A DNA stretch of 64,000 nucleotides, taken from assembly GCF_964213995.1 (NCBI RefSeq), contig NC_135806.1, positions 139,810,001 to 139,874,000 of the forward strand, given 5' to 3'. Shown piece by piece: positions 1 through 64,000 of the stretch. A program made the translations under genes and the position numbers. Numbering within the stretch: the first letter of the stretch is position 1; each line of letters opens with the position of its first letter. The notes beneath the pieces are model-generated. The model was not told the DNA's origin, did no database searches, and saw only the letters and a list, made by a program, of their open reading frames with translations. Source of the stretch: Mustelus asterias. Taxonomy: Eukaryota.

Positions 1-140
1 AATAACTTCTGGCCTAGCCAGCGACGCCCACATCCCATAAATGAATTTTTAAAAATAAGTACTGTCAATCAGAATCGCATTAATTTTCCAATCTAAGTTT
101 TTTCTCAATTATTCATAGAAAACACTGAAATGAAAAGAAA

Positions 141-353
141 AGTCACCACAGTCCCAAGATGACCATTGGCTGCTCTTTCCTTTGAGGGGGAGAGCTGACT
201 GGCAGTGATTTAACCTGATGGCCATCACACATCAGGCGAGGGGCAAGTTTGGGAAGGTTATTTTTGAATAACCTCAACCGGTACAGGAATGGAACCTGCG
301 CTGTTGTGGTGCATCACAAACCAGCCAGCCAGCCAACTGAGCTAAACTGACCC
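141..353 (-). mobile_element. tRNA-derived SINE (family distinct from HE1)
   Basis: Minus strand begins GGGTCAGTTTAGCTCAGTTGG (A box), then GGTTCCATTCC (degenerate B box). Confidence 0.55.
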
Positions 354-502
354 CAACTGGCTACTCAGCTCAACAACGGGGGAAAGAATTGAACACTCTG
401 GGTAGTGGCTGCTGTTCAGGTGATGACTATGATGCTATCACAGTGTTGAGAAGTCTTGCTGTTCCCTCTAACTAACCTTTGCGTAGCTGTCCTAATATTC
501 CC

Positions 503-1315
503 AAGTGAGTGACGAAACAGAGTACAGGAGTGAGATAGAGAATTTGGTGAACTGGTGCAGCAACAATAATCTCTCCCTCAATGTCAACAAAACGAAGGAG
601 ATTGTCATTGACTTCAGGAAGTGTAAAGGAGAACATGCCCCTGTCTACATCAATGGAGATGAAGTAGAAAGGATCGAGAGCTTCATGTTTTTGGGTGTCC
701 AGATCACCAACCACCTGTCCTGGTCCCCCCATGCTGACACTATAGTTAAGAAAGCCCACCAATGCCTCTACTTTTTCAGAAGACTGAGGAAATTTAGCAT
801 GTCAGCTACGACTCTCACCAACATTTACAGATGCACCATAGAAAGCATTCTTTCTGGTTGTATCACAGCTTGGTATGGCCCCTACTCTGCCCAAGACCGC
901 AAAGAACTACAAAAGGTCGTGAATGTAGCCCAATCCATCACCCAAACCAGCCTCCCATCCATTGACTCTGTCTACACTTCCCACTGCCTCGGCAAAGCAG
1001 CCAGCATAATTAAGGACCCCACGCACCCCGAACATTCTCTCTTCCACCTTCTTCCTTCGGGAAAAAGATACAAAAGTCTGAGGTCACGTACCAACTGACT
1101 CAAGAACAGCTTCTTCCTTGCTGCTGTCAGATTTTTGAATGGGTCTACCTTGCATTAAGTTGATCTTTCTCTACACTCTAGCTATGACTGTAACACTACA
1201 TTCTGCACTCTCTTGTTTCCTTCTCTATGAACGGTATGTTTTGTCTGTATAGCGTGCAAGAAACAATACTTTTCACTGTATATTCATACATGCGACAATA
1301 ATAAATTAAATCAAA
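503..1315 (+). mobile_element. Rex1/Babar-clade LINE, 3' part
   Basis: ORF 505-1098: WCSNNNLSLNVNKTKEIVIDFRK, FLGVQIT, KKAHQCLYFFRRLRKF, YRCTIESIL. Tail aataataaattaaatcaaat. Confidence 0.85.
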
Positions 1316-2045
1316 TATAAGGTTTTGCCTGTTATGTTCTCGGGATGTTTTTCTACATCAAAGGTGCGATTATATACACACAAGTTTTTGTTATTCTTAC
1401 CAAATCGGGGTAAAACATTCTCCTGTATTGTGTTGCATTTTCCTGTCCTACAAGTGGCATGGCTTGGAAGTGGTGGGGGTACCAGTGAAAGGGAGGGGGG
1501 CACATTCCCACCACGAGGGAAGTGTCCCTGGATAACCTGGGAAGCTAATCTATTGACAGGTGTCAGGAAGCAGGCAAATTAAATACTTAAGGCTCTAATT
1601 GGGGACGATTGCTCAGGCTTGTTGGGATTTTGCCAGTGGTGGAACAGATGGCCGCCACTTGTGGAGGCTGCTAGCTCACTACCGCAATCTGGGGGATTCA
1701 TCGGATCCAGAGGCCCGTGCCCAACAAAGGCCCACTGGCCTAACCCCTCTCAAATCTTCATCAACATTTGTGCCTCAGAGTCCTCGTGACTCAGCAGATC
1801 TCACCAAGACTCCAGACCTGTCAAGCCTCATACTGGACTAGCTACACTGAGAGCCAGCATGATATCCTTAATCAGATGAAGAGTGTGGAGGTGGCCAATT
1901 AGAAACCCAGCTTTCTAGATGATTGCTCAGCCGATCTGTCTCCTGGCAAGTGAGAGCTCAGGATCCTATTTGGTAATACACTGGGGAACAGAAGCCCACT
2001 AGAAAATCCTGCCCATTCAATTAGTATTTAACACACATACTGGTA

Positions 2046-2142
2046 ATTAGACGAAAGGTCATCCTGACTCGAAACATTGGCTCTATTCTCTCTCCACAAA
2101 TGCTGTCAGTCCTGCTGAGAATTTCCAGCATTTTCTATTTTT
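2046..2142 (+). mobile_element. Penelope-type terminal repeat remnant with degenerate hammerhead motif
   Basis: AGACGA-aggtca-tcc-tgactc-GAAAC followed by ctctattctctctccacaaatgctg, related to 22007-22050. Confidence 0.5.
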
Positions 2143-2144
2143 GC

Positions 2145-4072
2145 CTCCAACCATTTCTTGATTATACAAGGAGTGAATCAAATTGGCTAGAGACTTGCAT
2201 CTGAGATGCTGGGGGCCACTATAGGAAGCCGAGATGGATCATCCACTCGGCACTTCTGGCTGAAGATTGTTGCAAATGCTTCAGCCTTATCCTTTACACT
2301 GATGTGCTGGGCTCCTCCATCATTGAGGATGAGGATATTTGTAGAGCCTCCTCCTCCAGTGAGTTGTTTAATTGTCTACTACCATTCACGGCTGGATGTG
2401 GCAGGACTGCAGAGCTTATATCTGATCCATTGATTGTGGAATCGCTTTGCTCTGTTGCTGTTTGGCATGTAAGTAGTCCTGTTTGGTAGTTTCACAGGTT
2501 GACACCTCATTTTTAGGTATGCCTGGTGTTGCTCCTGGCATGCTCTCCTGCACTCTTGATGAAATATAGAATCCGTACAGTGTAGAAGGCGGCCATTTGG
2601 CCCATTGAGCCTGCACTGACAACAATCCCACCCAGACCCTATCCCCGTAACCCCATGTATTTACCCTGCTAATCTCTCTGACACTAAGGAGCAATTTAAC
2701 ATGGCAAATCAACCTAACCCGCACATCTTTGGAGCGTGGGAAGAAATTGGAGCACCAAGAGCGGGTCAGAGGCTGGGAATACTGCAGTGAGTAACTCACC
2801 TCCTGACTCCCCACCGGCAGGACTGACCCAGCAGAGGTGGTGGCACAGTGGTATACAGTCAGGAGGGAGTTGCCCTGGGAGTCCTCAACATCGATTCCGG
2901 ACCCCATGAAGTCTCAGGGCTTCAGGTTAAATATGGGCAAGGAGAACTCTTACTGATTACCACATACTGTCCTCCTTTGGCTGGTGAATCAGTACTCCTC
3001 CATTTTGAACAACACTTGGAGAAGGCACTGAGGGTGGCAAGGACGCAAAATATACTCTGGGTGGGGGGGTTTCAATTTCTACCACCAAGAGTGCCTCGGC
3101 TACATTCACGACCTTTTGTAGTTCTTTGCGGTCTTGGGCAGAGCAGGAGCCATACCACTTCCCAGCAGCACTACTGATCGAGCTGTTGTCAGAAACTCAC
3201 GCAGACACGGGGAGAATGTGCAAACTCTGCACAGACAGTGAACTGAGGCTGGAATCTAAGCCGGGTCCCTGGTGCTGTGAGGCAGCAGTGCTAACCACTA
3301 ATTGAATCAGGGTTGATCCCCAGCTTGATGGTAATGGTTGAGTGGGGGATATGCCGGGCCATGAGATTACAGATTGTGCTGGAGTACAGTTCCACTGCTG
3401 TTGATGTCCCACAGCACCTCATGGATGCCAAGTCTTGAGTTGCTAGATCTGTTCGAAGTCTGTTTCATTTAGCACAGTGGTAGTGCTATTGGAGGTTATT
3501 TTCAATGTGAAGGCGGGACTTCTTCTTCACAAGGACTGTGCGGTGGTCACTCTTACCAATACTGTCATGGACAGATGCATCTACAGCTGGCAGATTGGTA
3601 AGGATGAGGTCAAGTATGTTTTTCCCTCTTGTTGGTTCCTTCACCACCTGCTGCAGACCCAGTCTAACAGTTATATCCTTTAGGACCCGACCAGCTCGAT
3701 CAGTAGTGCTGCTGCCGAGCCACTCTTGGTGGTAGAAATTGAAACCCCCACCACCCAGAGTATATTTTGGGCCTTGCCACCCTCAGTGCCTTCTCCAAGT
3801 GTTGTTCAAAATGGAGGAGTACTGATTCACTAGCCAAAGGAGGACAGTATGTGGTAATCAGTAAGAGTTCTCCTTGCCCATATTTAACCTGAAGCTGTGA
3901 GACTTCATGGGGTCCGGAGTCGATGTTGAGGATTCCCAGGGCAACTCCCTCCTGACTGTATACCACTGTGCCACCACCTCTGCTGGGTCTGTCCTGCCGG
4001 TGGGGAGTCAGGAGGTGAGTTACTCACCGCAGTATTCCTAGCATTTGACCCGCTCTTGTAGCCACTGTGCTT
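2145..4072 (-). mobile_element. Decayed L2/CR1-group LINE (endonuclease and linker region), interrupted by a SINE and an inverted duplication
   Basis: Minus-strand remnants GAQHISVKDKAEAFATIFSQKCRVDDPSR and endonuclease-like LLLITTYCPP...HLEKALRVAR. Confidence 0.6.
2563..3299 (-). mobile_element. HE1-type V-SINE split by a ~440 bp insertion
   Basis: Tail and V-domain 3' part at 2563-2756; remainder and tRNA head at ~3194-3299. Confidence 0.75.
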
Positions 4073-4345
4073 ATCATAGAAAGAATCATAGAAACCCTAC
4101 AGCGCAGAAAGAGGCTATTTGGCCCATCAAGTCTGCACCGACCACAATCCCACCCAGGTCCTACCCCCTTATCCCTACATATTTACCCGCTAATCTTCTA
4201 ACCTACGCATCTCAGGACACTAAGGGACAATTTTAGCATGGCCAATTAACCTAACCCGCACATCTTTGGACTGTGGGAGGAAACTGGAGCACCCGGAGGA
4301 AACCCACGCAGACACGAGGAGAATGTGCAAACTCCACACAGACAT
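4073..4345 (-). mobile_element. HE1-type V-SINE, head missing
   Basis: V-domain tgtggagtttgcacattctcctcgtgtctgcgtgggtttcctccgggtgc with CR1-like (ttctatga) tail. Confidence 0.85.
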
Positions 4346-5064
4346 GTGAGGGACATGTGTTTATTTTCATTTTGTGCAAAAGAAGTGTGAATCCTTCACA
4401 GCCGACTCCTGGAGTTATTATAATAACTACAGTTATGTGAAGTGCCAAAGTTTCTAAATGATAGAAAATGACTGACACATATCAATGGGGCAGCCCAATC
4501 ACAGTTGGAAGCCATTTAGAGGAGTGTGTTGAAGTACAGACACCAATCCTGATTTTCCACATTGAACATACCAAAGGCATGAACATTATGACAACTCCAA
4601 AAGCAGGCACAGGTGTCTATTAATATAATCTATTCTGCTTAGTTCAATGATTCTATCAATTTTATGTTGCTTCTCTGTTCAGTGATGTGCAATCACATAA
4701 CTTCTGAAGATGAAAGCAGTAACAGGAACGGATTGCGGATTTTAGTTTTAATACTAAGATTCAAGAACTAAACTCAAAGCTGACAGCATTTCAAAAACTG
4801 CTTGCAAGATTTGCTTACAATAGTTTAAAACAAAGTTTTCTCAGGGTAAGCTTGGAAATAAGGCTAAGGCTGTGAGCATATCACTATAAACCTTTGCCTT
4901 TGATGTCTAATCTGTTTTTAATACGAATTGCGATAGACAGCTTTGTGGTATTTTTTGTTAATTTGTCATCTTGTCAGCGCTATGCCACATCTGCTGCTCC
5001 AGGTGAAGGATTAGCAAAGCACCTGCTGATAGTGAGCCTGGTTTGCAGATATCTGTGTACCTGG

Positions 5065-5310
5065 CAGGGAGCGATCACCTGTGTGCTCGCTGGCCTACAC
5101 TGGCTCTTGGTTTTGCAATTGTTGTTCCAATACTCTGATAGCCCCCACCCTTCCTTATTTCTGCAACCTCCAGCCCTACAACCCTGTGAGATTTCTATGT
5201 TTTTCATATTCCGGCATCCTGTGTATCCCTTGTCTCCACCAACCCACCCTTTGCAACACTGCCTTCAGCTGTCGAGGGCCTAATTTGTAGAATTCTCTCC
5301 TAAAACCTGT
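5065..5310 (+). mobile_element. Old L2-like LINE 3' fragment
   Basis: ITCVLAGLHWL resembles the L2 ORF2 C-terminal ITPVLxxLHWL motif. Confidence 0.5.
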
Positions 5311-5400
5311 CTCTCAGATAGTGCACACCAGATCCTGATCACTCAGTAGGTTAAAGGGTTAATAGCTATTAATAGCGAATGTATATCATCTGTCAGATAA

Positions 5401-6075
5401 CTTTTTTTTATTTGTTCATGGGATATGGGCTTCGTTGACTAGGCTAGCATTTATTGCCCATCCTTGAGGGCAATTAAGAGTCAACCACATTGTTGTGGAT
5501 CTGGTGTCACATGTTAAGAACGATAGATTTCCTCCCCTAAAGGACATCAGGGAGCCAGGTGGCTTTTCACAGTAATCGACGATTTTTTCATGGTGATCAA
5601 TAGACCTTGAATTCCAGATGGGCATGGTTAGCACTATTGCCTCACAGCACCAGGAACCTGGGTTCAATTCCAGCCTTGGATGACTGTCTATCTGCAGTTT
5701 GCATATTCTCCCCTTGTCTGCGTGGGTTTCCTCTGGAAGCTCCAGTTTCCTCCCACATCCAAAGACATGGAGGTTAGGTGGACTGGCCATTGTAAATCTC
5801 CCCTTAGTGTCCCCTTACGGGGATTAGTGAGGTAAATACTTGGGATTATGAAGATGGAGTGTGCCTGGGTAAGATGCTCTGTGGGAGAGTCAGTGCAGAC
5901 TCAATGGGCTAAATGGACTCCATTGGCATTGTAGGGATTCTATGGCTCTATGATCTTTATTCAATTCAAATTTCACCATCTGCCATGGCTGGATTCAAAC
6001 CCGGGTCCCCAGAATGTTTCACTGGGTCTATGGATTGCTAATTCAGTGACAATACCACTATGCCACTACATCACC
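5401..6075 (-). mobile_element. tRNA-derived SINE (same family as 18485-18805) with nested + strand HE1 SINE at ~5617-5955
   Basis: Shared tail gggcaataaatgctagcctag...cccatgaa; inner copy has the V-domain. Confidence 0.75.
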
Positions 6076-6205
6076 CACATGCCACTAGGATGGTTCTAGA
6101 AGGAGCTTTGTGTGCTTATCTTTACTTACATATACAGCTAATAAATATTTGGAAGTTCCTGGATACCTTATTTCCAATAGTGTCTGTTAAACACCCTCTG
6201 GATCA

Positions 6206-6388
6206 GTCACAGAGTCATAGAGGTTTACAGCATGGAAACAGGCCTTTCAGCCCAACTTGTCCATGGCGCCCTTTTTTTTAAACCCCAAAGCTAGTTCCAA
6301 TTGCTTGCATTTGGCCCACATCCCTCTATACCCATCTTACCCATGTAACTGTCTAAATGCTTTTTAAAAGACAAAATTGTACCCGCCT
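6206..6388 (-). mobile_element. CR1 3' tail interrupted by the Gypsy LTR
   Basis: Near-identical to the tail at ~38985-39170. Confidence 0.75.
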
Positions 6389-9046
6389 TGTGGTAAACCA
6401 CTGTTAGCTGTTATCTGTTGTGGTTAACCACTGTTAGTTAGTATCTGTTATTATCTATATATGTGGCACAGCCCTGCCGGCTCCGCCCAAGACTCCTCCC
6501 CCTGGTCCGGGTATAAAGGCGATGGCTCCTCCCCCTAGCCTTTAGTACGGACCAGATCTCCGACAGTGATGGCTCCAAGTGCTTGTTAATAAGAGCCTAT
6601 TTGTTCTTGCATACAAACTAGTCTTTGCTTGATTGATGGTGCATCAATTTTATTAACAAGATTTTAAAATGGAGCAGATGTTAAAACCCGACAGATTAAA
6701 TCTGGATCCTCAAACTGTAGGAGCGTCAAACACATTTGATCATTGGCTGAAATGCTTCAAAGACGACATCGATGCCTCCGTTGTTGTCCGTTTGGATGCC
6801 GACAAACTACGAGTGCTCCACAGCCGGGTAAGCGACGTAGTATATTCTACGATTCGGGACGCAGAAAATTACAAGGACTTTTAAAGGGCCAGTATAACAA
6901 ACGGCCTATTGAAGTCTACGCGAGACATCACCTAGCTACACGCACACGGCAGCCAGGAAAATCGGTTGACCAATTCCTGCGCGCGTTGCGACTGCTTGGC
7001 CAGAACTGCAACTGCAAGACTGTGACTGCCATCCAATACACAGAGGTCTTAATCAGGGATGCCTTTGTCACGGACATCGGGACGACCTATATCCGACAAC
7101 GGCTACTGGAACAGGGTGCACTGGACTTAAAGAAAACTGTGGAACTGGCTGAATCCTTAGAGGTGACCTCCCAATATCTCGAGGCCTACTCACCTGACCA
7201 CGTGGGCGCATCGTGGACATCGCAGCCGTCGCTACCCCTGTACTCGGGAGGGCCACAGACCTACGCCGCGCCATGTCTCACCGGTGATCTGACTGCTGCA
7301 GCAGCCGCTGGAGGCCCGAAGTGCTACTTCTGCGGCCTGGGTAAGCACCCCTGACAACGCTGCCCAGCGAGGGAGTCGTTCTGCTCTGCGTGTGGGAAGA
7401 AAGGACACTATGCCAAAAGTCTGCCGTAAGTCCATCTCCAAATCCACGAGCGCTGCGTGTGACCCGCGGGGGATGCCATCTTGGACGACTTCGGCCGTGA
7501 GCGACCAGTAGGGGCCGCCATCTCCTACCTCATCAGCCCCCTATGACTATCTGCACGATCCAACGGTGGTGTCGGTTACCCTGGACCAGTCCAAGCCTCA
7601 CCGACTCGCCAAGTCCATGATGGACATCGGGGTAAATGGGCACAGGGAGCATTGTTTGTTTGACAGTGGGAGTACGGAGAGCTTCATTCACCCTGATATG
7701 GTGAGTCGATATGCCCTTTCTGTGCGGCTCGTCAAGCAAATGATCTCCATGGCATCGCAGTCCCGCTCTGTAAATGTTCTCGTGTACTGCGTGGTGACCC
7801 TGAAGGTGCGGGGCACAGTATACAAGAACTTCAGGCTCCTCGTGCTGCCACATCTCTGTGCTGCTGTACTCCTGGGGCTAGATTTCATGACCCATCTGAA
7901 GAGTGTCACTATACTGTATAATGGGCCTTTTCCCCCGCTCTCCGTCTGCAATCAGCGGTGTCTAAATTGCCCACCGCGCACCACCTGCAGTCTCTCGACC
8001 CTTAAAATCGCCCCTCCCTCCTTGTTTGCGAATCTCACTCCTGACTGCAAGCCCATCGCCACCAAGAGCAGGCGGTATAGTGCTGGAGACAGGGCCTTTA
8101 TCAGGTCCAAAGTCCAGCGGCTCCTCAAGGAAGGGATCATCCAGGCCAGTACCAGCCCCTGGAGAGCACAAGTGGTAGTCGTTAAGACTGGGGAGAAACA
8201 CAGAATGGTCATTGACTACAGTCAGACCATTAATCGATACACGCAGCTGGACGCGAACCCTCTTCCTCGCATATCTGACATGGTCAATCAGATTGCACAA
8301 TATCGGGTGCTCTCCAACATTGACTTGAAGTCGACATACCACCAGCTCCCTATCCGCCCGGAGGACCGCCAATATACGGCTTTCGAGGCGGATGGTCGCC
8401 TTTACCACTTCCTTAGGGTCCCTTTTGGCGTCACCAGGTGGACCGGTTTTCCAGCGTGAAATGGTCCGAATGATAGTCCAGAACGGGTTGCGGGCCACCT
8501 TCCTGTACCTGGATAACGTCACCATCTGCGGCCATGATCAGCAGGACCACGATGCCAACCTCCACAGATTCCTGCACACGGCTAGCCTCCTTAACCTGAC
8601 CTACAATAAGGAGAAGTGCATGTTCCGTACACACGGCCTCGCCATCCTTGGGTACGTAGGGGTGAATAGAGTCATCGGCCCCGATCCCGACCGTATGCGT
8701 TCCCTCCTGGAACTTCCCCTCCCCACTAACGTCAAAACACTGAGAAGATGCCTGCGTTTCTTCTCGTACTATGCACAGTGGGTCCCCAACTATGCGGATA
8801 AAGCCCGTCCGCTCATAAAATCCACCTCTTTTCCCCTGACGGCAAAGGCCGTCTGGCCTTCGACCACATCAAAGCTGACATCGCGAAGGCCACGATGCAC
8901 GCTTTAGACGAATCCATCCTGTTCCAAGTGGAGAGCGATGCGTCTGACTTCGCCCTAGCCGCCACCCTTAACCAGGCGGGCAGACCCGTGGCCTTCTTTT
9001 ACGAACCCTCCAAGGCCCCGAAATTCGACACTCCTCTGTCGAAAAA
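6389..9046 (+). mobile_element. Gypsy LTR retrotransposon, 5' LTR-gag-PR-RT-partial RNase H, 3' truncated
   Basis: LTR TG(6389)...CA(6646) with TATAAA. gag from 6669 with two Cys/His knuckles (CYFCG..., CSACGKKGH). Protease LFDSGS; RT SPW..RMVIDY, VPFG, YLDN; RNase H ESDAS. Frameshifts present. Confidence 0.9.
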
Positions 9047-11140
9047 AACTCATTCAAATTTCTGAGACATGATTTTCCACTCACAAAGCCATGCTGACTG
9101 TCCCTAATCAGTCCTTGCTTCTCTAAATGCCTGTAGATCCTGTCTCTCAAAATACCTTCCAACAACTAACCCACCACAGATGTGAGGCTCACTGGCCTGT
9201 AGTTCACAGGCTTTTCCCTGCAACCCTTTTTAAACAAAGGCACAACATTTGCCACCCTCCAATCTTCAGGCACCTCACCTGTGACTATCGATGATTCAAA
9301 TATCTCTGCTAGGGGACCCGCAATTTCCTCCCTAGCCTCCCACAATGTCCTGGGATACATTTCATCAGGTCCCAGGGATTTATCTACCTTGATGCGCTTT
9401 AAGACTTCCAGCACCTCTTTCTCTGTAATATGTACACTCCTCAGGACATCACTATTTATTTCCCCAAGTTCCCTAACAGCCATGCTTTTCTCAACAGTAA
9501 ATACTGATGAGAAACATTCATTTAGGATCTCACCCATCCCTTGTGGATCTGCACATAGATGACCTTGTTGATCCTTAAGAGGCCCTACTCTCTCCCTTGT
9601 TACTCTTTTGCCCTTTATGTATCTGTAGAAGCTCTTTGGATTCTCCTTTGCCTTATCTGCCAAAACAATCTCGTGTCCCCTTTTTGCCCTCCTGATTTCT
9701 CTCTTAACTTTACTCCTACACCCCCTATGTTCTTCAAGGGATTCACTTGATCGCAGCTGCCTATGCATGTCATGTACCTCTTTCAGGGCCTCAATATCCT
9801 GAGTCATCCAGAGTTCTCTACTTCTGCTAGCCTTGCCCTTCACTCTAAGAGGCATGTGTTTACCCTGAACCCTGGTTAACACACTTTTGAAAGCCTGCCA
9901 CTTACCAGACGTCCCTTTGTCTTCCCACAGACTCCCCCAATTAACTTTTGAAAGTTCCTGCCTGATACCATCAAAATTGGCTTTGCCCCAATTTAGAATT
10001 TTGACTTTTGGGCCAGACCTATCATTCTCCATAGCTATCTTAAAACTAATAGAATTATGGTCACTGGTCCCAAAATGATCCCTCACTAACACTTCTTTCA
10101 CCTGCCCTTCCTTATTTCCCACGAGGAGGTCAAGTTTTGCCCCATCTCTAGTCGGGCCATCCACATACTGAATGAGAAATTCCTCCTGAATACACTCAAC
10201 AAATTTCTCTCCATCCAACCCTCCAATACTATGGCTGTCCCAGTCAATATTGGGAAAGTTAAAATCTCCGACTATTACCATCCTATTTTTCTTGGAGCTA
10301 TCTGTAATCTCCTTACATATTTTCTCCTCAATTTCCCGCCGACTATTTGGGAGTCTATAGTACAGCCCTGTCAAAGTGATTTCCCCCTTCTTATTTCTCA
10401 GTTCTACCCATGTGGACTGAGTGGCCGAACCCTCGGATATATCCCCTCTCAGAACGGCCGTGATGCATTCCCTAATCAAAAGTGCAATTCCCCCTCCCCT
10501 CTTACCTCCTGTTCTATCTCTCCTATAGCATCTGTACCTCTTAAGGAACATTGAGCTGCCAGTCCTGTCCCCCCTTAGCCATGTTTCAGTCATTGCTATA
10601 ATATTCCAGTCCCACGTACCCATCAATGCCCTCAGTTCATCTGCCTTGCCCGTCAGGCCTCTTGCATTGAAATAAATGCAGTTTAACCTGGACTTCCCTT
10701 GCACTCTGTCTTGCTTTTGCCTGATCTGTCTGGTACTTGGATTACTGACACTACCTTTATTACTTAATGGGCTCTCTTTAACTTCTGTGCTGTCCTCAAA
10801 CTTCTCTTCTGTCTCCCTACTGCTTTGGATCCCACCCCCCTGCCAAACTAGTTTAAACCCTCCAGAGTGGCTCTAGCAAATCTCTCCGCCAGGCTTTAGT
10901 CCTCCTCCAGTTCAGGTGTAACCCGTCCCTTTTGAACAAGTCACCCCTTCCCCAGAAAAGATCCCAATGATCCAAAAATCTAAATCCCTGCCCCCTGCAC
11001 CAGCTCTCAAGCCAGGCATTCGTCTACCTAATTTTCCTATTCCTACTCTCAGTAGCACGTGGCTGCGGTAGTAGTCCAAAAATTACTACCTTCGAGGTCC
11101 TGCACTTTAGCCTTCTGCCTAACTCTCTATATTCACACTT
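9047..11140 (-). mobile_element. CR1/HER1-like LINE: ORF1 3' end plus ORF2 endonuclease/RT N-terminus
   Basis: ORF 9166-10704: [35 protein letters not shown]. Confidence 0.92.
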
Positions 11141-11239
11141 CAGGACCCCATTCCTTTTCCTACCTATGTCATGGTCCCATCTCTGATGGCAAAGAATATC
11201 TGAAGCTTGTGGGAAGTTCCGTTGAGGACTCAAGTCAGC

Positions 11240-12670
11240 CCCTCATGATGATGTTATGCAGTTGTCCACATGTGATGTCCGCCTGTAAGGCATCTTTGAG
11301 TTCCTGGATTTTACGGGAGGGCAGCACCACCTCTATTGTCAAGATGTCTTTGTTTTCCTCATGATCTGCCTGGTCTATAGTGGGTAGGAAAACTCTGAGA
11401 AGAGCATCAGCCAAGCACAGCTCTTTGTCATATTTACAGACAACACTGAAGTTGTAGCTGCAGCATCATGCGGTGAACATAAGGACATAAGAACTAGGTG
11501 CATGAGTGGGCCATCTGACCCCTCGAGCCTGCTCCGCCATTCAATAAGATCATGGCTGATCTTTTCGTGGACTCAGCTCCACTTACCCGCCTGCTCACCA
11601 TAACCCTTAATTCCTTTACTGTTCAAAAATTTATCTATTCTTGCCTTGAGGTAGCCTCAACTGCTTCACTGGGCAGGGAATTCCACAGATTCACAACCCT
11701 TTGTGTGAAGAAGTTCCTCCTCAACTCAGTCCTAAATCTGCTTCCCCTTATTTTGAGGCTATGCCCCCTAGTTCTAGTTTCACCCGCCAGTGGAAACAAC
11801 TTCCCTGCTTCTATCTTATCTATTCCCTTCATAATCTTATATGTTTCTATAAGATCTCCCCTCATTCTTCTGAATTCCAATGAGTATAGCCCCAGTCTAC
11901 TCAGTCTCTCCTCATAAGCCAACCCTCTCAACTCCGGAATCAACCTAGTGAATCTCCTCTGCACCCCCTCCAGTGCCAGTATATCCTTTCTCAAGTAAGG
12001 AGACCAAAACTGTACACAGTACTCCAGGTGTGGCCTCACCAGCACCTTATACAGCTGCAACATAATCTCGCTGTTTTTAAACTCCATCCCTCTAGCAATG
12101 AAGGACAAAATTCCATTTGCCTTCTTAATTACCTGCTGCACCTGCAAACCAACTCCTTGAGATTCCTGCACAAGGAGACCCAGGTCCCTCTGCACAGCAG
12201 CATGCTGCAATTTTTTACCATTTAAATAATCGTCCATTTTGCTGTTATTCCTACCAAAATGGATGACCTCACATTTACCAACATTGTACTCCATCTGCCA
12301 GACCCTCGCCCACTCACTTAGACTATATATATCCCTTTGCAGACTTTCAGCGTCCTCTGCACACTTTGCTCTTCCACCCATCTTAGTGTCTTCTGCGAAT
12401 TTTGACACACTACACTTGGTCCCCAACTCCAAATCATCTGTGTAAATCGTAAACAATTGCGGTCCCAACACTGATCCCTGAGGCACACCACTAGTCACTG
12501 ATCGCCAACCAGAAAACCACCCATTTACCCCCACTCTTTGCTTTCTGTTAGTTATTCTCTTTCTGAGAAATCATGCTTTCTTCGTAATGAATGGCTGATG
12601 ATCAGTTTCAACCGTTGTAGGATGACCATATATGAAGTCATGAAATTTCTGACAGGTGAAGAGTGGAGCA
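11240..12670 (-). mobile_element. Old Gypsy RNase H fragment split by the CR1 at 11475-12555
   Basis: Minus strand CQKFHDFIYGHPTTVETDHQP (~12595-12660) and RMMLQL..KELCLADAL (~11395-11474). Confidence 0.6.
11475..12555 (-). mobile_element. CR1 LINE, 5'-truncated RT C-terminus and tail
   Basis: [30 protein letters not shown]; (cttatgtt)-type tail. Confidence 0.92.
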
Positions 12671-12715
12671 GCTCTGTCATTTAGAAACTTAAGCACTTCG
12701 CATAACTATAGTTAT

Positions 12716-15700
12716 TGTCATAACTCTAGGAGTCGGCTGTGAAGGAACTGTGCTTTTATTGCACTGACTGAAAATAAACAGGAACCACAAGCCTGTGGTG
12801 AACATAACAGGTCCCAACCAGGACTAAAAGATTAATGGACCTCTCTGGGTCTTGCTTTATACAGGGCTCGGTATACGAGCTCCACCTGGTTGGCTCATTA
12901 CCAATACCCAGGGAGCACGTATTCAACTAGCCCAGCTAAACGGTCAATTAATGATTCCCCATGGAGGTTATTGCATCCCTCCCCCTCCGAGACTGAGGGC
13001 TCTCCCTTGCTCCTTGAGTGCCAGGCCATCTTTCCTTTTGGCCCTTGGACTTTTTGCTGTTTCTGGTCAGGTGGTGTATAGCGTATCGGCGAGTGCCTCT
13101 TTCCTGACGATCGACAAAGTATTATTGGAGGTGGGTCTTCCTCACTGACGGCTTCTGGCTGGGCCTCCGCCATTTCAGTCTCCATTTCAGAGTCAGATAT
13201 CTCAGATTGTGTTTCGAGGCCTCCTGTTAATAAAGGTGTTTTGTCCTCCCTCCGTGTACTTGGGGTCTCCGATGGCATACCCGTCGAGTTTGCCACTTCT
13301 GTTGCCAGCTCTCGATGCTTTAAGTGGTCCACATGTTTTCTTTGCACTGTGTCTCCAACTTTTACCATGTAGGTCACTCACCTTGTTTCAAAGAGTTTTT
13401 CCTGGTGTCCATGGGGTGCTGCCTCCAAAATTTCGCACTAAGGCTGAAATTTTACCGTCCGCTTGCCCGCCACGGGAATCAGGGCGGGTGAGGCGCGAAC
13501 CATGGGAAGGTCCGTTGACCTCGGGTGGGATTTTCCGGTTTCAGGACAAGCAAGGCCGTAAAATCCATCTATGTCTCCCTCGATAAGATTCTATTCATCT
13601 GTATTTTATCATGGCCCCTTTTTTGGGCTTCTTGTTCCTCTTCCACTCTTCTATTTATGTTTGGGAATGTAAGGCTTAGCCTAGTCCGTAGGCTCCTGCC
13701 CATTATTAACTCGGCCGGGCCTACACCTGTCATTACATGTGGCATCGTTCTATAACTGAGGGGAAAATGTGCCAGTTTGGTGTCTACAGATCCCCTGATC
13801 TGTTTTTTCATTCCCCTTTTAAAAATTTGGGCAGCGTTCCACTAGTCCATTCGATGATGGGTGATAAAGGGCTTTGTGGACATGTCGTATTCTGTTTGTT
13901 TTCGTAAATGTCTTAAATTCCCTACTGGTAAATGGGCTTCTGTTGTCTGTCACTAAAACTTCTGGGATTCCATGGATACAGAAAGATTGTCATAGTTTCT
14001 GTATCGTGTTTTGCGATGTGGTGGATGTCATCCAGTGCACCTCCATTCACTTAGAATGGGTGTCAATTAAAAATAAAAACATGGAGCCCATAAATGGTCC
14101 TGCAAAGTTTGCATGTATCCTAACCCATGGCTTTCCTGGCCATTCCCAGGATTGTAGGGAAGCTACCGGTTCCGGTTTTCCTGGCACATTCTACATGATT
14201 TTACCATTTTCTCTATTCCCCATCAATACCAGGCCACCAGACGTAGCTTCTCACTAGCATCTTCAATTTTGATATGCCTGGATGACCATCAGTTTATTTA
14301 TTTTAAAGTTAGCTTATTTATTAGTCACAAGTAGGCTTACATTCACACTGAAATGAAGTTACTGTGAAAATCCCCCAGCTAAGCCGCCACACTCCTGCAC
14401 CTGTTCACGTACACTGAGGGAGAATTTTAGCCAAGCCAATTCACCTAACCCGCACATCTTTGGACTGTGGGAGGAAACCGGAGCACCCGGAGGAAACCGA
14501 CGCAGACACGGGGAGAATGTGCAGACTCCACACAGACAGTGACCCAAGCCGGGAATCGAACCCCGGTCCCTGATGCTGTGAGGCAGCAGTGCTAACCACT
14601 GTGCCACCATGCCGCCCCTTATAAAGTTCTTGAAGGACAGGCCTTTGAATGGGATGTGGGATAACTACCCGGGCTCCCCACAGGATAATGCTGTCTTCTA
14701 TGCTTAATTCCGGGGATTTTGCCACAAAAGGTTTCAAGTCTTGTGTCGGACGTTCCTGCACACCTCCATTTAATATCATGCGGCTTAGTTTCACCAATGT
14801 AGGGTTGTTTCAAGTCCAAGTCTTTATTTGTTTCGCCAAAATTGGCAAAGTGCCCATAAAATTTAATGTCATCATTACTTCATACATTTTCGGTGGTGAT
14901 GGAAAGCTTGTGGGCAAAGATAAGTGACTCAGGGTGTCTGCGTCGGTGACTTGTGTCCCTGGTCTATGTTCCAGAGTATATTCATAAGCACATAGTAATA
15001 ATGCCCATTGCTGTATTCGGGCTGACGCTTTAGGATGGATCGTTTTGTGCTCAGGAAAATGGTCCCACAGAGGTTTGTGGTCTGTTACGATTGTAAAGTG
15101 TCGATCGTATGCATATTGATGGAATTTCTTTACTGCGAAGGCCAGTGCCAAACCCCCTTTTTCTATCTGTGTGCATTTTCCTTTTCCATCAGCTGATGTC
15201 ATTGAGGCATATCGGGCGCTCCATCCCGTTGTTCCATCGGTGCGATAGAACTGCACCTATTCTGTAAGGAGAGGCGTCGCATGTTATGACCAACGGCCTT
15301 TCCGGGTTGAAATGGGTCAACACGTTGTCAGACTGCAGTTGGTGTTTTACCCTCACAAAAGCATCCTCCTGTGGTTCTTTCCATGCCCACTTCTGATGCT
15401 TTTTCAACAATGTATGTAGGGATACCAGTAAGGTTGCCAAGTTTGAAATGAACTTTCCATAATAATTTACGAGGCCAAGGAACGATTTTAATTCCGTCGT
15501 GTTCCTTGGTGTCGGAGCCTCTTTTATGGCTCTTACTCTTTCTTTGACAGGGTGTAGACCGTCTTTGTCGACCCTGTATCTGAGATATGTTACCTCTGTT
15601 GCTTGGAAAACACATTTTTCTCTTTTTAGTCTGAGCCCAGCTACCGAAAACCGTCGTAAGACTTCTGCTAAAGTTTCATGGTGTTCCTTGACAGTGGCTC

Positions 15701-17340
15701 CTATTAGAATAGCATCTAGGTAACCTGCGACTCTGGGCATTCCCTGCAATATGCCTTCCATTACTCTTTGGAATATGGCACACGCTGATGATACCCCGAA
15801 TGGTAGGCGAGTGTATTCATATAGACTCTTGTGCGTGTTTACTGTCATATACTTTCTTAATGACTCTTCTAGTTCCAATTGAAGGTACGCATGACTCATA
15901 TCCAGCTTTCTGAATATCTGGCTTACAGATAACTTTGCATGGAGGTCGTCTATTCGTGGCATTGGATATTTGTCTAAACGAGATAGATGCTTTATTCACT
16001 ATCATCTTATAATCACCACAGAGGCGGATTGTGTTGTCTGGCTTTAACACCGGGACTACCGGTGTGGCCCACTCGGAAAATTGCATGGGTCGAATTATCC
16101 CCAGCTCTTCTAATCGCTTCAGTTCAGTCTCCACTTTCGCTCATAACGCATTTGGAACTGGTCTTGCCTTGAAAAATCTTGGTTGAGCATCTGGCTCCAT
16201 ATAATTATTCGCCTTGACCCGTTTTATTTTTCCAAGGTCTGTCCTGAAAACCTCTGGGTATTTTCCTATTACCTCATATAAGTTTCCAGTGCCCATTTTT
16301 GATGGGCCAATCCAACTGGATTTTCTGTAACTAGTCCCTTCGCAAAAGGCTGGGGCCTGGCCCTTGTACCACTATCAACAGGAGTTGAACTGTTTGTTGC
16401 CCATATGTGACTGGGATTACGGTGGTCCCCACTACTCGTAATGACGAGTTGCCAATCTTGCCTTGGTGTCCTTCAATTTGAATATGGAGATATCCAATCT
16501 TAACCTTCTAAATTCTCGCTCCCCTTCAATAGATACCACTGTCCTCGCGTTCACCTCCATATCTAATAGGTGTCCATTCACTTGGAGCTGTATCTGTATA
16601 GGGGCCACCTTTGGTGTCGAGACACAATTTAGTAATGCTAGTTCCTGCTCTTCGGCCTAACTTATTTGGTACGTTCTGTTTTGGGGTGGCTTTGCCCTTC
16701 GGTATGGGTGTTGTGTGCTCTGTTTGTTTTGGTAACCTTGCTTGGAGCGGGCTGTCTGGCTGCGTGTGCAGTGCTGCTGTGTTGGCTGCTCCCTAAACTG
16801 TAGAGCTCTCTCTCAGCCAGTGTCGAGACTTCTTAGTTTCTCTGCTTGCTCATTTTTCCTCGCCCAAGGGTGGGGTTCACGAGTATGTTCAACTGGGGAC
16901 CTGGGTCTGCGATAGGGGACTCGCCCGAGCCTATGGACATTACTATCTAAAGATCCTTGCAGCTCTTGGGCCCCTTTCCCCTCATTCTCCCGAGCTAAGG
17001 CCAGCTCTATAGCTTTTTTAAAATCTAGGTTTGGCTCTGTCAAAAGCCTTCTTTGGATTGCTAGATTATTTATTCCACACACTAAACAGTCTCTCAGCAT
17101 TTCCGGTAATGCTGTGCCATATTCGCAATGCTCTGCCAGTTTTCTTAGTCGCGTCAGGAATTCTGCCATTGGTTTCCCTGCAAATCTAGTAGTTGTATTG
17201 AACCTGTACCATTGCAAGATCACAGAAGGTTTAGGATCGTAATGATTTGCCACCATTTCTACAAACTCATCGAACGTCTTGGACTCCAGTGTTTCCAGAC
17301 TTTTTATAATATTGACTGTTGCAGCCCCGTACGCAGTCAA
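12716..17340 (-). mobile_element. Gypsy (Mag-like) LTR retrotransposon, gag-PR-RT-RH-IN-3' LTR, decayed; 5' end lost
   Basis: gag 16813-17340; RT SEWATPVVPV..LCGDY, RLPFG; RNase H CDAS..TDHKPL; integrase remnants. PPT ggagggggaggga at 12976-12988. LTR 12716-12975 with TGCAATAAC...GTTATGACA ends. Confidence 0.9.
14292..14618 (-). mobile_element. HE1-type V-SINE with alternative tail, nested in Gypsy
   Basis: tRNA head, V-domain and tail cagtaacttcatt..gtaagcctacttgtgactaataaat. Confidence 0.85.
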
Positions 17341-18088
17341 CATAAGACCATAAGACATAGGAGCAGAATTAGGCCACTCGGCCCATCGAGTCTGCTCCAC
17401 CATTCAATCATGGCTGATATTTTTCTCATCCCCATTCTCCTGCCATTTCCCTATAACCCTTGACCCCCTTATTAATCAAGAATCTATCTATATCTGTCTT
17501 AAAGACACTCAATGACCTGGCCTCCACAGCCTTCTGCGGCAAAGAGTTCCACAGATTCACCACTCTCTGGCTGAAAAAATTCCTCCTCATCTCTGTTTTA
17601 AAGGATTGTCCCTTTAGCCTGAGGTTGTGCCCTCTGGTTCTATTTTTCTTCCTAGCGGAAAACATCCTCTCCACGTCCACTCTATCCAGGCCTCGCAGAA
17701 TCCTGTAAGTTTCAATAAGATCCCCCCTCATCCTTCTAAGCTCCCAACGAGTACAGACCCAGAGTCCTCAACTGTTCCCATATGACAAGCTCTTCATTCC
17801 AGGGATCATTCTTGTGAACCTCCTCTGGACCCTTTCCAAGGCCAGCACATCCTTCCTTAGATATTGGGCCCAGAGAGTGGTGAAACTCTTTGACGCAGAA
17901 GGCTGTGGAGGCCAGGTCATTGAGTGGTTTTAAGACAGAGATAGATAGGTTCTTGATTAATAAGGGGGTCAAGGGTATGGGGAAAAGGCAGGAGAATGGG
18001 GATGAGAAAAATATCAGCCATGATTGAATGGCGGAGCAGACTCGATTGGCTGAGTGGCCTAATTCTGCTCCTATGTCTTATGGTCTTG
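17341..18088. mobile_element. Two CR1 3' ends in inverted orientation
   Basis: Minus copy 17341-~17870 and plus copy ~17872-18088; terminal ~215 bp are reverse complements. Confidence 0.85.
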
Positions 18089-18484
18089 CAGTAAATGCTT
18101 AATCATTTAGATATTAATAGAACTAGCACCAACTTCAAGTGGCAACAACAAAGAAATATTTACACTTTGACACAGAGGGAGCACACGGCTCTCACAGTCA
18201 AAGTTGTGAGCAATCAGCAAGCACCTCACTTCACTTGCCTTTGCTTTACACACGAATCATTTCACTCCTACCAGTCAGAAAAAAACTATGCAGCTGGAAA
18301 TCAGCAGATTGTGGTAACTCTGTGCATGTGTAACAATCAACAAAATGTCATGTGGGCCGTGAGCCAGATGGGTCGCATGTGCCCTCCAGGCCACAGGTGG
18401 CTCATCATTGCCGTACACAATGCTCCAAATATGGTCTCACCAATACCCTGCACAACTGAAGCACAACCTCCCTACTTTTGCAAT

Positions 18485-18805
18485 CAATTTTGCAATCCCA
18501 GCTCATGTTCTGGGGACCTGGGTTCAAATTCCACCATGGCAGTTGGTGGAATTTGAATTCAATACAAAATATCTGGAAATAAGAATCTACTGATGACCAT
18601 GAAACCATTGTCGATTGTTGGTAAAAACCCATCTGGTTCACGAATGTCCTTTAGGGAAGGAAATCTGCCGTCCGTACTCGATCTGGCCTCCATGTGACTC
18701 CAGAACACAGCAATGTGGTTGTCCTCAGGCAACTAGGGATGGGCAACAAATGCTGGCTAGCCAGCGACACCTATGTCCCATGAATGAATAGATACATTTT
18801 TTAAA
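18485..18805 (+). mobile_element. tRNA-derived SINE, full length
   Basis: B box gggttcaaattcc; tail gggcaacaaatgctggctagccagcgac...atgaatgaat also seen at 1-55, 5401 and 33120. Confidence 0.75.
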
Positions 18806-18844
18806 ATTCCCCTCACAATAAATGATAACATTTTATTAGCTTTC

Positions 18845-20135
18845 TGTAGTATTTTGGAAGGAGCGGCAATCCCCAAGTGGGGTAACAAAAGAACAGTTTA
18901 TTAACAGTGAAAGAACTATGCACAGAAAGTGAGATCAACGCTACCCATTACTGAGACTCCGGCTCCTGGACTGCCTGGGAGAGCTCAGCTCAGGATTCGT
19001 GCGCTTCGACCCATTTGGCTGAACAAGTCACATGACCCTCCAAAACCTCGTCCCTTAAAGGGGCTCGCTAATGTATCATTTCCCCTTTAATACCTTTTAT
19101 AACACATAGTATCAAAAGTTAAACTATGTATGTTTTTTTTAGCAGTCCATTAAAAAGTCAGTCTGTTAGGGGATTTTCTCACCCTTTTGGAGTGACGCAG
19201 TTCAACAGGAAATGTTTCATCAATAGGGGCAGATTCAGTTTCAGTTCCTGAAATTGGACTCCCAACTTGTAACGGTGCATCTGTACAGATCACTTTTTCA
19301 TTTCCCACAGGATCACCACTCGACCCTTCCTGGGCCAACTTGCGTCCATATTGCTTTCAACCACAATATCACTGGTGGACATACTCAGAGTGGACTAGTC
19401 CACTGGCTCTCTATGTGACTTCGCAGGTGATCTAAATGCTTCTTCAATCTTTAACTTGAACTTTGACTTCATAACATAGTGGCCTGTTCTGGCCACAACG
19501 CCTGGGACCCAATTCTGACCCGTCCCAAATATTTTAGCATGCACTAGATCATCCACCTCAACTGTTCCCTCAGACTTTGTAGAATTATGACCCTTCTTTT
19601 GCACACTCTGCTTAGTCGCCAACGTCCCCGCCAAATTTGGAAACACCAAATCCAACCTGGTTCGAATATGTCTACCTATCAGCAACTCAGCAGGAATTAC
19701 TCCGCTGATCATGTGAAGCGTTGTTCAATAGGTAATAGGAAAACCCACTAAATTGGGGATTCTGGTTGACATCATGTAGGTACCCTTCTTGAATTTTGAA
19801 AATTTTGAGCCAGTTCGATTTTGTTGCCTGAAGCCTATCTCATCCCTTCAAGCTTGGTCTTCAATTACAATTAAAGGCAGTTGGGCAGGCTGCTATCTGT
19901 AACTTACAGGTGCTGTTGATGTTCCCAAAATCCATTTGGCTTCCCCTCTGTACGTTGATAGCCTGGCTACCATGTTTTTTAATCCCAAGAACTGGACCCC
20001 CACATGTAGGTATCAATAAGTTTGTTCTCCCACTACTGAGGCAGAGGCTCCTTTATCGGCCTCAATTGTGATTGGACTATTAACCATCAGTACAATTGTG
20101 ATGGGAACCACTTTGCACACCTTGATATTATTCAG
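18845..20135 (-). mobile_element. Internally deleted Gypsy remnant (protease fused to integrase C-terminus, 3' LTR)
   Basis: PAELLIGRHIRTRLDLVFP, NWVPG, LRHSKRVRKSPNRL. PPT at 19079-19090; LTR ~18845-19078. Confidence 0.7.
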
Positions 20136-20149
20136 CCTGTATATATCTG

Positions 20150-21005
20150 AATCTCCTCACATCCCCCCTAAACATCCTGCTCCTCACCTTGAACTCATGT
20201 CCCCTCGTGACTGACTCTTCAACTAAGGGGAACAGCTGCTCCTTATCCACTCTGTCCAGGTCTCTCATAATCTTGTACACCACGGTCAGGTCGCTCCTGT
20301 CTTCTCTGCTCCAACGAAAACAACCCAAGCCTATCCAACCTCTCTTCGTAACTTAAATGTTTAATCCCAGGCAGCATCCTGGTGAATCTCCTCTGCACCC
20401 CCTCCAGTGCAATCACATGCTTACTATGTGATGACCAGAACTGCACACAGTGCTCCAGCTGTGAACTCACCAAAGTTCCATACAACTCCAACATAACCTC
20501 CCTGCTTTTGTAATCAATGCCTCAATTGACAAAGGCAAGTGTCCCATGTTTAATGAATGGCAGGACATAAAAACATAGAAGATAGGAGCAGTAGGAGGCC
20601 ATTTGGCCCTTTGCGCCTGCTCTGCCATTCATCACGATCATGGCTGATTGTCCTCAATAGCCTAATCCTGCTTTTTCCCCATAACCTTTGATCCCATTCT
20701 CGCCAAGTGCCATATCCAGCCGCCTCTTGAATACATTCAATGTTTTGGCATCAACTACTTCCTGTGGTAATGAATTCCACAGGCTCACCACTCTCTGGGT
20801 GAAGAAATGTCTCCTCATCTTCATCCTAAATGGTCTATCCTGTATCCTCAGGCTGTGACCCCGGGTTCTGGACTCCCCCACCATCAGGAACATCCTTCCT
20901 GCATCTACCTTGTCTAATCCTGTTGGAAGTCTCTATGAGATCCCCCCTCATTTCTCTGAACTCCAGCAAATACAATCCTACCTGGTCAATCTCTCCTCAT
21001 ACTTC
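20150..21005 (-). mobile_element. Two CR1 3' fragments
   Basis: LEHCVQFWS..RRFTRMLPG; FFTQRVVSLWNSLP and tail. Confidence 0.8.
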
Positions 21006-21059
21006 ATGCCATTCCTGAAAACAACTAAGTGGCTTAGTTAGAGTTCAGAGGAACAGATG

Positions 21060-21595
21060 GATGGGGTGAACCGGGGTGGAGATCAGCCGGGTGGCGCGCG
21101 GGGGTGGAGGGGGGGGGGGGGGGGCGGGGGGTGGTGGGGGGCGATGGTGGAATCTGGAGCGGTGATCAGCCAGGGTGGGGGGGGGGGGGAAATTCAGGGA
21201 TGGTGAATGGCCAGTGGGGGGGCATGATCAGAGTGGCAATTGGGGGAGCAAGAAATCCGTGACTGGGGCAGTGATCTAGGAGGGCAATGGGAGGTGGGGT
21301 TATGATGTCAGGGTGGGGGAGTTGGGGAGTGACAATCTCCTAGTGCACTGTGTATGATTGACACGGTGCAGTGGGAGATCAGGGCACATGCGCAAAAGCG
21401 TCCTCCAGCTGTCTGCAACCATCTTATTGGTGAGGTAAATCCCCTCCCCTCCCCCTGCTGGTGATAATCAGGTTGTGGCTCAGTTTTGAACTGTCATAAG
21501 ATTTGATTTTTTTCCCTCACCAAAAAAGCGGGCCTGAAAATCTTCCATTTTCATGCTCATTCAGCACTTAGAATTTTGTTGGTAAGGTCACCCCC
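21060..21595. mobile_element. G-rich non-autonomous DNA-transposon-like element (partial)
   Basis: Long G runs. The right end (cacttagaattttgttggtaag..) and internal gcacatgcgc resemble 60651-61643. Confidence 0.5.
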
Positions 21596-21754
21596 AAAAA
21601 GTCAGAAATATATAGGACCTTTCATCCTCTCTTGATGCTGTGGATTGTGCCACTTTTTAGTATTAGTTATATAAATAGATGTGGTCTGTTAATCAACAAC
21701 ATTTCATTCTTGTTTTCTGCTCAACATAAATAATCTTCCTATTTCCCAAACACT

Positions 21755-22170
21755 TCTGAAGAAGAATCTTAGAACATAGAACAGTACAGCACAAGAACAG
21801 TCCCTTTTGTGCATGATGTTGTGCCGAACATGACGCCAAATTAACTAATCCCTTCTGCCTGTTCTTGGTCCATATCCCTCTATTCCTTGTATATTCATGT
21901 GCTTATCTAAGAGCCCCTTAAATGTCCCTATTTTTTCTGCCTGTACCGTCATCCCTGGCAGCGCGTTCCAAACATCTACCACTCATTCCAGACACATTCC
22001 ACTTCATGGACTTGAAACATTAACTCTGTTTCTCTCTCCACAGTTGCTGACAGAGTTTCTCTGATACATTTTTTATTTGCTACCAAATAAACCTGTTGGA
22101 CTTTAACCTGGTGTTGTGAGACTTCTTACTGTGATTACCCCAGTCCAACGCCGGCATCTCCACATCATGA
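21755..22170 (+). mobile_element. Penelope-type terminal repeats with a CR1 3' fragment (21770-21985, minus) inserted
   Basis: ctgaagaagaatc...ggacttgaaacattaactctgtttctctctccacag; 22083-22167 matches 52385-52468. Confidence 0.55.
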
Positions 22171-22179
22171 CATTTTTTA

Positions 22180-22337
22180 TTAAACAGACTTCCTGTTAGT
22201 CAGTAGATTTAGAGAGGTTTTCATCAGTTTTGGGTGATTTCACAAGAAGTGAAGAAACATTTTGAGCAACTTCTGTATTTTGGTGTCAAAAGACAAGGAC
22301 CTCTGAGTGAGAAAGACAAAACACTGAAGGATTGGAG
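22180..22337 (+). promoter_or_regulatory. Putative proximal promoter/5'UTR of the Ig receptor gene
   Basis: Non-repeat stretch just upstream of the ATG with an ETS site ACTTCCTGT (22188-22196) and a PU.1-like AAGAAGTGAAG (22244-22254). No clear TATA box. Confidence 0.4.
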
Positions 22338-22398
22338 ATGGGTTCTGTCTACGTTTGGCTTTCCACTGTCTTGCTGTCGGTCTCAGTGCGGGGTTTCA
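22338..22398 (+). CDS. Exon 1 (signal peptide) of an Ig-superfamily receptor gene
   Basis: ATG in good Kozak context (gagATGg). Encodes MGSVYVWLSTVLLSVSVRGF, a hydrophobic core with small residues. Phase-1 donor A|GTAGGT at 22399 joins in frame to the phase-1 acceptor at 23681. A weaker phase-1 donor G|GTTTCA at 22393 is also possible. Confidence 0.72.
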
Positions 22399-23117
22399 GT
22401 AGGTGCTTTTTAATAATAATTATTCAAATTTATTTTGTCGCATAAATTGTCCTTTTTGCGACTTCACTGCAGGGTTGAGAGTGGGTGAATGTCTAATGCA
22501 GAGTTTGAGGAACAGAGTAGAGAAAGATTGTCAGGTTTCTAGCAAGGCACAAAGAACATGAAACAGGCCATTCAACCCTCCAGCCGGTGCCCAGATTCAA
22601 TGTGATCAAGGCTGATTAGTATCCTAAAACTACAGCCAGTGCATCCTTTATCTCTGTAGCTATCTCCTTTAAACCCGAAGGTGTGGGCCATCAGGCCCCA
22701 ATGATTTGTCATAATTTAATATTTAAGTTTCTCCAATACTTCTTCTCTTTGATATTAATTTCCTCACTCTTTTTAATCCCACATTTACTGACTATTTCTG
22801 GAATAATACAAAATATTTCTTTAATGCCTCCATCATTTCCTCATTCTCATGTTAATTTCACTTGTCTTTGATCCTTAAGGACCAAATACTTGCCTTGGTT
22901 CCACACCTCTCAATATCCTCGCCAAACAGAAAACAATCCATCTCAATTCTGAGATTTTTAATTGACCCCACAGCATCAACACCTTTTGAGGGAGAGATTT
23001 CCCAATTTTCACCAAAGTTTCAATGAACAAACGATTCCGGATATCAGCCAGAACTCCCCCATCAGAAGAAATCCATTAGGTCGTCTGTTGTTACAGCTGT
23101 AAATGAACTGATATTAA

Positions 23118-23476
23118 ATCATAGAAATAGAAATAGAAATAGAAACCCTACAGTGCAGAAACAGGCCATTCGGCCCATCGAGTCTGCACCGACCACAATC
23201 CCACCCAGGCCCTACCCCCATATCCCTACACATTTACCTGCTAATCCCTCTAACCTACACATCTCAGGACACTAAGGGACAATTTTAGCATGGCCAATCA
23301 ACCTAACCCGAACATCTTTGGACTGTGGGAGGAAACCGGAGCACCCGGGGGAAACCCACGCAGACACGAGGAGAATGTGCAAACTCCACACAGACAGCGA
23401 CCCAAGCCGGGAATCGAACCCAGGTCCCTGGAGCTGTGAAGCAGCAGTGCTAACCACTGTGCTACCTTGCCGCCCC
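23118..23476 (-). mobile_element. HE1-type V-SINE, full length, intron 1
   Basis: tRNA head, V-domain, (tttcta)n tail. Confidence 0.9.
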
Positions 23477-23680
23477 TGAAGTGATCAGAGAGCATTGTGT
23501 CTGAAGAGCAAGTTTGCACTGTCACTGCACCAGAACTGGGCAATATCGGTCTGACTGGGTGATGTATCTATTTATACTCGTTGGCAGACGCAAAATATTG
23601 AATGTTGTAGTTTGTTTTTGGAATACTGACGTATGTCCCTGTGCTGTTTTAATATTCTCTCTCTCTCTTTCCCTCTACAG

Positions 23681-24064
23681 CGTATTCTAAAAATGGTTGG
23701 ACAATGAGAGTCGCAGATATTGTGAGTGTTGAGGAAGGGGGATCTGCTGTCCTGCCATGTATTTTCACCCACCCAGACACCAATCTCACAGTCACCGGCT
23801 CCGTGAAATGGTTCAACAGTTACCCAGAACATATCTTTCAGTGTACATATCCGGGTACAGACCATCCACAGGGTGAACTGTGTGAGAGTGGGAAACAGCG
23901 GGATGGGGGGAGTCAATTCAGATTTGTTGGGAACCTCAGCAACAACGATGGCTCGATAATGATGGAGCAGCTGAGCCAGGCGGAAAGTGATGGATATCAC
24001 TGCCAGGTGGACCTCAATGTTGGAAAATTTAAATCACCGAAAGAAACTATTCTGACAGTGAAAG
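23681..24064 (+). CDS. Ig V-set exon 1, Siglec-15-like domain
   Basis: Polypyrimidine tract + TACAG acceptor and G|GTGAGA donor, phase 1/1, 384 nt open. Translation WTMRVADIVSVEEGGSAVLPCIFTHP...WF...IFQC...GELC...QFRFVGNLSNNDGSI...YHCQVDL parallels Siglec-15 (WSMQVP..AVLPCTFTHP..VFRC..SELC..RFRLLGNP..YFCRVEF), including the extra Cys pair. Confidence 0.9.
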
Positions 24065-24529
24065 GTGAGAATCAATGTTCAAGGTTGTAACTGACCCTCT
24101 CGTTCAATGGGGGAAGACCCCTATCTGGTCTGGGAGATGATTTGATCTCCAAATGATGGGACAGATTTCCAAGCCCTGGTTGGATGACTTTTTAGTGCCC
24201 TGATTGACCAACTGAGCACAATGCTGAGATTAACTAATTAGGGATGCCATGGAGATGTTTTCACACGTGCATGGAATCAGGGAGTCAGAGTAGGAAAGAG
24301 GAGGGAGAACTTTTTGAATTCTTCAAGTAGGTGAGGGCAATGTACTTGCAGTGTACATGGACTTCAGTAAGGCTTTTGACAAGGTCCCACATGGGAGACT
24401 GATCAAGAAGGTAAGGTGGGAACCAGGGCAATTTGGCAAATTAGATCTAAAATTGGCTCAGTGGCAGGAGGCAAAGGATGTAGGTCAAAGGTTGTTTTTG
24501 TGACTCGAAGCCTGTGTACAGTATTTTAA

Positions 24530-24970
24530 AGTTTCAAGTTTATTTATTATTGTCACATTAACAGGGCGACACAGTAGCACAGCGGATAGCACTGCAACTT
24601 GGGGACCCGGGTTCAATTCCTGGCTTGGGTCACTGTCTGTGTGGAGTTTGCACATCCTGCCCGTGTCTGCGTGGGTTTCCTCCGGGTGCTCCAGTTTCCT
24701 CCCACATTCTGAAAGACGTGCTGGTTAGGGTGCATTGACCCGAACAGGCGCCGGATTATGGTGACGAGAGGAATTTCACAGTAACTTCATTACAGTGTTA
24801 ATATAAGCCCACTTGTGACTAATAAATAAATTAACTTAACAAGTAGGCTTACATTAACACTGCAATGAAGTTACTGTGAAAATCCCCTAATTGCCACACT
24901 CCAGCACCTGCTCGGTAACACTGAGGGAGAATTTAGCATGGCCAATGTACCGAACCAGCACGTCTTTCGG
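24530..24970. mobile_element. V-SINE (+, ~24565-24838) nested in the tail of another V-SINE (-)
   Basis: Outer tail tttattattgtcac...aagtaggcttacattaac is split by the inner copy. Confidence 0.75.
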
Positions 24971-25164
24971 TGCTGTTGTCTTGCTGTTTGTAGTGTACAT
25001 TAATGATCTAACAGGGTCTATAATTGCCTGTTTTCTCTCTACCTCCCTTTACTTATAGCACTAATACTGATCTCCTTTAGTTCCTACCTCTCACTAAACC
25101 CTGTGCTCCCCAGTATTTCTGGTATCTTATTTGTCTCCTCCTTTGTGAAGACAGAAACAAAGTA

Positions 25165-25505
25165 GAGAATCATAGAAACCCTACAGTGCAGAAAGAGGCC
25201 ATTTGGTCCATCGAGTCTGCACCGACCACAATCCCACCCAGGCCCCACCCCATATCCCTACATATTTTACCCGCTAATCCCTCTAATTTATGCATCTCAG
25301 GACACTAAGGGGCAATTTTAGCATGGCTAATCAACTTAACCCGCACATCTTTGGACTGTGGGAGGAAGCCGGAGCACCGGAGGAAACCCACGCAGACACG
25401 AGGAGAATGTGCAAACTCCACACAGACAGTGACCCAAGCCGGGAATCGAACCCAGGTCCCTGGAGCTGTGAAGCAGCAGTGCTAACTACTGTGCTACCGT
25501 GCCGA
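25165..25505 (-). mobile_element. HE1-type V-SINE
   Basis: Near-identical to 23118-23476. Confidence 0.9.
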
Positions 25506-25699
25506 CCACGTATGTATTTAGTTTGTCAGCCATTTCTTCATTCCCATTACAAATGCCCTTGTTTCTGACAGTAAGGGGCTTACATTTGTCGACATCAATC
25601 TTTTATTCTTTACAGAAACTTTTACAGTCATTTTTTATGTTATTACTCTCGTACTCTATTTTCCCCTTCTTAATCAATCCCTTCATCCTCCTTTACATC

Positions 25700-28600
25700 T
25701 TACATATAACAGTACAGCACAGAACAGGCCCTTCGGCCCACAATGTTGTGCCGAGCTTTATCTGAAACCAAGATCAAGCTATCCCACTCCCTATCATCCT
25801 GGTGTGCTCCATGTGCCTATCCAATAACCGCTTAAATGTTCCTAAAGTGTCTGACTCCACTATCACTGCAGGCAGTCCATTCCACACCCCAACCACTCTC
25901 TGCATAAAGAACCTACCTCTGATATCCTTCCTATATCTCCCACCATGAACCCTATAGTTATGCCCCCGAGTAATAGCTCCATCCACCCGAGGAAATAGTC
26001 TTTGAACATTCACTCTATCTATCCCCTGCATCATTTTATAAACCTCTATTAAGTCTCCCCTCAGCCTCCTCCGCTCCAGAGAGAACAGCCCTAACTCCCT
26101 CAACCTTTCCTCATAAGACCTACCCTCCAAACCAGGCAGCATCCTGGTAAATCTCCTCTGCACTCTTTCCAGCGCTTCCACATCCTTCTTATAGTGAGGT
26201 GACCAGAACTGCACACAATATTCCAAATGTGGTCTCACCAAGGTCCTGTACAGTTGCAGCATAACCCCACGGCTCTTTAAACTCCAACCCCCTGTTAATA
26301 AAAGCTAACACACTATAGGCCTTCTTCACAGCTCTATCCACTTGAGTGGCAACCTTTAGAGATCTGTGGATATGGACCCAAGATCTCTCTGTTCCTCCAC
26401 AGTCTTCAGAACCCTACCTTTGACCCTGTAATCCACATTTAAATTAGTCCTACCAAAATGAATCACCTCACATTTATCAGGGTTAAACTCCATTTGCCAT
26501 TTTTCAGCCCAGCTTTGCATCCTATCTATGTCTCTTTGCAGCCTACAACAGCCCTCCACCTCATCCACTACTCCACCAATCTTGGTGTCATCAGCAAATT
26601 TACTGATCCCCCTTCAGCCCCCTCCTCTAAGTCATTAATAAAAATCACAAAGAGCAGAGGACCAAGCACTGATCCCTGTGGCACTCCGCTAGCAACCTGC
26701 CTCCAATCCGAAAATTTTCCATCCACCACCACCCTCTGTCTTCGATCAGACAGCCAATTACCAATCGGCCAACTTTCCCTCTATCCCACACCTCCTCACT
26801 TTCATCATAAGCCGACCATGGGGGACCTTATCAAACGCCTTACTAAAATCCATGTATATGACATCAACTGCCCTACCTTCATCAACACACTTAGTTACCT
26901 CCTCAAAAAATTCTATCAAATTTGTGAGGCACGACTTGCCCTTCACGAATCCATGCTGACTATCCCGGATTAATCCGCATCTTTCTAAATGGTCATAAAT
27001 CCCATCCCTAAGGACCTTTTCCATCAATTTACCAACCACCGAAGTAAGACTAACCGGTCTATAATTACCAGGGTCATTTCTATTCCCTTTCTTAAACAGA
27101 GGAACAACATTCGCCATTCTCCAGTCCTCTGGCACCATCCCCGTGGACAGTGAGGACCCAAAGATCAAAGCCAAAGGCTCTGCAATCTCATCCCTTGCCT
27201 CCCAAAGAATCCTCGGATATATTTCATTAGGCCCAGGGGACTTATCGACCTTCAGTTTATTCAAAACTGCCAGGACATCCTCCCTCCGAACATCTATTTC
27301 CTCCAGCCTATTAGCCTGTAACACCTTCTCTTCCTCAAAAACATGGCCCCTCTCCTTGGTGAACACAAGAAAAGTATTCATTCATCACCTCGCCTATCTC
27401 TACTGACTCCATACACAAGTTCCCACTACTGTCCTTGACCGGCCCTAACCTCACTCTGGTCATTCTTTTATTCCTCACATAAGAGTAAAAAGCCTTGGGG
27501 TTTTCCTTGATTTTCCCGCCAAGGACTTCTCATGTCCCCTCCTAGCTCTCCTCAGCCCCTTTTTCAGCTCATTCCTTGCTAACTTGTAACCCTCAATCGA
27601 GCCATCTGAACCTTGTTTCCTCATCCCTACATAAGCTTCCCTCTTCCTTTTCACAAGACATTCCACCTCTTTCGTGAACCATGGTTCCCTCACTCGGCCA
27701 TTTCCTCCCTGCTTGACAGGGACATACCTATCAAGGACACACAGTATTTGTTCCTTGAAAAAGTTCCACTTTTCATTAGTTCCTTTCCCTGACAGTTTCT
27801 GTTCCCAACTTATGCCCCCTAATTCTTGCCTAATCGCATCATAATTACCTCTCCCCCAATTGTAAACCTTGCCCTGCCATACGGCCCTATCCCTCTCCAT
27901 TGCAATAACAAAAGACACGAATTGTGGTCACTATCTCCAAAGTGCTCTCCCACAACCAAATCTAACACTTGGCCTGGTTCATGTCCCAGTACCAAATCCA
28001 ATGTGGCCTCACCTCTTGTCGGCCTATCCACATATTGTGTCAGGAAACCCTCCTGCACACACTGCACAAAAACTGCCCCATCCGAACTATTCGACCTACA
28101 AAGGTTCCACTCAATATTTGGAAAGTTAAAGTCCCCCATGACAACTACCCTGTGACCCCCACACATATCCATAATCTGCTTAGCAATTTCTTCCTCCACA
28201 TCTCTATTACTATTTGGGGGCCTATAGTAAACTCCTAACAACGTGACTGCTCCTTTCCTATTTCTAACCTCAGCCCATATTACCTCAGTGTGCAGATCCC
28301 CTTCGAAGTGCCTTTCCGCAGCCGTTAAACTATCCTTGATTAACAATGCTACTCCTCCACCTCTTTTACCAGCTTCCCTACACTTACTGAAACATCTATA
28401 CCCCGGAACGTCCAACAACCATTCCTGTCCTTGTTCTACCCACGTCTCCGTAATGGCCACCACATCGTAGTCCCAAGTACCAATCCACGCCCCTAGTTCA
28501 TCTACCTTGTTCCGGATGCTCCTTGCATTGAAGTAGACACACTTCAAACCACCTTCCTGTCTACCTGTACCCACCCTTGACCCTGATACCTTCCCCAGTA

Positions 28601-29900
28601 CCTCACCACCCTCAACACTGACTTCTGGACTACAACTCCTTTTCCCAATCCCCTGACAAATTAGTTTAAACCCCCCTGAAGAGCCGTATCAAATTTCTCT
28701 CCCAGGATATTTGTGCCCCTCTGGTTCAGGTGCACCCCGTCCTGTTTGTACAGGTCCCACCTTCCCCAGAATGTGTTCCAATTATCCACGTATCTGAAAC
28801 CCTCCCTCCTACACCATCCCTGCAACCACATGTTTAACTGCACTCTCTCCCTGTTCCTCAACTCGCTATCACGTGGCACCGGTAACGTACCAGAGATGAC
28901 CACATGTTTTGTCTTGGCTCTCAGCTTCCAGCCCAGCTCCCGAAATTCCTGTTTTAAATCCCTGTCCCTTCTCTTACCTATGTCGTTGGTACCAATGTGT
29001 ACCACGACTTGTGACTGTTTCCCCTCCCCCTTAAGAATCCGGAAAACACGGTCCGAGACGTCACGGACCTTGGCATCCGGTAGGTAACATACCATCCGTG
29101 AGTCTCTTTTTCTGCCACAGAACCTCCTATCTATCCCTCTAACTAACGAGTCCCCAATAACTATTGCCCTCCCACTCTCCCCCTTACCCTCCCGAGCCAC
29201 AGAGACGAACACAGTGCTGGAGATCCTCTCACTGCGGCTCACCACTGGTATGTCGTCCCCCTCAACTGTATCCAAAGTGGAATACTTGTTGCTAAGGGGA
29301 ACGACCACAGGGGATCCCTGCACAGACTGCTTCCTCCCAGCCCCTCTCACCATCACCCATCTGTTTTCATTCCTCGGAGTAACTGTATCCCTAAAGCTTC
29401 TGTCTATGGCCACCTCTGCATCCCTAATGATCCTAAGTTCATCCAACTCTAGCTCCAGTTCCCTAACACGGTTTTGGAGGAGCTGCAGATGGGTGCACTT
29501 CCCACAGATGTAATCAGCAGGGACACTGTCGTCGTCCCTCACCTCAAACATAGTGCAAGAGGAACATAGCACTGCCTGCACACCCTTCCCCTCTAGATAC
29601 CTTGCCAGTACCAGGTAGAAACAGCAAAAATGAATTAAACTCACCCCTGCTCGCCCTGTCCCACAAGCCCTGTGAGCCAAAGCCCTTATAGCTCACACTC
29701 TGCTTCCCACAAGCCCTGTGAGCCAAAGCCCTTATAGCTCACACTCTGCTTCCCACACACTCCGCTGCCCGCTCCCGACGCTGCCCGCTGTATACTGCAG
29801 CCTACCTTTTATACTTCGCGCGCTTAAAAAACCCTTCCCAGATTCCTTAGCAGCCCACTTCCGGTTTTCACTTTAAACTTAAGAAAAATACTACTACAAA
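25700..29900 (-). mobile_element. Near full-length CR1/HER1-like LINE (5'UTR, ORF1, frameshifted ORF2, tail)
   Basis: ORF1 28661-~29590 with CxxC..CxxC, coiled coil and SGNH esterase (GDS, HIGTND, DGVH). ORF2 endonuclease-RT pieces 28574 to 25774. Confidence 0.95.
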
Positions 29901-29999
29901 AGTAAAGGCCAAAAAACACCACACACACTAACTGACTAAATAAATAAATAAATAATTCAATCAATCTCTCACCAGCACTCCTGCCTCCAATCACTCCCT

Positions 30000-31478
30000 C
30001 TCTGCTTGCTCCAGTGGAACAATTTGCTGAATTCTAAACTGCTTCCCTACCTCAGATCTGTTGTTTCTTCTGGCCAATGTGTATGCCTCTTCCTTGGATC
30101 CAATACTATCTCTAATTTCCCATGTAAGACATGGTTTGGCCACCTTTCCCATTTTACTTTTGTGCCAGACAGGAATAAACAATTGTTGCAGTTCACCCCA
30201 TACGCTCTTTGAATGTTTGCCATTGCCTATCCACTATCATCCCTTTAAATAACATTTCCTAATCCATCTTAGCGAACCTGCACCTCATTCCATCGTAGTA
30301 TCCTTTATTAAGATTCAGGACCCTCATCTCAGAATCAATTACCTCACTCTCCATTTTGATGAAAAATTCTACCATATTCTGGTCACAAGGAATCTTGCAT
30401 AACTAGATTATCAACTATTCCTTTCTCATTAGACAATACCCAGTCTAGGATGATCTGTTCTCTAGTTGGTCCCTCAACGTATTGCTCCAGAAAACCATCC
30501 TGTATACACTCCAAGAATGTCCCCTCTATGGTATTGTGACTAATTTGATTTGCCCAATCTATATGCAGATTAAAGTCATCTAAATTACAGATGTTCCTTT
30601 ATCACTTGCATCTCTGATTTCCTGTTTAATGTTATTCCCAACATTCCCACTACAGTTTGGGGGGCCTAGATGTCATCCCCACTAACATTTTTTTGCCCCT
30701 TAATGTTTCTTAGCTCTACCCATACAGATTCCATATGGTCAGAGCTAATATCTTTCCTCACTATTGTGTTAATTTCCTCTTTAACCGGCAATGCAACTCC
30801 ACTGCCTTTTCCTTCCTAAACACCGAGACCTCAGAGTTCAATTCCATGCCTGGTCACCCAGCAGCTGTGTTTCATAATTTTAACTATATCATACCCGTTT
30901 ATGCAATTAATTCATCCACTTTATTGAGAATGCTCCACGGATTCAGGTACAAAGCTTTAAGGCTTGCCTTTTTAACATTACTTGTTACATTCCCAATATT
31001 TTTCACTGTGACCATGTTTAATTCTGGCCCTTCGATTTCTTTGCCTATCACTTTTCTTATTCCCCTTTCTGTATTTTGTTCTTGTCCTTCATTCCCTCTC
31101 TTCAGACACCTTGCATAGATTGCCATTCTCCCCTGCCATTTCAGCTTAAACCCCAAACACTCGAGCAAATACTCACCCCTAGGACGTCAGGTGTAACCAG
31201 CCCAGTGTGTACTGGTCCCACCTCCCCCAGAACTGCTCCCAATGTCCCAGGGATCTGAAACCCTCCCCCCTCACACCATCTCTTCAGTCACGTATTCATC
31301 CGATATATCCTGCTATTTCTACTCTGACCAGCATGTGGCACTGGTAGTATTCCTGAAATCAGTACCTTTGTGGTCCTACTTTTCAACTTACTTCCTAACT
31401 CCCTATATAATGCTTTTAGGACTTCATTCTTTTTTCTACCTACATTGTTTTTACCAATGTGTATTATGACCACTGGCT
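30000..31478 (-). mobile_element. Older decayed CR1 (ORF1 end/endonuclease), continued at ~25010-25700
   Basis: LKALYLNPWSILNKVDELIA; HIGKNNVG..LKSRTTKVLISG. Confidence 0.7.
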
Positions 31479-32564
31479 AGATGGGAATATGAGGGGGTGG
31501 GTATGATCAGTAAGTTCACAGATGACACAGAATTAGAAATAGCAAGAGTCATAAAACAGGCCCCTCATAGTAGTTATACAATTGGACAGAGCATGAAACA
31601 AGAAACCATTGGGGTTTGTAGTACAGGCAATGCAATAATTGTGGGGGACATTAATTTTCATATAGACTGGGACAATCAAATTGGCAAGAGTAGTCTAGAT
31701 TGAAGGTGAGTTTGTGGAATGTTTTCTGAAGCTGCCTGTGGTGGAACCACCCACAGATAAAGCTATCTTAGATTTGGTATTGTGTAGTGAATCAGGATTA
31801 ATTAGTAATGCCATTGCAAAGAATCCACTGGGAAACAGCGATTGAATTCCAGTTTAAATTTGAAAGTGACATATCCCAAGCACAAACAAGAATCTTAAAC
31901 TTGAGCAAAACCCGTTATATAGGTATGAGGGGAGAACTGGCTAAATAGACTAAAAGGTTTGGCTGTAAATAAACAGTAGAAAACAGAAAGAATTCAAAAT
32001 GTTCAAAAGTATTTATTCTATTGAAAAAAAAACTTAGCAAGAAAGACCATAGCTCACTCAGAATGTTAGGGATAGTTTTAGATTAGAAAAGGAGGCTTCT
32101 AATATTGCAAAGAATCCTACAAGTCTGAGGATTAGGAATGTTTTAGAAACCAGCCAAGGGCAATCAAAAAGTTGACAAAAAGGGAAACGAATAGAATGTT
32201 AGAGTAAACTAGCCAGCTATATAAAAACAGATTGTAAGAGATTTTTATAAGTATATAAAAAGAAAGAGAATAACTGAAGTTAACTTTGGTCCATTAGAAT
32301 CAAAGACAGGTGAAATTAACATGAGAATGAGGAAATGATGGGGCATTAAACAAATATTTAGTATTATTCCAGAAATAGTCAGCAAACGTGGGGCTAAAAA
32401 GAGTGAGGGAATTAGGAAAATTAATGTCAAAGAGAAGTAGATCTGGAGAAACTTAAAAGATTAAATAGTGACAAATCCCAGGGGCCTGATGGCCCACTGC
32501 CTCAGACTTAAAGGCGATAACTGCAGAGATGAAGGATGTGCTTACTGGCTGTCGTTTTTCAAAA

Positions 32565-32800
32565 TTTGATTTGATTTATTATTGTCACGTATTAACGAAC
32601 AGTGAAAAGTATTGTTTCTTGCGTGCTATACAGACAAAACATACCGTTCATAGAGAAGGAAAGGAGAGAGCGCAGAATGTAGTGTTACAGTCATAGCTAG
32701 GGTGTAGAGAAAGATCAACTTAATGCAAGGTAAGTCCATTCAAAAATCTGACAGCAGCAGGGAAGAAGCTGTTCTTGAGTCGGTTGGTACGTGATCTCAG
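32565..32800 (-). mobile_element. Rex1/Babar 3' end
   Basis: Reverse complement of ~1080-1315. Confidence 0.85.
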
Positions 32801-33289
32801 AATTCATTAGCTTCAGAAAAATCTCATCAGATTTCAAGTCAGCAAATGTTACTTCATATTTCTAGAAAGGTGAGGGAGGAAATAGGGAAACACGGGCCAG
32901 TTAGTCTATATCAGTTCTTGGAAAAAAGCTGAAATCTATTATTAAGGAAGTATTGAGAATGCACTTGGAAAAACCTAATCTGATCAGCTGAGATCTAAGC
33001 TCTGCAGTCCTGCCACATTTAGTTCTGAATGGTGGCAAGCTATTAAATGGCTCCCTGGAGGAGGAGGCCCCACACAGACTGCAGTGGATTAAGAAGGCAG
33101 CTCACTACCACCTTCTCAAAGGCAATTAGCACAGGGGAATAAAAATGCTGATCTAGCCAGCAATGCCCATATCCCACGAAATAATAAAAAAAGAACAAGT
33201 CAACACAGTTTTTCTGAAGGGAAATGCTTTTTAACACATTTATTGGAGTTTTTTGAGAGTTAACTAGTAAGGGGGAACCCATAGATAAA

Positions 33290-34270
33290 GGTGCAATCTT
33301 GAGTCCACTCCCGCCATCCATGGAAATGCCAGTGGGGGACCAAGATAGGGAAGTTGCAGATCTTGCCAACAAGATCGCAATTTCGGATCTTCCCTGCCAC
33401 TCACTTAGTGATGTCATCAGGTTCGCGTCCACAAAGAGCGTGAATCTGATTTACATACATTTCAATACATTTGAATATTATTAAAATGACCCCTCGCCAG
33501 ATATTGACCTCCAGCCCCTGTATTTTCAAATCACACCAATGTAACGTCACGTCGGTGTGGTTTACAACAGGTTCACCCAGATGTGAATCTGTCATGGGGA
33601 TTCCCCCGGGGGTGTAAAGGTAAGTATAGCTCCCGGGGGGCGGGGGGGGCACATAGGCAGGCAGTGGCCTGGCAATTCCCCCTGGCACTGCCCATTGGCA
33701 CAGGTCAGCATTGCCAGGTTGGCACCATGGCCATGCTACCTTGGCAGTACCACTCTAGGAGCGCCACCCTGGCAACATCAACCAGCACTAAGGTACGGAC
33801 CGCAGTGGTAGCCTCAGGCGAGAGGGATTCATTTATATAAGTTGGTGGGCTAGAGCAGGCAGGGGAGCAGGAGATGCCAGCAATGGTCGTTTTGGAGTGG
33901 GCGGGGTGCCAGCTCTGACTGTGGGGTGGGCGGGGGAGGAGTGAAGATGAAGGGGCCGCTAATCGCAACTGGGGCTGGGGAGGTTTGAGTTGAATGTCGG
34001 CTCCAATGGGGATGGGGTGGAGAGAGGTGCCCTTGAAACCTCCGTGGTGAGCTGCGGGGTGAGCTTTAATGCTGTTCTAATGGGATCTCAGTGCAGACGG
34101 GCTTTGCTGGTGTGTTGAGGCTCCGTCCCCTTGCCTGACAACGCCCCCTTGATTTTTTTTGGCAGAGTGTCATAAGATCTGAAGAGAAACCAGCCTGTTT
34201 CTCTGGAGATAAACACGTCGGTTTTCTCACTGGAAACAAAACTGTGCCATTTTTTTGGAAGATTTCACCC
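33290..34270. mobile_element. ~1 kb non-autonomous DNA-transposon-like element (possibly PIF/Harbinger-derived)
   Basis: Imperfect terminal inverted repeats ggtgcaatctt / aagatttcacc; cleanly interrupts a CR1 RT; GC-rich interior. Confidence 0.6.
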
Positions 34271-34559
34271 ACAGTATATCTGGATTTCCAGAAGGTTTTC
34301 AACAAGGTGTCCCACAAAAGGTTAATATGCAAGACAAAGGCTCATGGAGTCAGATGTAATGTTTTAGCATGGATCGATTGTTTAATATATAGAGAGTGGG
34401 CATAAATAGGGCTTTTTCAAGTTGGCAGGCAGTGAATAGCGTTGTGCCAAAGGAATCAGAGCAGGGGCCTCAGGGCGTTCCGGTGGCACAGTGGCATTGT
34501 TGCCTCACAGCGCCAAAATTCCGGGTTCGATTCCAGCCTTGGGTGACTGTCTGTGGGGA

Positions 34560-37170
34560 AAGTAATGACTTTAACAAGGCCCACAGTGTGGACCTCTTAG
34601 AATACGAGCTCACAGATTAAGGCAGTAATGGCTTGTCCATTCAGGGAGCCCTGCATGTGTACATAATGTGGAGTGTCAGGGTTACTGGCACTCTGTGTTT
34701 ATGGTCTGTATGAAAAAGTACCTGGCTGAGTGTTGCTGACTATGTAAATAAATCTAAACTTGGTGAAGTGAGGAGTTTTTTCAGTGGCGACATGGTAAAA
34801 CATAACCCTGAAGGAATTCATGCTCAACAGTTGGCCTAAGTTGGGATAAGCCATTCTAATGCTTCAGGCCTTTGTTTGGAAGTTTACACTTGTTCAACCC
34901 TGTCAAGGACTGGGCCCAATATGTGGAACGCATGTGTTACTTTTTTTGGGCAAACGACATTATGGCAGACGAAAAACAACGGGTAATTCTCCTGACTGCC
35001 TGTGGGGCTTCAGTATTCGCTGTCTTTCGGAGTTTAACTTTCTCTGAGGCACCTTTCAAGAGTTGACTGAACCAGTTAGAGAATACTACGACCCCAAGCC
35101 ATCCCTAATTCTGAGATGTTATTGCTTTTACTCGGCAATCTGAGAGCCAGAGGAATCTGTCACGGGTTTCCTAACCAGGTTAAGATAACTAGCGGAAGCA
35201 TGTGAATTTGGTTTAACCCTTAACGAAGTGCTGAGGAACCATCTGGAATGCAGGATTAATAACGTAACTATTCAAAACCACCTATTAGCTGAAGCTCAAC
35301 TGGACTACAGCTGGCCTTATCATTGGGAAATGCTGCAAGTGGAGCACGAATTGCAAAGCACCCAGTAGAAGTGGACAGCCAGGCCAGTTCGACTGAGTTC
35401 GGGGATCACCACTTGAGTACAGATGATTACATAGCCTCACTCAGAAAGTATCCAGATACACATAACTCCAGGTCTACCCACAGCACAGCCTCAAAACAAA
35501 GCCAAACTTTGGCCAGTCACAAGTCCCTTCAGAATCTCACATTGTAATTGTTGTCGGTATGCAGAGTCGAAACAACAAAGGAGTGCTACAAGACCTAGAT
35601 TTAGAAAAACAACTCATAGGCTGGTATGCAGGAAAGTTCAGATCTCGGAAGGTCTGATTTAGAACAATTAAATTGCATATCGATGTCCAAGTCAGACCCA
35701 ATCAAGATAAATGTATGGTTAAATGGGCATCCAGTACTAATGGAGGTCGATACCAGTGCGGCCATATCAATGGTCAGAGAATCAATGTTCCATAAAATTT
35801 GCTCTGAACTCCAGCCCTTAACTTTACTCAATATTTCAGCAAGGCTGCGAAACTATACAGGGAAACCTTTGTGAATTGTGGGTACAACCTTAGTCACTCT
35901 TTCCTGTGAAAGGCAGCTGGTTCGGTTACCAGTGATTGTAGTGGAGGCTTCAGGGCCAAGCCTAATGGAACAAAATTAGTGGCGAGAGATCCACCTAGAT
36001 TGGCTCAACATTTTTAAGCTAGAGGATGGCCACCTTAGTGAAGTCCTGCTTAAATACCCTAAAGTTTTCCAGGAAGGTCTAGGGACCAAAAAAGGAGCCA
36101 AGGCGACCTTATGTTGACCAGGAAGCGATTCCACGATTTTGCAAGGTCTGCCCAGTACCAATTGCCTTGTAGGAAAAAGTTGAAGCAGAAATCTGAAGAC
36201 TGGAACATGAAGGGATCATCAAAGCAGTCCAATTTGCGGAATGGGCAGCACCAGTCATACCAATTTTGAAACCAGGTGGATCAGTCCGCTTTTGTGGGGA
36301 TTTTAAATAAATGGCAAACAGTTTCTCAAAGTTGGATAAATACCCAATCCCTCGGATCAAGGATTTATGCATGAAGTTTTCAAAACTTGATGCGAGTCAT
36401 GCTAACTTACAATTATAGGTAGATGAGGATTCCCAGAGATATTCATACTCATAAGAGTCTTTACCAATACACTAGACTGCCATTTGGAGTATTGTCAGCC
36501 TGCGCAATCTCCCAGAAAATGATGGAGAACATTTTACAAGGTCTACCTCAAGTTGCTCCTTATCTGGATGATATCCTCATAACAGGAAAAACATATAAGG
36601 AGCACCTGGAGAACCTTGAGGAAGTTCGAAATCAGTTTTCAAAGACAGGCATATGCCTAAGAAGAAAATGTGTATTCCAGATCTCCCAAGTGACCTATTG
36701 GTGCTACAGAGCAGACAAGTCTGGTCTGCGCCCCTTGGCGGACAAGGTGCAGGCATTCAAAGGTGTCCCGGCTCTCACATCCATCCAGGAGTTAAGATTA
36801 TTTCTGGGGTTGGTAACCTACTTTGGGAAATTTATACCCAACCATGCCTCCACCCTGGCTCCATTACACCAACTACTAAAAAAGGATCAGCCTGGGGAGT
36901 GGTCGTCCCGTCAATTCTTGGTTTTCAATAATGTAAAGCAATGTTCGTCGAATGTAATGACACATTATGATCCCAGGAAAGAACTATTACTGATTTGCGA
37001 CGTGTCCTCATATGACAACAGGGCGGTATTGGCACATAGGTGGCCAAACAGAGAGAAATGCCCAATTGTGTACGCTTCCAGGACCTTGGCTGTCGCGGAA
37101 CACAAATATGCCCACTTCAACAAAGAAGGGATGGTGGTGATAAATGATCTGAAAAAATTCCACCAGGACC
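34560..37170 (+). mobile_element. Decayed Gypsy (Mag-like) element: LTR remnant, gag, PR, RT, RNase H
   Basis: DWAQYVERM..ILLTACG; MEVDTSAAIS; RLPFG, YLDDIL; ICDVS..YASRTL. PBS-like tggcgac near 34785. Confidence 0.85.
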
Positions 37171-37704
37171 TATGTCAGAAGTGTTTAATCTACCAAGACA
37201 AAACTATCCTCGATTGTCATAAAAACCCATCTGGTTCGCTAATGTCATTTTGGGAAGGAAATCGATCTGCTTCCTTTCCTAGTCTGGTCACTTCCATTGA
37301 AAGAATAAAAAAAAGCCTCAACAGTTAAGAGAACGTAAATTAAAGATATACTTCTGAGAATAGCTGGAGCTAAGGAGAAGTCTCCAGGCAACAGCATTCT
37401 TACAGGTGGTCCCAACAGAAGAAAATAAGTTTAAGAATTATGTGTCTTACAAGAGAATTCTTGGGGGAATTAGGAAGTAATCCTGAGTGTATAATGTATA
37501 AAATTACAAACTATATTATTAAGTTAACAGTGCTTGTTTTATTCTTTTATGTAAAACAAAGTCACTTCTGTTAAAAGAAAACTGAAATCTTGCGGTTCCA
37601 TTGGTTGAAACAAGGTATTCAGATTTTTTAATATCTTAACATCCTCAAACCAGACGGCAACATCATCCAGACACTGATCATTCTGTTGTTTGACCTTTCC
37701 TCAG

Positions 37705-38052
37705 GTGCTCGTGGAAATGACCCCGTGGTGAATGGGACTGAGGGAGCTTCGGTTACATTGCCCTGTATGTTCACACCCAGCAACACTCACAAACTGACCA
37801 CTGTTAGCTGGATGAGGAAGGAGCCCTACCAACACGTGGTCACATTTAGAGTCCAATCAAATGGATTGTGGACAACTGAAAATGGTGGAAATCGATACGA
37901 GTTCATTGGGAATCCAAAGGAAGGAAATGCCTCAATTAGGATAAACCAGTTGAGTGTGAATGACAATGACACTTACCTGTGTCTGGTGGAGTACACATCG
38001 CCCAATTATTATTATCTGATCCTGAATGAGACACGTCTGCAGGTCATACATG
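37705..38052 (+). CDS. Ig V-set exon 2, Siglec-15/PILR-like domain
   Basis: Acceptor cctttcctcAG and donor G|GTAAAA, phase 1/1, 348 nt open. Motifs EGASVTLPCMF, WMRKEPY, RYEFIGNPKEGNASIRI, DNDTYLCLVEY, TRLQV. Four N-glycosylation sequons (NGT, NAS, NDT, NET). Confidence 0.9.
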
Positions 38053-38068
38053 GTAAAAAAATCATTGC

Positions 38069-38381
38069 TAAAGTAAAGTTTATTTATTTATTAGTCACAG
38101 GTAGGCTTGCATTAACACTGTGATGAAGTTACTGTGAAAATCCCTGAGTCGCTATACTCCGGCACCTGTTTGGGTACACAGAGGGAGAATTTAGCATGGC
38201 CAAATCACCTAACCTGCACATCTTTGGACTGTGGGAGGAAATCGGGAGCACCTGGAGGAAACCCACCCAAACATATGGAGAACATGCAAACTCCACACAG
38301 ACAGTGACCCAAGCTGGGAATCGAACCTGGGTCCCTGGCTCTGTGAGGCAGCAGTGCTAACCACTGTGCCACCGTGCCGCC
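38069..38381 (-). mobile_element. HE1-type V-SINE (alternative tail) just after the V2 donor
   Basis: Head, V-domain and gtgactaataaataaat tail. Confidence 0.88.
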
Positions 38382-38454
38382 TGCTATGCTATGTTCTCCA
38401 GTGAAGAGAGAGTTTACTTTGAGAGTGGATGGTGTAACAGAAAACATCCACTCT

Positions 38455-38695
38455 GACTCAATTGCAGCATTCTTGCCATTGAGTCAGTAGGTCATGGGTT
38501 CAAGTCCCACTCCAGGATTTGAGCACAAATTCTAAACTGACACGCCAATGTAACACTGAGAAATTGTAATTGCATATTTCCAAAGTTTTATTAAACTGAG
38601 GCCTGTCTGTCCTCTAAGATGCACGTAGAAGATCCCACAGCACCATTTTGAAGAAGAATATGGGAGTTATCCCTGGTGTCATGGCCAATATTTAT
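38455..38695 (+). mobile_element. Deu-domain SINE (SacSINE1/AmnSINE1-like)
   Basis: B box gggttcaagtccc, then gaagatcccacagcaccattttgaagaaga..ggagttatccctggtgtcatggccaatatttat matching the Deu core as recalled. Confidence 0.65.
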
Positions 38696-38984
38696 ACATG
38701 CGAACGTAAGAATTAAAAGAAGGAGTATGCTATTCAACTTCTCAAGCCTGCTCCATCATTCAGTAAGATCATGACTGACCTGATTCTGGCTCTTTTAGCA
38801 TCAACTCCACTTTCCTGCCTATTTTTATAGTCTTTGACTATCTTTTTAGTCAAGCACCTATCTACCTTTGTCAATGACCCTGCCCCCACCATTTTCTGAG
38901 GAATAGAGTTCCAAAGATTCACGACCATCGGTGAGAAACAATTTCTCACCTCCGTCTTAAATGAGAGACTTTTTTTTCAATTAA

Positions 38985-39975
38985 TTAGAGTCATAGAGTC
39001 AAAGGGGTTTACAGCATGGAAACAGGCTCTTCGGCCCAACTTCTCCATGCCGCCTCTTTTTTTTTAAAGCCCTAAGCTAGTCCCAATTGCCTGTATTTGG
39101 TCCATATCCCTCTATACCCATCTTACCCATGTAACTGTCTAAATGCTTTTAAAAAGACAAAACTGCACCCGTCTCTACTACTACTTCTGGCAGCTTGTTC
39201 CAGACACTCACCGCCCTCTGTGTGAAAAAATTGCCCCTCTGGACACTTTTGTATCTCTTCCCTCTCACTTTAAACCTATGCCCTCTACTTTTCGACTCCC
39301 CTACCTTTGGGAAAAGATATTGACTATCTAGCTGATCTGTGCCCCTCATTATTTTATAGACCTCTATAAGATCACTCCTCAGCCTTCTACACTCCAGAGA
39401 AAAAAGTCCCAGTCTATCCAGCCTCTCCTTATACCCAAACCATCAAGTCCCGGTAGCATCCTAGTAAATCTTTTCTGCACTCTTTTTAGTTTAATAATAT
39501 TCTTTCTAGAATAGGATGACCAGAACTGTACACATTATTCCAAGTGTGGCCTTACCAATGTCTTGTACAACTTCAACAAGATGTCCCAACTCCTGTATTC
39601 AATGTTCAGACCAATGAAACCAAGCATGCCGAATGCTTTCTTCACCACTCTGTCCACCTGTAACTCCACTTTCAAGGAGCTATGAATCTGTACCCCGAGA
39701 TCTCTTTGTTCTGTAACTCTCTCCAATGCCCTACCATAAACTGAGTAAGTCCTGCCCTGGTTCAATCTACCAAAACGCATCACCTCGCATTTAACTAAAT
39801 TAAACTCTATCTGCCATTCGTCAGCCCACTGGCCCAATTGATCAAGATCCCGTTGCAGTCTGAGATCACCTTCTTCACTGTCCACTATGCCACCAATTTT
39901 GGTGTCATCTGCAAACTTACTAACCATGTCTCCTACATTCTCATCCAAATCACTAATATAAATGACAAATAACAG
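38985..39975 (-). mobile_element. CR1 3' ~1 kb
   Basis: [15 protein letters not shown]; tail. Confidence 0.88.
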
Positions 39976-40139
39976 TGGGATGTGAGCATTGCTGGCTAGG
40001 CTAGCATTACTGGCCATCCCTAACTGCCCTTGAGAAGGTGGGGGTGAGCTGCATTCTTGAACTGCTGCAATCCATGTGGTGTAGGTACACCCACAGTAGG
40101 ATTTTTACCCAGCAACAGTGAAGGAACAGATGGGCAAGG

Positions 40140-42554
40140 AGCAGGAGTAGATCATTTGGTTCCTCGAGCCTGTTCTGCCATTTAATAAGATCATAGCTGA
40201 TCTGATAGTAACCTCAAATCTGCATCCCACCTTCCCCTAATAACCTATCACCCCCTTGCTTACCAAAAATGTATCCACCTCTGGCGATAAAATATTCAAA
40301 GATCTGCTTCCACCACCTTTTAGGCAGAGATTCCAAAGACTCACGAGTCTAAAAGAAACAATTTTACCTCATCTTCATTTTAAATGGACATCCCTTATTT
40401 TTAAACAGTGACCCCTGGTTCTAGATTCTCCCGCAAGAGGAAACACCCTCCCCACATCCACCTTGTCAAGACCTTCAAGATCTTATATGTTTCAATCAAG
40501 TTGCCTCTTATACTTCCAAACTCCAGCAGATGCAAGCCCAGCCTATCTAGCTTTCCTCATAAGACAACTCTGCCATTCCAGGTATTAGTCTGGTAAACCC
40601 ACTCTGAACCGCTTCCAACATATTTACATCCTTCCTTCAATAAGGTGACCAATACTGTTCACAATACTCAAAATGTTGACTTCCTACTGCCCTGTACAAC
40701 TTAAGCATAACCTCCCTATTTTATATTCAATTTCCCTCTCAAGAAATGATCTAATTCTATTAGCTTTTCAAATTACATTGTACATCACATATTGTGATTC
40801 ATGCGCTAAAGCACCCAGGTCCCTCTGCATCTCAGAGCTCTGCAATCTCTCACCATTTAGATAATATGTTTCATTAGACCATAAGACATCGAAGCAGAAT
40901 TAGGCCACTCAGCCCATCAAGTCTGCTCCGCCATTCAATCATGGCTGATATTTTTCTCATCCCCATCCTCCTGCCTTTACCCCATAATCCCTGATCCCTG
41001 TATTAATCAAGAACCTATCTATCTGTCTTAAAGACACTCAATGACCTGACCCCCACAGCCTTCTGCAGCAAAGAGTTCCACAGATTCACCACTCTCTAGC
41101 TGAAGAAATTCCTCATCATCTCTGTTTTTCTTTCATACTTCCTGCCAAATGGACAGGTTCACACTTGTCCACATTATACTCCATTTGCCAGATCTTTGCC
41201 CATTCACTTGACCTATTTATATATTTCTGTAGCCTCCTGATGTGTTCTTCACAACTTACTTTCCTAACTATCTTTGTGCCATTAGCAAGTTTGGCAACCA
41301 TCCCTTCAATCGCTTCATCCAAGTCATTTATAGAAATTGTAAACAGATAAGGTCCCAGCACTGATCTCTATGACAAACCACTCGTTACATCTTGCCAATC
41401 TGAAAAAGACTCATTTATACTGACTCTTTGCTTCCTGTTAACCAGCCAATCTTCTATCCATGCCAATATGCTACCTCCATACCATGAGCTTTTATTTTTC
41501 ACAACAACCTTTGATGTGGTACTTTATCAAATGCCTTCTGGTCCCACCGAAGGTCACCACTCTGCCGCAGGTTGCCCAGCAGCAGAGGGAGCAAACAACA
41601 GGAAAGCACGGTGACAGTGGCAGGACCAGAAAATCCCACTACCAGCCAATGTCAGGCTCTCTCTGTCACCACAAAACACACCAAAGGGGTCAAAAATCCT
41701 ATCCAATGTCTAAGACCTACTCCTCTCTTCCTCAAATTCTATATAAAATTCAATTGTATTTTGGTCGCTGCTTACTTGAGCCACCTTCACTATGAGATTG
41801 TTAATTAATCCCATCCCATTGCACAATAGCCGGTCCAGTATAGTCTGCTTTCTGGTTGGCTCCAGAACATGCTGTTTTTAGAAGCTATCACAGGAACATT
41901 ATACAAACTCCTCAGCTAGGCTACTTTTGCTCATCTGCCTTTTCCAGTCAGTATTTGGGATTTTCCTTCCTCTCCACAGCATGTTGCACAGCAGCTGGTG
42001 GTGGGTTCTTATGGCCCCACCATTGTCAATGGGATTTCCCATTGAATGTACCCCTCACCGCCGGGAAACCCGCAACAGAGGTGTGCCATCAGTGTGCCAT
42101 AAGATTTGCCGGCATAAACAGCAGCAAGATTTTGGCGTACATGTAGATTAAAATCTCCCATGATCATTGCTGTGCCTTTCTGTGCTCCCATTATTTCTTC
42201 CTTTATGCTCCATCCTGTAATGTTGTTACTATGAGGGGGCCTGTACATGACTCCCACTGGTGACTTCTTGCCTTTACTGTTTCTCATCTCTAACCAAACC
42301 ATTTCCACATCCTGGTAATCCCTTAAGTAATCCATCTCTATTGTGCTACCGTCATTAACTAACAGAGCCACCCCTCCACTATTTCCCTTGCTTCCTGTTC
42401 TTCCTAAATGTCCTGTTCTTCCTAAATGTCCTGTACCCTTCAATAGTCAGGTCGCAGTCGTGTCAGTGTAATGGCTATCAAATCATGTTTATTTATTTCT
42501 ATATGCGTTCTCAGTTCATCTGTTTTATTTTCAATGCTTTGTCCATTCAGATAC
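40140..42554 (-). mobile_element. Old decayed CR1 pieces with small nested repeats
   Basis: KLANGTKI..WQMEYNVDKC; GGVALL..YRPP..MGDFNL. Confidence 0.65.
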
Positions 42555-44490
42555 AAAGAACAAAAAACAATACAGCACAGGAACAGGCCCTTCGGCCCTC
42601 CAAGCCCGCGCCGCTCCCTGGTCCAAACTAGACCATTCTTTTGTATCTCTCCATTCCCACTCCGTTCATGTGGCTATCTAGATAAGTTCCCAGTGTGTCC
42701 GCCTCCACCACCTTGCCCGGCAGCACATTCCAGGCTCCCAGCACCCTCTGTGTAAAATACGTCCTTCTGATATCCGTGTTAAACCTCCCCCCCCTCACCT
42801 TGGACCTATGACCCCTCGTGAACGTCACCACCGATCTGGGAAAAAGCTTCCCACCGTTCACCCTATCTATGCCTTTCATAATTTTATACACCTCTATTAG
42901 GTCACCCCTCATCCTCCGTCTTTCCAGTGAGAACAACCCCAGTTTACCCAATCTCTCCTCATAACTAAGCCCTTCCATACCAGGCAACATCCTGGTAAAC
43001 CTCCTCTGCACTCTCTCTAAAGCCTCCACGTCCTTCTGGTAGTGTGGTGACCAGAACTGGGCGCAGTATTCCAAATGCGGCCGAACTAACGTTCTATACA
43101 ACTGCAACATCAGACCCCAACTTTTATACTCTATGCCCCGTCCTATAAAGGCAAGCATGCCATATGCCTTATTCACTACCTCCTCCACCTGTGACGTCAC
43201 CTTCAAGGATCTGTGGACTTGCACACCCAGGTCCCTCTGCCTAACTACACCCTTTATGGTTCTGCCATTTATCGTATAACTCCCCACCATGTTAGTTCTA
43301 CCAAAATGCATCACTTCGCATTTATCAGGATTGAACTCCATCTGCTATTTCTTTGCCCAAATTTCCAGCCTATCTATATCCTTCTGTAGCCTCTGACAAT
43401 GTTCCTCACTATCTGCAAGTCCAGCCATTTTCGTGTCGTCCGCAAACTTACTGATCACCCCAGTTACACCTTCTTCCAGATCGTTTATATAAATCACAAA
43501 CAGCAGAGGTCCCAATACAGAGCCCTGCGGAACACCACTAGTCACAGGCATCCAGCTGGAAAAAGACCCTTCCACTACCACCCTCTGTCTTCTGTGACCA
43601 AGCCAGTTCTCCACCCATCTAGCCACCTCCCCCTTTATCCCATGAGATCCAACCTTTTGCACCAACCTACCATGAGGGACTTTGTCAAACGCTTTATTAA
43701 AGTCCATATAGACGACATCCACGGCCCTTCCCTCGTCAACCATTCTAGTCACTTCTTCAAAAAACTCCACCAGGTTAGTGAGGCATGACCTCCCTCTCAC
43801 AAAACCATGCTGACTATCGTTAATGAGTTTATTCCTTTCTAAATGCGCATACATCCTATCTCTAAGAATCCTCTCCAACAACTTCCCTACCACGGACGTC
43901 AAGCTCACCGGCCTATAATTTCCTGGGTTATCCTTCCTACCCTTCTTAAATAACGGGACCACATTAGCTATCCTCCAATCCTCTGGGACCTCACCTGCGT
44001 CCAGTGACGAGACAAAGATTTACGTCAGAGGCCCAGCGATTTCATCTCTCGTCTCCCTGAGCAGCCTTGGATAGATTCCATCAGGCCCTGGGGATTTGTC
44101 AGTCTTTATATTCCCTAAAAAACCTAACACTTCCTCCCTCGTAATGGAGATTTTCGCTAACAGGTCAACACTCCCCTCCGAGACACTCCCAGTCAACACA
44201 TCCCTCTCCTTTGTGAATACCGACGCAAAGTATTCATTTAGGATCTCCCCTACTTCTTTGGGCTCTAAGCATAATTCCCCACTTTTGTCCCTGAGAGGTC
44301 CGATTTTTTCCCTGACAACCTTTTTGTTCCTAACGTATGAATAAAATACCTTGGGATTCTCCTTAATCCTGTCTGCCAAGGACATTTCGTGACCCCTTTT
44401 TGCCCTTCTAATTCCTCGTTTGAGTTCTTTCCTACTTTCTTCGTACTCCTCCAGAGCTCCCTCTGTTTTTAGCTGCCTGGACCTAACGTA
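42555..44490 (-). mobile_element. Young CR1, 3' 1.9 kb
   Basis: Nearly continuous ORF2 (44385 to 42628); same subfamily as 61645-64000. Confidence 0.93.
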
Positions 44491-44759
44491 ACGGGGCTTT
44501 TAGTTTTATTCTTTCATTCTTTTTATAATCTCTCGTCTAATCTTTTAATTCACTGTTAGATTTGTACTCTATCCCGTCCTGTCATGGTCTGGTTTTCATT
44601 TCCCATAATAATACTTTTCTCTCTTGCCTTGTCTCTACTCTTTGATTTATCACATCTTTCCAAATTTGATCCCTTGTCCCAACTATTTAGTTTAAAATCC
44701 TCTCTACTTCCCTAGTTAGGCGGCTCTCAAGGACGCCAATCCCAGCACAGTTCAGATGT

Positions 44760-45950
44760 CATTGTCGGCGGTAGTCCCTCGAAACCAAGGATGACATCTG
44801 TCAGGCTTGGTGAGTCTTCAGATGACTTAGGAACCCAATTATGGATCCACTAGTTCTTCCGCAGTGAGGACATGTTGTTGCGCAGTGAGTGGAATTTCCA
44901 GCCCTGGATTGGCTTCTCTCTTCTTCCTCTGCCTATGCTGTTCTGCCTCACTGTCAGGTTGCTGAGCCTCGAAGCGGCTCAATGGACCAGGTGGAGCCAC
45001 GCCAAATGGTCCACAGCCTCCTCCTCCCAGTCAGTGGTGTCAATGCCTCCATGGTTTAGGCTGGTCCTGAGCATATTCTTCTACCTTTCCCTTTGGCCGC
45101 CCTTAGAACGTTGGCCAATGGAGAGCTGGGAGAAGAGAACCTACAGAGGGAGGTGGTTTCTGGACATCCAAACACAGTGGCCCATCCATCAGAGTTGGTT
45201 ATTTGATGCTGGTAGACACAGCTTCATGGAGAACGCTAACGTTGGGCTGGTTGTCCTCCCATTTGATCCCCAGGATTTGATGCAAGAACCACTAATGGAA
45301 ACTGTCAAGGATCTTAACGTAGCGTCGATAGACAGTCCAGGTTCATTACAGGAAAGGAAGGTGGTCAACACAATGAGCTTATAAACCAGGAGCCATGTTG
45401 CCTTCCAAAGGTTCCTGTTGTCAAAGACACTTTGGCACAGCTTGAATAAGGCAGCGTATGACACTGACACAGCTGACTCAGTGCTGGAACCTCCTCATTG
45501 ATCATAGTCCCTTGGAAAGGGTGGCTGCTGAGATATGGGGAATGCTGCAAATACTCCAAAGCCATCACGTCTACATGGATAGCATGGGGGATGCTCATCT
45601 GGTCTGGGAAAGATTGGTGAAGGAGTTTCATCTTGGCGGTGTTTAAAGATAGGCCAAGCCTCTTATGGGAGATGATGATGAGGCCATGTGTCCTTTGCAT
45701 GTCCTGTACAGAGTGAGCCATCACACAGCAATCATACGCAAACTGAAGGTGTGGACGTCAGAAGCTGCATTTGGTTTCCTGGAGGATCTCCTCAGTGACA
45801 GGATGAAGGGGGTTCAGGAGGATGCGGACCAGGATCTTACCCATAATGGACAAGAGGGAAATCCCCCTGTAATTTTTGCAATTAGATTTATCCCCCTTCT
45901 TGTGGATAGTAATGATGGTCGCGTCCTTGAGATCCTGGGGAATTTGGCCA
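44760..45950 (-). mobile_element. Decayed RTE-clade LINE
   Basis: Remnants of NYRGISLLSIMGKIL, AHS..DMQ..LGLSLNTAK, VFDNRNL..LLVYKLIVLTT; short 3' tail. Confidence 0.65.
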
Positions 45951-46004
45951 CACAGTCATAGGTCTTGGTAACCTGGAAGCAGTTGCACATGTTGTGCTCC
46001 GCCA

Positions 46005-47730
46005 TTTATTATGACCATGGCCGATCATTGAATTCAATACCCTGATCCCCCCCTTCCCACCCCCCATATCCCTTGATCCCTTTAGCTCCAAGAGCTATAT
46101 CAAAATTCTTTTTGAAATCCGATAACATTTTGACCTCAACTACTTTCTGGGGGAGTGAATTCCACACATTCATCTCTCTCTGGGTGAAGACATTTCTCCT
46201 CACCTCAGTTCTAAAAGGTTTACCCCTTATCTTTAAACTATGACTCCCTCGTTCTGGACTCCCCCACCATTGGGAACATTCTTTCTGAATCTACCCTGTC
46301 TAACCCTGTTAGACTTTTATAAATTTCTATGAGATCCCCTCTCACTTTTCTAAACTCCAGTGAATATAATCCTAACCGATTCAGTCTCTCCTCATAAGAC
46401 AGACTGCCATCTACTCGTTACATCCTCAAAGAATTCCAATAGATTCGTCAGGCATGATTTTCCTTTTGTAAATCTATGCTGACTTTGTCTGATTATACCA
46501 CTGCTTTCCAAATGCTGAGGTATGAAATCTTTATAATGGACTCTAGCAACTTCCCCAGTACTGACGTTAGGCTCACTGGTCTATAGTTCCCTGTTTTCTC
46601 TCTACCTCCTTTTTGTTTCTTCTTATAATTCTTATAATCCAAACTTTCCAATCCCGGTAACATCCTTATAAATCTTTTTTGCACCCTTTCCAGTTTAATA
46701 ACATCCTTCCTATAGCAGGGTGACCAGACTTGTACGCAGTACTCCAAATGTGGCCTTACCAATGTCTTGTACAGTTGTAACATAACGGCAAGTATGCCAA
46801 ATGCCTTCTTCACCACCCTGTCTACCTGTTACACCACTTTCAAGGAACTTTGTATCTGTACCACTAGATCTCTCTGTTTGACAACACTCCCCAGGGCCCA
46901 ACAATTAACTGTGTGAGTTCTTCCCTGGCTTGCCTTACCAAAATGCAACACCTCGCATTTATCTGAATTAAACTCCATCTGCTATTCCTTGGCCCACTTG
47001 ATCCCACTGGCCCAATTGATCAAGATCCCGTTGCAATCCTTCTTCGCTGTCCACTATACCACCAATTTTGGTGCCATCTGCAAACTTACTTACCATGCCT
47101 CCTATATTTTCATCCAGATCATTTGTATAAATGACAAACAACAGTGGACCCAGCAATGATCCCTACGGCACACCGCTGGTCACAGGGCTCCAGTATGAAA
47201 AACAACCCTCTACAACCACCCTCTGTCTCCTACCAGCAATCCAATTTTCTATCTAATTGGCTAGTTCTCCCTGGATCCCATGTGATCTAACCTAAATGAC
47301 CAATCTACCATACGGTACCTTGTCGAAGGCCTTGCTAAAGTCCATGTAGATAACATCCACCGCACTGCCCTCAACTATTTTCTTGGTCATCCCTTCAAAA
47401 AACCCTATCAAATTTGTAAGACACAATTTCCCACGCACAAACCCGTGCTGACTATCCCTAATCAGTCCTCGCCTTTACAAATCATGTAGATCCTGGCTCT
47501 CAGAATCCCCTCCAACAACTTACCTATCACTGACGTGAAACTCACTGGTCTGTAGTTCCCTGGTTTTCCCTTGCCGCCTTTCTTAAATAATGGCACATTT
47601 GCCTCCCTCCAGTTTATGGCACCTCACCCGTGGGTGTCGATCATACAAATATCTCCACTAGGGGCCCCGCAATTTCTTTCCTCGCTTCCCACAATATCCT
47701 GGGATACACTTGATCAGGTCCCAGGGATTA
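46005..47730 (-). mobile_element. Composite of CR1 fragments
   Basis: [33 protein letters not shown]; tail. Confidence 0.8.
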
Positions 47731-49035
47731 ATCTTTGTTTATGGAACATTGTCCCAAAGAGACCGGTTGTCAACATAACCTTCTATGAATAAACATTTCC
47801 CACATTCACCCTTATATAAAATTTCTGACTATATTGGACAAGTAAACCCCGTTTCCAGTGCTTCTACCCATGCTAGTGTTTCAGTGGCATTTTACAACTC
47901 TTCGTTTTCCTGACCTCCCAAGCCAATGGACAACACTTCTCATTTTTTCCCACCAAGAATATGATAAACCCTGATGTGGTATAGTACCCATCTGGGAGGT
48001 TGGCATGTGAAGCATCACTAAAAATAACCAACCTCATATCTTCTGGTTCACCCAAGGCTGGGAATTTGCGCATGCATCTTTCTGAATGTAATTTTTTTAG
48101 TGTTTAATTTGCTTTCAGAATTCCCTCAACTGAAGCATGTTTCACCATGGTACTTAGTTCTAACATATCGTAACTAGCGTCAGACCTAGTCTGAGTGCAC
48201 AACAAGGTCAACTGCCCAATCGAACTTCTGTTTCCTCTTTTAATAGCTGGATCCTCTTTTTATGAGGATCTAACCCGGGGTATAGGGATATGATTAACAT
48301 TCTCTAGACTGTTGGTTCATTGTCATTCCTAACTTGTTTTGCTTAATATCTAAACCTATGTATTTAAAGGCCGGACTTCCTAGCTTGAATTATCTTCTTT
48401 ATCTTCTTGATTACCCTTTGCTCAAATTCAATAGCGCCTCCCCACAGGAAATCATCACTTGGAATGATGAAAATTGCAGCTCGTTTGTGGGTGTGCCTTC
48501 AACTGATCGTAACCTGATTTCAATCGGACAGACTTCACAGAAAAATACCATATTCATTCAATCGTAAACACTTGCTCAACTTCCATAGCTTTCCTTCTAC
48601 ATCATGAGCTTCTTTGAGCAGTTTAAAAAACTTTTCTTTGAACTTCTCACCTTGTAAAAAGACAGCCTTTATAGAACCATAGAACCATAGAAAATTACAG
48701 CTCAGAAACAGGCCTTTTGGCCCTTCTTGTCTGTGCCGAACCATTTTATGCCTAGTCCCACTGACCTGCACTTGGACCATATCCCTCCACACCCCTCTCA
48801 TCCATGAACCCGTCCAAGTTTTTCTTAAATGTTAAAAGTGACCCCGCATTTACCACTTTATCCGGCAGCTCATTCCACCACTCTCTGCGTGAAGAAGCCC
48901 CCCCTAATATTCCCTTTAAACTTTTCTCCTTTCACCCTTAACCCATGTCAATAGATTTGCATTCCCAGGAATATGATGCCAAAATAGTCAAAAGGAATCT
49001 ACAAATTTACTTTCCCTGCAGTAGGTGAATCCACC
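47730..49035 (-). mobile_element. Ty1/copia RT-RNase H remnant (GalEa-like), split by a CR1 tail at ~48672-48946
   Basis: VDSPTAGK..WECKSID|IKAVFLQG..GKLWKLSKC; FKYIGLDIKQ; RSSIGQL..QTRSD; VIFSDASHANLPDG..CPLAW; ETLA..VDNRSLWDNV. Confidence 0.8.
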
Positions 49036-49039
49036 CTGA

Positions 49040-50040
49040 CATCCGTGTGCGTGTTGATTGTAACAAACTTTCGGGAAGGCTCGTCTAATTCAAGTTGGGG
49101 ATAGGCAAAGCTCATATCCAACTTCGAGAATGCCTGGCCACCTGCCAACCTGGTGTGCAGGTTTGTGATTCAGGGCATGGGGTAACCATCAAGTTTGGAA
49201 ACCCAGTTGAATGCACTGTGGCTCAGTGGTTAGCGCTGCTGCCTCACAGCTCCAGGGACCCGAGTTCAATTCCAGCCTTGGGTCACTGTCTGTGTGGAGT
49301 TTGCACATTCTCCCCGTGTCTGTGTGGGTTTCCTCCGGGTGCTCCGGTTTCCTCCCACACTCCAAAGATCTGCAGGTTAGGTGGATTGGCCATGGTAAAT
49401 TCCCCTTTAGTGTCCAAAGATGTGTAGGTAAGGGGGGATGGCATGGCAAATGTGCAGGGTTATGGGGATAGGGCGGAGGGAAGGGTCTGAGTGAGATGAT
49501 CTTTCGGACAAACGGTGCAGATTCAATGGGCTGAATGGCCTCTTTCTGCACTGTATGGATTCTAATTGACTGTTGCTTATAGTCCCCTTAGTGACAAACC
49601 GACTTGTCCGGTTTAAAGGCTGGCAAGACAGGCATCTCCCAATCTGCAAATTGCACGGGCCTTATTATGCCCAGATTTTCCAGGTACCTGAGTTAGTCTC
49701 CACCTTTTCCAATAGGAAGTATGGAACCAGTCTCGCTCTAACACACTTAGGCGTAGCATCAGCTTTGACACAGATCTCGGTTTTAAGCCCCTCTTATTTT
49801 TCCCAGTCCTTCCTGGAAAACTTCAGGGTATCTGCTGATAACTTCACACAGCCCCCAACACCCAGCCTGAAGATCTCCAACCAGATCTCCAACCAGTTCA
49901 GCCAATCTCTCGCTGGAGCCAATCTCTCCCATAAGGTTTAGTCTTGCCCCTGTACAACAAAAGTGGAAGTCGGGCTGATCGCTGCCTGTATGTCACTGCG
50001 GTCATCATGGTGCCTCTTATTTGTAATGGTTCCTTACGTA
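49040..50040 (-). mobile_element. Gypsy RT N-terminal fragment with nested HE1 SINE (+, ~49215-49565)
   Basis: LAGGQAFSKLDMSFAY..FVTINTH; VQFADW..KPDKS..GDYK. Confidence 0.7.
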
Positions 50041-50054
50041 GGTGGCTAATCTTT

Positions 50055-51915
50055 TGATTTGATTTATTATTGTCACATTAATATACAGTGAAAACTATTG
50101 TTTCTTGCATACTGTGCAAACAAAGCATACCGTTCATAGAGAAGGAAAGGAGAGAGTGCAGAACGTAGCGTTACAGTCATAGCTAGGGTGTAGATAAAGA
50201 TCAACTTAATGTAAGGTAGGTCCATTCAAAAGTCTGACGGCAGCAGGGAAGAAGCTGTTCTTGAGTCGGTTGGTACGTGACCTCAGACTTTTGTATCTTT
50301 TTCCCGACGGAAGAAGCTGGAAGAGAGAATGTCCGGGATGCATGGGGTCCTTGATTATGCTGACTGCTTTTCTGAGGCAGCGGGAAGTGTAGACAGTGTC
50401 AATGGATGGGAGGCTGATTTGAGTGATGGACTGGCTTCATTCACGACACTGTAGTTTTTTGCGGTCTTGGACAGAGCAGGAACCATACCAAGCTGTGATA
50501 CAACCAGAAAGAATGCTTTCTATGTGCATTTGTAGAAGTTCATGACAGTTGTAGCAGACATGCCAAAGTTTCTTAGTCTCCTGAGAAAGGAGAGGTGTTG
50601 GTGGGCTTTCTTAACTGTAGTGTCTGCATGGAGGGACCAGGACAGGTTGTTGGTGATCTGGACACCTAAAAACCTGAAGTTCTTGGCCCTTTCTACTTTC
50701 TCCCCATTGATGTAGTCAGGGGCATGTTCTCCACTCCACTTCTTGAAGTCAATGACTATCTCCTTTGTTTTGTTGACATTGAGGGAGAGATTATTGTCAT
50801 CGCACCAGCTTTCCTGTATTCCATCTCGTCATTGTTTGAGATCTGATCCACAACGGCAGTGTCGTCAGCAAACTTGAAAATCGAGTTGGAGGAGAATTTA
50901 GCCATACAGTCAAAGGTATCTAAGGAGTATAGTAAGGGGCTGAGGACACAGCCTTGCGGAGCATCAGCGTTGAGGATGACCATGGAGGAGGTGTTGCTGC
51001 CTATCCTTACTGGCTGCAGTCTGTGGGTTAGGAAGTCGAGGATCCAGCTGCAGAGGAAGGAGCTGAGTCTGACGGCCACGAGGTTTGGAGATGAGTCTCA
51101 TAAGAATAATGGTGTTAAAGGCTGAGGTATCTTTGTTATCTAGGTGTTACAGGGTTAAGTGCAGAGCCAGAGAGATGGCATCTGCTGTGGACATGTTGTG
51201 GCGATTGGCGAACTGTAGTGGATCCAGGCAGTCTGAGAGGCAGGAATTGATTTGTGCCATGACTAACCTTTCGAAGCACTTCATGATAATGGATGTCTGA
51301 GCCACCGGACGATAGTCATTAAGGCACGCTGCCTGGCTTTTCTTTGGTACCGGGATGATGGTCATCTTCTTGAAGCAGATAGGGACCTCAGATTGGTGTA
51401 AAGAGAGGTTGAAGATGTCTGCGAATACCCCCGACAGCTGGTCCGCGCAGGATCTGGGTGCTCGTCCAGGTACCCCATCTGGGTCAGTTGCTTTCCGTGG
51501 ATTGACTTTTAAGAAGGCTGTTCTGACATCAGCAATGGTGACCTCGGATACAGGTTCATCCAAGGCTTCCAGGATAGAGGGCGTGCTCTCGCTGACCTCT
51601 TGCTCAAAATGGGCATAGAATGCATTGAGCTCATCAGGGGGGTTCGCATTGAAGCCGGTGATTTTACCTGCCTTCATCTGCCTGTTATGTCTTGCAGACC
51701 TTGCCATAGTCAGCGGGAGTCTGTGTGGCTAGCTTGGGATTCTAGCTTGGTCCGGTATTGTCTTTTGGCACCTTTGATGGATCTCCATAGACCATATCTG
51801 GTCAGGGTCACCTGACTTGAACGTCTCAGACCTGGACTTCAGCAGGCAGTGGATATCCCTGTTCATCCGGGTTGGGAAACACGCAGATTTGCTTCTTTGG
51901 CACACAGTCTTCTAC
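50055..51915 (-). mobile_element. Rex1/Babar LINE, RT to tail
   Basis: CLNDYRPVA..MKCFERLV, DPLQFA, APQGCVLSPLLY, KFADDTAVV. Confidence 0.9.
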
Positions 51916-52304
51916 ATCAGAAACTGAACTGTGGCTCCAAGAGCCAGTCACAGACTTGAAATTCTGCGGGTAGTAACTCACATCCTGACCAAGCAAAGCC
52001 TGTCCACCACCAACTATGCACATCAGGAGTATGATGGAATATTACAAATTGCCTGTCTGAGTGCAGCTCAAGCAACACTCAAGAAGCTCCACCCAGTACA
52101 AAGCAGTCTCTCCTCCACCACTGGTGCACCGTGGCAGCAGTGTGTACAATCTACAAGATGAACTGTAGCAACTCATCAAGGCTCTTTCAACAGCACCTTC
52201 CAAACATATGACCTCTATCATCTGCAAGGACATGGACAGCAAATGGAACACCATCATTGGAAGTTCCCCTCCAAGCCACTCACTATCCTGATGTGGAAAT
52301 ATAT

Positions 52305-52470
52305 AGTAAGAAGTCGCACAACACCAGGTTAAAGTTCAACAGGTTGATTTAGTATCATGAGCTGCTGTATCACAAGCTCGTGATACCAAATAAACCTGTT
52401 GGACTTTAACCTGGTGTTGGTGAGGCTTCTTACTGTGCCCACTCCAGTCCAACGTGGTATCTCCACATCA
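52305..52470. repeat. Fold-back Penelope-type terminal repeat
   Basis: ~60 bp inverted arms 52305-52364 / 52375-52434. Confidence 0.7.
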
Positions 52471-52484
52471 TAGAAATATATATA

Positions 52485-54747
52485 GTCATCCCAGCGATCA
52501 TAATTCTACCTCCTTCACGATAGCATTGGAAAGAGATAGGATCAGGCAGGCTAGGAAAGTGTTTCTCTGGAGTAAAGGGAAATACAGTGTCATCAGGGAG
52601 GAAATTAGACGGGTAAATTGGAAGGAGGCATTCTTGGGGAAAAGTACCGAAGGAAAGTGGAGGATTTTCAAGGAATGTTTGTCTGGAGCTCTGCATGACA
52701 ACGTTCCGATGAGACAGGGGGGTGTTGGTAGGGTACGGGAACCGTGGTGCACGAAGGTTGTGATGAACCTGGTGAATAAGAAAAGAGAGGCGTACAGAAG
52801 GTTCAGAGAGCTAGGAGGTGTTAAGGATTTAGAGGAGTATACGGGATGTAGGAAGGAGCTTAAGAAGGAAATTAGGAGAGCGAGAAGGGGTCATGAGAAG
52901 GCCTTGGCGGGTAAGATTAAGGAGAATCCCAAGGCTTTCTACAAATATGTCAAGAGTAAAAGGATGAGATGTGAAGGCATAGGACCCTTAAAAGGTGAAG
53001 GGGGAAAAGTTTGTGCGGAACCGTTAGAAATGGCGGAGCTGCTTAATGAATACTTTACCTCGGTATTCACGGTGGAAAGGGATCTGGGTGGTTGTACTGC
53101 TGGTTTGCGGTGGACAGAAAGGATCGAGCATGTGGACATAAAGAAAGAGGATGTGTTGGAACTATTGAATGGCATCAAGGTTGGTAAGTCGCCGGGACCG
53201 GATGGGACGTACCCCAGGTTACTGTGGGAGGCGAGGGAGGAGATTGCGGAGCCTTTGGCGATGATCTTTGCATCGTCGATGGAGACGGGAGAGGTTCCGG
53301 AGGATTGGAGGATTGCAGATGTGGTCCCTATATTCAAGAAAGGGAACAGGGACAGCCCGGGAAATTACCGACCGGTGAGTCTAACCTCAGTGGTTGGTAA
53401 GTTGATGGAGAGGATCCTGAGAGACAGGATTTATGATCATCTAGAGAAGTTTAGTATGATCAAAAGTAGTCAGCACGGCTTTGTCAAGGGCAGGTCGTGC
53501 CTTACGAGCCTGGTTGAGTTCTTTGAAAATGTGACCAAACACATTGACGAAGGAAGAGCGGTGGATGTGGTCTATATGGACTTCAGCAAGGCGTTCGATA
53601 AGGTCCCCCATGCAAGACTTCTTGAGAAAGTGAGAGGGCATGGGATCCAAGGGGCTGTTGCCTTGTGGATCCAGAACTGGCTTGCCTGCAGAAGGCAGAG
53701 AGTGGCTGTGGAGGGGTCTTTCTCTGCATGGAGGTCAGTGACCAGTGGAGTGCCCCAGGGATCTGTTCTGGGACCCTTGCTGTTTGTCATTTTCATAAAT
53801 GACCTGGATGAGGAAGTGGAGGGATGGGTTGGTAAGTTTGCTGACGACACCAAGGTAGGTGGTGTTGTGGATAGTTTGGAGGGATGTCAGAAGTTGCAGC
53901 GAGACATAGATAGAATGCAAGACTGGGCGGAGAAGTGGCAGATGGACTTCAACCCGGATAAGTGTGTGGTGATCCATTTTGGCAGATCCAATGGGATGAA
54001 GCAGCAGTATAATATGAAGGGTACCATTCTTAGCAGTGTAGAGGATCAGAAGGACCTTGGGGTCCGGGTCCATAGGACTCTTAAATCGGCCTCGCAGGTG
54101 GAGGATGCGGTCAAGAAGGCGTACGGCGTACTAGCCTTCATTAATCGAGGGATTGAGTTTAGGAGTCGGGAGATAATGCTGCAGCTTTATAGGACCCTGG
54201 TTAGACCCCACTTGGAGTACTGCGCGCAGTTCTGGTCACCTCATTACAGGAAAGATGTTGAAGCCATTGAAAGGGTGCAGAGGAGATTTACAAGGATGTT
54301 GCCTGGATTGGGGGGCATGCCTTATGAGGATAGGTTGAGGGAGCTTGGTCTCTTCTCCCTGGAGAGACGAAGGATGAGAGGTGACCTGATAGAGGTTTAC
54401 AAGATGTTGAGAGGTCTGGATAGGGTAGACTCTCAGAGGCTATTTCCAAGGGCTGAAATGGTTGCTACGAGAGGACACAGGTTTAAGGTGCTGGGGGGTA
54501 GGTACAGAGGAGATGTCAGGGGTAAGTTTTTCACTCAGAGGGTGGTGGGTGAGTGGAATCGGCTGACGTCGATGGTGGTGGAGGCAAACTCGTTGGGGTC
54601 TTTTAAGAGACTTCTGGATGAGTACATGGGATTTAATGAGATTGAGGGCTATAGATAGGCCTAGAGGTGGGGATGTGATCGGCGCAACTTGTGGGCCGAA
54701 GGGCCTGTTTGTGCTGTGGCTTTCTATGTTCTATATGTTCTATGTTC
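52485..54747 (+). mobile_element. Young 5'-truncated CR1 with uninterrupted ORF2 (RT) frame
   Basis: Open 52454-54658 (734 codons): [32 protein letters not shown]; (ttctatg)n tail. Confidence 0.95.
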
Positions 54748-54799
54748 ATGTTGTTGGGACAAAATCCTAGAATAACCTTCTTTTCAGCACGGTGAGCGT

Positions 54800-56100
54800 A
54801 CCAGTGTATATACCAGTGATAAGGAAGGACTGATAAGGAAGGACTGTAGAAAAAGAGATAATCAGCCATGGATATCTAAGGAAATAAAGGAGGGTATCAA
54901 ATTGAAAGAAAATGCATACAAAGTGGCACAGATTAGTGGGAACCTACAGGATTGGGAAATCTTTAAAGGTCAGCAGAAAGCCACGAAAAAGCTATAAAGA
55001 AAAATAAGATGGATTGTGAGAGTAAACTAGCTCAGAATATAAAATCAATGGTCCTTTAGAGGACGAAAAGGGGGATGTAATAACTGGAAATGAGAAAATG
55101 GCTGAGGCATTGAACAGGTATTTTGTGTTGGTCTTCACAGTGGAAGACACAAATAACATGCCAAAAATTGATGACAGGAAGGCTATGGCAGGTGAGAACC
55201 TAGAAACTATCATTATCACGAAAGAGGTAGTGTTGGGCAAGCTAATGGGGCTAAAGGTAGACAAGTCTCCTGGTCCTGATGGAATGCATCCCAGGGTACT
55301 AAAAGAGATGGCGGGAGAAATAGCAAATGCACTAGTGGTAATTGACCAAAATTCGCTGGACTCTGGGGTGGTTCCCGCAGATTGGAAAACAGCAAATGTG
55401 ACGCCACTGTTTAAAAAAGGAGGTAGACAAAAGGCAGGTAACTATAGGCCGGTTAGCTTAATTTCTGTAGTAGGGAAAATGCTTGAATCTATCATCAAGA
55501 AAGAAATAGCGAGACATCTGGATATAAATTGTCCCATTGGTAAGACGCACCATGGGTTCATGAAGGGCAGGTCATGTTTGACTAATTTGGTGGAATTCTT
55601 TGAGAACATTACATGTGCAGTGGACAATGGGGAACCTGTGGATGTGGTGTATCTGGATTTCCAGAAGGCATTTGACAAGGTGCCGCACCAAAGACTGCTA
55701 CATAAGATAAAGGTGCACGGTGTTACGGGTAATGTATTAGCATGGATAGAGGATTGGTTAACTAACAGAAAGCAAAGAGTGGGGGTAAACGGGTGTTTTT
55801 CTGGTTGGCGAACAGTGACTAGTGGTGTGCCTCAGGGATCAGTGTTGGGACCACAATTCTTTATGATTTACATAAATGATTTGGAGTTGGGGACCAAGTG
55901 TAGTGTGTCAAAATTCGCATATGACACTAAGATGGGTGGAAGAGCAAAGTGGACAGAGGATGCTGAAAGTCTGCAAAGGGATATAGATAATCTAAGTGAG
56001 TGGGCGAGGGTCTGGCAGATGGAGTACAATGTTGGTAAATGTGAGGTCATCCATTTTGGTAGGAATAACAGAAAAATGGACTATTATTTAAATGGTAAAT
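54800..56100 (+). mobile_element. CR1 internal RT fragment
   Basis: ORF 55098-56102; same subfamily as 11475-12555. Confidence 0.9.
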
Positions 56101-57375
56101 AAGAACATAAGATCATAAGAAATAGGAGCAGGAGTAGGCCATCTAGCCCCTCGAGCCTGCCCCGCCATTCAATAAGATTATGGCTGATCTGAAGTGGATC
56201 AGTTCCACTTACCCGCCTGATCCCTATAACCCCTAATTCCCTTACCGATCAGGAATCCGTGATTGAAACATATTCAACGAGGTAGCCTCCACCACTTCAG
56301 TGGGCAGAGAATTCCAGAGATTCACCACCCTCTGAGAGAAGAAGTTCCTCCTCAACTCTGTCCTAAACTGACCCCCCTTTATTTTGAGGCTGTGCCCTCT
56401 AGTTCTAGCTTCCTTTCTAAGTGAAAAGAATCTCTCCACCTCTACCCTATCCAGCTCCTTCATTATCTTATAGGTCTCTATAAGATCCCCCCTCAGCCTT
56501 CTAAATTCCAACGAGTACAAACCCAATCTGCTCAGTCTCTCCTCATAATCAACACCCCTCATCTCTGGTATCAACCTGGTGAACCTTCTCTGCACTCCCT
56601 CCAAGGCTAATATATCCTTCCGCAAATAAGGGGACCAATACTGCACACAGTATTCCAGCTGCGGCCTCACCAATGCCCTGTATAGATGCAGCAAGACACC
56701 TCTGCTTTTATATTCTATCCCCCTTGCGATATAGGCCAACATTCCATTTGCCTTCTTGATCACCTGTTGCACCTGCAGACTGGGATTTTGCATCTCATGC
56801 ACAAGGACCCTCAGGTCCCTTTGCACAGTAGCATGTTGTAATTTTTTTCCATTTAGATAATAATCCAATTTGCTATTATTTCCTCCAAAGTGAATAACCT
56901 CACATTTGTCAACGTTATACTCCATCTGCCAGATCCTCGCCCACTTACCCAGCCTGTCCAAATCTCTCTGCAGACCTTCTACGACTTCCACATAATTCAC
57001 TTTTCCACTTATCTTTGTGTCGTCTGCAAACTTTGTTACCCTACACTCAGTCCCCTCCTCCAGATCGTCTATATAAATGGTAAATAGTTGAGGACCCAGT
57101 ACCGATCCCTGCGGCACGCCACTAGTCACCATCTGCCAACCAGAAAAGCACCCATTTATTCCGACTCTCTGCTTCCTGTCAGATAGCCAATCCCCAATCC
57201 ACGCTAACACCCTACCCCCAACTCCGTGTGACCCAATCTTCTTCAGCAACCTTTTGTGAGGCACCTTATCAAACGCCTTTTGGAAATCCAAAAACACTGC
57301 ATCCACTGGTTCCCCTCCACTAGTCACATCTTCATAAAAATCCAACAAATTCGTCAAGCACGACTTTCCCCTCAT
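56101..57375 (-). mobile_element. CR1 3' 1.3 kb
   Basis: ORF 56242-57375 with FADD; (cttatg) tail. Confidence 0.92.
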
Positions 57376-57377
57376 GA

Positions 57378-58675
57378 ATCCGCTTCATCCTGGACCACAA
57401 TGTCTTCACCTTCAACAACCAGTTCTTCATCCAGACACACGGAACAGCCATGGGGACCAAATTCGCACCTCAATATGCCAACATCTTCATGCACAGGTTC
57501 GAACAAGACTTCTTCACCGCACAAGACCTTCAACCGATGCTATACACTTGATACATCGATTACATTTTCTTCCTTTGGAGTCATGGTGAACAATCACTGA
57601 AACAACTGTATGATGACATCAACAAGTTCCATCCCACCATCAGACTCACCATGGACTACTCTCCAGAATCAGATGCATTCTTGGACACACACATCTCCAT
57701 TAAGGACGGTCACCTCAGCACCTCACTGTACCGCAAGCCCACGGATAACCTCACGATGCTCCACTTCTCCAGCTTCCACCCTAAACACGTTAAAGATGCC
57801 ATCCCCTACGGACAAGCCCTCCATATACACAGGATCTGCTCGGATGAGGAGGATCGCAACAGACACCTCCAGACGCTGGAAGATGCCCGCATAAGAACAG
57901 GATATGGCGCTCGACTCATCGATCAACAGTTCCGACGCGCCACAGCGAAAAACCGCACCGACCTCCTCAGAAGACAAACACGGGACACGTCGTTCAGTAC
58001 TTCCCCGGAGCGAAGAAGCTACGGCATCTCCTCCGGAGCCTTCAACATGTCATTGATGAAGACAAACATCTCGCCAAGGCCATCCCCACACCCCCACTTC
58101 TTGCCTTCAAACAACCGCGCGACCTCAAACAGACCATTGTCCACAGCAAACTACCCAGCCTTCAGGAGAACAGTGACCACAACACCACACAACCCTGCCA
58201 CAGCAACTTCTGCAAGACGTGCCGGATCATCAACACGGATGCCATCATCTCACGTGAGAACACCATCTACCAGGTACACGGTACCTACTCTTGCAACTCG
58301 GCCAACATTGTCTACCTGATACGCTGCAGGAAAGGATATCCCGAGGCATGGTACATTGGGGAAACCATGCAGACGCTACGACAATGGATGAATGAACACC
58401 ACTCGACAATCACCAGGCAAGACTGTTCTCTTCCTGTGGGGGAGCACTACAGCAGTCACGGGCATTCAGCCTCTGATCTTCAGGTAAGCGTTCTCCAAGA
58501 CGGCCTTCATGACACATGACGGCGCAGAGTCGCTGAGCAGAAACTGATAGCTAAGTTCCGCACACATGAGGACGGCCTAAACCGGGATGTTGGATTTATG
58601 TCACATTATCGGTAACCCCCACAGCTTGCCTCCTGGACTTGCGGGCTACCCTGTCTGGAGACAATACACATCTCT
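57378..58675 (+). mobile_element. Penelope-like element, RT C-terminal half plus GIY-YIG endonuclease
   Basis: QTHGTAMGTKFAPQYANIFM, YIDY, FLDT, YRKPTD..SFHP..IPYGQ; IVYLIRC..WYIGET. Confidence 0.9.
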
Positions 58676-59088
58676 TTAACCAGGCAACATCTTTGTAAAT
58701 CGCCTCTGCACCCTTTCAATCTTTTCCACATCCTTCCTGTAATGAGGCGACCAGAATTGAGCACAGTACTCCAAGTGGGGTCTGACGAGGGTCTTATATA
58801 GCTGCATCATTATCCCCGGACTCCTAAACTCAATCCCTCGATTGATAAAGGCCAGCACACCATACGCCTTCTTAACCACCTCCTCCACCTGCGGGGCCGA
58901 TTTTAGAGTCCTATGGACCCGGACCCCAAGGTCCTTCTGATCCTCTACAGTACTAAGAGTCTTTCCCTTAATATTGTACTCCTTCATCCCATTTGACCTG
59001 CCAAAATGGACCACTATGCATTTATCTGGGTTGAAGTCCATCTGCCACTTCTCCGCCCAGTCTTGCATCCTATCTATGTCCCTCTGTT
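58676..59088 (-). mobile_element. CR1 internal fragment
   Basis: WQMDFNPDKC..RPHLEYCAQFWSP. Confidence 0.85.
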
Positions 59089-59094
59089 CAGTAA

Positions 59095-59352
59095 AAGTTA
59101 AAGTAAAGTTTATTTATTAGTCACAAGTAAAGCAATGAAGTTACTGTGAAATTCCCCGAGTCACCGCAGTCTGGCGCCTGTTTGGGTCAATGAACCTAAC
59201 CAGCACGTCTTTCAGAATGTGGGAGGAAACCGGAGCACCCGGAGGAAACCCATGCAGACATGGTGAGAACATACAAACTCCACACAGACAGTGACCCAAG
59301 CAGGGAATCGAACCCGGGCCGGTGCTGTGAACCACTGTGCTACCGTGCCGCC
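59095..59352 (-). mobile_element. V-SINE, short variant with alternative tail
   Basis: Same deleted form as ~24565-24838. Confidence 0.8.
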
Positions 59353-60380
59353 CACATGGACGGATAGAAAGCTGGTTAGCAGATAGGGAGCAAAGAGTTG
59401 GCATAAATGGGTCTTTTTCTGATTGGCAGTCAGTGACTAATGGGGTTTCGCAGGGATCTATGCTAGGTCCCCAACTGTTCACATTATATGTTAATGATTT
59501 GGAAGAGGGAACTGAAAGTATTATCTCCAAATATGCAGAAGGTACAAAGTTGGATGAGCTGTGAGGAGGATACGGAGATGCTTCAGCGTGATTTGGACAG
59601 GCTGCGTGTATGGGCATATACATGGCAGATGCAGTATAATGTGGATAAATGTGAGGTCATCCAATTTGGTAACAATAATAGGAAGACAGATTACTTGAAT
59701 GGGTGTAAATTGGATACTCAACGAGACCTTGGCGTCCTCGTGCATCAGTTGCTGAAAGTAAACGCGCAGGTACAGCAGGCAGTAAAGAAGGCAAGATAGT
59801 TGTCCTTCACAGCGAGAGGATTTGAGTAGAGGGATAGGGCTGTTTTGCTGCAATTGTATAGGGCATTGGTGAGGCCACACCTGGAGTATTGTGTGCAGTT
59901 TCGGTGTCCTTATCTGAGGAAGGATGTCCTTGCTATAGAGGGAGCACAGCAAAGGTTTACCAGGCTGATTCCTGGGATGGCAAGTCTGTCATATGAGGAG
60001 AGACTAAGTCAGTTAGGATCTCATAGAAACTTATAAAATTCAAACAGGGTTAGACAGGGTAAATCCAGAAAGAATGTTCCCAATGGTGGGGGAGTCCAGA
60101 ACTAGCTTGAGGATAAGGGGTAAACCTTTTAGAACTGAGGTGAGGGGAAATTTCTTCACCCAGAGGGTGGTGAATGTGTGGAATTCACTACCACAGAATG
60201 TAGTTGAGGCCAAAACGTTGTCTGATTTCAAGCAGAAATGAGATAGAGCTCTTGGAGCTAAAGGGATCAAGGGATATGGGGGAAGGGGGGATCAGGATAT
60301 TGAATTCAATGATCAGCCATGATCAAAATGAATGTCAGAGAAGGCTCGAAAGGCCTACTCCTGCTTCTATTTTCTATGCT
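59353..60380 (+). mobile_element. Decayed CR1 3' 1 kb
   Basis: GVSQGSMLGP, RPHLEYCVQF; tail. Confidence 0.85.
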
Positions 60381-60650
60381 TATATGAACCAGATGGGTTT
60401 TTATGACAATCGGCAATGGTTTCATGGTCATCGGTAGATGTTTAATTCCAAATTTTTACTGAATTCAAATTTCGCCATCTGCCATGGTGGGATTTGAGCC
60501 CATGTTCCCAGATCTTGCTCTGAGTCTCTGGACTGTTAGTAAATTAGTAGAATATTAATCTCTGTTGCTTTAAATTATACAGCATTACTTCCTGCACTAT
60601 AATAGAACACTCATCTCCCGATTAGGCAATTTACAACTTCTGGACTCAAT

Positions 60651-61643
60651 GGGGGCAATTCTCCAAGCCAGCTGTGCTGCTCCAGCAATGCAACAGACTG
60701 GGAGACATCATCGGAGGCCGTGTGGAGGGATCCGTACTGGCCGCCATGGCCTCCGCACGTCACCAGGGCCCAGATTTCCGGTGTCGTCAGCTCCGTGCTG
60801 GAAATTGGCATGGAGCTGATTTAAATAACCATTTAAAACTTATTAGCGGGCCAGGGACCAGTTAGCCTCTCTCCCCCCGCCAGGAGTGGTTCACTCCAGT
60901 GTGGCTTACAACAGCTCCCCACTAACGGGGACCAGACAGCCCGACCCCGCTGGAGGGAAGGGAGGCCATGGAGGCACCCTCCCCCCCCCTCCCCGCCGCC
61001 AGGAGGTCGGGGTAAGGGGAGGGTGCCCCCGGGTATTCCCAGCCAGGAAGTGCCAGTCTGGCCCCCTGGCACTGTCCACTGGGCAGTGCTGAGGGGGCAG
61101 GGCCAGGGGGGTGGGCAATGGGGGCAGATTGGGAGGGGTGGGGGCTCCTGCTGCCATTATGCATAGGGATCCATGGCAGAGGGAGGGAAGGAGCTGGCCA
61201 TCAGGGTGAGGGAGTTCAGGGGTGGGGTTTGGGACTGCCGGGGAGGTGGATGTGGGGTTCGGGACTACTGGGGCAGGGTGGAGGTCATCAGGGCTGGCCC
61301 AGAGACATCCAGCCATCGGGTTGGGGGGAATTGGAGGGGCAGCGCTGGGAGGGTTGCTGTGCTGGCCAACGATCGATAGACTGGCTGTGTGAAGCTACTG
61401 CACATGCGCCGATCTCCGCTCTGACAGATTGGCGCATGCACAGTGGCCGGCTCAGTGTTCTGCTGACAGTCTCTCCGGCGAGAATAGGCCCTGCCCTCTG
61501 ATTTTCAGCGTGAATCTCCCTGAGGCACTCTGTGATGCAGAGTGTCAGCGTTCCATTTTGAAAATTCCACTAAAAAGACCAGCAGGAGTTACTCCCGTTT
61601 TTATACTAATTTGACACTTAGAATGTTTTTGGGAGAATCCCAG
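60651..61643. mobile_element. ~1 kb G-rich non-autonomous DNA-transposon-like element
   Basis: Ends gggggcaattctcc / gggagaatccc are imperfect inverted repeats; no credible ORF. Confidence 0.6.
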
Positions 61644-61644
61644 T

Positions 61645-64000
61645 CAACAAAGAACAAAGATGAATACAGCACAGGAACAGACCCTTCGGCCCTCCAAGCC
61701 TGCGCCGTTCATGTGCCCAACTAGACCATTCTTTTGTATCCCTCTATTCCCAGTTTGTTCATGTGGCTATCTAGATAAGTCTTAAACGATCCCAGCGTGT
61801 CCACCTCAATCACCTTGCTTGGCAGTGCATTCCAGGCTCCCACCACCCTCTGTGTAAAATACATCCCCCTGACATCTGTGTTGAACCTTGCCCCCCTCAG
61901 CTTGAACCCGTGACCCCTTGTGTTCGTCACCTCCGACCTGGGAAAAAGCTTCCCACTGTTCACCCTATCTATGCCCTTCATAATTTTATACACCTCTATT
62001 AGGTCGCTCCTCATCCTCCGTCTTTCCAGGGAGAACAACCACAGTTTACCCAATCTCTCCTCATAGCTAAGACCCTCCATACCAGGCAACATCCTGGTAA
62101 ACCATCTCTGTACTCTCTCCAAAGCCTCCACGTCCTTCTGGTAGTGTGGCGACCAGAACTGGATGCAGTATTCCAAATGTGGCTGAACCATCATTCTATA
62201 CAGCTGCAACATCATATGCCAACTTTTATATTCTATGCCCCGTCCAATAAAGGCAAGCATGCCATATGCCTTCTTCACCACCCTCTCCACCTGTGCTGCC
62301 ACCTTTAAGGATCTGTGGACTTGTACACCCAGGTCCCTCTGTGTGTCTATACTCCTGATGGTTCTGCCATTTATTGTATAGCTCCCCCTTACATTAGATC
62401 TACCAAAATGCATCACTTCGCATTTATCTGGATTAAATTCCATCTGCCATTTCTTCGCCCAATGTTCCAGCCTATCTATATCCTGCTGTATTCTCTGACA
62501 ATGTTCATCACTATCCGCAACTCCAGCAATCTTCGTGTCGTCCGCAAACTTACTGATCACACCAGTTACATCTTCCTCCAAATCATTTATATATATCACA
62601 AACAGCAGAGGTCCCAGTACAGAGCCCTGCGGAACACCACTAGTCACAGACCTCCAACCGGAAAAAGACCCCTCCACTGCTACCCTCTGTCTTCTATGGC
62701 TAAGCCAGTTCTCCACCCATCTAGCTAGCTCACCTTTTATCCCGTGAGAGTTAACCTTTTGCACCAGCCTGCCATGAGGGACCTTGTCAAACGCTTTACT
62801 AAAATCCATACAGACGACATCCACGGCCCTTCCCTCGTCAATCATTTTTGTCACCTCCTCAAAAAACTCAACCAAATTTGTGAGGTATGACCTCCCTCGT
62901 ACAAAACCATGCTATCGCTAACTCAGTTCTAAATGCGCATATATCCTATCTCTAAGAATCTTCTCCAACAACTTCCCTACCATGGACTTCAAGCTCACCA
63001 GCCTATAATTACCCGGGTTATCCTTGCTACCCTTCTTAAATAACGGCACCACATTTGCTATCCTCCAATCCTCTGGGACCTCACCTGTGTCCAGTGAAGC
63101 GACAAAGATTTCTGTTCGAAGCCGAGCAATTTCATCTCTTGCCTCCCTGAGGAGTCTAGGATAGATGCCATCTGGCCCTGGGGATTTGTCTGTCTTAATG
63201 TTTCCTAAAAAACCTAACACTTCCTCCCTTGTAATTAAGATTTTTTCGAACAGGTCAACACATCTCTCTAAGACACTACCAGTCAACATGTCCCTCTCCT
63301 TTGTGAATACTGATGCAAAGTATTCATTTAGGATCTCACCTACTTCCTTTGGTTCTAAGCATAATTCCCCTCCTTTGTCCCTGAGAGGTCCGATTCTTTC
63401 CCTAACGACCCTCTTGTTCCTAACGTATGTATAAAATGCCTTAGGATTCTCCTTAATCCTGTCTGCCAAGGACATTTCGTGACCCCTTTTTGCCCTTCTA
63501 AGTCCCTGTTTGAGTTCTTTTCTACTTTCTCTGTATTCCTCCAGTGCTCCATCTGTTTTTAGCTGCCTGGACCTCATGTATGCCTCTTTTTTCTTTTTGA
63601 TTAGACCCACAATTTCACTGGTTATCCATGGCTCTCGAATCCTACCTTTCCTATCCTTCCTCTTTACAGGCACATGCCTTTCCTGCAGTCCTATCAACTG
63701 CTTTTTAAAAGACTCCCACATGCCAGATGTGGATTTACCCTCGAACAGCCTCTCCCAATCAACAGCCACCAAATCCTGCCTAATCCGGCTGTAGTTAGCC
63801 TTCCCCCAATTCAGCACCTTACCCATAGGACAACACTCATCTTTTTCCATTACTATCCTAAAGTTTACAGAATTGTGGTCACTATTTGCCACATGTTCCC
63901 TTACTGCAACTTTGATGACCTGACCGGGCTCATTCCCTAGTACTCGGTCCAGTATAGCCCCCTCTCTTGTTGGACTGTCAACATATTGTTCCAAAGAACC
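61645..64000 (-). mobile_element. Young CR1 running off the window end
   Basis: ORFs 62918-63994 and 61721-62875 with FADD; tail at 61645. Confidence 0.93.

Follow-up and report, generated by a model that had tools for sequence, protein, structure and literature searches.

Gene structure and content of the locus

Within the window, that is the whole 64-kb stretch of Mustelus asterias DNA analysed, a single gene was found, represented by three exons on the plus strand. Exon 1 (22338..22398) carries the start codon in the context gagATGg and encodes the signal peptide MGSVYVWLSTVLLSVSVRGF plus one base, ending at the phase 1 donor CA/GTAGGT. Exon 2 (23681..24064), with a pyrimidine tract and the acceptor ctctacAG/ upstream and the donor AAAG/GTGAG at its end, encodes V1, the membrane-distal Siglec-type V-set domain, in 127 full codons; exon 3 (37705..38052; acceptor cctcAG/, donor ATG/GTAAAA) encodes V2, the membrane-proximal V-set domain, in 115 full codons, and both are phase 1-1 exons. 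The exons sum to 61 + 384 + 348 = 793 nt, i.e. 264 codons plus one base, and the frame across 22338-38052 is stop-free, with every junction in phase 1 and 5/5 splice signals canonical; it ends without a stop because the gene would run on past the window. The three phase 1 exons and the stop-free leader-V-V frame of 264 codons listed in a preliminary description of this DNA were thus read directly from the sequence, and all motifs named there are present: LPCIFTHP, IFQC/ELC and FRFVGN in V1, and WMRKEPY, FIGNP and YLCLVEY in V2. The exons are far beyond chance expectation, both by Pfam V-set scores (V1, E 4.4e-10; V2, E 1.3e-19) and by matches to shark homologues (E 3e-41 and 3e-55, respectively). 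Exon 1 has the same layout as the leaders of the related RefSeq models P0007, P0010 and P0182, and its product is 71% identical to the P0001 leader over 21 aa; the predicted junction 22398/23681 draws its support exclusively from homologous gene models.

Both introns contain transposable elements, as previously claimed. Intron 1 (22399..23680, plus strand, 1282 nt) harbours a SINE copy at about 23130-23480, of which 15 further copies or fragments lie within the window. Intron 2 (24065..37704, plus strand, 13640 nt) contains LINE parts (minus strand, about 26.7-29.7 kb), an RT/RNase H piece of LTR type (plus strand, 36423-37325) and SINE copies; all four large ORFs tested in it matched RT, endonuclease, RNase H or GDSL-like families, and tblastn detected no additional V-like exon in this intron. 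The preliminary description regarded the gene as hidden, which holds for the Mustelus asterias genome, where the protein collection contained no entry flagged as a window product, but not for its relatives, for which automatic RefSeq models exist in about 20 elasmobranch genomes.

Splicing of V1 to V2

Contigs from sequencing runs were used to examine the exon borders. The X2 contig, from a library labelled 'METAGENOMIC RNA-Seq', aligns to 37703-37873, and the 30 letters that precede this segment are identical (30/30) to positions 24033-24062 of the window, so that 24064 is joined to 37705 exactly as predicted and the V1-V2 junction put forward earlier is seen in a spliced contig. The contigs of runs X1 and X3 show a V1-like 3' end upstream of 37711, stop matching the window exactly at 38052 and continue with letters translating as AAKTFPIVIL.., which match the Lys-type transmembrane exon of Mustelus P0004 (AAETFPIVILCIPLGVKLL). 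The RNA-like contigs end exactly at both borders of exon 3, and depth over the intron flanks is nil in X1-X3 and present in the DNA-like run X4. That X1-X3 represent RNA is our guess, made because the intron is missing from their contigs. These contigs share 92-97% identity with the window, none in the RNA-like runs reaches 99% (counts across identity bands 0/2/1/0 for X1, 0/1/0/0 for X2 and 0/1/1/0 for X3), and they may represent an allele, a paralogue or the gene of a sister species; splicing is thus observed in close relatives of the window sequence, and transcription of this exact locus is presumptive. In run X4 the V2 exon occurs a second time, in a copy about 97% alike, and as the intron flank of this copy is unlike that of the window, near-identical paralogues probably exist.

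Could V1 and V2 be exons of two separate genes, or V2 an orphan exon? The two lie 13.6 kb apart and are 31% identical, and among 96 related RefSeq proteins examined there are nine with V1 only and ten with V2 only. However, the X2 contig joins the two exons, a V1-like end precedes V2 also in the X1 and X3 contigs, V1 is directly followed by V2 in 77 of the 96 proteins, and no second leader exon lies upstream of V2. We consider this explanation extremely improbable and retain one gene of leader-V-V layout, as originally described.

A further alternative is that the locus is a partial copy, truncated or in decay, and that the spliced contigs stem from an intact paralogue. We searched both strands of the window for a transmembrane or cytoplasmic exon of any type known from the family and found none, the search covering 25.9 kb downstream of V2. 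The imperfect identity of the RNA-like contigs and the second V2 copy in X4 would fit such a copy, as would the long terminal branch of V1 in the tree (0.36 vs 0.074 for V2). Against it, the three exons are open with all splice signals canonical, the X2 contig agrees with the window at all 30 of its V1 letters, and a long next intron would not be unusual in a gene that already has one of 13.6 kb. Moreover, V1 matches alignment A2 at 19/19 invariant columns and hence gives no impression of decay, and V2 retains 9/9 invariant columns of alignment A3. A partial copy therefore appears unlikely.

V1 is a Siglec-15-like domain without the sialic acid-binding arginine

The top solved-structure match of V1 by sequence is Siglec-15 (7zoz_A, E 3.8e-11). 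An AlphaFold model of the domain (pLDDT 84.2) likewise gave 7zoz_A as the best Foldseek match (E 9.2e-10, TM 0.76), with Siglec-8, sialoadhesin and CD33 next in rank. V1 and Siglec-15 (7ZOZ) share the Trp found in the GW(S/T)M start, both canonical cysteines and an extra Cys pair of the C95-C104 type. The codons of this extra pair lie within 23842..23883 on the plus strand, for Cys54 (23842-23844) and Cys67 (23881-23883), which align with C95 and C104 of human Siglec-15, a disulfide described in a passage of PMC10264397; the two columns hold Cys in 90/92 and 88/92 V1 domains of the family. By sequence, by fold and by the kept cysteine pair, the designation of V1 as Siglec-15-like proved correct.

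In V1 the position that follows the strand F Cys, and that corresponds to R143 of human Siglec-15, is occupied by Gln108, encoded by CAG at 24004..24006 on the plus strand (YHCQVDL in the window vs YFCRVEF in Siglec-15). Among 92 V1 domains of the family this column comprises R in 73, H in 7, C in 3, G in 3, S in 2, Q in 1 (the window), Y in 1, K in 1 and a gap in 1, and on the V1 tree the Arg was replaced in at least six separate changes. Judged from the alignment, the sialic acid-binding Arg is lost in the window copy and, with Gln in place of the salt-bridge Arg, canonical binding of sialic acid has probably been lost from V1. The domain may bind another ligand, or the same surface minus the carboxylate contact.

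V2 and the proposed exon duplication

V2 (model pLDDT 90.2) was proposed to have arisen by duplication of a Siglec-15-like V exon, a proposal that our data do not bear out. Besides its low identity to V1, it is without the extra cysteine pair and has Leu93 (37983-37985) where V1-type domains carry Arg. Fold comparison placed nectins, CRIg, Nav-beta and CAR at the top and Siglec-15 at rank 24, and pIgR D1 and TIM proteins were among the best matches of its sequence to solved structures; V2 is a generic V-set domain. In the tree, V1 and V2 had separated as lineages before the split between a C2-bearing and a C2-less subfamily. The pairing of V1 and V2 is ancient and does not reflect a recent exon duplication; if V2 did originate by duplication, the event dates very far back.

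A paired receptor family of elasmobranchs

The search for relatives yielded 86 proteins at E ≤ 1e-10, all of them from elasmobranchs, in agreement with the multigene immune-receptor family suggested previously. The RefSeq names of these proteins are inconsistent ('uncharacterized', 'Siglec-15', 'pIgR-like' and others), and a literature search found no published description of a leader-V1-V2 family. In complete relatives V2 leads straight to the transmembrane segment, with no C2-set domain between them. By tail type, the 96 proteins comprise 31 with an ITIM, 27 with a transmembrane Lys, 3 of a third type and 35 that are incomplete or other. The inhibitory form has an uncharged transmembrane segment and a long tail ending in the ITIM V-I/T-Y-A-A/S-V/I, and the activating form has a short tail and a lysine-containing transmembrane segment with the pattern CIPLG(V/L)K(L/T)L..LLVMW.

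The window gene has the leader, V1-type, V2-type order of the family, and both of its domains fall inside the family clades, grouping with Mustelus: V1 in the V1 clade (support 100/99) and therein in a carcharhiniform set (98/95), V2 in the V2 clade (100/98) and with Mustelus sequences (95/96). Its nearest tree neighbours are the Mustelus RefSeq models P0007 and P0004, of the same leader-V1-V2 layout (the P0004 model, with the transmembrane Lys, is without leader and V1). V2 is 84% identical to P0007 and 83% to P0004, and V1 is 62% identical to the nearest RefSeq models by BLAST and 68% over aligned columns. Unlike the window gene, whose exons stop at V2, both models include the transmembrane segment and tail; P0007 carries the ITIM VTYAAV and has kept the Arg (YYCRVEL) where the window gene has Gln.

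Other cartilaginous fish receptors offer a comparison. The domains of the MDIRs (modular domain immune-type receptors) of skate are said to be of the I- or C2-set, and those of the window gene are V-set with a Siglec-type V1, a distinction drawn from descriptions. Also by description, the likeness is that MDIRs form a multigene family of IgSF receptors, activating as well as inhibitory, in a cartilaginous fish, similar to CD300 and pIgR according to passages of PMC3031540, which names the accessions ABC86796.1, ABC86797.1 and ABC86799.1.

Relation to Siglec-15

The preliminary designation of the gene as a Siglec-15-like receptor holds for V1 but not in the sense of orthology. A shark SIGLEC15 orthologue with a duplicated V exon would explain the Siglec-15 match of V1 in sequence and fold and its special cysteine pair; V1 does have the character of the N-terminal Siglec-15 V-set domain, with Cys54 and Cys67 at the site of the extra disulfide. 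It would also explain why the activating transmembrane motif LC.PLG(V/I)KLL resembles LCSALGIKLL of lungfish Siglec-15 (XP_043934105.1, P0034). In Siglec-15 the transmembrane lysine recruits DAP10/DAP12 and R143 binds sialic acid, according to passages of PMC7226832 and PMC10264397; such a lysine is found in the activating family members, and V2 runs into a Lys-type transmembrane exon in contigs of relatives. However, the second domain of Siglec-15 is a C2-set, whereas exon 3 encodes a V-set and the family members pass from V2 to the membrane with no C2-set. The essential Arg is replaced by Gln in V1 and by Leu in V2, and the family has ITIM-bearing inhibitory members, a form that the same passages of these two papers do not describe for Siglec-15.

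Phylogeny also separates the two, since V1 of the window lies in the C2-less family clade, apart from lungfish Siglec-15 and from a separate chondrichthyan V1-V2-C2-TM(Lys) clade that includes Callorhinchus P0044 and Mobula P0041, and the V1/V2 split predates both subfamilies. The C2 domain is present in P0044, P0041, P0045 and P0238, and P0044 matches human Siglec-15 across V and C2 (AEGEPP motif) with E 4.1e-21, compared with 7.5e-14 for the family member P0184. The V1-V2-C2-TM(Lys) clade is hence the better candidate for the Siglec-15 orthologue, a duplicated-exon SIGLEC15 at this locus is very improbable, and we conclude that the window gene is not the Siglec-15 orthologue.

Signalling type and model of the receptor

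With the exons, the V1-to-V2 splice and a family with two signalling types demonstrated, the most convincing explanation, which we hold with considerable confidence, is that these three exons make up the 5' portion of a gene for a type I membrane receptor, one of an elasmobranch-wide, Siglec-15-related paired IgSF family. The transmembrane and tail exons would lie more than 25.9 kb downstream of V2, beyond the window. Sequence comparison inclines us somewhat towards the activating type, because V2 joins the Lys-type transmembrane exon in contigs of close relatives and loss of the Arg occurs mostly in activating members (10/24 activating vs 1/26 inhibitory V1 domains, Fisher p 0.0016), an association that was not upheld on independent pairs, where the comparison was underpowered (6 pairs, median p 0.5).

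The same ectodomain could instead belong to the inhibitory member of a pair, in which case V2 would be joined to an uncharged transmembrane exon followed by a long tail with an ITIM. V2 ends in ..RLQVIH, exactly as the inhibitory P0007 does, where the activating P0004 has ..LQVTR, and overall V2 identity is slightly higher to P0007; the split-codon G at 38052 fits the Ala (activating) and Val (inhibitory) continuations alike, and the tree places V2 as sister to the two Mustelus forms combined. On the other side, the contigs that run into the Lys-type exon differ from the window in 1/33 letters at the V2 3' end, and the Arg, absent here, is missing in a single inhibitory V1 domain. An inhibitory gene is consequently the less likely alternative, and the activating type is tentatively preferred.

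A further comparison is with the paired Siglecs and CD33-related Siglecs of mammals (Siglec-5/14, Siglec-11/16). As in these, activating and inhibitory ectodomains of the same shark species cluster together (75-94% identical), and the essential Arg has been replaced repeatedly. The shark family differs in its independent origin from Siglec-15-type stock in cartilaginous fish and in its V-V ectodomain, compared with V-C2(n) in mammals, its sialic acid binding being judged from residues in the alignment. The leader-V1-V2 ectodomain common to the family is mounted on one of two signalling modules, and in the proposed model V2 would serve as a conserved stalk or spacer domain. The inhibitory module consists of the uncharged transmembrane segment with the long tail ending in an ITIM, and in the activating module the transmembrane lysine would, by analogy with Siglec-15, pair with a DAP12/DAP10-type adaptor.

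Structure and splicing of the gene

The gene comprises a leader exon encoding the signal peptide (22338-22398, 61 nt; start context gagATGg, donor CA/GTAGGT), a V1 exon (23681-24064, 384 nt) with a pyrimidine tract and the acceptor ctctacAG/ at its start and the donor AAAG/GTGAG at its end, and a V2 exon (37705-38052, 348 nt) between the acceptor cctcAG/ and the donor ATG/GTAAAA. All junctions are in phase 1 and the open frame across the three exons, which are separated by introns of 1282 nt and 13640 nt, spans 264 codons plus one base; the stop-free leader-V-V frame of the preliminary description can thus be read directly in the sequence. With phase 1 at either end of each V exon, a transcript that skips V1 or V2 would keep the frame. 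Its transposable elements were likewise found in both introns: a SINE copy in intron 1 (23130-23480) and, within intron 2, four of the ten largest window ORFs that were tested. In Pfam, eight of these ten ORFs encode reverse transcriptase, endonuclease or RNase H, one is GDSL-like and one has no family. A minus-strand LINE in intron 2 (26758-29677) looks broken, with its GDSL-like esterase (28661-29677), endonuclease (27819-28571) and reverse transcriptase (26758-27378) each on an ORF of its own. The SINE family is represented in the 64-kb window by 16 copies or fragments, 73-94% identical to the intron-1 copy (e.g. 4088-4344, 14411-14619, 25172-25507, 38176-38381 and 49218-49567), one of which lies about 125 bp 3' of the V2 donor. 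A 236-residue ORF amid transposable-element remains 3' of V2 (42628-43338, minus strand) matched no Pfam family at E<=0.001. Screening the window for further V-like exons by tblastn with V1 and V2 returned just the two exons and their mutual match (31% identity over 101 residues).

We compared contigs from four sequencing runs (X1-X4) with the 536 letters around V2 (37560-38095), a region showing both V2 borders. Run X2, a 'METAGENOMIC RNA-Seq' library labelled fish metagenome, contained a contig of 203 nt that aligns to 37703-37873 with 8 differences; its 30 letters preceding V2 are identical to 24033-24062, the 3' end of V1. Since the AG at 37703-37704 is compatible with both the intron acceptor and the final two bases of V1, the contig reads V1 ...GTGAAAG/GTGCTCG... 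V2. This is the 24064/37705 junction that had been predicted, with the 13.6-kb intron removed, and in view of this join it is exceedingly improbable that V1 and V2 are two separate genes. The X1 and X3 contigs, which are from different organisms and 92-97% alike, carry 5' of V2 the translated V1-like ends GTTLKLRDA and GTTLDLRST (cf. TTGTALRLRDA in P0007, an inhibitory Mustelus relative with an ITIM), and past 38052 they translate AAKTFPIVIL.., the start of the lysine-bearing transmembrane (TM) exon (AAETFPIVILCIPLGVKLL) of P0004, an activating Mustelus relative. Depth in the intron flanks on both sides of V2 was zero in X1-X3, runs presumed by guess to be RNA, and these flanks were covered in the DNA-like run X4; none of the X1-X3 contigs was at least 99% identical to the window, and they may be allelic or paralogous sequences or derive from a sister species. 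X4 also yielded another version of V2 (37687-38060), which has 9 differences in 278 letters, 19 in 132 in its 3' part and upstream intron letters unlike the window; the X4 organism probably carries a near-identical paralogue, perhaps a partner receptor. Support for the leader-to-V1 junction comes from homologous models: this leader and the one of the related protein P0001 share 71% identity over 21 residues, and the leader-V1 layout matches that of complete relatives.

Siglec-15-type V1 and generic V2 domains

The exons were translated and searched singly rather than as a joined sequence. V1 matched the Pfam V-set family with an E-value of 4.4e-10 and V2 with 1.3e-19 (gathering score 26 bits). 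Among solved structures, the best sequence match of V1 was human Siglec-15 (7zoz_A, E 3.8e-11), followed by Siglec-8 (6.3e-07), JAML (1.4e-06) and CD33 (1.4e-03). The AlphaFold model of V1 (pLDDT 84.2) also had Siglec-15 as its top fold match (E 9.2e-10, TM 0.76, 30% identity), followed by Siglec-8, sialoadhesin, CD33 and Siglec-7. According to the available text of PMC10264397, the Siglec-15 V domain has two disulfides, C64-C142 and C95-C104, and its R143 forms the salt bridge to sialic acid, with R143A abolishing binding. In the alignment to human Siglec-15, Cys54/Cys67 of V1 fall on C95/C104, the Trp of GW(T)M on W44 and YHC-Q-VDL on YFC-R-VEF; therefore V1 has Gln at the position of the essential Arg (24004-24006). 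All 19 invariant columns of the V1 alignment are kept, hence the exon does not look like a decaying one.

The preliminary description had assigned both domains to the Siglec-15 type including, for V1, the extra cysteine pair. This holds for V1 by sequence and by fold and was not borne out for V2, which is a more generic V-set domain, devoid of the extra cysteine pair and with Leu at the Arg position. Its best solved sequence matches were pIgR, with an E-value of 6e-11 that sums four domains and no single stretch above 24 bits, TIM-2 (41.6 bits) and Siglec-15 (39 bits). The V2 model (pLDDT 90.2) resembled foremost nectin-1, nectin-2, Nav-beta2, CRIg and CAR; Siglec-15 ranked 24th by E-value, yet had the highest query TM-score among the matches listed (0.81).

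Putative paired receptors of elasmobranchs

Relatives found with the short V1 query came from Chiloscyllium plagiosum, C. punctatum (a 'hypothetical protein') and Hemiscyllium ocellatum, and those found with V2 from Mustelus asterias, H. ocellatum and Cetorhinus maximus. An unrestricted HMMER search with V2 yielded 455 proteins at E<=1e-3, in many of which the match begins near residue 150, the position expected past a leader and V1. The search with complete P0007 yielded 86 proteins at E<=1e-10, elasmobranch in every case, from sharks of six orders, skates, stingrays, electric rays, mantas and sawfish; none of them was flagged as the product of the window gene. Genomes hold many loci (Hemiscyllium, for example, has at least 10 LOC numbers), and RefSeq names them variously as uncharacterized, pIgR-like, Siglec-15, -12 or -10, JAML, A33-like, sialoadhesin-like, HAVCR1-like and CD33-like.

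Among 96 proteins analysed for domain order, V1 is directly followed by V2 in 77, nine of which hold three or four domains (e.g. V1-V2-V1-V2), while nine have V1 only and ten a V2-type domain only. Their ends fall into distinct types. In 31 of the 96, an uncharged TM is followed by a long tail ending V-[IVT]-Y-[AS]-x-[VI], which fits the ITIM signature as quoted in PMC7226832; 27 have the TM CIPLG(V/L)K(L/T)L..LLVMW and a short tail, three have the TM YLPVIPTLLILPICFIIFI and a 61-residue tail without ITIM, and the remaining 35 have incomplete or other C-termini. The proteins with the third tail are P0003, P0166 and P0189 of H. ocellatum, whose TM (YLPVIP(T/M)LLILPIC(F/V)IIFI) has no lysine. 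The family thereby couples the V1-V2 ectodomain to ITIM or to TM-lysine modules. Activating and inhibitory members of the same species are 75-94% identical in V1 and V2 (seven pairs) and cluster by species in the tree, a pattern that would be expected of paired receptors. The multigene immune-receptor family that had been supposed around this gene is borne out by its relatives, by the number of loci and by the ITIM and TM-Lys forms.

V1 evolves faster than V2, clearly so between the window gene and P0007 (68% identity in V1, 84% in V2; branch lengths 0.36 and 0.074) and modestly across the family (mean identity 55.2% vs 59.1%; in 211 of 300 pairs V2 was the more similar domain). Of 92 V1 domains, 90 and 88 carry the respective extra cysteines. 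The Arg column of the same domains contains R in 73, H in 7, C and G in 3 each, S in 2, and Y, K, Q (the window gene) and a gap in one each, and the V1 tree requires at least 6 changes of Arg state. Among V1 domains with a clear tail type, 10 of 24 activating and one of 26 inhibitory ones have a replacement of Arg (naive Fisher p 0.0016). Because phylogenetically independent pairs number just six, with a median p of 0.5, we regard a link of Arg loss to the activating type as a lead, not a result.

Relation to Siglec-15 and origin of V2

Chondrichthyans have a second clade, with the domain order V1-V2-C2-TM. It includes P0044 of Callorhinchus milii and P0041 of Mobula with a TM lysine, P0045 of Heptranchias with an ITIM tail, and P0238 of Pristis and P0111 of Narcine; P0015 is likewise listed among its proteins, and in P0013 and P0020, two Amblyraja models, V2 is repeated. 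The first V domain of this clade is without a C95-C104-type cysteine pair. Against human Siglec-15, P0044 reaches an E-value of 4.1e-21, to which its V domain (59.8 bits) and its C2 domain (17 bits, with AEGEPP..W) both contribute, and P0184, a member of the C2-less family, reaches 7.5e-14 through V1 only. In the lungfish, the domain order of Siglec-15 isoform X2 (P0034) is V-V-C2-TM(Lys). Two Siglec-15-type V domains thus stand ahead of C2 in P0034, and P0014 of the lungfish Protopterus annectens, a protein of 1128 residues, has seven tandem V1-type domains; because of these two proteins, tandem V duplication in the Siglec-15 lineage extends beyond sharks.

The V-domain phylogeny proposed in the preliminary description was realised in part. 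The tree (67 domains, IQ-TREE, a Pristis PILR-like protein as arbitrary outgroup) places the lungfish Siglec-15 V domains, leaves out human Siglec-15, CD33, CD22, PILR, NKp30, CD300 and pIgR, and has long branches meeting at its deep nodes. Second domains of the C2-bearing clade group with the V2 domains of the family (100/95* support) and first domains with V1 (94/87); the two lungfish V domains pair (99/96*) and are placed weakly (81/0) on the V1 side. From the matches to human Siglec-15, the lungfish layout and this tree it follows, as far as sequence comparison goes, that the V1-V2 tandem predates the split of C2-bearing and C2-less subfamilies, that the window gene is a member of the latter, and that the C2-bearing clade is more likely to represent the SIGLEC15 orthologue. 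It is accordingly very unlikely that the window gene, for all the resemblance of its V1, is the true Siglec-15 orthologue. Because the V1-V2-C2-TM clade, Callorhinchus included, matches human Siglec-15 via V and C2, the Siglec-15 orthologue of cartilaginous fish would have an additional V domain, placed between its V and its C2.

The receptor had been proposed to arise by duplication of a V exon. A recent duplication was rejected as the source of V2, the tandem being older than the subfamily split; V2 may go back to an ancient duplication of a Siglec-type V domain, or it may have been captured from another V-set gene. Rooted with the Pristis protein, the tree shows V2 as the sister group of V1 plus the V domains of lungfish Siglec-15, a union of lungfish domains and V1 that has just 81/0 support. 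In profile scores, the lungfish Siglec-15 V domains are slightly nearer to the V2 profile (107 vs 82-86), and the seven domains of P0014 are nearer to V1.

Proposed mode of action

In the product, a signal peptide precedes a Siglec-type V domain in distal and a V-set domain in proximal position, the two domains being encoded by spliced V1 and V2 exons. It would be a type I membrane receptor of leukocytes. We searched the window for the missing 3' part of the gene, and on both strands none of the family TM or tail types was found: Smith-Waterman comparison of the tails of three relatives with the six window frames gave an unconvincing best score of 41, a hydrophobic-window scan 3' of 38052 gave 9 windows, none of them like a family TM, and tblastn with TM and tail pieces from ten relatives gave 84 weak hits (best E 0.016), the best ones on transposable elements. 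The next exon would encode the TM and lie more than 25.9 kb downstream. A truncated copy would also agree with a window that holds no such exon; considering the preserved V1 exon and the spliced V1-V2 contig, we hold this to be improbable.

Siglec-15 signals via the adaptor DAP12/DAP10 on its TM lysine (PMC7226832, available text). The reading that we somewhat favour is that the window copy is an activating partner, whose TM lysine would bind a DAP12/DAP10-type adaptor as Siglec-15 does. With Gln for Arg, its V1 probably does not contact the carboxylate of sialic acid in the canonical way. The main rival, that the gene encodes an inhibitory partner, draws on the end of V2 (..LQVIH), which is that of the inhibitory Mustelus protein; set against the replaced Arg, we consider it a less probable but serious alternative to the activating partner.

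In a wider reading, cartilaginous fish would have independently evolved fast-evolving paired inhibitory and activating Siglecs, a counterpart of the mammalian CD33-related Siglecs. They would originate from a Siglec-15-type gene already with a second V (V1-V2-C2) and later loss of C2; inhibitory members would keep the Arg and read 'self' sialoglycans, and activating partners, the window gene among them, would have lost it repeatedly, which would fit a counter-measure to pathogens exploiting the inhibitory receptor. Taken with all its parts jointly, this scenario is tentative and rather doubtful.

Novelty and significance

Relatives exist as automatic RefSeq models, so this kind of gene already sits in databases. 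What appears to be new is the interpretation of such genes as a V-V family of paired receptors derived from Siglec-15, together with the recurrent Arg loss and this locus. In the literature searched, with most subscription journals outside its scope, no paper on the elasmobranch V1-V2 family was found. The main prior-art risk is the skate MDIR family, reportedly described by Cannon in 2006. In the available text of PMC3031540, MDIR is a multigene family with activating and inhibitory members, similar to CD300 and pIgR. As far as the text of PMC7226832 was available, only Siglec-1, CD22, MAG and Siglec-15 are regularly present in fish, whereas in sharks and rays Siglec-15-type V domains belong to a large family, which numbers at least 86 models and occupies many loci per genome. 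The same source treats Siglec-15 as activating, DAP12-coupled and conserved in its Arg, in contrast to an elasmobranch family that has a V-V ectodomain, includes ITIM as well as TM-Lys partners and has lost the Arg recurrently.

For this genome, the locus adds a gene whose product is absent from the protein collection searched. If binding studies bore this picture out, the inconsistent RefSeq names could be corrected, the family would offer an independent case for testing ideas on paired-receptor evolution, and paired and inhibitory Siglec signalling would reach back to the earliest jawed vertebrates.
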